In this document: positions 1 through 64,000 of the stretch, in pieces
Layout: each line of letters opens with the position of its first letter
Numbering within the stretch: the first letter of the stretch is position 1
Origin: Tubulanus polymorphus
Lineage: Eukaryota; Animalia; Nemertea
Reading direction: 5' to 3'
NCBI RefSeq assembly: GCF_964204645.1
Contig: NC_134036.1
Coordinates: forward strand, 2,232,001-2,296,000
Length of the DNA: 64,000 bases
Program-made: the position numbers and the translations under genes
Notes under the pieces: model-generated
What the model saw: the letters and a program-made list of their open reading frames with translations, nothing else
What the model was told of the DNA's origin: nothing
Database searches by the model: none

Positions 1-245
1 AATGGGGCCACTATTATTGGGCATTTGCTTTACAATCCATACATCACGGAAATCTATATTGTAAATCCGGAATTATGTTCTTGTGAATCGAAAACACGTA
101 GCAAATAATTTGAGATAACCATGATTCATCGAAAATCATTCGATGCAAATAATATTCGCTGGGTGGGTGGGTTTAATGGTTTATCTGAAAAAGAGGCATT
201 TTTTCACATTTTCTATCTTATGACGAGTTGAAAAAAAAAATTCAA

Positions 246-330
246 ACTTACCTGTTTGATGCAAAGTAGAAATATACCGGAAAATAGAAAGAAAAAAGAA
301 AACAATTTAGTTACAATATCAGATTGAGCT
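246..330 (-). promoter_or_regulatory. Candidate recursive splice site (zero-length exon)
   Basis: Minus strand reads TAACTAAAT, TGTTTTCTTTTTTCTTTCTATTTTCC, then TTTGCATCAAACAG|GTAAGT. No other AG for about 75 nt upstream. Confidence 0.62.
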
Positions 331-1509
331 CATTCACAAGTTAGTCTTAGTTTTTGCTTATGACGATAGATGGCGAACGGATCGACGCAACGATTCATTC
401 GTAAATTGTCGATTGTTGAACGACCGTTACAAGACGCCATGGAAACGCGATAAGAATATGTCTTACTGGAAACCAGTCGTTTCTTCCAATGTAAGAGGTA
501 TGTAGGATTTAAAGAGGTAATGATGGAAAGGTTTAACGGACAAAGTTAGCACACGGGCCATTCTCCATTGATTATCTATATTCTAAGATCTTAAGACACA
601 ATCATCTGTCACACTTGATGTAAGGAACATCGCAATATCAATTTGATAGACTAGTTAATAAACAGACTTGAAAAATGACCATTTAAACTACCATCAATTT
701 TGTTTTTAGATTTGTGGAGTGAGATATCATTCTCGGTGTATTCTTTAAGTACTACGGTATCACAAGGGCCCAGTTTCATGGACTGGGTTTATTTTAACAA
801 AATGTGGGCCAGGACAAATGTCAAAATGTTCCCAGGGATTATTTCGGCCTTTTATCAAAGAAACACAGCCTTAAAGTTTTTGCCAATGATGTTATGGCTC
901 TATTTCATCGTTTGATATACCAATCGGAATCTCATTTCGATATTTTACCGAATGCAAGATTGATATCGAAATATCAAATATCAATTCAGCTAGTTTAAAC
1001 TATCATAACGCAGCAACAGCAACAGCACTACGTTATATCACGATACAAATCAACGTGGATGGATCGTCATTTTTGAGATATCAAAACGAAGCCCGATATC
1101 GGCGTAATCCGCCAATCAACAGACTTGTCATCGGTTTCTAAAAGCCAATTGAGAATTTCATTTCACCAAATATGTCAATTTGTCAATGAAAATTCGCGGC
1201 GTCCTTTTAGTACCGAATTTCAAAAGGCTTCAGTCGCCCGCGCGTGGGTTTTTAAATTGATTTCCCCGGAGATTTGAGCAACAATGAATGCGGTTCAACC
1301 GACATCCTTCATAATTTTTTTTCATCGTTTTGAAAAATGTAATCGACCAATCCGTGCGCAGCAAACCGTCCATTCATTCAAATTCTTACTGACGACTTCT
1401 TTCTCGTGGGCGGCAGCAGCAGCAGCAGCAACATCAGCTGTAGCAGCAGCAGCAGTAGTAGTGCCAGTTGATGACAAAATCCTAGAATTATCAGCAAGTT
1501 TAAACTTCC

Positions 1510-1618
1510 GGACCCAGTTCCACAGATGTGAGATAGAGTTATCTCTCTGAGCTAAAACAAGTTCATTTTCAATGAGTTTACTCAGTCAAATCTTAACTGA
1601 CAACTGTGGAACTGGGCC
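1510..1618. mobile_element. MITE, family A
   Basis: TIRs CCCAGTTCCACAG / CTGTGGAACTGGG. An inverted relative lies at 56275-56392 and a degenerate one near 40320-40472. Confidence 0.75.
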
Positions 1619-2483
1619 ACGAAGTTTCAAACGGCAATAGGATTTTGAAGACATGGCCATGCTTACAATATGGTATCCTCAGGAAAAGCCTATTTCGGTC
1701 AATAATATCGATTGATGACGAAAAGTCGTTGTTCTTGGATCTAACAACTTTTAAGGTCTTGAGATTAGGACATCGGATTTAAGATTTAAGTCATGATCGA
1801 TTTGAAACCGTTAATGCACATGGGACGCAATTTGACCTATGCGCACGTGCTGTGGTAAATATTTGTCGAGGCCAAACGGAGATTCTTTCCGGGAAATATC
1901 CAGCGATATATTCTCTCCTGACCTATATACGTCTACCCCACAGATATAAGCAGCTTATCAAATACCGGTAAATCTCGGTAATCGGATCTTAACTTCGTCT
2001 CAAGGGGACTGTCCGTTTACTAGACTAAGTAGTGAGGAGAGATACCGGGTGAGGGAGGGAGAGGGAGGGAGTGGGGCAGGTGGAAGAGATGAGGAGAGAG
2101 GGAGATTTTAAGATGGAAACACTTTTTGAGGCTCACAGTATAAAAAGAATTTATAGCGAAACAAAAAGAAACTAATGACATTCCCTGATAGTTCCATGAA
2201 TTTGAAACAAGCTATAGACAAATTCAATCAACCGCGATATGAAGCATGCTCGCGTTACCCAGGGAATAATTACCGGGGTAAATCGGGCATAAATACGAGA
2301 TTTTGAAGGAACGTGACTGGAACGGTTAAATAATGAAATATTCACGGGGAGACACGACGTCAGAATGAGAGGGCGAGGGGGGTGAGGTGAAATCAAGAGA
2401 CATAACCTAACCTAAAATGGAGGTACAATTTTAGTTGATAGAGGGGTTCCAGTCTTACAGGTTTTGTTGGTGCAAAACTTTTA

Positions 2484-2634
2484 AATGACCTAGTTTGGTT
2501 GACCTAGTTTAAATGACCTTATTTCATTGACCTAGTTTAATTGACCCCGTTTGATTGATCTAGTTTAAATGACCAGTTTGATTGACCTAGTTAAATGACC
2601 TAATTTGATTGACCTAGTTTAAATGACCTAGTTT
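2484..2634. repeat. Degenerate tandem repeat of about 14 bp, TGACCTAGTTT(AAA/GAT)
   Basis: Direct inspection. Confidence 0.85.
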
Positions 2635-3278
2635 TATTTTCCCCTATAATCAATTTTTATACCCATAACAAATCTTCATTTTAGGCTAAAAAAAATGCTG
2701 AGCACAAATAAGAAACAAGATATCAATTTTCATAAGCCTCATTCGTTGCAATGGTCAGTGGTCATCAGAAGCAATACAGTCACTTGTTCCCGGAAACCCA
2801 TTAAACTGTCGTCTGCCAACCCCCGCGCGCACGCGTGTTCGTTTCTATCGTCAGTAATTCCGGTAACCAATCAACCGGTAACGTTAACAAATTGCTTTAA
2901 ACGTTAACGAAACGTTGCCGATACGCGGAATTTGATTTCCTAGACGTCGACAACGCAAAAAAAAACAAGTGGTACACGTCAACGTTACTTAACGTCAAAC
3001 GAATTATTATTGTTACAGCTAACGCCGAGCAACGCGGAAGAGAAAGAGAGAGGCGTTGTTAACGGCGGCAACAATAACGTCGGAATACGCAGTTATCAAC
3101 TTCGTCGTCAGGGAGGCAACGCTGCGACAAGTGGTAATTGTTGAAATGAATGAAATAAAAATGTAGTTCAGATAATAAATGACAGGACGGTCTCGGTGGT
3201 TGTCCGTTTGCAAGACGAATGAAGCCAATTTCAGATCGAGCGAAAAGGAAAATGAATGATTGCCATGTTATTGATAAT

Positions 3279-3495
3279 AAGGCTAAACAAAAATGGATAC
3301 CTTGTTTCTCCTAATCGGCCGGGGGTCATTTTTATAAACCGCAGTTATAAAATTGTAATCAGTTCATTTCTGTCGGGTTTGTTATTGTTAGTTTGATCGT
3401 GATTTTAGAAAAAGAAATGCACACGTAGATAGGCGGCTGGGTCAACTTTTATGCTTGGTAAAATGAGATAAACAAGGTATCAATTTTTTAGCCTA
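3279..3495. mobile_element. Non-autonomous TIR element, family G
   Basis: AGGCTAAA..AATGGATACCTTGTTTCTC / GAGATAAACAAGGTATCAATTTTTTAGCCT; a second copy lies at 28108-28484. Confidence 0.75.
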
Positions 3496-6400
3496 ACTGA
3501 CAATTTTCAAGTTGTTTGTTTCACTAAAAATCGCTACACAGACCCGCGCCTTCCCTGAGCGACAACTAACGAGCTAACGAGTCCTTACACACCGTGATTT
3601 ATCGATACCCAGCCATTAATCAGTCCAATAAGTGTCCGCGGTATAGCCCTCTCTGCGGTGATTAGGCGACTCGGTCGAGCGGGCTGGAGAAATGCGGAAG
3701 GTTACGTGGAGCACCGCAGTATATAGCAGACGAGATTCTGGTCGATACAGATAGCAGGTGGTTAATCCCTTAATGTCGAAATCACAGTAACTGTTCATCC
3801 GGCAACTCACAGAGCGCCATTCACCGGATCAGTTCAGCTGATTCCGATGTTCTATTCCCCCGACAGAGGAAGGTTAACAAGGTTTTTCTCTGACCCCAGG
3901 TCAATGTATCGATGAGAAGAACATTTAATGGTTCTAACCCTGGTGGTAATGACCGATTTTTGAAGTCGCTAAGGTTTTTCTCTACCCCATGAAATGTGCC
4001 CAAACCCTTCGATTCTCTACCCCATACACAAGATGGAGGCCCCAGAACACCTTCCTAGTGACTTCTAACGCCGACCCCAGAGTTCGAACCCTCGAATGGT
4101 ATTAAACTGTAAGATTGACTATAGAACCAAAATTAGTTTAAACTGGTTTCAACATGGAACTGTAATCTATGACAAAACTGAGGCGATTTGAGGTCGTCAA
4201 GTTGAAATGCCGTTACACGGTAACACAGCTTGATACCGGAAGGAAATAATTCACCGAAGTTGCTATTTATCATTTTCGCATTAACGGCGCTTTCAATAAT
4301 ATCTGCACCTAATTGGTCAATTTATCATTGAACTTGGCGGTCGTTAGTTACATAGAATCCCTGAAGAGAGAATCACTCTTCCCTACAACTCTCTCCCCTC
4401 CTCTCTCCCTCTCTCCTCTCTTCTCTTCTCTCTCTCCACCCTCTACCTCAGCTATCTTCTCCGTCTATATGATTCGTCATAAATGGCTACTTCCATAAAT
4501 CCCCCTATGACATCACATCGTCTGTATATATTGTAACTTTTAGGAAGTTTTATGGCATTCATTCTTGAATGGCTACTACCAGAAATCCTTATAAAGTTTT
4601 TTGATATAACATTTTAGACTCGGTAACTTCGATATTACGAATATATATATATATAAATACTATATGAGATATCAGATTCCTGAGTCAAACGGTTGAAAGG
4701 AAAATTGATTGATTTTTTCTCATTGATAAATGGACTCCTTTCTGTAGGGAGAGAGAAGGGATATTAATTTATTTGCCCACGTTCAGCAGACGATGAGAGG
4801 CTAGGCGAGGTCGTTTGAATCCCAGGAGACATGCGCGTACGACAGCTAACTATCTGTTAACCCGTTACTGCATCATACACAAACGGATTCCGATCCGTCC
4901 ATTTACAGCCCTATATTCGATATTGTCATAGGCGGATTTCTGGAAGACGCCATTCAACAATGAATGCCAAAAAACTATTCCTAAAAGTTACTAGACAAAA
5001 CGATGATGTCATAGGGGGATTTATGGTAGCGGCCATTTTTGAAAGGACGCTTTGTGTTAAGAGTGTTGCGTCTAAAAGAAGCTAATAACCTTTACTTAAC
5101 ATTACAAAAGAAATCGAAGATGTCATGAGGGGATTTATGCAAGCAGACATCTTTCTGGAAGGTATATCATATAAATTCGATGATGCCAAACTAGGGCAGT
5201 TTACGAAGGCAGCAATGAATTTAAGAATCAAAAATGGCCGCAAAGCAGCTTTCTTAAAAGGCCATATAAGCAGAGGCATTGTTTCTGTAATCAGCAACAG
5301 ATGATGATGCCATAGGTGACGTCATAGGGGGATTCATTAAGGCGCATTGACCTCGATTGAGGCAGTGTGACAAGTGTCCCTGATTTCACGAACTGTCCTC
5401 AATCGATACTAGAATAGCTAAAAAATCAGGTCGCAGACGATTTCAAGGTCGAGTTCCGTTAAACAGCGAAATCTAGAAAACACACTTCATTTACATCGCA
5501 TCTGCAAACACCCCCATCGGCTACCATTCAAACACCACGTGATTGAATAACGGTCGACTGCCCGTTACGCATTTGATCGTCGGATGTGTTTTCGGAATTT
5601 AAATGCGGTAATTATTACGACTGAATGACGCCGTTATTTCGGTAGAGAAGACACCACTCGCCGACGGCTGCGATTGTTCTCGTCTCCGCGACATCGTTCT
5701 CCACTCTCGCCGCGGGGTGTTTACAAAAACAGAGACGCGGAAATGATGAATGTAGTAGATTTTCCGGTCGGTTGGATTTCGAAACGTCGCGCGCGTTGTT
5801 TTTGAACTATCTGATCTATCTGAACTATCTATTACAGTGCCCTACTCCCCCTCCCCTTCTAACCCCCAACCCCCTCCTCCTAGTTCCTTATTGCCACAAA
5901 AAGTAAAACAAAAAGGTTAAACTAAATGTTTTGTTCATTGCTATTGAGGTTACTTCATGTTTTTTAAGATCATTTTTATCGTAATCTTTATGCCGTTCAT
6001 GCCACTTTTTTTCAGGGCGTAAAAAAAACAAAAAGTAAATTAGGAATTTATAAAAGGCAGAACCCATAGTTTCAGTACATATTCGAGTTAAGCTGTTTGT
6101 GCTGGCAGGATCAACGACCATGAGGACACGAAGCTAGGCTGCTGCTACAGCTTCAAGGGCTGGGGTTAAAATGGATCCATTCTGCTGCTAGAAACCTCGG
6201 TTACAAGAAGGCAGATCCAACTTACATCTCTGACTATTTTGATATTTGTGGAAGCAGTTAAATAAGAAGCTGTAATCTGATAATGTAGCCAGGTTTGTAA
6301 AGTAAGATAAACCTCTAAGCGCAACAGCCAGCGACCTCTAGACAGACGACAACTATACAGACCCTAAAGTGAAACCAATAACTCAACAACAACAAGCTCA

Positions 6401-6845
6401 TCTGGCTATTAATCAACATGTGAAAAGACTGACGAGTTTAGGATGGAATAATTGATTAGAGTTTTCATCGTTGTTAAATGGGATACCATTAATTTTGTTG
6501 CGCCGATATCGATGGCAACTTTCAATGACTAGGATATAAAGATTTCGCGATGACATCGCGTGACAAAAAAAAAACGTTATTTATCACGATACAGTTTCGT
6601 TTCGTTTTTGTAAGCGAAAATCGATTGAAAACAAAATGTCGACTTAAAGTCTTAAGATAAAAATGAAAAATTGGAGTTTGAAATGTTTCGTTTATTCGAT
6701 TCAAATTCTAATGGCCCTATACTACAAGAGCTTTATACAGCAGCGAGAGTCGATGTTTAGAACTAACGGCCAGCTTGAAGCCCATATTTGTAAGACAGGT
6801 CTAAAATCAGATGCTTCAGTTGCTCAAAAGTTGGTTAGGGTTAAC

Positions 6846-6959
6846 CAGGACCCAGTTTCACAAAAAGGTTCAACTCTTAAATCGATCTAATTTCTGCATT
6901 AATTCAGTTTATCTTAAATCGATTTAGGCTTTAATCCTTTTTGTGAAACCGGGCCCCAG
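6846..6959. mobile_element. PIF/Harbinger-type MITE, family B, nested in a family C copy
   Basis: TIRs GACCCAGTTTCACAAAAAGG / CCTTTTTGTGAAACCGGGCCC with a CAG...CAG duplication; it interrupts the family C sequence GTTAAC-CAG-TG. Confidence 0.8.
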
Positions 6960-8352
6960 TGCATAGTTGACAAAGTGACCATGGTATTTATCAGGGTAGC
7001 GGATGTTCAAAAGTTGGTTATAGTTAACCAGCGGAGAGTTGACATAGTGACAATTAAAAGTTAATTGTGACCTTGGCGTTCACCCACTCCATCCTCTATC
7101 TTTAACCAACCGTTCAGCAACGGCAGCAGAGAAATCTGTTTCGCTACCGACAAGTCGGTTCGTAATGGGGACACCACACGACGAAAATGAGAACTACACC
7201 AAATCATATTAAAAATGGGCATCAAATCACTCAAACAAATCAACCTCTAGAACAATTCCCAATTCGAAAATCAAAACCAAGCTAAAGCGATTGAAAGTCT
7301 CTGACAGCGAGTTTGAATTGTCGGAATAACTTTTCATCGAAATATAATTGTTATATCGTCCCCTGAGGATGTTACAGTTACAACTCGAGTCACAAATACT
7401 GTGTCGAATGGCCATGAAATAACTTCATGTTTATCGAATCGCTTTTATCGGCAGAAGACAAACTGCCATCTCCTAAACTAGCGTAACGTTCCCTCGCCTG
7501 CCAGAGTTTCATTTTCTATGCCGTGAAACGATAACAGATTCATCTTTATCGCCATCAATAATTCGCGGGGAAATACCGGCGAAAAAGCGCCATTGTTCGG
7601 GCGTAAACTAGCAACCGCGGTAGCGATATTTCATTCGATATAATGGTCTTTAACGGAACGATATTCTGAGACGGCGAAAGCATTTATTTTGAGATACGAC
7701 GAGACGAACGATATCTCATCCTTTCTCTAGCTGGCAGCTGTTAATCTATACGATAGGCTGGTAGTGTTTATATTTTAAAGGCCATCTCAGGATAAAATAG
7801 CTCACTATAAATAATATTGGTTTGCACAATGCCGTTAAGAGGCAGTCGTCAGTATCATCCACCAATCGATACTAGCATCATCAGGATACAAAATAATTCG
7901 AGAGGCTTGGTAATGAATGATAGAAAAGAATTGATGAAAAGAATCTGAATGAAGCCGCCATAAATGTCACGTAAACATCAGTCGTTGTGAAGCTTCTAAG
8001 CTCAGTTGTACAGTTGTGAATTAAGTACTAAAGTGGTCTTGCATATAAGGCTGATCTTAAGTTGTTAGATTGGCTAAAAAAAACCCAAAATGAGCTTAGA
8101 CTAGCCGTCTCTTTTCGATAAGCAATAGAACTAAGTTTGTTTTAGATTGGTCTTAAATTGTTTAGTTTAATTAATGTATTCGTCAGTGTCATCCACAAAT
8201 CGATAATGACGTCATCAAGATTCAAATATTTCGTGAGAGTAGAGATACAGATAGAAATAATTGATGAAATAAATCTGGACGGAGCCGCCATTTAGGGTAA
8301 ATACATCAGTCATTGTGAGCTTCTACAGGCCTTGCACAGTCGTAAGGTGGTC

Positions 8353-8594
8353 TAATGTCTATTTCAACCTGACTTGAGAACATTCCTGGAGGCCTAGCTC
8401 ACTTATTTTTGGTAGTACATACCTGATAAAGGTCTTGATAGGACCAGAAAGGACAGGCAGTCGACCTTAAACATCGTTTTTTAATCCATTTGAAACTGTA
8501 TTGAAGAATATCCAAAAAGTCTTCACTGAAAGAGGTTAAATGAAGAGAAGTGACTCCCCCGGAATGCTCTCAAGTCAGGTTGAAATAGACATTA
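8353..8594. mobile_element. Non-autonomous TIR element with probable TA target duplication (Tc1/mariner-like)
   Basis: TIR of about 31 bp, ATGTCTATTTCAACCTGACTTGAGAACATTCC / GGAATGCTCTCAAGTCAGGTTGAAATAGACAT, bounded by TA on both sides. Confidence 0.78.
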
Positions 8595-10868
8595 GCATAT
8601 AAGGTAGGTACTCCTTCATTTTGTGCTTGCACATTGCATTTCGCCGCCATCTCGAAGGCCGGTTTCACGCATAAGTGACCATTCCATCGAGTGATGAAAA
8701 TAAATAAGGACTTTCCCTGAGTCCCAAATCGAGTTCAAACGAATCCCTATTTTCATTATCACATCAAACTGTTGAAGACACAACACGATTGTTCTCAGCG
8801 GGGTCCGCGATGATCCATCAGCAACAAGGGAAACCGTTAGCGCGATTCAAATTCTACCCGTGTTACCGCGGTGACAACAATCCATCATTAAAAATCACAT
8901 ACGGCCCGGAGACAACAACAGCGGGTTTCTCCTCAAAATGATTTACGAGTCATTCGGGAGGAAGGCTCCGAAATCTGTAGAAAGGAAGGTTCCGAAATCT
9001 CCAGAGATGATGGTTGGTCAATTACCGGTTACAATAGGCCTATGGCTGATCTGTAAGTTCGGCGTTACCCGTAACGGAGAAAGTATCCAAATATCTGAGC
9101 TTGGATCCACATTTTGGACTTTTGGCCATTCGATGCTTTGTCACTATTTCAACGGCTACAATTTTGATACGTGTACAAAGAGGTGGGGGTTAACCTTGGC
9201 TGCAGAGGCTGCAGTTGCTCGAAGGTTGGATAACTTGTTCCAACTTGTGGGCAACTAAAACCCCCTATTGAGCAATTGATATAAAGAAAGATCAGTTCAT
9301 ACGTCAAAGCCACAAAGCAGAAGACCGACTGATTCCTCATTAGCTACTACACGAGGGAGGCTTGTTAACTTCAATCTTAAAAAAAATAGATCAAATACGA
9401 ATTACTACGCGTTATCGTATAACTAGTGTGTACAACGGCGCGTCGGTAAATAGATCTCTTTAAATGATGCCCCGCAGCCTCTCTTTCCCGAACCACACGA
9501 TCGACAAAATACACTCGAATTACGTTTTGAAGAGCGTCGTTAATTGTTACGACGTCGTTCTCTGGAGACGACGTAGACGCGGCGCGCGCGAGATGTACCC
9601 GGCCCTTCCCGAACACTAATTGCAGAAGATGAGAAAAAAGAAAGGAGCAAAAATGAGAAATAAAAGAGAAGACGTTTGAATAATTGTGAATGACGTTTTG
9701 GGAAGATTAAAGGGGAGAGTTACCGGAGTGACTGATAAATCGATAACAGATCGTCTGCTGCGCTTACACAGTGCCCCATAGGTAGCAGAATTGAAAGATA
9801 TTCAATCAGAGACCATTAACTGGTGCGGTGCCCCCTTCAGGGCGCAATTCGATCTCGACAGAGTCATATTTGTGGTGCTCAACTCAACCATCACGATACG
9901 AGGTACGCGCCATCTCGGGGCAGAAATCTGAACTACCAAGGTAGGACAAATGACCTTACCCAGACGCCCCTTTGTGAGGCGTCAGTCCCGACTAGCAAGA
10001 CGACACCGATCTCAAGGTATGACGTCACTTGGTACAGCGACCGCCAATTGAGACAACACGTGCATCAGATCGCTTCGAACGACGCCCCCTAGGGGCATGA
10101 ATTGATGGCCCGCGATTGATAGATTCGTTGTCGAATTACCATTTACATTAACGCCCCCAAGCGGTGATCGTCGCCAGCAAATTATAGCAATTGACTGGCT
10201 TTTTGGAGAAAGACGGAGATGGCAGCCGATTTTCCCCGGAGGGAAGGGGGTGGCGAATTCGGAATGAACTGACCATTGTCCGCTCTGTCCAGCCGACATT
10301 TCCCATCCTTACGGCGGTAATTTCAGACCGAACAGTCCAGACAGTTCAGTCGAAATGCCCACCTAAGAGTGGTAATTTCTGTACCAAACCGACTGGTTTC
10401 CAGTAGAAGCCGCGAAGCCCTCGGGGCGATAATGACCACGCTGACCACTGTCCATCGCGTCCAGACGAGCATAACGAACCGATAATTATCGACATGCATT
10501 AGCCATCCACGGAAAAAACGACCGTCATAAATTGGGCGCTAATTCTAGCGATCAGTGACGTCAATTATAGCACAAGAACAGCGGCTGCTGCTGGTGCTGC
10601 TGCTAGTACTTGTGATGTTGCAGAGACCTGCTGCTGGTGCGGCTGCAAAGAACTGCTGCTACTACTGGTGGTTGAGTTGTCTGTCTTATCTGAAGTGCAA
10701 GAGGTACCACTTCATACGACCGTTAAAGAAGAGTAAATAAACATAAGAAGTTTCCATGTCTAGAAATCAAGATTCCAGAAAATCGAGACCTTGTTCGTGT
10801 AGGAGACGTATTGTCGTCTGATTCTATCGTCTGTCGCTGGCGGTTGGGTTAACTCAGCGGTCAATGAC

Positions 10869-11001
10869 CTGGGGCCGGTTGCTCAAAAGTTGGTTAAAGA
10901 TAACCGACCGTTAAATACCATAGTAACAATGAAATTTCAATTGTCACCATATCAACTATCCACTGGTTAACTCTAACCAACTTTTGAGCAACCGGCCCCT
11001 G
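10869..11001. mobile_element. PIF/Harbinger-type MITE, family C
   Basis: TIRs GGGCCGGTTGCTCAAAAGTTGGTTA / TAACCAACTTTTGAGCAACCGGCCC, flanked by a CTG...CTG 3-bp duplication. Relatives at 6817-7060 and 49787-49923. Confidence 0.85.
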
Positions 11002-14000
11002 GCGTTTAATCAGTACAACTGTCCCTCTAAGCTGAATCTATATTTTACCAGGCAGACTTCTGATTCGGTGTCGTTGACATTCTAGTCGTAATCGAGTACG
11101 CGCGAGATTTTTCAATTCTCGTGTCCCGGGAACAGCATTATTCTATAAACGTTAGATCTGTGTTTTTTTCAATTGTTTATCACACATCGTCTGCTAAGAT
11201 CGGTATCGGTAATAACACGTCTGGGATGAATTCTCCTTTTCAATAATCGTGTCGAAAGATGGTGTCGTGTTGAAAAGAGAAATATTGATATTGTGCCAAA
11301 TTTTTCGTGTTTCGTATATATGTAGTGAACGCGAATTGACGCGACTCATAAAAAAGAGTTCAGAGCCTTTTTACGAAAATGAAAACAAAAAATTCCAATA
11401 ATCGATATTTAGAGATATCTACACATTTCGGAGCCTTCCTTTCGAATGGCTCGCATTAAATGTGTAACGACACATTTAGAGCTCGGGGCTTTTCTTACAA
11501 GAATGAAAAAAAATCTCTATCAATAAACGATCTTACCAGCTCAGCTCCATCGATTTATTATTAACAATTTGAGCAAGTGTGGATATTTTTATCACCGTTA
11601 TTGAAAGCTTTCGTCTATTTTCCTACAAAAAACACACCCGGTAAATCGAATCTTATTGGCTTTTTCTATTAAAAGAATGGTATGCCGAATAAAAACTCCA
11701 ATCCCTACAATAACTCAGATTATAGAAAGTTTCACCAAGAAAAAAATTATTGAAAGCTATCGACCTTTATAAGTTCCTACACAAAACATACCTAACAAAT
11801 ATTATTGGTTTCTTTTTAATCAAAAGAATAATATGCCGAATAAAAACTCCAATCTACTAAAATAACTCAGATTTCATTATGGAAAGTTTTCACCAACAAA
11901 AAAACTACTACTTTCCAGATATCAAAATACACCAATAAGAATAATTCCACCAGTGACGAGGATTAAATCGATCTTTCGAAAGCTTTCGATCTTTAAAAAA
12001 AATAGAAATGCTATTGTTGCATAAAAGAGGTATCTAGTATCTCTGCCGTAAATGAACCGATCCGATTAGCACAGATATTGGCTTCGTCTGACGAAATTCG
12101 TTTCGAATAGTGACGTTCAGTAAGTAATAACCATTAACGAAACACTCCAAGTCCAATGTTGTAACGATAAAATATCACAATAAGAAAAAAGAGTCTGAAA
12201 TGTTTTCAGGAGCTTATATTCATTCGACGTTTCGACTAGAAGGTTTTTTAAATATCTAATATCCTTATAAGTGGAACAATTCCTGAAAACATTGGCTTCG
12301 TCTAACTTGAGTATCTTAGGGAAATGGTTTTTTTTCTGTCGACTTGCTGAAAGCATTCGATCGAAAGAAGCTTATTGTGCATGTCTATGCTATAAGTCTG
12401 CTCGTACTCCGTTATGAGATGACGTGAAATTTTACGAAAAATTAAGGAAACGTTTTTTTTTCTTTCGCCGCAACTTTCTCTTTCAAAAATCGATCTTTAT
12501 TCGAATCAAAAGCCTTTAATAAGTCGCGAATTAATCCACTAGGAGACAGAATAAATGTGGTTTTGTCGTAGATTTAAAGGCTGTCATAGATGTAATACGG
12601 CGTTTCTAAAGAATGACTAATTTATTCCTCGAGTATAACGACTATAATTTAGTCCGGGAATAGATTTACTTTATCGGGGATCAAACGGCTTTGAAACGCC
12701 TTTGCGAGAATTAATCCTCCGTGACATCGACGGCACCAGCTCCGATGGAACAGTTTTAAGTGACGCGGTTTTTTTCTGTTCAAGAGACCGGATTTTCTTC
12801 TATTATGTATCGAAAGCTTTGATTACGTCGACGAAAAAAAAGAAAGAAAAGAAAATGTCAAAAGTTATTTCTCGGAGATGGAATCATGCTTCGTGTTGAT
12901 AATCGTGGCTTAAGCCTCGTAAAAATAGCACGGATAATTTATATAGAGATTGTAGTTTATAGGTCGCAGGGATGAACTAATTACTGACTGTTGGTCGAGT
13001 TTCATTCGATATGGAGGCAAAATAAATCCGACTTCGAACATTTTCAAATTTCACAGTTAATGATCGTGAATCTTTGATACTCTTACAACGAATGTTTTCA
13101 CGACTCCTTCTTAAGTGATACCAAGTCTAGGAAATCATGGCACGGTTTTAAGCAATTCATGGGCCAAAACGAATTTTGAGTAAATAGAATTAAAAGCTTT
13201 GAAAATGTCGACGAAAAATTCAGTCTTAATGTCCATTAGTTACGTATTTCGTAATCAACTTAGCCTTTACTGAGGGAACGTACCAAAATGTCATAGTTCA
13301 AGGCCTAACCTAATGAAGGCTTTTAACGGTGCCACAGAAAAGCTATATCTCCCTCGGGGCTTATCAGAGAGCCTAGTTTTTTTAGTCATTTATTCGTACA
13401 AAAATTTTTTTTCAGAAAAGAAAATTAAGAACGACATTATGATGTCTGAGGTTATCGCTAATTATCGAGTATAATGGGTTTAAACCGGGTCTTTTAAACT
13501 TTTCAAAAACACTTTTTATAATTTTGTTCAGCAAAAGGAAAATTCGTTGCTTAAGAAATCGTCTTTTTATCGAATCCTCTTATTTAAGTCGGAAAGTTTA
13601 AACAACTAAAATGTCACCAGGCATCAAGGTCTTTCTAATGACGAGCTTACACTGAGACAAACAACGAACTGCGTTTTATCTCAAAGACAAAACGATTGAA
13701 ATAATTAGTCAAAAGCTTTCCTTAAGTTAAAACGACTGGGAGGCCCTTTGAAAGTCTGAATGTTTGAATTTCCCAGACTCTCAACGAGTTTTAGTCGTCT
13801 CTGATGGGAGGAAAAAAGTGAACTTTCATGGAAAGAGACGATAAACAAAGTAACGTCAAAGGTAACTCTCACTTCCGTGGATAATTCGAAAAGCAATTTG
13901 AAATTCTTTGAAAAAGGTAAAATGAAGCGGAAAGACAATTCGGTCTTCAGGAAGTGGTCGGTTTTGAGATGTGGTCGGTCTAGCAGTGGTCTCTTGTCGA

Positions 14001-17000
14001 TGCAGAGAGTCTATTATCGAACCAGTCAATAACCACGCCGATGGTACTCAGCGGTGTCTGCGCCAAGGTCGATAACTACGAAAATCTCGAATAGAAAAAT
14101 AAGAATCTTTCCAATAAAAAATTCGAATCTACGAAATCGATTTGTACTCGGCCACGAAACGCCGCAGGGGAAGAGGAACCGAGAGGGAGAGGGGAGAGAG
14201 TTGTGGGGGTTAGATCTAGCCGCGAGCTGGGTATCGGGAACAATCAGCTCAGATATTTGAAGAGTCACCGACATCGGACTCGGATATCGATGTCAACGCA
14301 AACAAAAAGCTTTAATCGACAAGACAGTGAAGTCTCCACAACGGATCGAATCTCGGAGAATCAGTACACACGCGGCGATGTCTTTCTAACCGTCGCCGGA
14401 GGGGAAGAGGGAGAGGAGAGATGGAGAGGAGAGAGAGAGGAGAGATGGAGAGGCAGAGATCATGAGATCAGTTAGAGCGAAGTCGTACGTATTTGTTTAG
14501 CAGACGAGCGTGTGGACAGCTGCGCGCTACGGCGGCGCAGACGGTAACGAAGGGAAAACGATTTTCGATTTTGCGAATGTGAGATAGAGAAGTATATAGA
14601 TTACTCGTGGACAGCTGTTGTCGGATAAAAGGAACGAACATCACTGCGCCCCAGTTTTAGGAGTTCTAAAGTAACGACCTGGTTCAAAGCTCCCGATTCA
14701 ACAGTTGACGATTTTCTAACGGCTACTTTCTTGTACAAATTGTGACATAAAGTTTCGTTAGTTTCAAGTTTCAAAGTTAGTTTCAGATCAACAAATAAAT
14801 CAATCATCTTCAACTCGAAAAGAACGGCTGTATCATTAGTTCGAAATTCTCGCGTGTCCTCTCGAGATTCCACGTGATTTGGACATTATCTTAAACACAA
14901 AACAATCCCCACTTCTTAAACTGGTTTTAAATGCAAGATATGACCGTGTAACAGGAACCCTAGTGCAACAGATATTTTAATTCAGACATGGTTCACAGAG
15001 CCAGTTTGGGATTTTCTTCTAAAAAAAAATACAAAACACACACAAGAGAATCCAGTTTAATTACCAGATCTCCTGATCTCCTGATCGCCTGATCGTCTGA
15101 ATGATCTGCTCTCCCGATGGAACAAAGCGATCGATTTCAGAAACGAAGCTTCACGCTCGAAATTGAAAACCGTATTTTTGTAATTAAATCTTCACGCAGA
15201 CGAGTATAAAGTGAACGCAGACGATCAGATCAGATCGGTGTGTGGGGATAAATCACGAATAGTATCGAGACATCACGCGAGATTGTGTTTCGGTCTGTGT
15301 TAGGACTGATATACCTAGAGGAAACTAGACACGTCGTGTTAGAAAAAGGATGAAAGGATGAAAGGAAGATGAAGAGGCGGAAGAGGAGGAGAGTCTCATG
15401 AGGGACTGACGGTTTCGTCATAAATATGATATGGACGCGTACAGGACATCAGCAGGGTGCCCCGGGTTCGAATCCTATTGTCCTAAGAAGCGAAGGTCGT
15501 GTGTTATCGTTCACATCTGACGTCATCGAAAAATCGATGACGTCACCGTTTTGGTGTAAAAAAAATGGCGCCTAATACGTCATTGTTTCTAGTGCTGGTG
15601 TAGAATATGGTGTACACGTCATCGTTTTTAGCGTTCTCGTGAAAAAATGATGTACACTTCTGACAGTTTTTGGTGCCTGGTGTAGAAAATGGTCCCTATA
15701 CGTCATCGTTTTTAGTGACTGATGCGATGCCTGGTCTCGTCTGCCGTTTACGTCCGATGAACAGTCGATCAACTGTTCAAATATCAGTGACATCATCATC
15801 TCAAATAAACATTGTTTATCGCCTGCTCGAGTTGGTAAATATTCACTATAATAACACTACATCGAGACTTTTTATTCTTCACTGTCAACGGAATCATCGT
15901 CATTCTTGAGCAGACGATATGTGAAGGTCACTAGCCAGGGTACACTTCGCCATGATAAAATCGTAACAATCTATATCAGCGTTTAATGTTTTAATGAAAC
16001 AGTAATAAACGAGATTATGCTATTTTTGGATCGATTTTTAACAGAAGAATTGAATAGTGTTCAGACTGGAAGCAGGCGGCCATCAACACAGCGTATCAGT
16101 TTATGATATATAATATGATATATCGGTTTATGATATATCAATGATATTTCGGGGCGAGTTAATGGCAGTTTATCAGCGTTTTATCATTGTTTACCAGACG
16201 CAAACTTATCACTAATTTCCCCGCTATGATAAGCGGTCCATTTAGCCGCTGTAAGGGGTTACTCAACGGCTGACTGTGTTACGGAGTGTCGCTAAGGTTA
16301 CTGTTGCTAACTGAAACCCTTCCGCAAACGATGTAAGGCCCGATGACATAATTCGGGCCTTAGAGATGGCGCCGCGTCCTAGAGACGTGAGTGGATTAAG
16401 TGAATAATAACTTTGGGCAACCATCAAATCTGGTTACTGGGACATTAATGCTATGAGTCCAAACAATGGACAAAAGACGTTGGTCCACCCAGTAACAACC
16501 ATATGCCGGTGTCTTGGCAACGATGGGCCTAGATGCTATGGAGGACACAGGGCTCTCGTCCTAAAAAACTATTACATCATAGCCAACTGTATGGTCATTT
16601 TATGTCAGGCATCAACAGTAATCTGCTACTTTGTCCTTGGCTGCCGTTAATATTCTCAATATTCTTGTAATACCACTCAAGGCGTCGTACTAGAAATCCT
16701 CGAATCCAGAAAATAGGCTTATCGAATTTTCTCATTTTCTCACAACGACATAGAGAACTTGATTTTCAATCTAATTCAGTTTTAGATTTTATTTCCTCTC
16801 GATCGAACGTCGTTTTTACACGAAGCTGACGCCGCGGGGGAGGGCGAGGGGGAGGGAAACGGAAGTGAGAATATCACGATGTTATCGCTAAGAAGTTTAC
16901 GAGATGAAAATCTCATTCGTGGTAAATTTGATATTGAATCTCAAAATCGAAAAATGACGAAATAAAGTGCGCCTCAAGGCAGAAATACTGGGAATCTTAT

Positions 17001-19364
17001 CAGTTACGGAGTTTCTAGGGGAAATGATCCAACTTTCTTTTCATTTTAAGTTTAATATCTTTTCAGTTTTTCTGAATTTTTCAAATTTATCAATGTAGTT
17101 GTTCTATTCTAAATAAAAATCACCTGAAAAACGACGATATTTTCAAACTGTTCGTTGAAATTCGTCAAAATTATTTTTTTTTCAAACCAAACTTCAACTT
17201 CGAACGAATCGTTGACAAAACACCTACGTGAATCGAAAATATATTTTTACTCGTCCTAATCCGGGATTAATTCGCGACGCGTGCTCGTATAGGGATCAGA
17301 CGGAGATGATACAACTCCAGGAGTATAGAACCGGTCGCTAGTACTAGATCAAAGCCAATAACAGAAATCCGGAGTTTATACACATATAGGAATAATCCCG
17401 GACACTTCCTTCCTGCATAATCACAGACAAACAGTCGCTGGCATGACAACAGTAATCAGGAAATAGAAACGACTATCATTATTGAAACGAATACCATTAT
17501 TGCATTCGGTATTGCCTCGGTTTGGAAGGGATGGCAGAATGTTGTATCAACAAAACGAAAAAGAATATTTATGATAGACACCATTGAAGTTCATAAGGCT
17601 TTGGAATTCTGATGGTATCACAAATTAAAGGTCTTCTTCGTCGATTGAACGCTGAAATATTCACGGACAAAAATGTGTCTCAATCAGTAATCAAACTTAA
17701 ACATTTCCGTTCAAATTTGTCAGTAATCAAAAAGGTAAGACCCTCAGTAAATCTTCAATGTGGACAAGTGTAGCGGTAATCAAGTAAACCTTGAATATTT
17801 CCGTTCAAATTTATCTGTAAGGACTAAGACCCTCAGTAACATAATTCATGTTTCTGTAACACCTTTCATTTCTGTTCAATTGTCAGTTATCAAGGTCGTA
17901 AGCCCTCCAAATTATTGGATAAATATTTCATATTTCTTTAAGCATTATCAAAATGGATTAGGATTATCGCAAAACGTCGTATTGAAAGGGGAACCTGAAC
18001 TCGACCACGCACTTCTCATCATTGATCACTTTTTTACTCATCCCCTTTGTGTCCGGGCTGTACGTGACGTTACCCCTCCCGCATGACGGACGAAAAATAA
18101 GAAGCGTCATGTCCGAGCCAATATCACTTACAAGTTATCAGAAATAATCCGTAATCAATCAATCATAAGTTTTACAACATCCTCGGACTGTCTTTCAGCC
18201 GACGAGTTACCGAACCACGAAATTCCATTACTTACTGGAAATAGCACATTGATACCTAAATATGGCTTCCCAGATACATCCATTTATGATATCATCTTAA
18301 CATAAAATTGAGTAAGATATAAAGAGACTTCTAGAAAAGATGGCTGCTTCCATAAATAGCACTATGACGTAATGAACTTGACATGAAGATGTAGGATCTA
18401 CCGGTAAAGACGACGTAATAAATCCTCTAATGATGTCATCAATCAAATTCATTTGAAGATGTAGACACTTCAAGACTTATTCCATGAATCCCCCTATGAT
18501 GTCATCAAATTGACGTTGACACTCATAGAAAAGATTAGCTGCCAAAAAATGAAATTGTCCATGACCTAATCAAACTTGCCTCCATAAATCCTTTTGGCGC
18601 TACATAGGCTTAGGTGTAAGACCAGTCTCAGAGCGGCTGTTCTGTCAGCAATCTACGCAATTTTCTTTAAACCAGTTCTAAGATTTAACGTCACGACCAG
18701 TTTAAGAGCGACTTTTCTACGCAACTTAAGACCAGTTCTAAGAACGTCACGATAGTGCCACTGGGCCCTGGAAGATATCGCTAGGATCAATATCAACATT
18801 TAAACGACAAAAAAAAAACTGACTTATGAATTCATCCATTTTTCCTGACAAGAGATTTTTATGAAGTTTATCTATAAATTCTGCTTAAATGATAATCGTC
18901 TGGCGTATCGTCTGCCGTAAATATCGATCCAACTCTTGAGGCGATATCTATCTTGCGACGATCAAGCGGAACAAATTTCCATTAAACGATTTTATTAAAA
19001 ACAATCTCCTTGAAGACAAACTTCATTATAGAAATATTTCCCCTCGGTACCTGACATACAAGCTTTACTTTAATCCAATTCGGTATATTAACAAATACTC
19101 AAGTTTCATCCCCTTGGGCGAAAAGCAACTTCCGATTATCTTAATCCATACTGTGACTTGCGGGCATCAAATTCTTTTTTTTAATCCTGACATCGACAGA
19201 CAGTTGGAAGTAGAACAAATCTCAAATCTCAAATGGAATTTGATGCAATCTCAACTTGATGCAGATGGCATAGAAATTTCGATATTCTTAAGATAACAGT
19301 CAGAAATCAAGTAAAACATGTTTCCTAATACACAGATGGGCAAGGTATCTGACAAGGCTACATG

Positions 19365-19762
19365 CGCGACACATCATCCCCTGGTGGCGATTCACAAAAA
19401 CATGCAGACAGATAACACAATTTCGACAGAAGTCGTCCATCCCACCGGCAAACATTAATATCTTATTCAATTAAATTCAACCAAGTGCTACGTGTGCCAT
19501 CTTAAAAGGCAACTTGAGCGACGGATCATCCCCTGGTGTCGATTTACGCAAACACAGACAGATGCAAACACAATTTCGACAGATGTGATCTCTCCCAGCG
19601 ACCTAATTCAATATCTCATTCAATTAAGTTCAATTTTATTAGCCCAGTGGGACTTGCGCCATCTAAAAGGCTACTTGCAAGACGGATCATCCCCTGGTGT
19701 CGATTAACGCAAACACAGACGGATGCAAACACAATTTCGACAGAAGTGATCTCTCCCAGCCA
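19365..19762. repeat. Tandem triplication of about 155 bp
   Basis: ATCATCCCCTGGTG...ACACAATTTCGACAGA recurs at about 19373, 19525 and 19686. Confidence 0.85.
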
Positions 19763-22700
19763 ACCCCACGAAGATACATTAATCATTGAGTTGCATTACG
19801 GGAAACATGAGATTTCAATAAAACATTGACGACTCATAAACGACTTGAGGAGATTGAGGAGATTGAGGAGCGAGGACGTCACAGTAACGGCTACAATAAA
19901 TAAACAGACGTGACCTGTTTATAACAAACACTGAACGACGCATTGGTCGCTTTACCTTGGACCGTCTGTCCTTCTCAAGATGATGGGATGCTCAATTCTC
20001 ACAGAAAAAAATACTGAGTGACGCATTGGTCGCTTTACCTAGGATTGTCTGTCCTTCTCAAGATGGGACGCTCAACATTGGGCTTCATGATGGAATACTC
20101 AACCATAACGCAAGATAGTAGTATTATTGGGCAATGCTTACCACATGTGCAAAAACTGGTCCTTCAAATAACGTCGGGCTTCACTTGCCAGAGACAGAAC
20201 TTTACCTGGGACTGTCCTTCCTAGGATGATGGGTACTCAACCCTCGCAGAATACGGTAGGATTGGGCAACATGAAATATTCAACCCTAACACAAAATAGC
20301 AGTATTGGGCAATGCTGAACACATATCAGGCATGACGTGAGGTAGCTACATTGGCCCACAGCACTCGCTTGCCAGGGACTGTCACCCTCAACATAATGGC
20401 ATACCCAACTCTAATTCAAGATTGCAGTGCAGGGACATACTCCGACACAAGCTGGCGGTATTGGGCAATGCCATGCCAACGGGTAGTGATATTGGTCCAC
20501 AGCTCTGGTTTGTCAGGATCTGTCCTATCAAACATGTCATACCCGACCCAAACGCAAGATGGTCGCATTGACACATGCAAAGATGCAGGGCAGTGTCATT
20601 GGTCTCAAATACCAGGGACCTTCCTCTCCAAGTAGATTGCATTGGCAATACAATGGTCCACAAAACTCGCTTCCTAGAGGTTGTACTGTCCGATCATTGT
20701 CTACAGTTATATCGCATCCCAGCCTGTGATGCGGTATAACTGTAGGCAATGATAGTGGTGTTGGAAGTGCAGCGACTGCAGCGGCCAAATCCGCGACAAC
20801 AATTTACTGTATGGCTTTTTTTTCTTTGAATACCACGTTTTCTAAGAAATTAAGTCAATTCACCGCGGCAATACTAAGAATCTGTCCGAAGTCGGCATTT
20901 GCCCGCAGCAATAAAACATTGCTTCCAACGCGCCTACCTAGAGTGGATAGGCCAGTATTACTGGCATTTCTACTCTAGCGTGGAACTAGACTCACTTGCC
21001 AGAGACGGACGGCGATAAATATATAAACGAAGGAAATATCAAAAATGAAAAAAGAGACATAGACAATATAAAGCGGGATAGTGAACGTGTTTGGAGAGCA
21101 CTTGACAACTGTTAACGGCGCGCTATCCGTGTCAGTCAGCCAGATGGTCAAATATCATCAACACCGGTACGAGCAGACGATCAATTAGACTTCTGCTCTT
21201 TCGGCAGACGACCGTGAGAGCTACAGTGACGACGAGAACCAATCGTGTGGTCTACTGTTGTCGTTAATAGAGATTGCCGATACAGGTACTAAATGAACAT
21301 GTGTAACTAGTGTGTTTGGTGAACTGGTCAACGATAGCTTCAGTGACTGGAATGATAGCTTTTGAATAAATCATCACAAAGAAAATAATATCAATAACTT
21401 GACTATTAATTTAGTCAACAATATCATTTGATGCTGCGGCAGTACATGTGACCAAAGAACGGATGGTTCAGCCTCTGGACTGTCAGCTGACTTGCAATGA
21501 TCGGGGCGAAACAAACAGAAGATATGCAAGACTATGTGAAACAATCAAGCTGGTTGTTCATACTTTGGGCATTAGGCAAAGTCGATTGCAGAAGTCAATC
21601 CAATTCGGCAGACGACAGCGTTTGGAAAAAGGTCGATGTCCAGCAATGAAACTGACATTCGGAGATAATATGGACGAGATGAGTTGGACGAGGAAAAATA
21701 TTAGTTGCCAATTTTCGACGTGATAACAAAAAAAAGTCTCCCGGACAACCGTTGACGAGGAAACGGATTATTGTAATAAGACAGGAACTGTTACCATGGC
21801 TCGTATTATTGCGACACATTGTCATTCATCCATCTCATCGATGTCCATCGCCGATATTTCGCTGGGGTTTTTTTCTGCTGCTGCTTCTGGTGTGGCAGTG
21901 TCACTAAGTCTGGCGGAGAAGGGCAGACGATGACAAGCCGCGTCTACACTCTATTCTTAAGCCATAACCTTTTCTATTTAGCAATCAGCATCGATCGAGC
22001 GAATCTTCATTTTTTTGCAAACACAAGAATCCACTAGTTCCGAGTCAACACTAATTGATCGGCACCTATTGAATCTAAAGTTGTAGTCTCAAGTTAACTA
22101 AGGCTATATATAAATCGATACCATGTTTCTAATTCTGCCAATTTGAACTAGCCGGCCGACTTTCTAACTTGACCACAATGACTTTCTTTAAAATCATGAT
22201 CAAGTTATTCCTGAAGTTATTCCTGAACAGACGTGGTACTTTTAGAAATGAACTGATTACAAGTTTCATTGCTATTCTACTCTCCGCGTTACTTTTTTGA
22301 GTTATTTGCAAACTTCCGCGGCTAACTCGATTAGTTTATGTGATGCCATTGGGGAACATGACATGGATATATGAATTAACAGTATATGAATTAACAGTCT
22401 ATACTCTATGTGTTGTGCCACAAGAGATTGAATATCGGACAAAATCGGTTGCGTGCGAACAGTTTTTTTCGTCCAACCTCTCCATCGCCGAATTAACAAC
22501 TACAGCGGTTAAAAGGTCGCACGCGATCAAAAGTCCGACGACGCATTTTATCGCTGAATAACTTGCTTAGATCCGTCTGCGAAGAGCTTCCCGCTCGTTC
22601 ATAATGATTCGAAACACGAAACTGCACTCAAATCGTTATGTAATGTTATCGACGGCGGGTTAGAGGTGCAAATTACCGTTTTATGAGTTCCATGGTCGTC

Positions 22701-25700
22701 TGCACGAGACTAGACTGCTAAGAAACGGTGTCAAAACAGTTTGTTACATTATTACCGCTAAGAAACGGTGCATAACGGTTTGTCGCATTGTTATGATCTG
22801 AATTTGAAAATAACTGCTGGTAACGAACGATTACCGAAAATGCTAAGCAACACGACAACGGTTAATCATATTGTTATAGTTTGAATATTTGAAATAACGA
22901 CCCGAGACATCAGTCGGATGTGGAGAGTGATTTGCATCGACAAAAAGGCACAGAAACAGACGGAGGTGAATAAAACGAAGACATTCTGAAAAGAACCTCA
23001 TGAATGCGATATAGATGATCAATACACGGGGACAGAAATGTAAAATTTATAACATCACAAATGGAAAAGATCCTGGCAAAAATGTTGTTCGTCGCAAAAA
23101 TGGCGAATAAGCCCCCGAAACGATGCTTGCTGTTGGTGGCTCCATTTTCACTAACCCCAATATCTAACACAGACGGCAGTGGTGTGGCTTTGAAGGGTTT
23201 TTTCACGTAGCCATCAGTCAATATTGTGTTGACCGTGTTCGAGGCTGTGGTTTGTTAATCACGTTGTCCTCGAGCCAGCTCACTCACTCGCCGCTGCGCA
23301 CTGATGTATTTATTAGGGCGAATTACCGCCCGGTATTGGATCTACTTTGATAACGGCTTATATAGCCGAGATTAGCCTCGGATGAGATTCTAATTACCGC
23401 ACCGGCAGACGACAGTGTGCATGAGTGGACACCGTATAACAGCAACATCAGCAGCAGCAGCAGCAGCTGAGTGGACCTGTTACTGGTACGTACCGGCCCT
23501 TGATGTATATCTCAAGGACGTAAATACGTCCATCATTTTCAGTAGCGTCCATATATACATCCAAACATCAATTTGGTGATGTCATAGGTGGTTTTGTAAA
23601 GGTGGCCATCTTTTCTGGAGGTGGCTTATAACCACTTCGATTCGAAGTTGAGGGTAGATTCGAAGTAGCAGACATATTTGTAAAGACGTTCCAATGTCTC
23701 CACGTCAATTTTGGTTATCTTAGCTTTTATTGCGAGGTCGATATCACCACCTCAATTCTATGGGGTGCATGCATGAAGGTTGCCAACATTTTCCAAAGTC
23801 GATTCTCAACCTGTAGAAATTCTCAAAACAGAGAGAACAGATATCAATTTACTAAGTGTCCATATTATCCAAACTCAAAAGTTTCATGACGTCATAGGGG
23901 GATGTGTGATATGCTTAAACTAAAAACTGTGTTGATTATGAATCGAGTTTTTAAATCGCAAGAAGAAACGCTCTTGAGATTAATGGAAAATCTCTGTCGT
24001 GTTCAGCATTGCGTGAATGTTGAGCTGATGACGATCTCGGTGTAACCCTCCCCCCCCCCTCTCTCCGTGGAGCTGTAGCGAGAGAGCAGCGAGTAGAACA
24101 ACAGACACAACAGGTTCTCGGTGAACCCACTCCCCTAACAGCTGTAGCGGGAGATCAGCGAGTAGAATCGTCAAAATAGGTTCTCAGTGAAACCCCTCTA
24201 CGCGGAGTAGTACAGTCACAGGACCCCCTCTCCCTCTCCTCACAGCTGTAGCGGGACAGCAGCGAGTAGAACAGTCGCAATATATTCTCGGCGAACCCCT
24301 TCCCCTCACAGCTGAAGTGAGGAACAGCAGGTGGAACAGACACAATAGGTTCCCAATCGTCCCATGGCTCCAGTGACATAGATAGCCCAGCCAGGCGATA
24401 AAACAAGTTCTCAATTGAACCTGCGTCACATCACACCGAACTAACGGTTCTCAGAAATCACAATAAAGACACATTCTACAGATTAGAATAAATTGATAAC
24501 AATATTCTAAAAGCTCGATTATAATTTAATACGATAAGATATCGATAATAATAATAACCAAAGCTCGATCGTTTCGTGACGTCACGCCATAGAATCGGCT
24601 CCCTTTCCTCACACAAGAGATACTAGATCAAAACCGTTAACGATATTGATAAATTTCACCCTTTAGAAAAGATATCTCGATATTAAATTATTACGATACG
24701 ATATCAATCAATCGACACTGAATTGTTTGAAGATGTTTGCACCTAGAAAACGAATACTGTCGTCTGCCGAATCGGTCTGTAAACACTCGATTTTCGTCTG
24801 CTTAAAAACAAACAATCGCACGCTATCTAGGCGTAATTACTTTTTATCGCCTGCGCGAAACGGAGATATAGGGAAAAATAATTAATGCGTCTCGATCGAA
24901 GATACTGTATCCAATAAAAAATCCAATATAACTTGTATCCATTTTCATGGACTCATTCATATACAAAATGTCTGAAAGAGTTTCCACAAAAAGGAGACAT
25001 CAATAAAAATATACAATTGGGATTTCTGTATCTAGTTCTAGAAATGGTTGAATCAAAAGAGCTCTAAAATCTATCTGGAAGAGTTTCTACAAAAAGGAGT
25101 CATCAATAGAATTACTCTATTGAAATTATGTTCTGAATAAACTTTTTAGATTTGGAAATAGTTGAATCCAAGGCGTTCTAAAATCATCACATCCATCTGT
25201 GCGGAAAAATGTCCATAAATAAAAAAGTTTAATCCACTTTATATTATTATTAATTTATCAATATTTTTGCGAGATTATTAATTTCGTTCTTTTGCCATCC
25301 ACGAGCATAAATGCTGAACCGGGAGAGAGCGATAGATTGAATGAAATTCAATCTGTCCTGGAAATGGTTGAATCCAAAGAGGTCTTCGAACCTAAAGTAA
25401 CTATACACTGACGTTAAGGCTCTCAGTGACAGAATATAATGTGATCCACGTGACGTCGAGTTTACAATTCTATGACTATAAGAAATTGGAATCGCGAACA
25501 CGTAGGCGTCAAAATATCTTTTCTTTTTGTTAGTAGTGATAAAGAACATATTTCGTATCATCAGTAATTTGAGATATCACCGCATGGTTCTTGAGATATC
25601 GCAGCAGAGTTCTTTTCTCTTCTCAACAGGCGAGATATTCCACGAAGACAGACGACAATGTCGTCAACTCACGACTGGCTTCAACAGGGTGATCGTTTTT

Positions 25701-26958
25701 CCAGAAAGCCGCCGCACCGAAACATCAGACAAGCGAACAAAACCAAGGACAACAGACATTCGTGTCATCCTGGGTCCAGGGCCCAGTTTAACGGAAAACT
25801 TGATTCATATTGACAACTTTACGTTTTCAATATATCAAAATTGAAAAACGAAGATTCCTTTTTTTCACCAAATCTTGATGTTTTCAATTACTTAACCAGG
25901 ATCCGAACGGTTCGAGGTATAAACTATTTCATGAAATAGAAAAACAATTTGTGGACGTGATAATTAGTTTGTTTCCTAAAAGAAAATTCTAAATCGTCTG
26001 GAGGAGAGAATGAGGAACCCTCAAAAAAAGAGTTTATTCACTTGCAATCAGTTACTTTATGTAACCATTAGAAACTTAAATTTGCTCTCATCAAACTCAG
26101 ATTTGATCAGTAAAAATCAAATAATCCTATAAATTGATTAGTTTAATCAATTTTTTGTTTCCTAGAAGATATTCGAATTCTTCCGAACGAGATTAAGGAA
26201 CCTTCGAAAACTAACGTAAGCCCACGGAAGTCAGGGTGGCGTTTTGCCCGCACGGCGACTACTCCGGTCGATAAAGGCTGACTTAAAAGTTTATTGTTGC
26301 CGCATTTCTTAGATACACGTAGTCGAAATACTTCCGACCGTCAATTCCGTCGTCGTCAAGGGAAATTCCAACAATGTCCCTGGCGAAATCGGAATCAATT
26401 TTCGTTTGACGTGTTTTTCGTCGCGGTATCCGTCGGGAATTCTGTCTAGAGCAGACGGCGGCCGGCGACCAATAAAGACACAGCTCCCTCTCAACAATGC
26501 GATACCGGTAACAATGACAACTCATCGAAGCGGTGATGAATATTTGACGGGTTTCCGGTGGCGGGGTCCCGGAAGACGCCGATACAAGTAAAATAAATGG
26601 AACATAACATACCTTCATAAAATATATATACAATTCGTATATAGAATATCTTGGAGGAAAAGCCCTCCTGACAAAGGCAATAAAATATGTAAAAAGGATT
26701 CGATCTCAAAGGTCGAGAGAGAGGAAAATGGAAGAGACAAGAGGAGGCGATTGGAAAATCCTGTACATGAATAAATACATCAGTGCAAAAGTTGTTAAGT
26801 ACAAAAAAAAGGTTTCAGGCAAAAGATGCCATCAAGAACTCACGATGAATTTACACCAAAAACGAAAGAACTACGGCAGGGCAGAAGAAGAGAGGAGATA
26901 AAAATGGCGGAATGATACGTCTTAAACTTTACAAAAACGACAAAACTATGCATGTGGC

Positions 26959-27190
26959 AGAGGTATAGATAGAGGTATAGATAGAGGTATAGATAGAGGT
27001 ATAGATAGAGGTATAGATAGAGGTATAGATAGAGGTATAGATAGAGGTATAGATAGAGGTATAGATAGAGGTATAGATAGAGGTATAGATAGAGGTATAG
27101 ATAGAGGTATAGATAGAGGTATAGATAGAGGTATAGATAGAGGTATAGATAGAGGTATAGATAGAGGTATAGATAGAGGTATAGATAGAG
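26959..27190. repeat. Perfect 12-bp minisatellite (AGAGGTATAGAT)n, about 19 copies
   Basis: Direct inspection. Confidence 0.97.
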
Positions 27191-28107
27191 GAGAATGAGA
27201 TTGAACATTTACTTTCAGAAAAGTCGGAAGAAAGCAAAATGGCGGAAACTCTCAGGTGCATCATTGTAAATACGCGAGTGCAGTCAAAAACGTGTTTCAG
27301 ATGGTGTCTAGAAATCGCGGCGAATTTACAACAAAATGAAACAATGGAAGTGACAGAGGAAGGAGAGAAAAATTAAAGTGTGTTATGAACTAATGTAACT
27401 GGGAAGAGAGCGCGAAATGTAAGGAGAGTCTCAGGTGTTCTCGTAAAAATAACCGAGCCATAAACATCGCGAAAATATGAATATTTAATGCATCTATTAA
27501 CGATAACAGAACGCACAAAAATGACTTTATCAATGAAACGTAATTGATATTTCACGTTGCCGTTACGCTTACGTTCAACAACCGACTAGAGAAGCGGCTG
27601 CTTCGCCAAGCGTTAAGATACATTACGGGCCGTTAGCAACGACGGCGTTATTACGTTAATGTGATTACAAACGTTGATCTTGTCTCAACGTTACCGCCTG
27701 ACAGATGCTGGCGTAGTCTATTAACGTCAAATAACGTCGAATGATACGTATACGTACACGCCAACGCTGCGCGTCAAGTGAGCCGTCCCGATATTATCCC
27801 GAAGCGTTTTCCTTTCATTTTTTTAAAGTACGATGATACATTACGTTACGTTACGTTACGTTAAGTAACGTATACGCCTAAATTGATGTTATTTTCTTTA
27901 CGGATATACGTCTAAAAAAGGGTTTTTTTTGCACGATACGCGAAGTCGTTACGATACGTTACGACGTTAAGTAACGTACACGGGCGGAAATGCTGATATT
28001 ACGCGGTGTACGATACGTCTGATTAAATTTAGTTTGTTGCGTCCTAACGCAGGTTTAATATCCGGGATGGAAAAGATTTTTAAGACGTAGCTTATTTACC
28101 AATTCGT

Positions 28108-28484
28108 GAGGCTATACAAATGGATACCTGGTTTCTCTTAATCGGCCGGGGGTCACTTTCATAAACTGCTATATATGAATTTTTAATCAGTTCATTTCTA
28201 TAACTGTCGGGTCTGTTATTGTTAGCTTGACCATGATTTTAAAGAAAGGTACCGAAGCCAAGAATAAGGCTGGAATAGAATGATACCTTGATTCTCCTAA
28301 TCAGCCGGGTCATTTTTGTAAACTGCAATAGAATTTGTAATCAGTTAATTTCTATAACTGCCGGGTTTTTTTTAGCTTGATCATGATTTCCTATAAATAA
28401 TGTACAAGTACATAGGCGGCTGGCTAGGTCAACTTTTAAACTCAGCAGAAATGAGAGAAACAAGGTATCAATTGTTTTAGCCTA
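28108..28484. mobile_element. Family G element with duplicated left half
   Basis: Two tandem left arms (28108 and about 28267) and one right arm, similar to 3279-3495. Confidence 0.72.
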
Positions 28485-28637
28485 ATCACATTTGAGAGAC
28501 TAAGTCTACAAATTTATCTAGAAAAGTGAACGCATGTGATTTCAGCTTATGGATTCAGCTTGCAGCTCGTCACAGGGCGTGGCGTGTACGTTGGGGGTTG
28601 GGGGAGTTTGATTGGTTGAAAATGTTAAAATTTGTTC

Positions 28638-28721
28638 ACTTACCTGAATTTAAGTTTCGTTCAAATTCGAGAAATAAAATATGAAAAGAGAAGAAAGAAA
28701 AAGATCATTAGTCATTGCGCT
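28638..28721 (-). promoter_or_regulatory. Candidate recursive splice site (zero-length exon)
   Basis: Minus strand reads TGACTAAT (branch point), TCTTTTTCTTTCTTCTCTTTTCATATTTTATTTCTC, then TTCAG|GTAAGT. No other AG for about 74 nt upstream. Confidence 0.65.
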
Positions 28722-29454
28722 AGACAGAATACATTGGACGACATTGGACAAATACGTTGGACAAATACATTGTAAATTTGCTAGATAAATACATTAGACA
28801 AAATACAATGATTGCTTCATGTCAGTTATAAATCATGGACTACGATAAGTTCAAACTTATCCATCAAAACAAAAAAAATATGGAAAAAATGATGGTAAAT
28901 AAAGTGAGATAATTGATAATGAGCAAGAGTGGGAAAAAAGGATACAGAGAAGGGAGAGAGGAGTAATGGATGAGAAGGGGAGAGAGGGGGAGAGTGGGGC
29001 GATAGAGGGAGAGTGGACAATGAGAGTGAGAGAGGAAAAGAAGATAGTGGGAGATGGAGGGAGAGAGAGGGGGTGAGGAAGAGTAGGAGAGAGATAAGGT
29101 TGAACGAATGACTCCACATTCGATCACGCACTGAACTACGTTTAGCTATATTTGTCTAAGATTAAGCCATTAGCGGAGTTTACTCAGACTAAGTCAACAA
29201 CTGCAACCGGGAGTTTGAGACCCGACCGTACATCCGGGTTACATGTATGTAGTGCAACTTGGCGACAAATTTATGTGTTATGTGCAAATTTGTTCCCGAG
29301 TCTATTAGTTATCGGTTACCAGGTACGAGTTCCGGTGAATAGTTACTCCTACTAGGAAATCGTAATCTTCACCCCATACTAATAGTCCGACTTGCCGGGT
29401 TGTGCCATGGACGTACTCTTGTTTATGGGTCCATGGTTGAAGATAATGTCATGA

Positions 29455-29730
29455 ATGGTGCTGCTACCATAGCTGTGAGGGGAGGGGAGGTTATTTGAAG
29501 GTGACGTCACTAGGGTGCCGCTGCCATAGCTGTGAGGGGAGGGGAAGTTGTTTGAAGGTGACACCACTGGGTGCTGATACCATAGCCGTGAGGGGGGAGT
29601 TATTTGAAGGTGACGTCACTAGGGTGCCGTTACCATAGCTGTGAGGGGAGGGGAGGGTATTTGAAGGTAACGTCACCTAGTAGGGTACTGGTCTGCCAGG
29701 GGAGGGGAAGTTATTTGAAGGTAACCCCAC
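29455..29730. repeat. Tandem repeat of about 60 bp
   Basis: CCATAGCTGTGAGGGGAGGGGAGGTTATTTGAAGGTGACGTCACTAGGGTG recurs 4-5 times. Confidence 0.9.
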
Positions 29731-31149
29731 TAGCAAGATCTTCCAAATGGACCAGCATATCACTGACTCTGGTTCTTGTCGTTTCCCCAGTGGTTTGCGT
29801 TCGACGGTCAATGACTTCTCCTTTCGGCAGACGAACAAATGGAAATATCGGACGAAAAATCATGTCGCTTGAACTCCACTGGGAGCGGAGCTTGTTACCG
29901 GCTACCAAGCGGCTGATATACGGGTTAATGTCGCGGCTGATGACGCTAATGGTGCTCTCAAATCGGGTTACAGATTGAGAAAATTTGTATTTTCGACAGA
30001 TTCACCCAGTTATTGTAGATAGGTTGCAGCAAAAACACGGCATAGATGGTTATATAAAAGTGCTTCAAAGTGCTCTGAAATCCAGTTCCAGATCGAGTTA
30101 ATCATAGCGTGCAAGCTGGTATCTCGCATTTTCGATATTTTAACTGATAGGTTGCAGCAGAAAAAAAGGCATTACATGGAATTATAATCTCACAGTATTT
30201 ATTTTAGCAAAAACATAGAATATGAAGGCAGAAATTTAGATACAGGACCATTTCACAGCAGCAATTTGATGATGTCATAGGGAGACTTATGTAGGCTGCC
30301 ATGTTTTCTGTAAGCGTCTATATCACAGCATGAATTTGATGATGTCATATGGAGAATTGAGGCAGCGGCCATTTTTTCTAGCGGCTGAATTATTGAAGTC
30401 ATATGGGGATTTGAGAGGGCGGACATACATATATGACTATAAGCGGTTTTCAGAGGTAATCATTCCTGTCAAAAAGAAATCGGCCACCTTTTCTGCAAGG
30501 GTATCAAAGATGCGCAGACTTCATGGAGGCTGTTATGGGTAGGATATTCGTTACTGCAAGGTTCATTCAACTACGTAATAGAAAGTGTTCCACGCAGAAA
30601 CAGACGCTCTAAGAGACATCGCTCGGTGCTTCAAAAACAAGTCCCGCTTGTCGAACTTCTTAACGTCTTAAGATTCTCGACGTAAGCCTTAGCATTTACG
30701 ACGTTAAGCTTTTCTTTCCGTTCCTGAGCGGATCAACATCTTCAGATCCGGTTCCAGATCAAAGCTGGAGGCTTTAGGGGAGATTTCCTGTTCCACTCGG
30801 ACCAGGGTTTGGTTGCGAACTGGTGCAAATAGTTCGTACACGAATAGCGCGTGCGGTATTCCCAGGGTACGTGAACCACACCTGAGCTAGTCAAATCTGG
30901 AATGTAGGTTGATATGTTTCTAGGCGCTTAGAGGATGAAAGTGTAAAAGGAAAGTCTGACGATGGAAAAGGTTTATCCACAGGAGTTGGGGAAAGCAGAA
31001 TAAATGAACCACGCCGGAGCAAATCTTCTCATCTGGAATATGAGTAAATATATTTTCGGCGCGTAGAAGATAGGAGAAAGTGTAAAAGGAAGGTTTATCC
31101 ACAGGAGTTGGGGAAAGCAGAATACCTGAACCACACCGGAGCTAGTCAC

Positions 31150-31293
31150 CTGGCTCCAGTTGCACAGTCGTGACTTAAGTCCAAAAGTGGTCCTAAATGT
31201 TTAGACTGGTCTTAATTTGTTAGATTGGCGATATAACTAAGTTAGTCTTAGACTGGTCTTAAGTCTAAGCCATGACTTTGCAACCGGCCCCTG
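31150..31293. mobile_element. MITE, family D
   Basis: Same internal sequence as 43119-43262, with a CTG duplication; an empty paralogous site is present near 30885-30930. Confidence 0.85.
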
Positions 31294-32035
31294 GAATGTA
31301 GGTTGATATGTTTCTAGGCGCTAAGAGAATGCGAGAAAGTGTGGGAAGGGCTGACGATGAAAAAGGTTTATCCACAGGAGTTGGGGAAAGCAGGAGGGAA
31401 AAGATAAACGTAGGGTAAGGGTGGGTGCGAAGATGAGACTACGGATGATGAACGGGAGGTTAACAGAGATGACAATGAAATGGAACAAAGTGCAAGGAGA
31501 GTAGAGAGGAGAGTGTTTAGAATAGGAGAGGGCATAGAATAGAATCAAGGCACGAATAAGGGCGAGAGGATAACGCGAGAGTGAGAGAGGGAAAAATTGG
31601 AGCCAGAATCAGTGAACAAGTCGAATGCAATATGGACACGTATCAATTCCTTCATGAAAGTCATTTTTTCGCGTCCTTTCTTCTTTTTCGTTGCTCGTCG
31701 AGGATGAAAACAAAAAGGAAACGAACGCGAAAGGGAAAGGACAAGAGGAATTAATGCATAAAGATCAGCTACAGCACCAACAGCAGCAGCAGCAGCAGTA
31801 GACCCCGGAGCGGATTGAGCTTTATTGAGACACTACGTGTGATAAAGAGAGAGGGGCGAAACTTATACTCTGCAATAGATCAGAGCAGATTTGTTCAAAA
31901 ATTGACTTATCGACAACCGAGATAGAACTGTAGACACGACAGCAAGTGCGATGGGTGGAACGGAGGATAGAGACAGAACAGTGGGATGAAATATCACATC
32001 TTTTTAAAGTTATTACCAGTCTATAAAACCAGACC

Positions 32036-32178
32036 TTGGGTCAGTTGCACAGTCGTGACTGAAGTCCAAAGTTGTCTTAAATCTAAAGACTGACCTCAAT
32101 TTGTTGGATTGGCTTTAGAACTAAGTTGGTCTCAGACTGGTCTTAAGTCAAATGTCACGACTGTGCAACCGACCCCAG
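32036..32178. mobile_element. MITE, family D
   Basis: GGGTCAGTTGCACAGTCGTGAC...GTCACGACTGTGCAACCGACCC. Confidence 0.8.
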
Positions 32179-33247
32179 GAATTTATTGCGTTAAAAACGA
32201 CGTGAACCTTTTCTTTCTCTCCCAATCTTCACTGGGTATCTTTTCCTTGACCATTTCTGCGATATCATAAACAGTGTTGATGATTAAAAGCGACAGATGA
32301 GGAGCGATTGGGATTAAAACGAAATTAAAGGTTCGAACATGACGGAATTAACGGACTTAAGGGAAGTAGTGGAAATAGGGTGTGAAGAAAAGTGTAATAA
32401 ATGTAGAATTGGTCGTCGAGAGTGCGATGTGGGAACGGGTAGAGTCTAACAACAGAAGAATCGATGATTACAAAAATAAGGAAAATAAAGAAACGGCCCG
32501 AGTAGAACCAAATCACGTTTAAACGATAGATAGCAGCATTACACTATTGATCTATTACACTATGAATTACGGCCATTTGTTAGTGCGTTGGCAAATTCAT
32601 TGCCAGTACCATTGAAGCCCAGGACAGAAAATTGGCAATTTATTCTCTCGGCTTTCTGCTGTGTGTTGCAATGTGTAACGGCCACACACGGGAACAACAG
32701 CAGCAGACGATATCATCTATTTCTGTTTGAGATTATATGAAAGATTAATATCAGTCGGTATTTCATTAAGCGGCAGACGATAGATAGATAGGGAGTATGA
32801 ATAGAATCAGTCTCTAACTGCTCTCTCCTTCTCCCTCCCTCACTTTCCCATTTCTCATTTAGATTCATTCAATAGGGGAATCACTGTCCGCTACCGTGTA
32901 CAATAAATACTTGTAGACATTTATTAACTCGTGCTCATAATAAACGATTTGTCTATGGTCATTACGAGTTTTGTATGAATTCATTAATCACCCATCAAAT
33001 GAACAAGAAAGTCCATGGTTATTTCGGCATCAATTCAGCATAATGCATATGAAATGATAGTTTTGTTGGAACTCAAATACACGGAAAAAATCAGCACAAC
33101 TAGCATTAATGCCTACTAGCAATTCCCTCAAACAGCCCACAGTATTTGTTACATCGGCATTATGAGTGAATAGCGAACTAGACACGCGACTGGTCACCAC
33201 CGACAATACAAACTTTCATACTCAGCCAGCCTGCCAACACGTCCAAC

Positions 33248-33325
33248 ACGGTTCGATGGTCTAGTGGTTAGGGCCTAGGGCTGGCATGTAAGAGGTTACA
33301 GCTTCGAGTCCCGATATGCTATATT
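33248..33325 (+). pseudogene. tRNA-like relic / tRNA-derived SINE head
   Basis: A-box TGGTCTAGTGG and B-box-like GCTTCGAGTCC at tRNA spacing, followed by a T-run; stems are degenerate. Confidence 0.5.
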
Positions 33326-33739
33326 TTTTCCTGGATCGTTTTTAGATTAGCACCGAATTTTTTCTTCCATTACGGGAAAATGAGATATTTTCAAAGATGT
33401 CAATATTCAAATAAGGTTTCGGAGAAATAAAAAAATAAAAACAATAATTTTTTTCTGCTTCATTTAAACAATAAAACAGAGGGGATTGTATCAGCAGCAG
33501 TAGCACCCGTCTTAGGAATCAAGAGCCGTCTCAAATCAAACCCGGTGACGAGAAGGTGAAGAAAGGCAGAAAGACAGACGAACGTCTCAAGTAGGAGGTG
33601 GAATACGTCCTTACATCAGCAGACGACGGATTAACTGCGATGGGAGATTAATTCGGCGTAAAGAACCAAACACAACAAAACATCACAAAATATGATGATG
33701 GACTTAAATCTCGGGATGATAACATTCCTGAGTACAGCT

Positions 33740-34072
33740 GTTGCTACTCGTGGTTCTGGTGCTGCTACTGGTGGTCCTGGTGCTGCTGCTGCTACTGGTG
33801 GTTCTGGTGCTGCTACTGGTGGTCCTGGTGCTACTGCTGCAACTGGTGGTTCTGGTGCTGCTACTGGTGGTCCTGGTGCTACTGCTGCAACTGGTGGTTC
33901 TGGTGCAGCTGCTATCGGTGGTCCCGGGGCAGTTGCTGCTAATGGTGGTCCTGGTGCTGCTACTGGTGGTTCTGGTGCTGCTACTGGTGGTCCTGGTGCT
34001 GCTGCTACTACTGGTGGTTCTGGTACTGCTGCTATCAGTGGTCCCGGGGCAGTTGCTGCTACCGGTGGTTTT
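33740..34072. repeat. Triplet-based minisatellite (GGT/GCT/ACT/CCT units)
   Basis: Repeating GGTGCTGCTACTGGTGGT(T/C)CT. Confidence 0.9.
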
Positions 34073-35941
34073 GCAGCAATAGCTGTTGTTGTTGCCGCTT
34101 ACAATCCCGAGTCCTGTTGGTCAAGCGAAGACTTTGAGACAGAAAAAAGATTCTTTTGAGAGATGAGAATAAAATGTGAGCAATTTAAGTTAAAGAGGAG
34201 AGAAACGATGAGGGAAGAGGAGAATGAAAGATGAGGGAAATGAGGAATTAATTTACGAGGAAACAGGTCAGAGATTAGAGAATGGTGCGATAATAACGAG
34301 GGGGTAAGGAGAGAGGATGTGATACGCAGTAAGAGATGGGAGTAGTTGGGGGGAGTGAGTGGGAGATCGTTTCTAAAAACATCGCCTCGAGGTGTAGGCA
34401 AAGTTCTTTTTTATCATGTGTAGTGTAAAACATAAATCTTTAAAGGATAACATGACATACCGGCCGATTAAACACACTCGAATTCAAACAGACAACTTGT
34501 TATTTTAGATAAAACACGTGAAAACCACCATCAAAACAAAACTTGAACCGACAAAAAAAAAGATTTTACGCTCGAGAGAAATAGAATAAAGACGCTTAAC
34601 GTTTTTACAGTTATATGTTTGCAAGGAGGGTGAAACGAAGGCAGAGAGAGAGAGAGAGAGGGAGGGAGACAGATATAGGCTAGCAACGGCTAGAAACAGG
34701 TCAGACGAAGGACTCTGATAAATTCCCCAGCGTAAATTTTGATTTCATCTAGATTTAGTTACACGTTTTCTGTGTTTTGCATTTATTAACTGAGAATTGG
34801 GTCCTTGCTAAACGTTAGGAGGAAGGAGACAGATATAGGCTAGCTACGGCTAGAAAGAGGTCAGAGGAAGGACTTTGATAAATTTCCCAGGCTAAATTTT
34901 GTTATCATCTTAGTCTAGTTACGCGTTTTGTTTTTCTGCATTTATTGCTTCAGCAATTACAATTGAGCGGAGATTTTTAATTATCAAAAGCCTTGGAAAT
35001 CCGGGGCACAAATCTTGTTTATCGGAAGCACTTGCAACTCGATAATCTGATTAATAGTCTTGTCACATTTTCTTAATTAAATATGCGAATTATGACGTCA
35101 TTCAATGGAACAGAATCCTTCAAAGGAAGCCCAATAAATATACAATTTACAATTAAGGATTTATTTCTCGATTTGTCATTATCGACTTCAAAGGTTACAT
35201 TGTTACAATGAAGGTCAGTGATTCGACTTTTGGTGAACAACATAATCAAATGAAGCCCTATAGAAGCGGGAGAGGCAGAGATAAGTAGGAAAGTTGAAAG
35301 TGTAAATAAAGATGAAAAGGTCCGAGAGGGGAAATAAGGTCACACTATGATTTTCATAGACAAATGACCGTCTGATATCGGTATCGTAAAAGCGACGATG
35401 AAATGAAATAACTAGAAGACGTTTTGTCGCAATTCTATGATTTTGAAAATGGTCAGTGTAGATCTTCTAGTCTTTCTCATTTTGATCGAGGGTTTGTACG
35501 GTATCAATAGCAGACGGTCAATAGTCTATGGAAGCCATGGGTTTTTCGTTTTGAAGTCCCTGTTAGGATCGATTTTCGCAATAAGTGAAAACGAGGAAAC
35601 AGAATATAAAATCTCCACACTTTCTTAGACCAGATAAATTCGTGGAGAACTATCTCAGCTAGTAATACTAGAAGCGATAAGAGCTGACTCGCGTATACAT
35701 CAGACACTGATAAGAAAGTGATAAGAGATCAGGATAAAACAGTATAAATAGGCGAATAGTGTTATGATTATATTAGTAAGCCCCCACAGAGGCCTTTAAT
35801 TGGTCAGACCAAGAGAAATGTCACAAAGGCCGCAACAGTAGCCTTTCAGAAACATGACACAAATTCCACAACAGAAGCCTTCCTTCGGTAAGACTTGGAC
35901 ACGATATGAAGGCCCAAACAATAGCCTTCCATTTATCAGAC

Positions 35942-36073
35942 CTGGGGCCGGTTGTATAGTCATAGCTTAGACTTAAGACCAGTCTAAGACCAACTATAGC
36001 CAATCTAACAACACAACATTAGTCTTAAGTTTTAAGACCAATTTTGGAGTCACGACTGTGCAACTGGTCCCAG
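35942..36073. mobile_element. MITE, family D (opposite orientation)
   Basis: GGGCCGGTTG...CTTAAGACCAGTCTAAGACCAACTATAGCCAATCTAACAA...GTGCAACTGGTCC. Confidence 0.8.
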
Positions 36074-36287
36074 GAGCTCAGACCTAGGGACTTGATGGGT
36101 AGAAGCATTGCCAAAGAAGGCCTCGCAGTAACCGCAAAGTCCGCTGAGAACTCGGGACAATGACCAGGCATGGATAAGGTTCAAGAAACACGCATAGAAA
36201 ATGAGAAGCTGATACGTATTAATGCAACCGTTAGCTTCATCAATAACAATACTTGGTATTCAAGTGGTGCAAAATATGTAAGGGGCA

Positions 36288-36360
36288 ATAACCGAGAGTT
36301 GATGCACTTGGTTATCAGACTCCCATTACTGAGTTCACGGGTTCGAATCCTGCAATATGT
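36288..36360 (+). pseudogene. tRNA-like relic / SINE head
   Basis: Degenerate A-box TGATGCACTTGG and perfect B-box GGTTCGAATCC. Confidence 0.4.
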
Positions 36361-38299
36361 TTCTTTAATCAATATCAACAAAGCTTAGTCGTTTCTCTCG
36401 AACTGAGGACCTTAACAACAGTGGAACATGTGGAAATGTGGATTTGCGTGGTATTGTAAGTGGACTTTAGGATGATTTAGCAGCGGGACGAACAATGAAA
36501 GTGGAAGAGTGGATATGTGTGGAAGAGTTAAGAATGGACACACTATCCTTTCTCTATTGATTAAGCAGCTATTGCAACAGTGAAAGCATTCGGCTATCAA
36601 ACACTATTGACAAATGCTATGATTGATGGAAATAACCTCTACAACACTTTAACAGAGATAAAAGGGGTACTATATCAGATCTGCTGACATTCCAGGTTCT
36701 CCTTGACGGGATCTGGCAAGGACACAATCAACGAAAATGTAGAAAATTTGAGAAGTTGCAGCCCGCAATGGCGGCAATACTATAGACACGTTCAGAAAAG
36801 AAGGATTTTATTATTTTACCCCCTTGGGGCCCGCTTAGCCATCGTGAAATTGTCGGTAGGCGCTTCTGGGGACTCTTAAATTGTGGCTACATGCTTAAAT
36901 CCCCCTATGACATCATCAAATTGAGATGTGGTGATATAGGTACTTCTAGAAAAGATGGCTGCCTTCACCGATCACCCTATGACATCATCGAATTGATGCG
37001 GCAATAAACAGATAATGATTTGGCAATTGGTGGAACGCACTAAATCATGAAAACGAATTTCAAAGTTTAGAAAGAAAGTAAAAAGTAATTTTGCAGTCGA
37101 GAAAATCTATAAGCGGTTTCGTAGCAACGGTAACAATGTGGGCGGATGTAGAGGAGAAATCGAGAACAGACTTTAATCGAGCGACAAGTAAATGACACTC
37201 GTCGTTAAACATTAGCAAAGAAAGATTCGTCGTCGTCGTCTCATCTGCGACGGACGGACCGAAAATGATCCGCGTGCGCAAATAAAACCAAAAAACAAAC
37301 AAGAACCGATGATATCGATCGAGGAATCGAGGTTATAAACTGTTCGGGGTTCAAGGACGGTGTGGATCGGTAGGGGAGAGAGATGCGCGAGTATGTTGTT
37401 GTTGGAGCAGAGAGAGATAGAGATAGAGAAGGGAAGAAAAAAGATTAATGATGACTTTAATCGTGTTTTTTATGTTCGGCTACTTTCCCCGTGTAGTATC
37501 GTCAGCTATGCATAGTAAATTATTCGGATCTGTGATTTATTCATCTAGTGAACGGTTTGAAAACTCAACGGCCGTACATTGTTGCGAGGTTACTAACCGC
37601 AACGGCAGTGAATACGATGATGAGTAGATTGAGTTATATCTAGTTAGACAGTAATGCGAGTTTACAATTTAACTCAAGGATACTTTATTTAACAAGGTGA
37701 AAAGTCGAAGGTTTAGTTTTAAGAAATACTGATCGAGCCTTTAGACAGGTTGAGGTCATCCATTAAGCCCGGTATTCTTTTTTTACGCTAACTTTTTGTA
37801 AACAACTATTAGACTTGATGAAGAGTGAAAGCCAGTAAATGTTAAACTTTCCACAATGAATAGAATCTGGTAGTTGGAAGAATAAATTGAACCAGAGTTA
37901 TTTCATGGTTTCGATAAACGACGTAAAATTTACGACAATTTATAGACATACGACATACAACACCTTACACACAGGTACAAAAAAATATCAAACAATATTT
38001 CAATCAAAGGATTATCATACATCAATTAACCAACCAATCAATCAATCAATCAATATCGACCCATAAAATGATTTCAACCTTCAATATATTAAATTGAAGG
38101 GTTATTATGAATGAATCAAATCAATCAATTAATCAATGTACCAATAAAAACGATATTACGCCGATATCTCGCTACATTTTCAAGCACTTCGAAAAATCGT
38201 TTGGCAAAATTAACAAAAACATCTTTTACGTTATTTCCGATTTAGCGAGATTACGCCTCAGGCAAAAACCTTTATTAGATCACTGTATGAAATACTTAC

Positions 38300-38566
38300 T
38301 TCCGTATCTTTTGCCGATATTCTGCTCGTAAGCCCTGACTAAATCCGCCTTCGGCGACGAACTAATTTTCTGCAGATGGTTATAAAAATCCGTCCTGAAT
38401 CTCTTGTGTTTTTTCAAGATTTTGATGATGGCGCTCATAGCTAGGTAACAGTAGCCCATAGACTTACTGGTTTGTCCTTCCGGGTCATAAATTCCGAACA
38501 GACGAGTCCAACCGTAATGATCCATAATAGCGATCAACGTGTCGGCCAGTATCGTATGATGGGTCC
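38300..38566 (-). CDS. Coding exon 2 of the same receptor (267 nt, phase 1-1)
   Basis: Acceptor CGAATAG|GG at 38567/38566 continues the frame: (G)THHTILADTLIAIMDHYGWTRLFGIY...CYLAMSAI...NIGKRYG, including the HYGW motif of NPR ectodomains. It ends at a consensus donor GGAA|GTAAGT (38300/38299), at the position where NPR-type genes have a phase-1 intron before the 'IVILC' strand. Confidence 0.88.
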
Positions 38567-38619
38567 CTATTCGATATATCGATATACATGAATATTTTGA
38601 TATCTCATTTTTGAAATTT

Positions 38620-38654
<35 letters not shown>

Positions 38655-38942
38655 CGGCTTTATTTCAGGACCAAGGAATCTCGAAATTCTTTCTGATATT
38701 TTTTTTGAGTTGTTGACAATATTTGGTGAAAAAATTAAAGTATCAATCTAAGGCCTGGATTGGAAAAGTTCCTTCCCCAAAATATCATGTCAACATTCAC
38801 CAATAGAGTTAGATTTAAGACACTGACGACACGACTGTCCATTAATTGGGCCGTGGAGTTTTTCTTAAAAATAATTTTCTTTTTTTTTTAAGAAAGAATT
38901 TCGAGATTTCGACGCAATATAAACGCGAAATTAAATATGTAC

Positions 38943-39444
38943 CTATTCGCGTCAGAACTTTATATTCGGTCGATTTATTCTCGTCGAAGTCGTTAGCGAA
39001 CGCGCCCGATGTTATCAGCGGTATCTTCCAATCGAGCGTCGAGTATCGAGCTACGGGGGCCATCGCGTAATCGCAGATCGGACCGAAAAACACGTCTGCG
39101 GCGTTGTTCATAAAAAACCTGAACGCCCTGACCGGTGCTTCCCCCTGGGAGCATTTACTGTCCTCGTATTTAACCTCGAGTTCGTACTCGGGTAGGATTC
39201 CCATCCGTTTAACGGTTTCGATGCCGATCTGTATCGCCGGCGAAACGGAACGGATATTCACGAAATAGTGCTCCGCGCGGGGAAATAGCGCAGCGATACG
39301 GATCGTTCTACCGCGCGACCGATTCACGCACGGTCGCATTATGTGTAATCCTCCGCCGCTAGAATCGGCGCGAACTAGTTCCAAGCGAGCGTTGACGAGT
39401 ACGCATAAAACGATGACGTATTTCACAGCGATTATTAACGACAT
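38943..39444 (-). CDS. Coding exon 1 of a natriuretic peptide receptor / receptor guanylyl cyclase-like gene (signal peptide + N-terminal ANF-receptor periplasmic-binding-fold domain)
   Basis: ORF 38842..39444 has a hydrophobic signal peptide (MSLIIAVKYVIVLCVLVNA) and family motifs PAIQIGIETV, YEDSKCS, DVFFGPICDYAMAPVARY, WKIPLITSGA and EYKVLTRIG. Similarity stops at the donor ATAG|GTACAT (38943/38942, phase 1). Confidence 0.92.
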
Positions 39445-39612
39445 CGTGCGCGTGCGCGTGAATTCCCCTTTTTCGATAGCTGTACAGTTTTTTCTATGAC
39501 GTAAAATGGCGGCGGTTCATATTCCGGTCGCTAGGGGGCGTAGTTGTGAATCCGATCGGTAGTACGCATGCGCGGTATATTCCGACACGATATCCGGTCG
39601 CACGGCATCATC
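39445..39612 (-). other. 5' UTR part of first coding exon
   Basis: Acceptor-like GTGGTTTTCAG|G at 39613/39612, upstream of the ATG at 39444. Confidence 0.5.
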
Positions 39613-40704
39613 CTGAAAACCACGTGACAATTTACATCTCCGCAATTTATTCACGATTTTACGTTAAACGGTCGAATAAAATAAAATCGATATTTCCAGT
39701 CGCCGATAACCGATAAGAATACCCGATCAATCTCGTTTGGCGGAGACGATCTATTTTAAGCCCCTAATTTGAAATGCTATCGTTTTATCGGAAAAACGGT
39801 CAACGTGAGATATCGAAATATTTTTCAATTTTTTACGGGCTCCTTTTTCATTATTTTCCGGCAAGGAACTACAGGTGCACTTTATTCCAATCCACTAAAA
39901 ATACTTTCTGGTAATCGACACACAAATTGAACACAAATCTGGCGCGATCGAATCCTTAACGGTTTTAATCCGATAAACGAATGATATACGTCTCGTTATC
40001 GTCTGCTGAACATAAATCGTCCAATAAACAGTTCACAACAGCAGCAGCAGCAGAAGGTATTTCCAGCTAAATCGGTAAATAATTTAAGAAATAAGTAAAA
40101 GAGCGAAATAGGCAGAAACTGGACTTCAGAAAACAAACGAACTCAAGGAGACTCAAGAGTAAGCCCAAAATTGGGCCGAGAGCAAGCCCAAAAGGCTTAG
40201 AACATGCCTTAGGTTAGGCCCAGAGTATGCCCAAAGTTAGACCCAACACACACGGCAAGCAAAACAAGATTTTCATTGTGAAAATCAATTTCGACGTGTT
40301 GGGTTTCGCAAGGAGTTTCAGGACCCATAGTTGTAAGTTAAGATTGGACCTAGTCGGAGTGATCAGACTGCAGATTACTGTAATTCAGTCTGACAACTCA
40401 AAGATTTGACTCAGTGTTAAATCATCGAAAATGAATTGATTTCACTTCTAACTCACAACTGTGTAACTGGGTCGAGCTTCACTTTTTGGTTACCCTCACT
40501 CTCTCCCAGAGTCGATGCTAGTTTTCTGGCCGGTTTCTGCAAGGTCTGTGTCCAAAAAAACGTCTCGGTCCAGTCAGAAGTCAAAAAGCTCGGTCAATTA
40601 AAATTCTCCAGAAACCAAAATACATTTTCCTCGGTCCAAAAAAACTGGACTACAATATTTCTTAATTCTAATAATAATTAAACTTATTTTTTCTAGATTC
40701 TTGC

Positions 40705-41065
40705 CGAATTAACTGAAGTCGTTGAGAACATATGCCGCAAAGCAGCGCAAAGATTATTCTGAATATAAAAAACCTGAAACTCTAGGAATAATTTTTCCAG
40801 GAAGCTAAGTCAATAAATAACATTGAGAGGGTAGAAGAAATCCTTCCATTTGTCTTGAAATTACAAAAGGCCATAGAAAAAAAAATCAACGAACTAACTG
40901 AAGTTGTTGAGAACATATGCCGCAAAGCAGCGAAAAGATTATTCTGAATATAAAAAACCTGAAACTCTAAGAATAATTTTGCTAATAATCGAATTTCATG
41001 ACATTGAGAAGGAAGATGAAATGCTTCCTTTTTTCCTAAAATTATAAAAGGCCATAGAAAAAAAA
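40705..41065. repeat. Tandem duplication of about 185 bp
   Basis: TAACTGAAGT(C/T)GTTGAGAACATATGCCGCAAAGCAGCG...AAAGGCCATAGAAAAAAAA occurs twice. Confidence 0.9.
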
Positions 41066-41634
41066 ACCCAACCGAACAAAGACAAATATATTCATCTGGC
41101 TTACCAACCTTAAAGGGAATATCAAGAAAAGATACCTAAGATTTTTGTAAAAATATTTTCGTAGAACAACGCATATTATTTTCTGAAGTTCCTGACATCT
41201 TTCCTGATTTTTCTAAAAGAAATTAAACCTTTCCCATTTTTATCTTGAAATATAATTTCTTCATTAATACTCACATTTATCTCACTCTATCTTGTAAGAA
41301 AAATAAAAAAGGATTTTCAGGTGATGTGTGTTTAAATACGACAGACGACACAACAATGTCTTACGGCAGGTAAACGAATATATGAGATTTCCATATTTAC
41401 TGGAGACACGCGAAGTTATATATCACTATCACTTTCTCGCGATATATCAAATTCGACCCTTTGAGAATATCACTTTACGATACGCAGAACGTGACCTTAA
41501 TGTACAAATTACAAAGAAACAGAAACAGAAAACTATTATTCACCTATTTATATATGTAAGGACACGCAGTATAATTTTCGAATATACCGTCCCTGACAAA
41601 TTCACTTATTCCATAAATGTCTCGGTTCTGGCAT

Positions 41635-41925
41635 TCACACTAAATTGATGTGGTGCGATATGTCTGACTCCATTAATGCCCCTATGACGTCAACAGCCTG
41701 CCTCCAAAAATATCCTATCGACATCATCAAATTTACGTTATTAAATAAGGCACCTTCATGAAAAGATGTCCGACTCCATAAACCCCCTATGACATCATCA
41801 AATTGATGTGGTGATATAGACACTTCCAGTAAAGATGGCTACTTACAGATATCCACCTATGACATCATCAAACTGATGTAGTAACATAGACAACTCCAGT
41901 AAAGTTGGCCGCCTCCATGAATCCA
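41635..41925. repeat. Tandem block of a dispersed repeat of about 70 bp (core CCCCTATGACATCATCAAATTGA)
   Basis: Related copies in both orientations at about 4490, 5000-5340, 18340-18590, 23570-23900, 30260-30420 and 36895-37000. Confidence 0.8.
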
Positions 41926-43118
41926 GTTACGCCGCAGACGGCTGCCGTTAATAAAACTCATCGAATCAATTTTCCGCCTGATTTTCTATCAATCTGTTAT
42001 CGATAATTCATGGCTCAATCGATTGAGAAAAAAAATGAAAAATTAGAATAACAAAAAATACTTCAAACAGATTCACCGCCCATGGAATAAATCAGCTGTT
42101 CGATTCAAACAGCATATCTCCAGCAAACGACAATCGACTGCTCAATAGGGGGGACGGCAGCCCGGAGCGGACCGATGGTTCATATTGTATTTGCATTTTT
42201 ATCGCAAAATCATTATCAATACTGCTGCCTCTAGTTTTTTTTTTTAAATGCGTATATTACAATGACTATTGTTTTAGCTATTGTTTATTACTATAGAATT
42301 AAATTGAATATTCCGTCTGCTCCAGCTGTCCGATAAACTAATATAGTTATAGCAATACAATGCATCTCAAGCTTAAACACCGGCGCTTACACCAGGATTA
42401 TGGGCTTTTGTTAAAGGACCTTAGATGATTAATAATCCTAGATGTATTTAGGATTCAAAACTAAAAAAAAAAACAAGTCCCCCAGGACCGTTTTATTTTC
42501 TAATCATTAAAATGCAGAGAGCGGCTATTAGGCTAATAGTGGTTATCTATAGTATAACTCTATCTGAGGCCTCCGGCTATCGACAAGCTGTGTCTAACCG
42601 GTGCTGTACTGATCTGCTCTGTATATTACATTTCTAGCCATATTGACGTGTATGCGTGTGTGTGTCACCAGTTCTAACGGCAAAGAGGACAGCTGCCGAT
42701 AAACCCTATAAATAAACACCTGCTTAAATTCGTCACAGTAACGACAGCAACATGTCAACTGTTTAGAAGGATCCAATGAGGGCGTTACGGGGTGTCAGCG
42801 TAAGGAAGAAGGAGGAGATGGCAGCTGAGAAGAAATAAGAGCGAGGGTTGATTCTAAATTAAGAACCTGTGATCTGTGACCTAAAATCCGAAACAAGAGT
42901 GGATCCGGTGGGCAGGGGGTGTAGTTTTTTGAGACTTGTACATGTAGATCATTTTTTTTAAATTGTCTACAAACATAAGATCGGTGCATTTCACTACACC
43001 TGATAATCATTATTGCCATGAAATTGCCACTGCTGCGGTACAGATTGATTATCCATTCGGTCAGAGTGACCTAACATTGTCTCTTGGGATGTGACATGTT
43101 CTTCTGCAAGTTTAGCCC

Positions 43119-43262
43119 CTGGGGCCAGTAGCGCAGTCATGACTTAAGTCAAAAAGTGGTCTTAAATCTTAAGACTGGTCTTAAATTGTTAGATTGGCTA
43201 TAGAACTAAGTTGGTCTTAGACTGGTCTTAAGTCTAAGCCATGACTGTGCAACCGGACCCTG
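43119..43262. mobile_element. PIF/Harbinger-type MITE, family D
   Basis: GGGCCAGTAGCGCAGTCATGACTTA...TAAGCCATGACTGTGCAACCGGACC with CTG...CTG flanks; at least 4 full copies in the window. Confidence 0.85.
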
Positions 43263-43989
43263 GTTCCCCAACCCTGCGAAATGTATCTAACCTACGAGCA
43301 AGTTTAGGTAATTGCTCGTAGATCTAACTAACTATAGCCCATTTGTAAATATAAGTTTGATACCAGATGAAGTAATACTGATCACAAGGCGTGAAGCTAT
43401 CAGCTCCAATCCACATCTTTGGATCGGGTTAAAAGATTAGATCTGAATAAGGTTTTTCGGTCCAAACATCGAGCAAAACATCGCACAGAATAATACGAAT
43501 CTATGAGGCGATAAAAGGTGCAGGACTGCAGTTTGATATCTGCATTATCGCGAATTTGGCAGGAATAGACCCCCAGAGAATTGGAAAGCCTCTATCTCTC
43601 CCTCTTTCTCTCTCTCCCTCTCTCCCTCTCTCCCTCTCTCCCTCTCTCTCCCGTCCTGTGCGCGCAGGGAAAAACAGTATCTGCACACAGGAATTCATGA
43701 GGTTTTATATTGACCGTTTAGCCGTATAAACTGTTTATAAAATACCCGCCGATATTTACAGTAATAGATACACTGTTTTAGTGCGCGCGATGTAACGATT
43801 AACTGTGGAGAAGGTATAGCAGACGAGATGAGATCAACAATCAACAGAGTGAGAACAACAAGAAGATATCGGACGGAGGGCGGGGAGAGTATCGTCGGGA
43901 TATCGGAGAGCGTGTTGTAAATAAACATGTGATACAATCATTGACCGGTCAAACATCCAACAACACGGACGAACATTACACCAGCAGGA

Positions 43990-44495
43990 ACTCAAGTCCA
44001 GTACAACCTAATCTGTTAACGGCATCAGTGCAGCCTTATTGTACCATCTGCTTGCTTGAGCAAAGCCGTAACAAAAAACCAGACCAAGTCCAGTACAACC
44101 TATATATCTGTTAACGGCATTAGTGCAGCCTTACTGCACCAACTGCTTGCTTGAGCAAAGCCGTAGCAAAAAAAAACCAGTCCAAGTCCAGTACAACCTA
44201 TATATCTGTTAACAACATTAGTAGAGGCTAACTGTAAAACTGCTTGCTTGAGCAAAGCCGTAGCAAAAAACCAATCCAAGTCCAGTACAACCTATATATC
44301 TGTTAACAGCATTAGTGCAGCTTTACTGTACAAACCGCTTGCTTGAGCAAAGCCGTAACAAAAAACCACACCAAGTCCAGTACAACCTATATATCTGTTA
44401 ACAGCATTAGTGCAGCCTTGCTGTAAAACTGCTTGCTTGAGCAAAGCCGTAGCAAAAAAAACCAGTCCAAGTCCAGTACAACCTATATATCTTAG
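43990..44495. repeat. Tandem repeat of about 95 bp, 5+ copies, with a degenerate tail to about 44720
   Basis: CAAGTCCAGTACAACC recurs at about 43993, 44085, 44182, 44277, 44372 and 44468. Confidence 0.93.
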
Positions 44496-47400
44496 CATTA
44501 GTAGAGCTTGTACTTATTCACATCACTACAGCCTTACTGTAAAAACCAACTGTATTGCTAGGACAGAGCCGTAGCAAAAGGTCTATCATTGAAGCCTATC
44601 TATCTTATATTGTACCAGGGAGGTCTTGATTGTACCAACCACTTGCTTAAGCAAAGCCGTAGAAAAAAATCTATCGTTACCATGTGCCAACTGTATAGCT
44701 AGGGCAGAGTAAATCGTAGCAATTAAGTTTTGGTTGCTGAAATTTGGTTGCTGAAATTTCTAAGACATAATTCTATCACGCAAACGCAGTGCCAATAAGT
44801 ATACAACCGATTTAATGAAATCAACTGTTTCCTCAATTTCGATTTCGTCATCTTTCTTGTTACTGTTTTCAATAGTCCAAGGTTTTACGAATAAAAAAAA
44901 ATGTTGCAACAAAATTAATAATATTGTATCTCATTGTTGACAAGCGCGATGAAACAGTCAGCGTGGTAACGGCCATAATTATAGGTACAACTAACAGACA
45001 ACCCGTAGATGATATACATGGATGATAATATCATTGCGATTATCGAATAAAATATCAAGTTTCTGATATACGTTTCAATTATTGAGAGTTTAATAGCATA
45101 GAATTAATACAAATATCGAATTTTACGTCGGACAGACTGGATTGTGGATGAGTTTTCATCAGCAGTGACAGTATTTCGAAATGACAAATGCAGAAACAAA
45201 CTAAAATCTGATATCTCTAAATGTAGTTGTTTCCGCAAAAATTGAGAGAGTAATTTTACATAAAGAATCGGTAAAGTTAATGTGAAAATGAACTACATAA
45301 ATTGATTCTGATTTTGTAGAGTATTTTGATATTTTTTTGGGAGAAGGAAAGCTCTTGAGAAAGTAGTAGAATCTACTCTCAAAGAGTACATTACAAATAC
45401 ATTTAACACCCAGTTCAGCCAGAGATGAGTATATTGTATCAATAATACATTTAGGTTATCTGTATTTGCACTTTTTTTCTATTTCCAGGTTAACGAAGTT
45501 TGACGAAGGATTTTTAAACAAAACAAACTGATGTAATCGAAACCGACGAAGTATTACAGAAAAAATACCACAAACCTCTAATTAGTTATTACTTGTAATA
45601 TCAGTATCTAGACCAAACTCGAGGACTTGATTTTGCCTCACGGGCGAACGAACACATTGAAAGTGAAATAATGTTACCAAAAAAAACTGAACAGAAAAGT
45701 CTGATTTAATTTTATGAAAGTGAAATAATTTTACGATAAACTTATTCTACAATAAAACTTAATCGCCACAGTCTGCCACTGGGAGTCTTGTGTGACGTTT
45801 CAAGGCATGATAATTGAGTTGATGTTTTTTATTTTTCTTTTGAAAATATTTGAAGCTAGATTAAGCTGTAAATGAACTAGAATATAAACTCACTAGAATA
45901 TATATGCACAAGTAACCGATATATTCAACCCCTGGGCGTCAGTAACAGGGAGGAAAAGCTTTAAAAGGTCGAGTAAGAATTGCTGGCCTGGATAAAAATG
46001 AATTAACCAAATAGGAAAAATGTCCATGAAACTTGAGCTTAAGGGTCAAATTAATTATTGGAAAAAGATTGGCTAAGCTAACTTCTGCAAATGCCTCTAG
46101 CATGCCTCATTTTATGAATCTATTTTCTAACTGAAGTAGGAAACAGAAAAACAACTCACAACAATGACAATTAAATCGTTTAAACCCGTATTTAAACAAA
46201 TCGCTTTGTAATTCAGTACGGCCTGTTTACCCAGCCGCGGGCGCTTGTAACCCTACACGCGAAATAGCCCGCGGTGAATGTTTACTCGCGGAGTAAGGCA
46301 AGCTGTATTGACTAAACGGATCTGCTTACTCCGCGAGTATTCATCTAAACTAGGGAGTATACCGGTAAATTAATTACTACTCCTTAGATTTGTTATTAAA
46401 CTCGGATGAAAATCGATGACCTCGCCGTGGTCACTATAGCAGCCGAAAATATCACTTAAAAATGACGAAAATACCCATTAAAATGTCGATTTTCCTAGAA
46501 CTAATCATTCTCTTTTTCTAGAATGTCAATTTTTCAAAATGTTGCTTAATTTATTTATTCTATACCAGGGAGTTGGCCCGAGGTATAATGTCGATGGTTC
46601 GCGAATTTGTAGGGTCATGTTAGGACCTAAGAGGCGTCACTGGCGGTACTCCCAAAATCGGTTAAGGATAATATGGGAATAAGGAAAACAAGTGTTATCA
46701 ATTAATTAATTATACTATAGTGCATTGAACGTGTATTTACAGCAGCGGGTCTGTGTGAAATGCAATAACAGCCTAAGCTAAGAGAGTTCAGCACAGAGAA
46801 CTGTATAGACGTTATACAGTCAGCTACTGGGGTCACTGATTACAGGGATTATATTTTGAGATTAATATCATTGAGTTGATATGATCAGACTTATATCCCG
46901 GTTAGGCCTAGATGGATTAGTGTGAAACTGCGGTCATTCATGCGTTTGTATTCTTAATCTGAAATGTTTTTTTTTTTTAAGATTCATTGTCAAATCTGGT
47001 CAGAATATTAAATTTGGGTTTGGTCTGGATGATATTCGTAAGACCATGGTCATTCTTACGTTTGTTCGCATTCTATGACTGAAATGATTTCTAAGATTCA
47101 TTTTCAAATCTGGTCGGAATAGTAAATTTGAGTTGAGACCATGTTAAAGTCGAGTTTGATATTCCATTGCTGAAATATTCTCAAATTTGGTTTTCAGTTT
47201 AGAAAGTTCGCGGGATTCTAATAAGGAGAGATCCATGATGCACTAACCGATTGATAATATAATCCCGCTACTCCGCTGTGTAAACAGACGCGATTAACAT
47301 TTCATGAAATTTTAATCCGTTAATTTGCGTTAATCCATATTTAGAGCCGTGAACACTGCCACTGACGGCTATATTCCGGAGAGGACGGGGCAGACGTTAA

Positions 47401-49449
47401 TCAAATTCGCTTGAGAATATTTCCCAGTGAAAAATATATAATTCATAAATATTCACTCTCTATGAGTCCTCGAAACAAGCAGCCGATTTCGAATGACCGA
47501 CGGTATCCTATCCTAGCATACTGCAGTTGCTTAGAGAATATTTCACGGATCGCCACTATCCCGAGAAATATTTAAGTTATAAACATTCGTTTTCTAAGAG
47601 TCTTTGCAACAAAGGACGAAGCAGCCGATTTCGACTAGCTGCCGGTATCCTACCCTAGCACACAGTGTCGATAACCTGCTATGCCGGTATCCTATCCTAG
47701 CACACAGGTGCCGCAGTCGCTCGGAAGTTGGTCACGGCAAGACGATGCCAATTCAATTTTCACAACAGCAACCACCAGCTAACTTTGACCAACTGTCTCC
47801 CGAAACAACAAATAACCTTCGATCTATTGCTCAGCAACAACTGGCTCCAGATTCACGGCTAATAATATTTCCTTTCCATTAACAATTTTATAAATCCAAA
47901 CTGTTATTTCTAAAATCCTTACAAGATTCGATAAGACACTATAATCAGTTTGGAATTATTGGAACTTGAGAAACTGCCAGTAAAGTGCGCGAAGATTCTA
48001 GAGACTCGATGCGGTCAAATAAAACTGATTGATTATCAACTATATATGCGTCTGACTTTCTTGAAGAAAAAAGAAATATCGAATTTCTAAATCGGTGTAG
48101 ACGTAAATATTTAACGGAGACAAAAATTATCGATTATCCAAAATAATCTATATTCGGTATTCAAATCCGAATGAATCATATTGTCAAAATATTTGTTTTT
48201 TGAAAATTGGGCAGACGACCCGGACACGAATCCCTAAACGGGGATATGACCCGGAGGATGATTTGTTCTATTTTCTGACTAGCCGTCTAAACGTCTCAAC
48301 CGCAAAACACGGACATAGATTTTACCACAAATTACGATCGTAGTCTATCACTCTCCAGGACTGGATTTGACCACTTTCCAATCCTAAATAAACTAGTGTC
48401 ACAGGTCGTGGATATTCCATCCAACCACCCATCACTACCACTTTATATATGTGTATAATCCGGGAGTAATATTAATCCGAGTGTAATAACTATAAAGAGC
48501 AACCAGCTGGCGGCGAATTTAGTGCGAAGTTATAGTAGTCGTTGTGTAGAAACAAGTGGATGATTTTAACTTACACCAGCACGGAGCTTGCGCTATCAAC
48601 ATTGTACGCGACGAGAGACGGAGTGAGATGGAGCAACTTACACTTACATCTCCCCTGTCTAGACCCCCCTCTACCCAGCCCTCTCCCCTTTAACACCTAC
48701 ATTCATCCTTTTTTCTCATTATAAATTCACCCTCTTTTCTCATTACATAACAATTTTCCTGCAACGCGACCTAGAAACCTATATATTTTTAATCATCTAC
48801 CAAAATCTGATTTCTGCCTTGCGAGTCTATCCTAGTGTTAACAGCCATATCTATCGGTGACTACAAAAGCATAATCTTCGTCTAAACTAACGCGAGCTCG
48901 CGCTATCAACATTGTACGCGACGAGGTACGCGACGAGAAACGGAGGGAGATGTCCATCCGTCCTACAGAGAAACGTGCCACCTAACCCCCCCCCCCCTCC
49001 CCCTTCGCATCTGCATTCACCCTATTCAGATTACATATTCATTTTCCAGGGCAACGCGACCTAGAAACCTATATTATACTTTTATGATTTACCGAAACCG
49101 CAGTGTCAGCCTTGTTGCAAGGCTATGATAGTTAAAAGGTTACTGCAAAAGCCTTCGTCCGCTTGATTATAAAAACCTTTCTGATTTACAGGGGTCCGGT
49201 CTAACTAATTCGCATCACCCTAATCCAGAGTTCAATGACATTCTATCAAATTCATTCCTGACAATAATATATCCACAGTCTATGTACACATAGAACAGAG
49301 ATATTCAAGCGACTAGTCCAGACCTATGTCCAGACCTATGAATATAGGGACCACGACTATCCACCCCACTTTCACCTGATGTAGGTCCCATGGTTACTAC
49401 AACTAGTCCGGACCACACTGGACCACCGTTTGTGTATATGTATACTCAC

Positions 49450-49600
49450 ACTATCATAACAATAACATAACAAGTCCACGAGTTATCCGGTATCCGTGTT
49501 ATCCGTGCGCGGCCGACGCGAACGTACTTAGCAGCAGCAGCAGCAGCGGCGATCTCGGCACCACGAGTAGTAGAGTTCACGTGTATAAATATATCAAATC
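49450..49600 (-). other. Candidate upstream non-coding (5' UTR) exon of the receptor gene
   Basis: CpG/CTG-rich stretch ending in donor-like AGT|GTGAGTA near 49450, with an AT-rich TATA-like element near 49590. Confidence 0.3.
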
Positions 49601-49786
49601 GGTAACAGATGTGTTGTTACTATACCATCGGCTCCGATACCAGCTAAACAGCGGCCGAACGCGAACATCGACTACAACAACATCAGCGGTCGGATTGAGA
49701 ACGCGAGGCGATGACCTTAATTCATCCCGTTTTTAATCCAGTTTAATATACGCTGACCCTGCATAGCGTTGACATGACAATTAAAC

Positions 49787-49923
49787 CAGGAACGAGTTGC
49801 TGAAGAGTTAATTAAAGTTAACCAGTGGGTAGTTGACATGGTGACAATTAAAAGACCATTGTTACTATTGTATTTATCCACCGGTTAATCCATAAACCAA
49901 CTTTTAAACAACTGCAGCCCCTG
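49787..49923. mobile_element. Degenerate MITE, family C
   Basis: Similar to the reverse complement of 10869-11001 (GTTAACCAGTGGGTAGTTGACATGGTGACAATT...CCAACTTTT). Confidence 0.65.
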
Positions 49924-50029
49924 TCCAATAAACTTGCCCTAGCGGCTAACTACACTGAGATATCTATCATACCATAGATAGCTCCTGATATTGTAAGCGA
50001 TTTGCTTTCAGTCAAGTTTATGGGAGGTT

Positions 50030-50221
50030 CAATGTACTCGTCTCATCGACGCGAAAAGACCGTCGACGTATCACATTCATTCATTGTGTTCGCTCCGTTC
50101 ACGAAGCAACATTTTCTAAAGATGCCCCAGTTTTGAGAGAGCGCTCGCGAGCTAGAAACGCTCCGCTCGCAGTGGTCTACATAGCGTATGTTGTTATTGG
50201 CGAGATGAGCCGGGTACATTG
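50030..50221. mobile_element. Probable MITE
   Basis: Imperfect TIR CAATGTACTCGTCTCATC / GATGAGCCGGGTACATTG. Confidence 0.45.
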
Positions 50222-51499
50222 TTATATATATACGGCTTCAAATGGCAGACCGAATGGGACAAAATAGCGGCCACTAAACCACATGCGCTTCCTGGATGTA
50301 AACATTATACTAAGAGTTTTTTTTTCCCAGAAAATTTAAAATATTCAAAATAGGATTCCTTTCAATTAGAATCTTCTGGTTAAAAACATACGCGTTCTCT
50401 TGATTCTCTCAAAAATGGAAAAAGAAGTTATTCATAAATTTTCTATGATAGAATTTTTGTAATTCCGTAACCGAAAAAAAAACCCCGATGCTTTCAAAAT
50501 TTTGTCAGTTAACTTCTCAGATATTTTCTAATGTGATATAGGATGGTCGCATAAAATATTGATTTTCTAAGCTCTGCATCGTCCAACTGGGATATCAAAA
50601 CATATTTTGCGTTTTTCTCAAAAAGGGTCTATCTCCAGTAACGACCTATCTATATGAGATATCTATTTATATAAGCGCGCATTTCATATGTTAAACTCGA
50701 TAACGGTTTAAATTTAAAGGCAATTATAAATCTATATATCATTAATATTATCAGAATCGGTGATAAGCCGTTCTCCTTAGAGATAACGGTCAACCTAACA
50801 ACCGAATATACCAACCGACTGTATTATTGTAGCCTGTTTCATAAATAGAAGTGACTTCGACTTTTATTGACCTCGAAGTAACACAGATAAAATATAATTT
50901 TCTTTTGAATCGAACATGAAAAGAATACTTACGCCTAATCAGAAATTATAAAAACGTTAAGTTCAATCTTTGACTCTCAAACGTGATTTTTGAGTCCACG
51001 GTTCAAATCAGTTTATTACGAAGACTTAGATAGTAATTAAGTTTATCAAAGTGATTTCAGTTCGCAAAAAACCCGATTTTATCTTTTCGAAATTTTTTTG
51101 AAACAAACACAAAGTTTTTAAGCCATTCGAAGTTTTCGGTAATTCGTATAATTCTCATCGAGGAATTCTAATAGAGAAACGGAATGCTGACAATTTTCTA
51201 TCCTGACATAATCAAAACAAAACTTAACTTTATTCAAAATATCATTGCTGAACTTCGGGTTATTTATTTAGAATTAGAAAGGAAAACTGTGAAAAAAAAT
51301 TCAAAACTTCCCAAATAGAAATTAGAAAATTAGCCCGTTCAGATTTAATTTTAATTTAATTTTCAGATTTAATTTAAAAAATCGTTATAGAATAATATAG
51401 GTTAAAGAAAAATTAACTTATCGCAAGGATCTTCAGGTAAATTAATCCGAAAACGATATGAATCAATCCTAATTCCATTATGAACGAAAGGGAAACCCG

Positions 51500-51568
51500 A
51501 TATCCAAATATCAGTTATCCAAATATCAGTTATCCAAATATCAGTTATCCAAATATCAGTTATCCAAA
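51500..51568. repeat. 15-bp tandem repeat TATCCAAATATCAGT x4.5
   Basis: Direct inspection. Confidence 0.9.
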
Positions 51569-51865
51569 AATATGAAACATAATCCAATCCTATTTAATTT
51601 TACTCCACGATTTAAATCCCAAGAGGTTTATTCGCAAAAAACAGGCACAAATCCTCACAATATTCCTCTCAAATGTAAGAGCTGACGGTAGCCTTACATA
51701 TACGAAATCACAAACAGATCCTATCTTAATAACGATCAATCACAATATGGCAGTAAAACGTAAACGTACATCGCATATAGAAATCAGAATTTCGTGAACT
51801 CGACTCTAAATCCAAATCGAGAGGATTATGCTGTTCATAATCCATCGTCGAATCCGTCGTAACGG

Positions 51866-52200
51866 TCGTAGAATCCTGTCATAGAATCCCTGTCATAGAA
51901 TCCCGGTCATAGAATCTCTGTCATAGAATCTCTGTCATAGAATCCCTGTCGTAGAATCCTGTCATAGAATCCTGTCGTAGAATCCCTGTCATAGAATCCA
52001 GTCATAGAATCCCTGTCGTAGAATCCTGTCGTAGAATCCCTGTCATAGCATCCCTGTCGTAGAATCCCTGTCGTAGAATCCTGTCGTAGAATCCTGTCGT
52101 AGAATCTCTGTCATAGAATCCTGTCATAGAATCCTGTCGCAGAATCCTGTCATAGAATCCTGTCATAGAATCCTGTCATAGAATCCTGTCATAGAATCCT
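51866..52200. repeat. 13/14-bp minisatellite GTC(A/G)TAGAATCC(C)T
   Basis: Direct inspection. Confidence 0.95.
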
Positions 52201-52639
52201 AGAAACCTCCGGTAATAAAGTGACAACCGCATTAACAAGGTCAAAAGCGGAAATACACAGAATACGCACATCAAAGGTAATCACCCAACAAGGAAACGGT
52301 TTTAATAATTCCACGAAAAAAATCCACGTAACTCCCAATAGGTGTATGATATAGGTCGGCAATAAGGTAAGATTCAAACGTATTCAAACCTCAAGAATCG
52401 ACGTGGCATCCACGCTGTATAACGCTAATAACATATATACCTACAAACATGAATATCATGAGATATGTGTGTTTAAATATCTAACTGTTATGGACTGATA
52501 AGAGCTGCGCGCGCATGCCAACTAGACCGGTTGACACACTAGGCTAGGTCGTGTGCGGTAAGTTGTATATACGAGTAGAGAGGGAGATTACCGGCAGTAA
52601 AAGCAGTACCGATATCACGGCGCGCACTAGTCGTGTGCG

Positions 52640-52641
<2 letters not shown>

Positions 52642-52715
<74 letters not shown>
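52642..52715. repeat. (GA)n microsatellite
   Basis: Direct inspection. Confidence 0.97.
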
Positions 52716-52719
<4 letters not shown>

Positions 52720-52988
52720 ATGCGTGTGTGACAAGGATAAACAGTTCTCTGTCGCTAATGGATCTCCGTGAAACTAGTAACATCTGGTTATCTTGCAATC
52801 ATAGTTCATGTGTATCTATACCGAGTACCAGGGGCCTAGGAGCACGCGCGGCGGCATAGATCCCGTCCGTACGGGGGCACGGACCACACTTAAACTGATA
52901 TATCCATGATTTTTATAGCTTACGAAAAAAAATCTAAGTAATTTGATATAAAATATCAGTTTGATTGATAATTTACGAGGAAATATCC

Positions 52989-53102
52989 CGGGTCTAGTTT
53001 TATAGACTGGTATTACCTTTAACCCGAGGGCTAACTTAATTCATTTTCAATTGCATTAGCCCTCGGGTTAAAGGTAATGCCGGACTATGAAACCAGGTCC
53101 TG
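52989..53102. mobile_element. Fold-back MITE, family E
   Basis: Near-palindromic: ATTACCTTTAACCCGAGGGCTAA...TTAGCCCTCGGGTTAAAGGTAAT. A second copy lies at 54551-54662 and a fragment near 58499-58550. Confidence 0.8.
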
Positions 53103-53429
53103 ATTTTTGGGAGTATTTTGATATTTTCGATATCGAGAAGTGTAGGTCTTCGAAATATGAGAATGATTTGACGTATAATATCAAAACTTGAAAATATTCA
53201 GATTTTTGAAAGTATTTTGATATAGTTGGATCATACGTGTCATTTGAAAAGGTCAAGGTTAACACGTACGCGGGTAGTCGCGACGACTGAAGGATAAAAA
53301 AACATGGCCGATATTTGATTCGAAGAAAATACGATAAAAACTGTTAACACAGAAATGGATCGATATCAAACCCAGACGATACCTTGTTACTACTTCGACA
53401 CGGGGATGTACATGTCACCTGGTGAATGT

Positions 53430-54420
53430 CGGGAGGAATTCGAACTATATTTTTCCATCGAAAAACTCTCCAAACTACGAAGTTCTTCACGGAAATATTT
53501 TATAATTGTCACCTGTCGATATCAAGATAAACTCTGAACCTTTTTCCCCGAAAAACTCACCAAAAACTATATTACTACCTTCAGATCCATAAAAAAGGTT
53601 CTTATCTACTACTCAATACTACTAGTTCAAAAGACGATCTAACAATTCCAAGACCATTGACCGTAGGTTCCGGTGGTCAGTAGTTTCCTATCAAGAGTTG
53701 CTTTAAGTAGCCGCAAAATTCTAGCAGAACTTCGAAATCGACTTAAAACATTTACCATCAGTTGGCTAAATGAAAGTAGCTCGAAACTCCAACTACATTT
53801 TTCCGTCGAAAAACTCGTCAAATTACGAAGTTCTACGCAGAAATATTTATACTTTTTCACCTGTCGATATCAGAAGAAACTTTGAACCTTTTCCTCCGAA
53901 AAATCTCACCAAACACTTAAAATATTTATAATTTTCAGATCCATAAAAAAGGTTTTTATCTACTCATTACTACTAGTTCAGAGACGATCTTACAATTCCG
54001 ACACCAATGACCGTTTCTGTGGTCGGTAGTTTCCTATCAAGAGTTGCTTTAAGTAGCCGCAAAATTCTAGCAGAACTTCAAAATCTATTGAGAAAATTAA
54101 CGATGGACTGGCTAAATTAAAGTAGCTACAAAAACTAGAAGAACATCTTAAATCTATGAGAAAGTTTACAATAAGATGGCTAAAGTTACGTAGCTCCAAA
54201 TTCCATGAGACAACAAGATTTATAAAAAAAGGTTTTACCAAAACTAACAAAACATTAAATCTATGAAGAAATGTACCATGAGTTGGCCAAAGTTAACTAG
54301 CCCCAAATTCAAGGAGACAAAAAGATTTATAAAAACACGTTTTACCATGAGAAGGCTTAAGTAACGTAGCCCCTAACAGACAACAAGATTTATTTTTTTA
54401 AAGTTTTATCATGAGATGAC
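53430..54420. repeat. Complex local duplications (unit of about 350 bp plus shorter units)
   Basis: TTTCCTATCAAGAGTTGCTTTAAGTAGCCGCAAAATTCTAGCAGAACTTC at about 53684 and 54030. Confidence 0.85.
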
Positions 54421-54550
54421 GTGCCTTCAAAAACATAGCAGAGCAGACATCAAGATCTATGAAAAATAATGTAAGTATTTAAGTACATTGACCGTGGTCA
54501 GAACCGAGTACCAAACGTTGTCTGACGTACCCCCAAAACCTCCCAAACCC

Positions 54551-54662
54551 CAGGGGCTGGTTTGATAGACTGGTATTACCTTTAACCCAGGGGCTAACTC
54601 AATTCATTTTCAATTGAGTTAGCCCCCGAACTGAAGGTAATACCGGTCCATGAAACCAGGCC
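54551..54662. mobile_element. Fold-back MITE, family E
   Basis: Closely similar to 52989-53102. Confidence 0.8.
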
Positions 54663-56274
54663 ATATTAAAACGCTGAAGTAATTTTTCCATCATTTCCGC
54701 TTCATAAATTTCCGACAATCCCACGACGCGATTCCAATTTTAAAACCTGTGGTGAAAATTAAAATCGGTGTAAATTCAATATTTACACGAGACTTTGGAA
54801 TAAATAAAATCAGAGTTTGTGCGGGAAATGTTTGTTTTTATCGCGGCAAAATATTGGGCGCAATATAATACCGAGTGGAGAGATGATTGCAGACGATAGA
54901 TACCCCCCCCCCCCGTGTGCGCGGCTCAGAGAGGGATGGAGATATCCGAGCTCCCTAATTTCAAGGCCTCCTCCAAGCGCTCTCCATCCGACCTCAACTG
55001 CAGGTAGGGTTGGAGGGGCCCTACTGGCACTAAAAGCCCTACTACATGGTATCTACTTTGCTTGCATCAGCTAAAGGCCTAACCTGTTGTAATCCTATTT
55101 CACTAAACGTTGCTGATAATAATCCGATAATCTACCAGGAATTATCCGTTAATCTAATACGTATACATACATGCATACTAATCCAATGATGAACTTCTTA
55201 ATCCGATAATCTGCGCATTAATCCGAAATCAACGAGATAAGCCTGATGCGGAGTATGAGTTCGTAAATAATCCAAGCTAATTAATCCAATCATTCGCTAA
55301 TCCGAAATCCTGAGTATAACGCCACTATACCCGATACAAGAGTGAATGTCCCAGGGTCTGATAAACTCTAGCGCACTTAACAGAAAATACTACATCCATA
55401 CAAAATGGTCCTCGGCGTCGTCTGCGAACGGTTTACATTTATCGATTTCACAAACGAAAAAAAACGAAAACATAACTTTATCGATTAAAAACTCCACAAC
55501 AATGTTTGTACACACATTGTTGCCGTGAAGTATTTGTTATTGTTGCGCACTATTTTACCACTATTACCCGCGCGTGCATGTGTCTTTTTCATTTACTCCA
55601 AGAAAACATGTTTAACTTGCGCTTCAAACAAACACACGACAAACTACTTAACGAATAAATATCCTAACTGTTTACACCTAGTTACTATAAATATTGGAAA
55701 TGTAATGTTTGGAAGTATTGCAGTGCCAACTTCTATATATACAGAATATACTGTTTTCGCTCACTAAATGGTGACTGGTCACCGACAACAAGGGGTCTGT
55801 TACGGCAAAATCGCATTTCTGGTCGGATTATGACCTCGGGTGGTTTTCTAAACGGATTTATGGATTTATATTCTCTCCGTTGAAGCTTTTACCCTAAAGT
55901 ACACTAATCCCGGTCACTGTTCCGTTGTACTATCGAACGGTAGTTTATACTAGTGGCACTGTGACTTATGACCGCCACAGTGTTTTATCAGAGATTAAAA
56001 AAGGCCGAAAGTGTAATATAAACTATCCGCGAAAACGCTACCATAAAAAGGCATTGCGAAATATACTTTATCTGTGCCATAAAATGAGGATTGAAACAAC
56101 AAAAATAATACGTTGTCGAGTGACCAAAGATAATATACGGTGAACAATTATTAGGTGATAGACCTCAAAATTGTGTTCCCAATCTACATTTCAAAGTACG
56201 AATTTTGAATATTTGAGAGATGATCAAGGACTGACTACAAACGCTCATTGTCGAAATAATTTTTTCAAAATCTT

Positions 56275-56392
56275 CTGGGACAAGTTCAACAGTTCCACAG
56301 AGTTAAGATTTAACTCTGAGTTAACTCATTGAAAATGAACTAACATAAACTCAGAGTAAACTCTAACTCACACCTGTGGAACTGGGACCTGG
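56275..56392. mobile_element. MITE, family A
   Basis: CAGTTCCACAG...CTGTGGAACTGGG; internal sequence matches the reverse complement of 1510-1618; CTG at both flanks. Confidence 0.72.
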
Positions 56393-57232
56393 GGTATATG
56401 ACCAGCAGAGACCTCTCCACTTTGGCAATCCTGATACCGTCAATGAAGGTACGTATTTTCAGGTTTATCCTCACGTCTTACTGAAGCAGGACATTGGCTT
56501 TCATGGAACGAAAAAAAAATCCTAGAAAAAGGAGGCTACATCATCATTCATAATTTGCAGTCAATCGTCGAGTTGGGAAAATAATATTCCGGGATCAATG
56601 GCGATCCAATTACATCGATTGTCAACGCCAAGCGTCGAGCATTATTGTACGTCGGAACTAAGGCGGAAACGTTGCCAACGTTGACCTTTCGTCGTTTGAC
56701 GGATGTCCTCAACGCTGCAACCGTTACGGTCGATCAACAACGCTGGAAATAAACCGGATATCAATTTAAGCGTTTAAGCGTTCTACCGCCGATAACGTCA
56801 ATTAAATGACGTTAACGCGTAATACGAATGCTTAAACGTCGACCATGTTAAGCGTTTTACTCCCCCCGCAGCGTTAGTCGTGTAAGGCCATCAGCGCGCC
56901 GTTATCCGTCATCAAACGTTAGCTCTCGCAGTTTGCGTTACGCAAACACAGACGTTACGTTGGTAAACGTTAAGCGTTGTATGCCCGGATTGTTGGAGTT
57001 TGTTTGCTAATTGAATAGCGCACAGTAACGTGATCCGCGCAGAGAGGGGAGACCCCCTCCCCCGATAGGTTTATACAGTAACATGTCTCAATAGCGCCCT
57101 TGGAATATTGACATCGAATTCGTACCAGCAAACGCCGGGCACTGAAGTTATACCCGCACGAAACTGTGACTTTGAATGATGATGGTCGACTTGTTGAATG
57201 AACTGGGAACATCGAAAAACTAATCCTACCAC

Positions 57233-57543
57233 CCTAAAGTAATCCAATTTAAGTAATCCTAAAATGTTCATTAACCTAATTCAAGTAATCCTTAAAAATG
57301 TTCATTAACTTAATTCAAGTAATCCTAAAAATGTCATTAACCTAATTCAAGTAATCCTAAAAATGTCATTAACTTAATTCAAGTAATCCTAAAAATGTCA
57401 TTAACCTAATTCAAGTTTTCCTAAAAATGTTCATTAACCCAATTCAAGTTTTCCTAAAAATGTTCATTAACCCAATTCAAGTTTTCCTAAAAGTGTTCAT
57501 TAACCCAATTTAAGTAATCCTAAAAATGTTCATTAACCCAATT
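57233..57543. repeat. Tandem repeat of about 30 bp, AATTCAAGTAATCCTAAAAATGTTCATTAACC
   Basis: About 9-10 copies. Confidence 0.93.
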
Positions 57544-60500
57544 GAAAAGAGATTAATTTTAGCAATCCACTGACGCCCGGTGGGGATTGTGTCCAGGTTC
57601 GATATTCTAATTAGAGAGCCTATAGGGACGTACCTTCGATTAGGGACAATAAAAAGCGAAATTCTACTCCTAAAATAGCCTGCCAAAAATTAACCAAAAT
57701 TTCAGAAAAAAAGAAACAATCTATGTTCGCTATCTTGATAATCCACTGACCGATTGTGGGCATCGTGCACAGAACAGATTCTATATATGGCTTTAAGAAA
57801 AAACATTTTCGACGGAATATCAAGGAAGCCTTATTGCCGGATAGACCAGAGACGAGTGACTGATGACGTCAACCACTCGGCCTCTGCCTCTCTCACGACC
57901 TACGATTTACGACATCCGACAAAATAAACGACCATTCGCTAATGAACGATATTCAATTTACGACTAGCGACTTAAGGAGATATACGATATCAGGACACTC
58001 GACATTCGGCTTATTATGAAGTAATAAACTAAGAAATGTTGCTTGTATTTGAGCGAGCAATGATTTAGAAGGGAGTTTTGTAATCATGGCGCGAGACATG
58101 TGGGGTAAACACTGACCCGTCGAGAGACCCATTAACTTTTTTGGAAAAAAATAATCCAAAAAGTGGATCTCGAAAATTTGGAAACTGCTATGCCGGCTCA
58201 CGAAGAAAAGACAGATTTAGTTCGTAAAAATGATGCGAGACAGGTGGGACATTTACACACCGACCAATATCTGGAAAAAATAATCCAGGGTAGGCCCGGG
58301 AAGAAGCAGAGCCACGTCAAAGGTCACTTGCGAGGTCCCAACCTCGATGTTGAGATATTTTTGAAGAAATCCGCCATTAGAGATGCACATTTCGAAAATG
58401 TTTCTAATTAACAAGTTTTAACCATCTCCCTCCAGACGAAAAGGGCAACCTCAGTGGGAAGGAAGGGGCACCGACAACCGAGACCACATCCTGAAGTCCA
58501 GGGGCCAGCAGTTTTATAGAGACTGGTATAAACTTTAAACCGGGGGCTAAATCTAAGAAGACCAACTCCTTAAGCCCAGAATAAAAACTGAATGATAAAA
58601 CGATCTAACAATCCATCATCATCATTGTTATGAACACACTATTGCCGTTACATAAAATACGTCACATTTCAACGCTATCCAACGTTTACGTTAAGACATA
58701 TGGCGAACGGATATAGACGTTACCGTTTGCAATCAATCGGGCAACGCTGAATACAACGTGTAATTGATGACGTCGGTGGCGACGACGTTGTTGAATTAAC
58801 AACGTTGAATAATAACGTCAATAACGTTAACGTTGAAACTATCGGATCGTTTATCGTCGAGCGTTAACGTTTACGGCGGCGGCGGTTTGTTATAAACGTA
58901 GTAAACGGAACGTGTCGTGTCGTGAAACACAGAATCAGAAAACCATTACGTAACAGTTGTCCCGTAATGAATCCAGCGTAACGTAACAATCGGTTTAATT
59001 CGATCAGTGAAATCAATGGCCACAGTATTCAAACGCCATACTAGCGACACCTAGCGGATCCTCGATTGCCACAAGCGAAATGACCGATTACAAAGTTATT
59101 TGTATCTTACTACACACTAGCGCCTCCTAGAATTCTCATTTTCCACGGATGAAATCCTAAATTGCCACAGGTAGAATCCTCACTTGCCACAAGTAGAATC
59201 TTCACTTGCCACAAGTGGAATCCTCCTCGACCATATTTGACGTTCTATTGCACACTAGCGACACCTAGCGGATTGAACCCTTGACTTGCCTTATTAGAAG
59301 TTTTAATTCGCAAAGAAAAAACCCCAAGAGAAACAAGAAATAAAAACGCGTTTAATTATCTTTAGATTCCATCCGGAGTTTTCTTTTTCTCGGCGCCGAC
59401 AAATTTAAAACTCGTCAAACGGAACGACGAAGACGACGACGAAAGGAAGTGAATCTCATTTCCGGTAGTCGACGTTTCGACGGAATTGATTTCCTTTTTT
59501 CTATCGTACCGGTGGCGGTGACGGAAAATGACTAAACAAACTCACGAGTCGTCTGCAACTCTGTAGACATCATCGCAAAAACCTTAGTTCAAGAAACGAC
59601 TAACAACAGTATAAGTTATCAGCGTCGAAATTTTGTCGAAAGTTTGAAATTCAAAATGGCGCCGATACTTTCTCAACGGATCGGAAGTTTATTTGTCATG
59701 ATTAAAATTTCGAAATAAATGGAAAAACAACAATAGTTTCAAACTGCTCGGTTTTTGTTGATTCATATTTGTTTTATATTTACTAAGGAATTTCTGCAAA
59801 CCCAAAATCGATATTTGAAGTCAGCCGAAGTCGAAGGGGTGTGCCAAGGTGAAAAAAGGTATCTTGCGCAAAATAATGTGCAAACCCTATGATTAGTAAA
59901 CTAAAAAGTGCAGTTAGCAGAATATTTGTCAATGGCGTCTAAAACTTCTGAGAATATACTGTGCTCAATATCGATATTCTAAATCATTCTATGAAGGATA
60001 TAGGAAGTTCAAGGATGTATCTGGCGTACGAACAGTTATGTTCGCCGTATCTTCTTTACTCGCCCCAGCCTCCCTCTGCCGCTCCACTCCTTCCTCTCGC
60101 CCCCATAAGCCGGAAAGCTTTTCAGTAATCTGTCCATTAAATTCCAATCTGTAGCGAAGACTCCGCTGTTAATTACTCTCAGATTTTGTCAAGAGGCTGC
60201 GTTTAGAAATATCAGAGCTCAGCAGAGAGAATCTGTAGAAATAACGTTTTCGGTTAACAGAGTCCTATTGGCGCCACCTTTAGGTCGTTGGTGTAACTAT
60301 CAATTTCTGGTTCAGCCTTAACGGAACTCTAAGATCTTTCTAAGAATTTCAACGCGTTTCAAATGAACGTCACGCTTTCCGTTCCCGTCGCGCATCAAGA
60401 GATTGTTAATTACCCCTAGTTACAACGTAACGCTGCGTAGCGTTGATGAATTACTCTTTTTCGCATAGCGAAACGCTGGAAATACACGCGTTGGTTGACG

Positions 60501-61122
60501 TGACTTTTAACGTCGTTAGCGTTGGTTACAACGTCGACGTCTTTGATCGTTCGTTATACGCGTTGCTTTTACGTTTAAACGTCGGAAACGTTTCGAACAG
60601 TCGTTTAATCAACGACGTCCGCGGACAAGAACGTATGATTAACGTTGACGTTTACGGAACGTCAACGCTAGTATCAATCAGGCGATACAAACGTAACCCG
60701 ATCACGCTATCTAACGTGCAAAACGCTGTTTCTATGGAAGTTGGACGGAAAGTTATATTCGGGTATAAATCTTCTGCCATTCACCAGCCAGACGTTAGGT
60801 AAAATAATTTATCAATTTTTTTTCTATAATTTTTCTAGTACCGAAATAAGAATTGATTTGCAAATGCAACAGGACCAAGATCGATGCAGACAGTGAGAGG
60901 AATCGAGGAGCACCTTAAAAAGATTTCTAGGTTTTAACGTTGTTAGAATAAATGTGTAGAAAATGTTATTCTTACAGATGATTTTTTTTCCTTATACAAA
61001 TTACTATATTCGAGGATTATGTATTATGTAAATATTCAAGAAACTGCTATTTTTACGATTTTCGCGGAATTTCTTTTTCTCCTGTTTTGAATTACTATAT
61101 TGGAAGATATCCACTTTAACGG

Positions 61123-62118
61123 CTACGTTTTCTTCGACAAGATTTTACGGGCGGTTGTCCTGAAGACGCGACTGGCGATGAGATAAATGATAAAATTAAC
61201 GGCCGAATCGATCGGAGTGAGGGTGTTCAAAAACGCGAATATCATCTCCGCCTGATCGGTGATCTCGAAATCGAGAAAATAATTAAAAATCCGAGAAATT
61301 ACCGTCGCCGACTCGCAGACGAGATAAACAATCGTTGCTATGACCACAAGTTGAGTCGCTTTCGCTTCGGAATTCGACTGCGATGACGTCATAGATTTTC
61401 GAATTTTAACCGAACGACCTATTGACCATAGCAACACTACGTTGGCCAACAATAGGATAACAATCGGTGAATTGACCGTAACGACTAAATATATCCAAGT
61501 CGAACTCAAGTCCATCGATTTGGCCTTTTCGAATTTAAGATAACTGGGCCAAGGCCCTGGGGCTCCCGGGCATGTATACGGGACGATACGGCCCCCGAAA
61601 TAACGCGGGATATAAATAACCGTCGCCACGACGACGATTGCAACAATGGTTACGTTTACGAGTTTTCTACTGACGAAACGTCGACACCAAAGCGGAAACA
61701 ATACGTGTAAACACCTAACAACAGCGCAAAGTACAACAATCCAATTACGTAACGTAACAGTGGATTTGTACGTGGCAACGCTGAGCCAGTTCCACATCGG
61801 AAAAACGCCGTAATCCTGCCGCCGAAATAGTTCGTCTCCGTACATAGCCTGAAAGACGACCCGACGCACGGGCGTATCCAGGAATATATTTACCAGATAG
61901 ACGATATCGGCTGCCGATAGAACGGTCAACAGATAGATGGCGTGACCGTTCTCGGTTATTTTCCTAAAGACGAAAATACCGAAAACGTTTAGAGTAACGC
62001 CGACGATACACGTGACTCCGACACCGTAAACGCGCCAGTACTGTTTGAAATAGGCATCGTCGCCGATCGGGCACCTGTAAACTCTCGCCGCAGCCGATAA
62101 ACTCGTCGTATTAGTCAT
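61123..62118 (-). CDS. Intronless class A (rhodopsin-like) GPCR, FMRFamide/peptide-receptor-like, about 331 aa
   Basis: Seven hydrophobic segments; TM1 GVTLN, TM2 YLLTVLSAAD, TM3 RNWIVVLCAVVRCLHVLFP, TM7 DSAVNFIIY, helix 8 FR, N-terminal NTT glycosylation site. First ATG is at 62118 (the ORF track starts at a TTG). An upstream acceptor TTTTATTTTCACAG|G lies at 62326/62325. Confidence 0.92.
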   Translation of the reverse strand: MTNTTSLSAAARVYRCPIGDDAYFKQYWRVYGVGVTCIVGVTLNVFGIFVFRKITENGHAIYLLTVLSAADIVYLVNIFLDTPVRRVVFQAMYGDELFRRQDYGVFPMWNWLSVATYKSTVTLRNWIVVLCAVVRCLHVLFPLWCRRFVSRKLVNVTIVAIVVVATVIYIPRYFGGRIVPYTCPGAPGPWPSYLKFEKAKSMDLSSTWIYLVVTVNSPIVILLLANVVLLWSIGRSVKIRKSMTSSQSNSEAKATQLVVIATIVYLVCESATVISRIFNYFLDFEITDQAEMIFAFLNTLTPIDSAVNFIIYLIASRVFRTTARKILSKKT

Positions 62119-62684
62119 AGTGGTCGTCTGTAATGACGTACGCGACGACGTGAAATGACGAAAGGAACAGGTAAATTGGTGATGTATGGCATAATTGGAC
62201 AGCGACAAAATTCTAATATGAACAAACCGTTTATATTTTAGTATTTCAATGAACTGTATACATTCAGATTTAGCGGACGAGCAATCTGATTGGTTCGTTA
62301 CAAATTTAGCCGTTAAACATCCAGCCTGTGAAAATAAAATGAATTAAAATTTACAATTTAATATCGGGCCTCATAAGATACGTAACTCAAGCAGTGTGCG
62401 AGTATGTGTGCCGATATCAGCCGAATCTAAATGTCTCGAAATATCCTAAATCCCTAAATTGGCAGCGTAAATCTCGGAGGGGCTTTTATCAACTTGTTAA
62501 TCAGTCCTCGCAACGTAACAATGGGAGCTTTACTCCGCTACATTGGCCTCCTGATTTAGTTTGCGAATAGAATCGAGAGGGTACTGAAAACTCGAGGCGC
62601 AGAACAGTCACGATTTAGGTCTAGAAGTGGTTTCAATTTTTCTTTAGAAGTGCGGTCTTGTGTTGGAACAAAAATGAGCTTTCA

Positions 62685-63140
62685 CTGGTCTTCAGTTGTT
62701 AGATTGGTTATAGAACCAAAATGAGCTTAGACTGGTCTTAAGTTGTTAGATTGGCTATAGAACCAAAATGAGCTTAGATTGGTCTTAAGTTGTTAGATTG
62801 GCTATAGAACCAAAATGAGCTTAGACTGGTCTTAAGTTGTTAGATTGGCTATAGAACTAAAATGAGTTTAGACTGGTATTAAGTTGTTAGATTGGCTATA
62901 GAACCAAAATGAGCTTCAGTTGTTAGATTGGTTATAGAACCAAAATGAGCTTCAGTTGTTAGATTGGTTATAGAACCAAAATGAGCTTAGACTGGGCTTT
63001 AGTTGTTAGATTGGTTATAGAACTAAAATGAGCTTAGACTGGCCTTAAGTTGTTAGATTATTTATAGACCCAAAATGAGTTTACACTGGCCTTAAGTTGT
63101 TAGATTATTTATAGACCCAAAATGAGCTTAGATTGGTTTG
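62685..63140. repeat. 47-bp minisatellite derived from the family D MITE interior
   Basis: Unit TTAAGTTGTTAGATTGGCTATAGAACCAAAATGAGCTTAGACTGGTC recurs at 47-bp spacing, with two shortened units. Confidence 0.9.
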
Positions 63141-63519
63141 ATATTGTCACATTGACTGTATAACTATGACAGTCTCAAACTGGTCAGAACTTAGGTGTCT
63201 TTAGACTGGAAGATTTGATTACAGAACCAAAATGAGAACTTAGGCTGGTCATAAATCTAAATCTCCATGATTTAAGCAAATGGAGCAATAAAATAAGCTA
63301 TTTCGACTCGATAGACATATCAAAATCGCTTCTCTCGTCTGTTCTCTCACTCTCTCTGTCTGTCGACCAGACAGTAACATCAGCTAACAATAAAGCCCGT
63401 AAACGTGGTCTGTTTGTATATGGGCGGATGATGTATTTAGTATCAGGTGTCCGCTAGCATAAAACATGAGAGCCGTTTACAAATTCCATGGACGCTGGAC
63501 GCGTGGTAAATTACTCTCC

Positions 63520-64000
63520 TATAGACTCCCTCGTCTATCCTCTCTCTTCCGCCACTCTCCTCTCCTTCATAATCATTCGTTTCCTTCTTCTCTCCTCTCT
63601 TCAACCTCTCTCCCCTTTTCTTAACCTCCCTTACCTCGTCTGCCTATTTACCATTCTTTTCCTCCTTCTCTCTTCTTCACTCTCTTCAACCTATTGCCCT
63701 CTCCCATCTGTATGTCCATGCCTATCTTGCTCTCAAGCTCTAGCCTTTCTTCCTCTCTCTTCAACCTCCCTTTCCTCGTCTCTCTCTCTTCATTCACCTC
63801 CTTCTCTCTCATCTCTCTGTCCACATCCACCATGCTCTCAGACTATCCCCTCTCCCCTCTCTGTCTCTCTCTTCTCTCCCCTCCCCTCTCTCTCTCTTCT
63901 CTCCTCTTTCTCTCGTCAACCTCTTTCTTTCTCTCTCATCCCTCTGTCCACATCCATATGCTCTCGGACTATCTCCTCCCTCCTCCCTCCTCTCTCTCCT
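63520..64000. repeat. CT-rich low-complexity tract
   Basis: Polypyrimidine sequence with internal duplications. Confidence 0.85.

What the first reader, a model, noticed from the sequence alone, without database searches (positions are those of the whole stretch)
28638..28721. Candidate recursive splice site (zero-nucleotide exon) 9.7 kb into the giant receptor intron
Seen: on the gene's sense (minus) strand there is a consensus branch point (TGACTAAT), a pyrimidine tract of about 35 nt and an AG-free zone of about 74 nt. The first AG is directly followed by a perfect donor: TTCAG|GTAAGT (junction 28644/28643). Known: juxtaposed 3'/5' sites of this form are the ratchet points by which Drosophila and some vertebrate long introns are removed stepwise. 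Inference: this intron is spliced recursively. To my knowledge this is poorly documented outside insects and vertebrates and in this receptor family.
Basis: partly seen in the sequence, partly recalled or inferred. Interest (0 to 1): 0.82.

Follow-up and report, generated by a model that had tools for sequence, protein, structure and literature searches.

The report
Ratchet sites in giant receptor intron
A ribbon-worm receptor gene with swappable front ends has a 187,000-letter intron carrying four back-to-back "intron end / intron start" signals that probably let the cell cut it out in steps, as flies do, but they are built differently from the fly signals and no RNA was available to show they are used.

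Summary
The motif is present as described and is not chance. The genome is the nemertean Tubulanus polymorphus. The site lies in a 187,253-nt intron that RefSeq isoform X1 spans from exon end 38300 to a constant exon far outside the window. That intron holds four YAG|GTAAGT sites (window 28643, window 251, two further on), all on the sense strand with 74-168 nt AG-free zones; the antisense strand has none. They fail two fly ratchet-point hallmarks: the branch motif lies at -57 to -68 (fly -21 to -36), and none has TT at -6/-5. Instead the pyrimidine tract ends 26-37 nt early, in an acceptor look-alike lacking AG, about 30 nt after the branch motif: a microexon with a dead acceptor. The host is a receptor guanylyl cyclase with 3-5 alternative N-terminal cassettes and one shared constant region; same-species RefSeq isoforms show this layout in molluscs, Lineus and horseshoe crab. 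Best reading: recursive splicing (about 0.6). No RNA could test use; cross-species conservation of the sites was not shown. The scan noted similar sites earlier in other introns of this genome (unchecked), and such motifs were already predicted in sea urchin.

The parts
28638..28646 (-). Juxtaposed acceptor and donor CAG|GTAAGT, junction 28644/28643 (candidate ratchet point 1)
   Evidence: first AG after a 74-nt AG-free zone
28707..28714 (-). Branch-point consensus TGACTAAT, A at 28708 (65 nt before the junction, 28 nt before the end of the acceptor look-alike)
   Evidence: use as branch point inferred
28681..28704 (-). Polypyrimidine tract ending in TTTTCAT (28687-28681), an acceptor look-alike without AG
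28644..28680 (-). 37-nt spacer (microexon-sized body, AG only at its end; out of frame and with a stop if included)
246..319 (-). Candidate ratchet point 2: junction 252/251, CTGAT at -68 and a weaker AACTAAA at -56, tract ending in TTTTCCG 26 nt before the junction, 75-nt AG-free zone
38943..39444 (-). Cassette 3, exon 1: hydrophobic N-terminus (likely signal peptide) and first part of the ANF_receptor domain
38300..38566 (-). Cassette 3, exon 2; ends in phase-1 donor A|GTAAGT, joined in RefSeq X1 to the constant exon at C12:2083046
1..38299 (-). First 38 kb of the 187,253-nt intron (continues to C12:2083047; sites 3 and 4 at C12:2161821 and 2112379; cassettes 4 and 5 inside it)

Best explanation
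The site is a recursive-splicing ratchet point. SHOWN: gene layout, intron size, four sense-only sites, their anatomy. INFERRED: a transcript from cassette 3 is spliced from 38300 to the AG at 28644; the junction (exon end GGAA plus GTAAGT) recreates a donor like the original one, and the process repeats at three more sites, removing the intron in pieces of 9.7, 28.4, 70.4, 49.4 and 29.3 kb before the constant exon. Transcripts from cassette 4 would use sites 3 and 4, from cassette 5 site 4. MORE SPECULATIVE: the site is recognised as if it were a microexon. SF1/U2 and U2AF bind branch point, tract and AG-less look-alike, U1 binds GTAAGT 26-37 nt downstream, and the second step takes the first AG after the branch point, which is the one abutting the donor, so zero nucleotides are added. 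This would replace the downstream cryptic exon used by fly and vertebrate sites.
For: Four of four YAG|GTAAGT in the intron carry full upstream acceptor signals, antisense none. Dead-donor control pattern has 6 genome-wide hits against 40 with GTAAGT (many of the 40 are a repeat family). RefSeq X1 and X2 join cassettes 3 and 4 to the same 975-aa constant part with nothing inserted. Branch-like A lies 28-30 nt before the end of the look-alike at sites 1, 3, 4 (CTRAY) and at site 2 (weaker AACTAAA, read), and 27-31 nt at four unique sites elsewhere, the fly branch-to-acceptor peak being -30. Ordinary acceptors of the same gene mostly have the tract abutting the AG. Apparent true microexons of about 19-43 nt with TTTTCAG and CAG|GTAAG appear in the same genome. 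No GTRAG donor within 400 nt after site 1. Intron size and number of sites are close to fly examples (luna 108 kb, five sites).
Against: No junction read, lariat or saw-tooth: no RNA run holds the locus. Fly hallmarks not met. The 70- and 49-kb steps are long against the fly mean of 18 kb and maximum of 64 kb. No such site in 10-14 kb after gastropod cassettes, in a short-intron Lineus paralogue or in the 6-kb Capitella intron apart from one weak TAG|GTAAGG, though the true giant orthologous introns could not be read. Looser genome-wide patterns were not enriched over their reversed controls (46 v 74; 13 v 14), and the look-alike motifs were picked after seeing the sites.
Confidence: 0.62

Rival explanations
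1. Real non-coding microexons with non-AG acceptors: splicing lands after TTTTCAT or TTTTCCG, includes 26-37 nt and leaves through CAG|GTAAGT, giving poison isoforms destroyed by NMD.
For: Branch point and tract are spaced canonically to the look-alike, not to the AG. In C. elegans TTTC can drive splicing at non-AG acceptors (PMC4484395). All bodies shift frame or carry a stop.
Against: Non-AG acceptors are rare in animals (own knowledge); strict absence of AG in every body is needed by a scanning model, not by this one; RefSeq X1/X2 lack the inserts.
Confidence: 0.13
2. The GTAAGT is the donor of an unannotated non-coding first or internal exon, or a trans-splicing joint, giving receptors that lack the cassette.
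For: RefSeq X3 (961 aa) starts inside constant exon 1, so some 5' piece without a cassette is modelled; similar short isoforms exist in many molluscs. Variable/constant loci can use trans-splicing (sDscam, PMC9258826).
Against: A branch consensus, 35-nt tract and 74-168 nt AG-free zone are intron features not expected inside an exon; every possible upstream exon ending at 28644 has weak tracts and a phase-1 stop; the anatomy repeats four times.
Confidence: 0.11
3. Non-catalytic decoys: the sites bind U2AF, U2 and U1 to shield the long nascent RNA from premature cleavage (telescripting) or to steer splicing past downstream cassettes, without being cut.
For: Each segment holds 12-55 AATAAA; two same-strand GPCR genes and two cassettes lie inside the intron; U-rich runs follow the donors.
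Against: U1 shielding needs only a donor; it does not explain the branch point, the AG-free zone or a YAG directly before the donor.
Confidence: 0.1
4. Chance or repeat-borne match without function.
For: A dispersed repeat in this genome ends in CCAGGTAAGT and inflates genome-wide counts.
Against: Site 1 is single-copy; four of four on one strand; expectation 0.002-0.03.
Confidence: 0.04

Closest known systems
Drosophila intronic ratchet points (Ubx, kuz, luna; Duff et al., 10.1101/006163; Pai et al., PMC6110457; PMC8605326)
   Same: AG|GTAAGT in series inside a very long intron, sense strand only, strong pyrimidine tract, nothing added to the mRNA.
   Different: Branch motif at -57 to -68 rather than -21 to -36; no TT at -6/-5 (99.5% in fly); tract separated from the AG by a 26-37 nt spacer after an AG-less acceptor look-alike; no clear downstream cryptic-exon donor at three of four sites; longer steps; use untested.
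Vertebrate RS-exons (Sibley et al. 2015, as reviewed in PMC8911335)
   Same: Recursive site in a long intron, donor regenerated after the first splice.
   Different: Vertebrate sites rely on a downstream RS-exon donor; here only site 4 has one (CAG|GTAAGG 191 nt on).
Computed RP-site enrichment in large introns of sea urchin and insects (PMC2773006)
   Same: Sense over antisense excess in introns over 50 kb (sea urchin 8.2-fold); density here about 2 per 100 kb, like fly (2.2).
   Different: No lophotrochozoan was included; anatomy upstream of the AG was not described in the passages read.
Variable-first-exon / constant-exon clusters (protocadherin, UGT1, chelicerate sDscam); C. elegans gcy-28
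   Same: Tandem 5' cassettes, each ending in a phase-1 donor, joined to one constant region. gcy-28.c and .d have separate promoters, different starts and a common end (PMC9249223).
   Different: Here the cassette is the N-terminal half of a natriuretic-receptor-type ligand-binding domain; no paper on this layout in molluscs, nemerteans or chelicerates was found; orthology to gcy-28 and its exon structure were not tested.

Membership tests
Recursive splice site (ratchet point) | Acceptor AG directly followed by a strong donor inside an intron | tested here: met
   CAG|GTAAGT at 28644/28643 within the intron spanned by RefSeq X1
Recursive splice site (ratchet point) | Long intron, sense-strand excess | tested here: met
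   187,253 nt; 4 sense, 0 antisense
Recursive splice site (ratchet point) | Junction reads to the site, recursive lariats, saw-tooth coverage | not testable with these tools
   No RNA run holds the locus; contigs laid on cassette 5 and site 4 behaved as DNA, no joints
Recursive splice site (ratchet point) | Conservation of the site in related genomes | tested here: inconclusive
   No congener available; orthologous giant introns not retrievable; none in short flanks read
Drosophila-type ratchet point | TT at -6/-5 of the acceptor (196 of 197 fly sites) | tested here: not met
   0 of 4 sites here, 0 of 5 elsewhere
Drosophila-type ratchet point | Branch point at -21 to -36 | tested here: not met
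   CTRAY at -65, -68, -64, -57/-68; predicted, not mapped; the A of TTCAT at -39 could be an alternative at site 1
Drosophila/vertebrate RS-exon | Short cryptic exon closed by a downstream donor | tested here: inconclusive
   No GTRAG within 400 nt after sites 1-3; one at +191 after site 4; weak donors cannot be excluded
Receptor guanylyl cyclase (NPR-A/B type) | ANF_receptor, transmembrane helix, kinase-homology and cyclase domains | tested here: met
Variable-cassette / constant-exon gene | Several paralogous 5' cassettes joined in the same phase to one constant region | tested here: met
   X1 and X2 use cassettes 3 and 4 with identical 975-aa remainder; one cyclase region on this stretch; same pattern in RefSeq models of 12 other species
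Variable-cassette / constant-exon gene | Own promoter for each cassette, cis-splicing shown on transcripts | not testable with these tools
   Only predicted RefSeq proteins seen; their read support is not visible here

The most novel reading that the evidence does not exclude
Ribbon worms use a distinct class of ratchet point that defines itself: a microexon whose own acceptor is disabled (TTTTCAT or TTTTCCG), so that U2AF and U1 can sit 22-37 nt apart and first-AG selection yields a zero-nucleotide exon without any downstream cryptic donor. A chain of these carries alternative ligand-binding cassettes of an ancient variable/constant receptor guanylyl cyclase across 30-190 kb (perhaps 340 kb) to the shared exons.
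Probability: 0.3. Interest if true: 0.82.

Novelty: new variant of a known kind. Interest (0 to 1): 0.62.

Why it matters
How a spliceosome recognises a zero-length exon, where U2AF and U1 would overlap, is answered in flies and vertebrates by a downstream cryptic exon. These sites suggest a second solution and a simple origin for ratchet points (loss of a microexon's acceptor), testable with a minigene. They would also extend recursive splicing to Spiralia. Separately, the host gene shows a protocadherin-like way to vary the ligand-binding half of one receptor cyclase, with two cassette classes older than the mollusc-nemertean split, which bears on how these animals read several peptide ligands through one cGMP output.

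Tried and rejected
Reads: one lay only, at most 6,000 letters; exon end 38300 and the site are 9.7 kb apart, so I laid L013:1-5900 (cassette 5 plus site 4, 1 kb apart). X1-X3 covered exon and intron alike, no joints; X5 had nothing. RNA folding of the four sites: no structure beyond shuffles (z 0.1 to 0.85), so no hairpin bringing tract and AG together is supported. Coding microexon rejected (frame shifts or stops). A private exon 3 for cassette 3 rejected: constant ectodomain exons match only at C12:2080-2083 kb in the 264 kb read. Repeat origin rejected for site 1. Loose genome-wide patterns gave no excess over controls. The original gcy-28 paper was not held. The big protein search was used once because the word search could not reach full-length relatives.

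Full report
Observation. On the minus strand, TGACTAAT lies at 28714-28707, a pyrimidine-rich run follows, there is no AG for 74 nt, and the first AG is followed by GTAAGT at junction 28644/28643. The stretch is single-copy in the genome. The window holds only two YAG|GTRAG, this one and one at 251, both on the minus strand and built alike.

Organism and gene. A protein from the neighbouring region matches a RefSeq protein of Tubulanus polymorphus, a nemertean, at 100% on a contig of the same length. Window exons 39444-38943 and 38566-38300 encode the first half of an ANF_receptor domain. Five such N-terminal pieces lie head to tail on C12 (near 2427, 2319, 2271, 2181 and 2114 kb), but only one cyclase region was found, at 2071-2073 kb (counts are lower bounds). 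The three cassettes I could read all end in a phase-1 A|GTAAGT, and the constant region starts at a phase-1 acceptor at C12:2083046. The constant ectodomain exons have no second copy in the 264 kb read. RefSeq isoform X1 joins the window's exon 2 to that acceptor and X2 joins cassette 4 to it; the remaining 975 residues are identical and nothing is inserted. The intron is therefore 187,253 nt. These are predicted models whose read support I could not see. Cassettes 1 and 2 were not read and are assigned by homology and position only.

The layout is old. RefSeq isoforms from one species share 99.5-100% of the constant part but only 22-49% of the first 225-275 residues in Argopecten, three Mytilus species (two of three pairs checked per species where lengths allowed), Mercenaria, Mya, Ostrea, Saccostrea, two Haliotis species, Biomphalaria, Lineus and Tachypleus, always switching at the same I/V-IVLCA junction. 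A tree of 26 cassettes splits them into two classes (100/99), each with molluscs and nemerteans; the window's cassette groups with a Lineus cassette (Tachypleus rows fall in one class; three long branches are unsure). The Solemya orthologue spans 235 kb. C. elegans gcy-28 has isoforms with separate promoters, different starts and a common end (PMC9249223), so the principle has a precedent; I found no paper on it in these phyla.

A series of four. The intron has four YAG|GTAAGT on the sense strand (C12:2260643, 2232251, 2161821, 2112379) and none on the antisense strand. All four have AG-free zones of 74-168 nt, a tract of 13-15 pyrimidines in 15, and CTRAY at -57 to -68. They were found by the junction alone, so the upstream features are independent of the selection. 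With loose cut-offs 4 of 140 acceptor-like sites carry the donor against about 0.03 expected; with tighter, after-the-fact cut-offs 4 of 12 against 0.0024; shuffles give 0.017. The steps are 9,656, 28,392, 70,430, 49,442 and 29,333 nt. A strict pattern has five hits in the genome, two here; a looser one has 40, against 6 when the donor is spoiled, but a repeat family accounts for many of the 40.

Anatomy. Fly ratchet points have TT at -6/-5 in 196 of 197 cases and branch points at -21 to -36 (10.1101/006163). None of the four meets either. Here the tract ends 26-37 nt before the junction in TTTTCAT (site 1) or TTTTCCG (sites 2-4), each one base away from the TTTTCAG acceptor seen at this gene's constant exon, and the branch-like A lies 28-30 nt before that end (at site 2 through a weaker AACTAAA read). 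Five unique sites elsewhere have a long AG-free zone, a tract ending in TTTCAT and a 22-35 nt body; four have CTRAY 27-31 nt before it. Three of these four had already appeared in branch-containing searches, so this is partly circular. TTTTCCGGT before YAG|GTAAG occurs only in this intron, suggesting the three sites share an origin, perhaps with the cassette duplications. Apparent ordinary microexons of the same shape but with a real TTTTCAG exist in this genome. Looser patterns for the class were not enriched over reversed controls, so its genome-wide extent is not established. No special RNA fold was found.

Mechanism. Most likely the intron is removed stepwise: exon 2 is spliced to the AG at 28644, the junction recreates a donor, and this repeats to the constant exon (inference from the known fly pathway). 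Fly and vertebrate sites are first recognised through a short cryptic exon closed by a downstream donor (PMC8605326, PMC8911335); only site 4 has such a donor. I propose that the spacer does that job: the acceptor machinery binds at the look-alike, U1 binds the ratchet donor a microexon's length away, and the second step picks the only AG available. This step is inference. The main rivals are real microexons with non-AG acceptors (possible in C. elegans, PMC4484395), donors of non-coding 5' exons or trans-splicing joints (RefSeq X3 lacks a cassette; sDscam), and non-catalytic decoys.

What could not be shown. No listed run is on record as RNA and holds the locus. The one lay allowed was placed on cassette 5 and site 4, which lie 1 kb apart; three runs behaved as DNA and showed no joints, the putative RNA run had nothing. 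No matching site was seen in the 10-14 kb after gastropod cassettes, in a Lineus paralogue with short introns, or in Capitella apart from one weak match; the long orthologous introns were out of reach.

Novelty and score. Recursive splicing is known, and motif enrichment was computed for sea urchin and insects (PMC2773006). No lophotrochozoan case surfaced. Earlier, unchecked notes of this scan report similar series in other introns of this genome; they are leads, not support. The displaced-tract anatomy and the setting in a conserved variable-cassette receptor make this a new variant worth a direct test. Interest 0.62, held down by the lack of RNA and conservation evidence.

Noticed in passing
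G000:C12:2070070-2427102 (minus); window 38300-39444: Receptor guanylyl cyclase with 3 confirmed and 2 probable alternative N-terminal ligand-binding cassettes on one constant region; same layout in RefSeq isoforms of molluscs, Lineus and Tachypleus; two ancient cassette classes. Worth its own study.
   Followed up: yes
window 246-330 (minus); C12:2161821; C12:2112379: Three further ratchet-like sites sharing TTTTCCGGT, a combination found with GTAAG nowhere else in the genome.
   Followed up: yes
G000:C9:12379770, 12410319, 12418790 (plus); C7:15526103 and 15561473 (minus); C9:11957928; C2:22007877; C4:25291129; C1:7760451: Other sites of similar build, some in same-strand series 8-35 kb apart; host genes not identified.
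   Followed up: partly
L004:6898-7827 and L004:4087-5034 (minus); window 61123-62208 (minus): Single-exon rhodopsin-type GPCR genes on the same strand: two inside the giant intron, one between cassettes 2 and 3. Host transcripts must read through their polyA sites.
   Followed up: partly
C12:2105319-2105260: RefSeq models cassette 5 as a separate 290-aa protein (XP_074661507) ending in a short terminal exon here; could be a secreted or truncated form or a modelling artefact.
   Followed up: partly
P0293, P0170 and similar 820-860 aa isoforms: Cassette-less RefSeq isoforms starting inside constant exon 1 recur in many species; their first exons may mark donor use at intronic sites.
   Followed up: no
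window 38567-38942: Intron splitting cassette 3 has the same 8 letters at both junctions; cassettes 4 and 5 and most relatives are single-exon. Its acceptor is weak, and upstream-cassette transcripts would have to skip exon 2.
   Followed up: partly
window 39444 v RefSeq X1 start: RefSeq X1 starts at residue 81 of the exon 1 reading frame and so lacks the likely signal peptide; X2 is likewise cut short at its N-terminus.
   Followed up: partly
many contigs, e.g. C4:5058846, C3:5404675, C11:11047279: Dispersed repeat ending in TTCCCTGATTTCCAGGTAAGT, a ready-made acceptor-donor pair; a possible source of new ratchet points and a confounder for genome-wide counts.
   Followed up: no
G000:C6:11007728-11007801 (plus): Same look-alike layout but with first AG 6 nt before the donor: a possible 6-nt microexon.
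   Followed up: no
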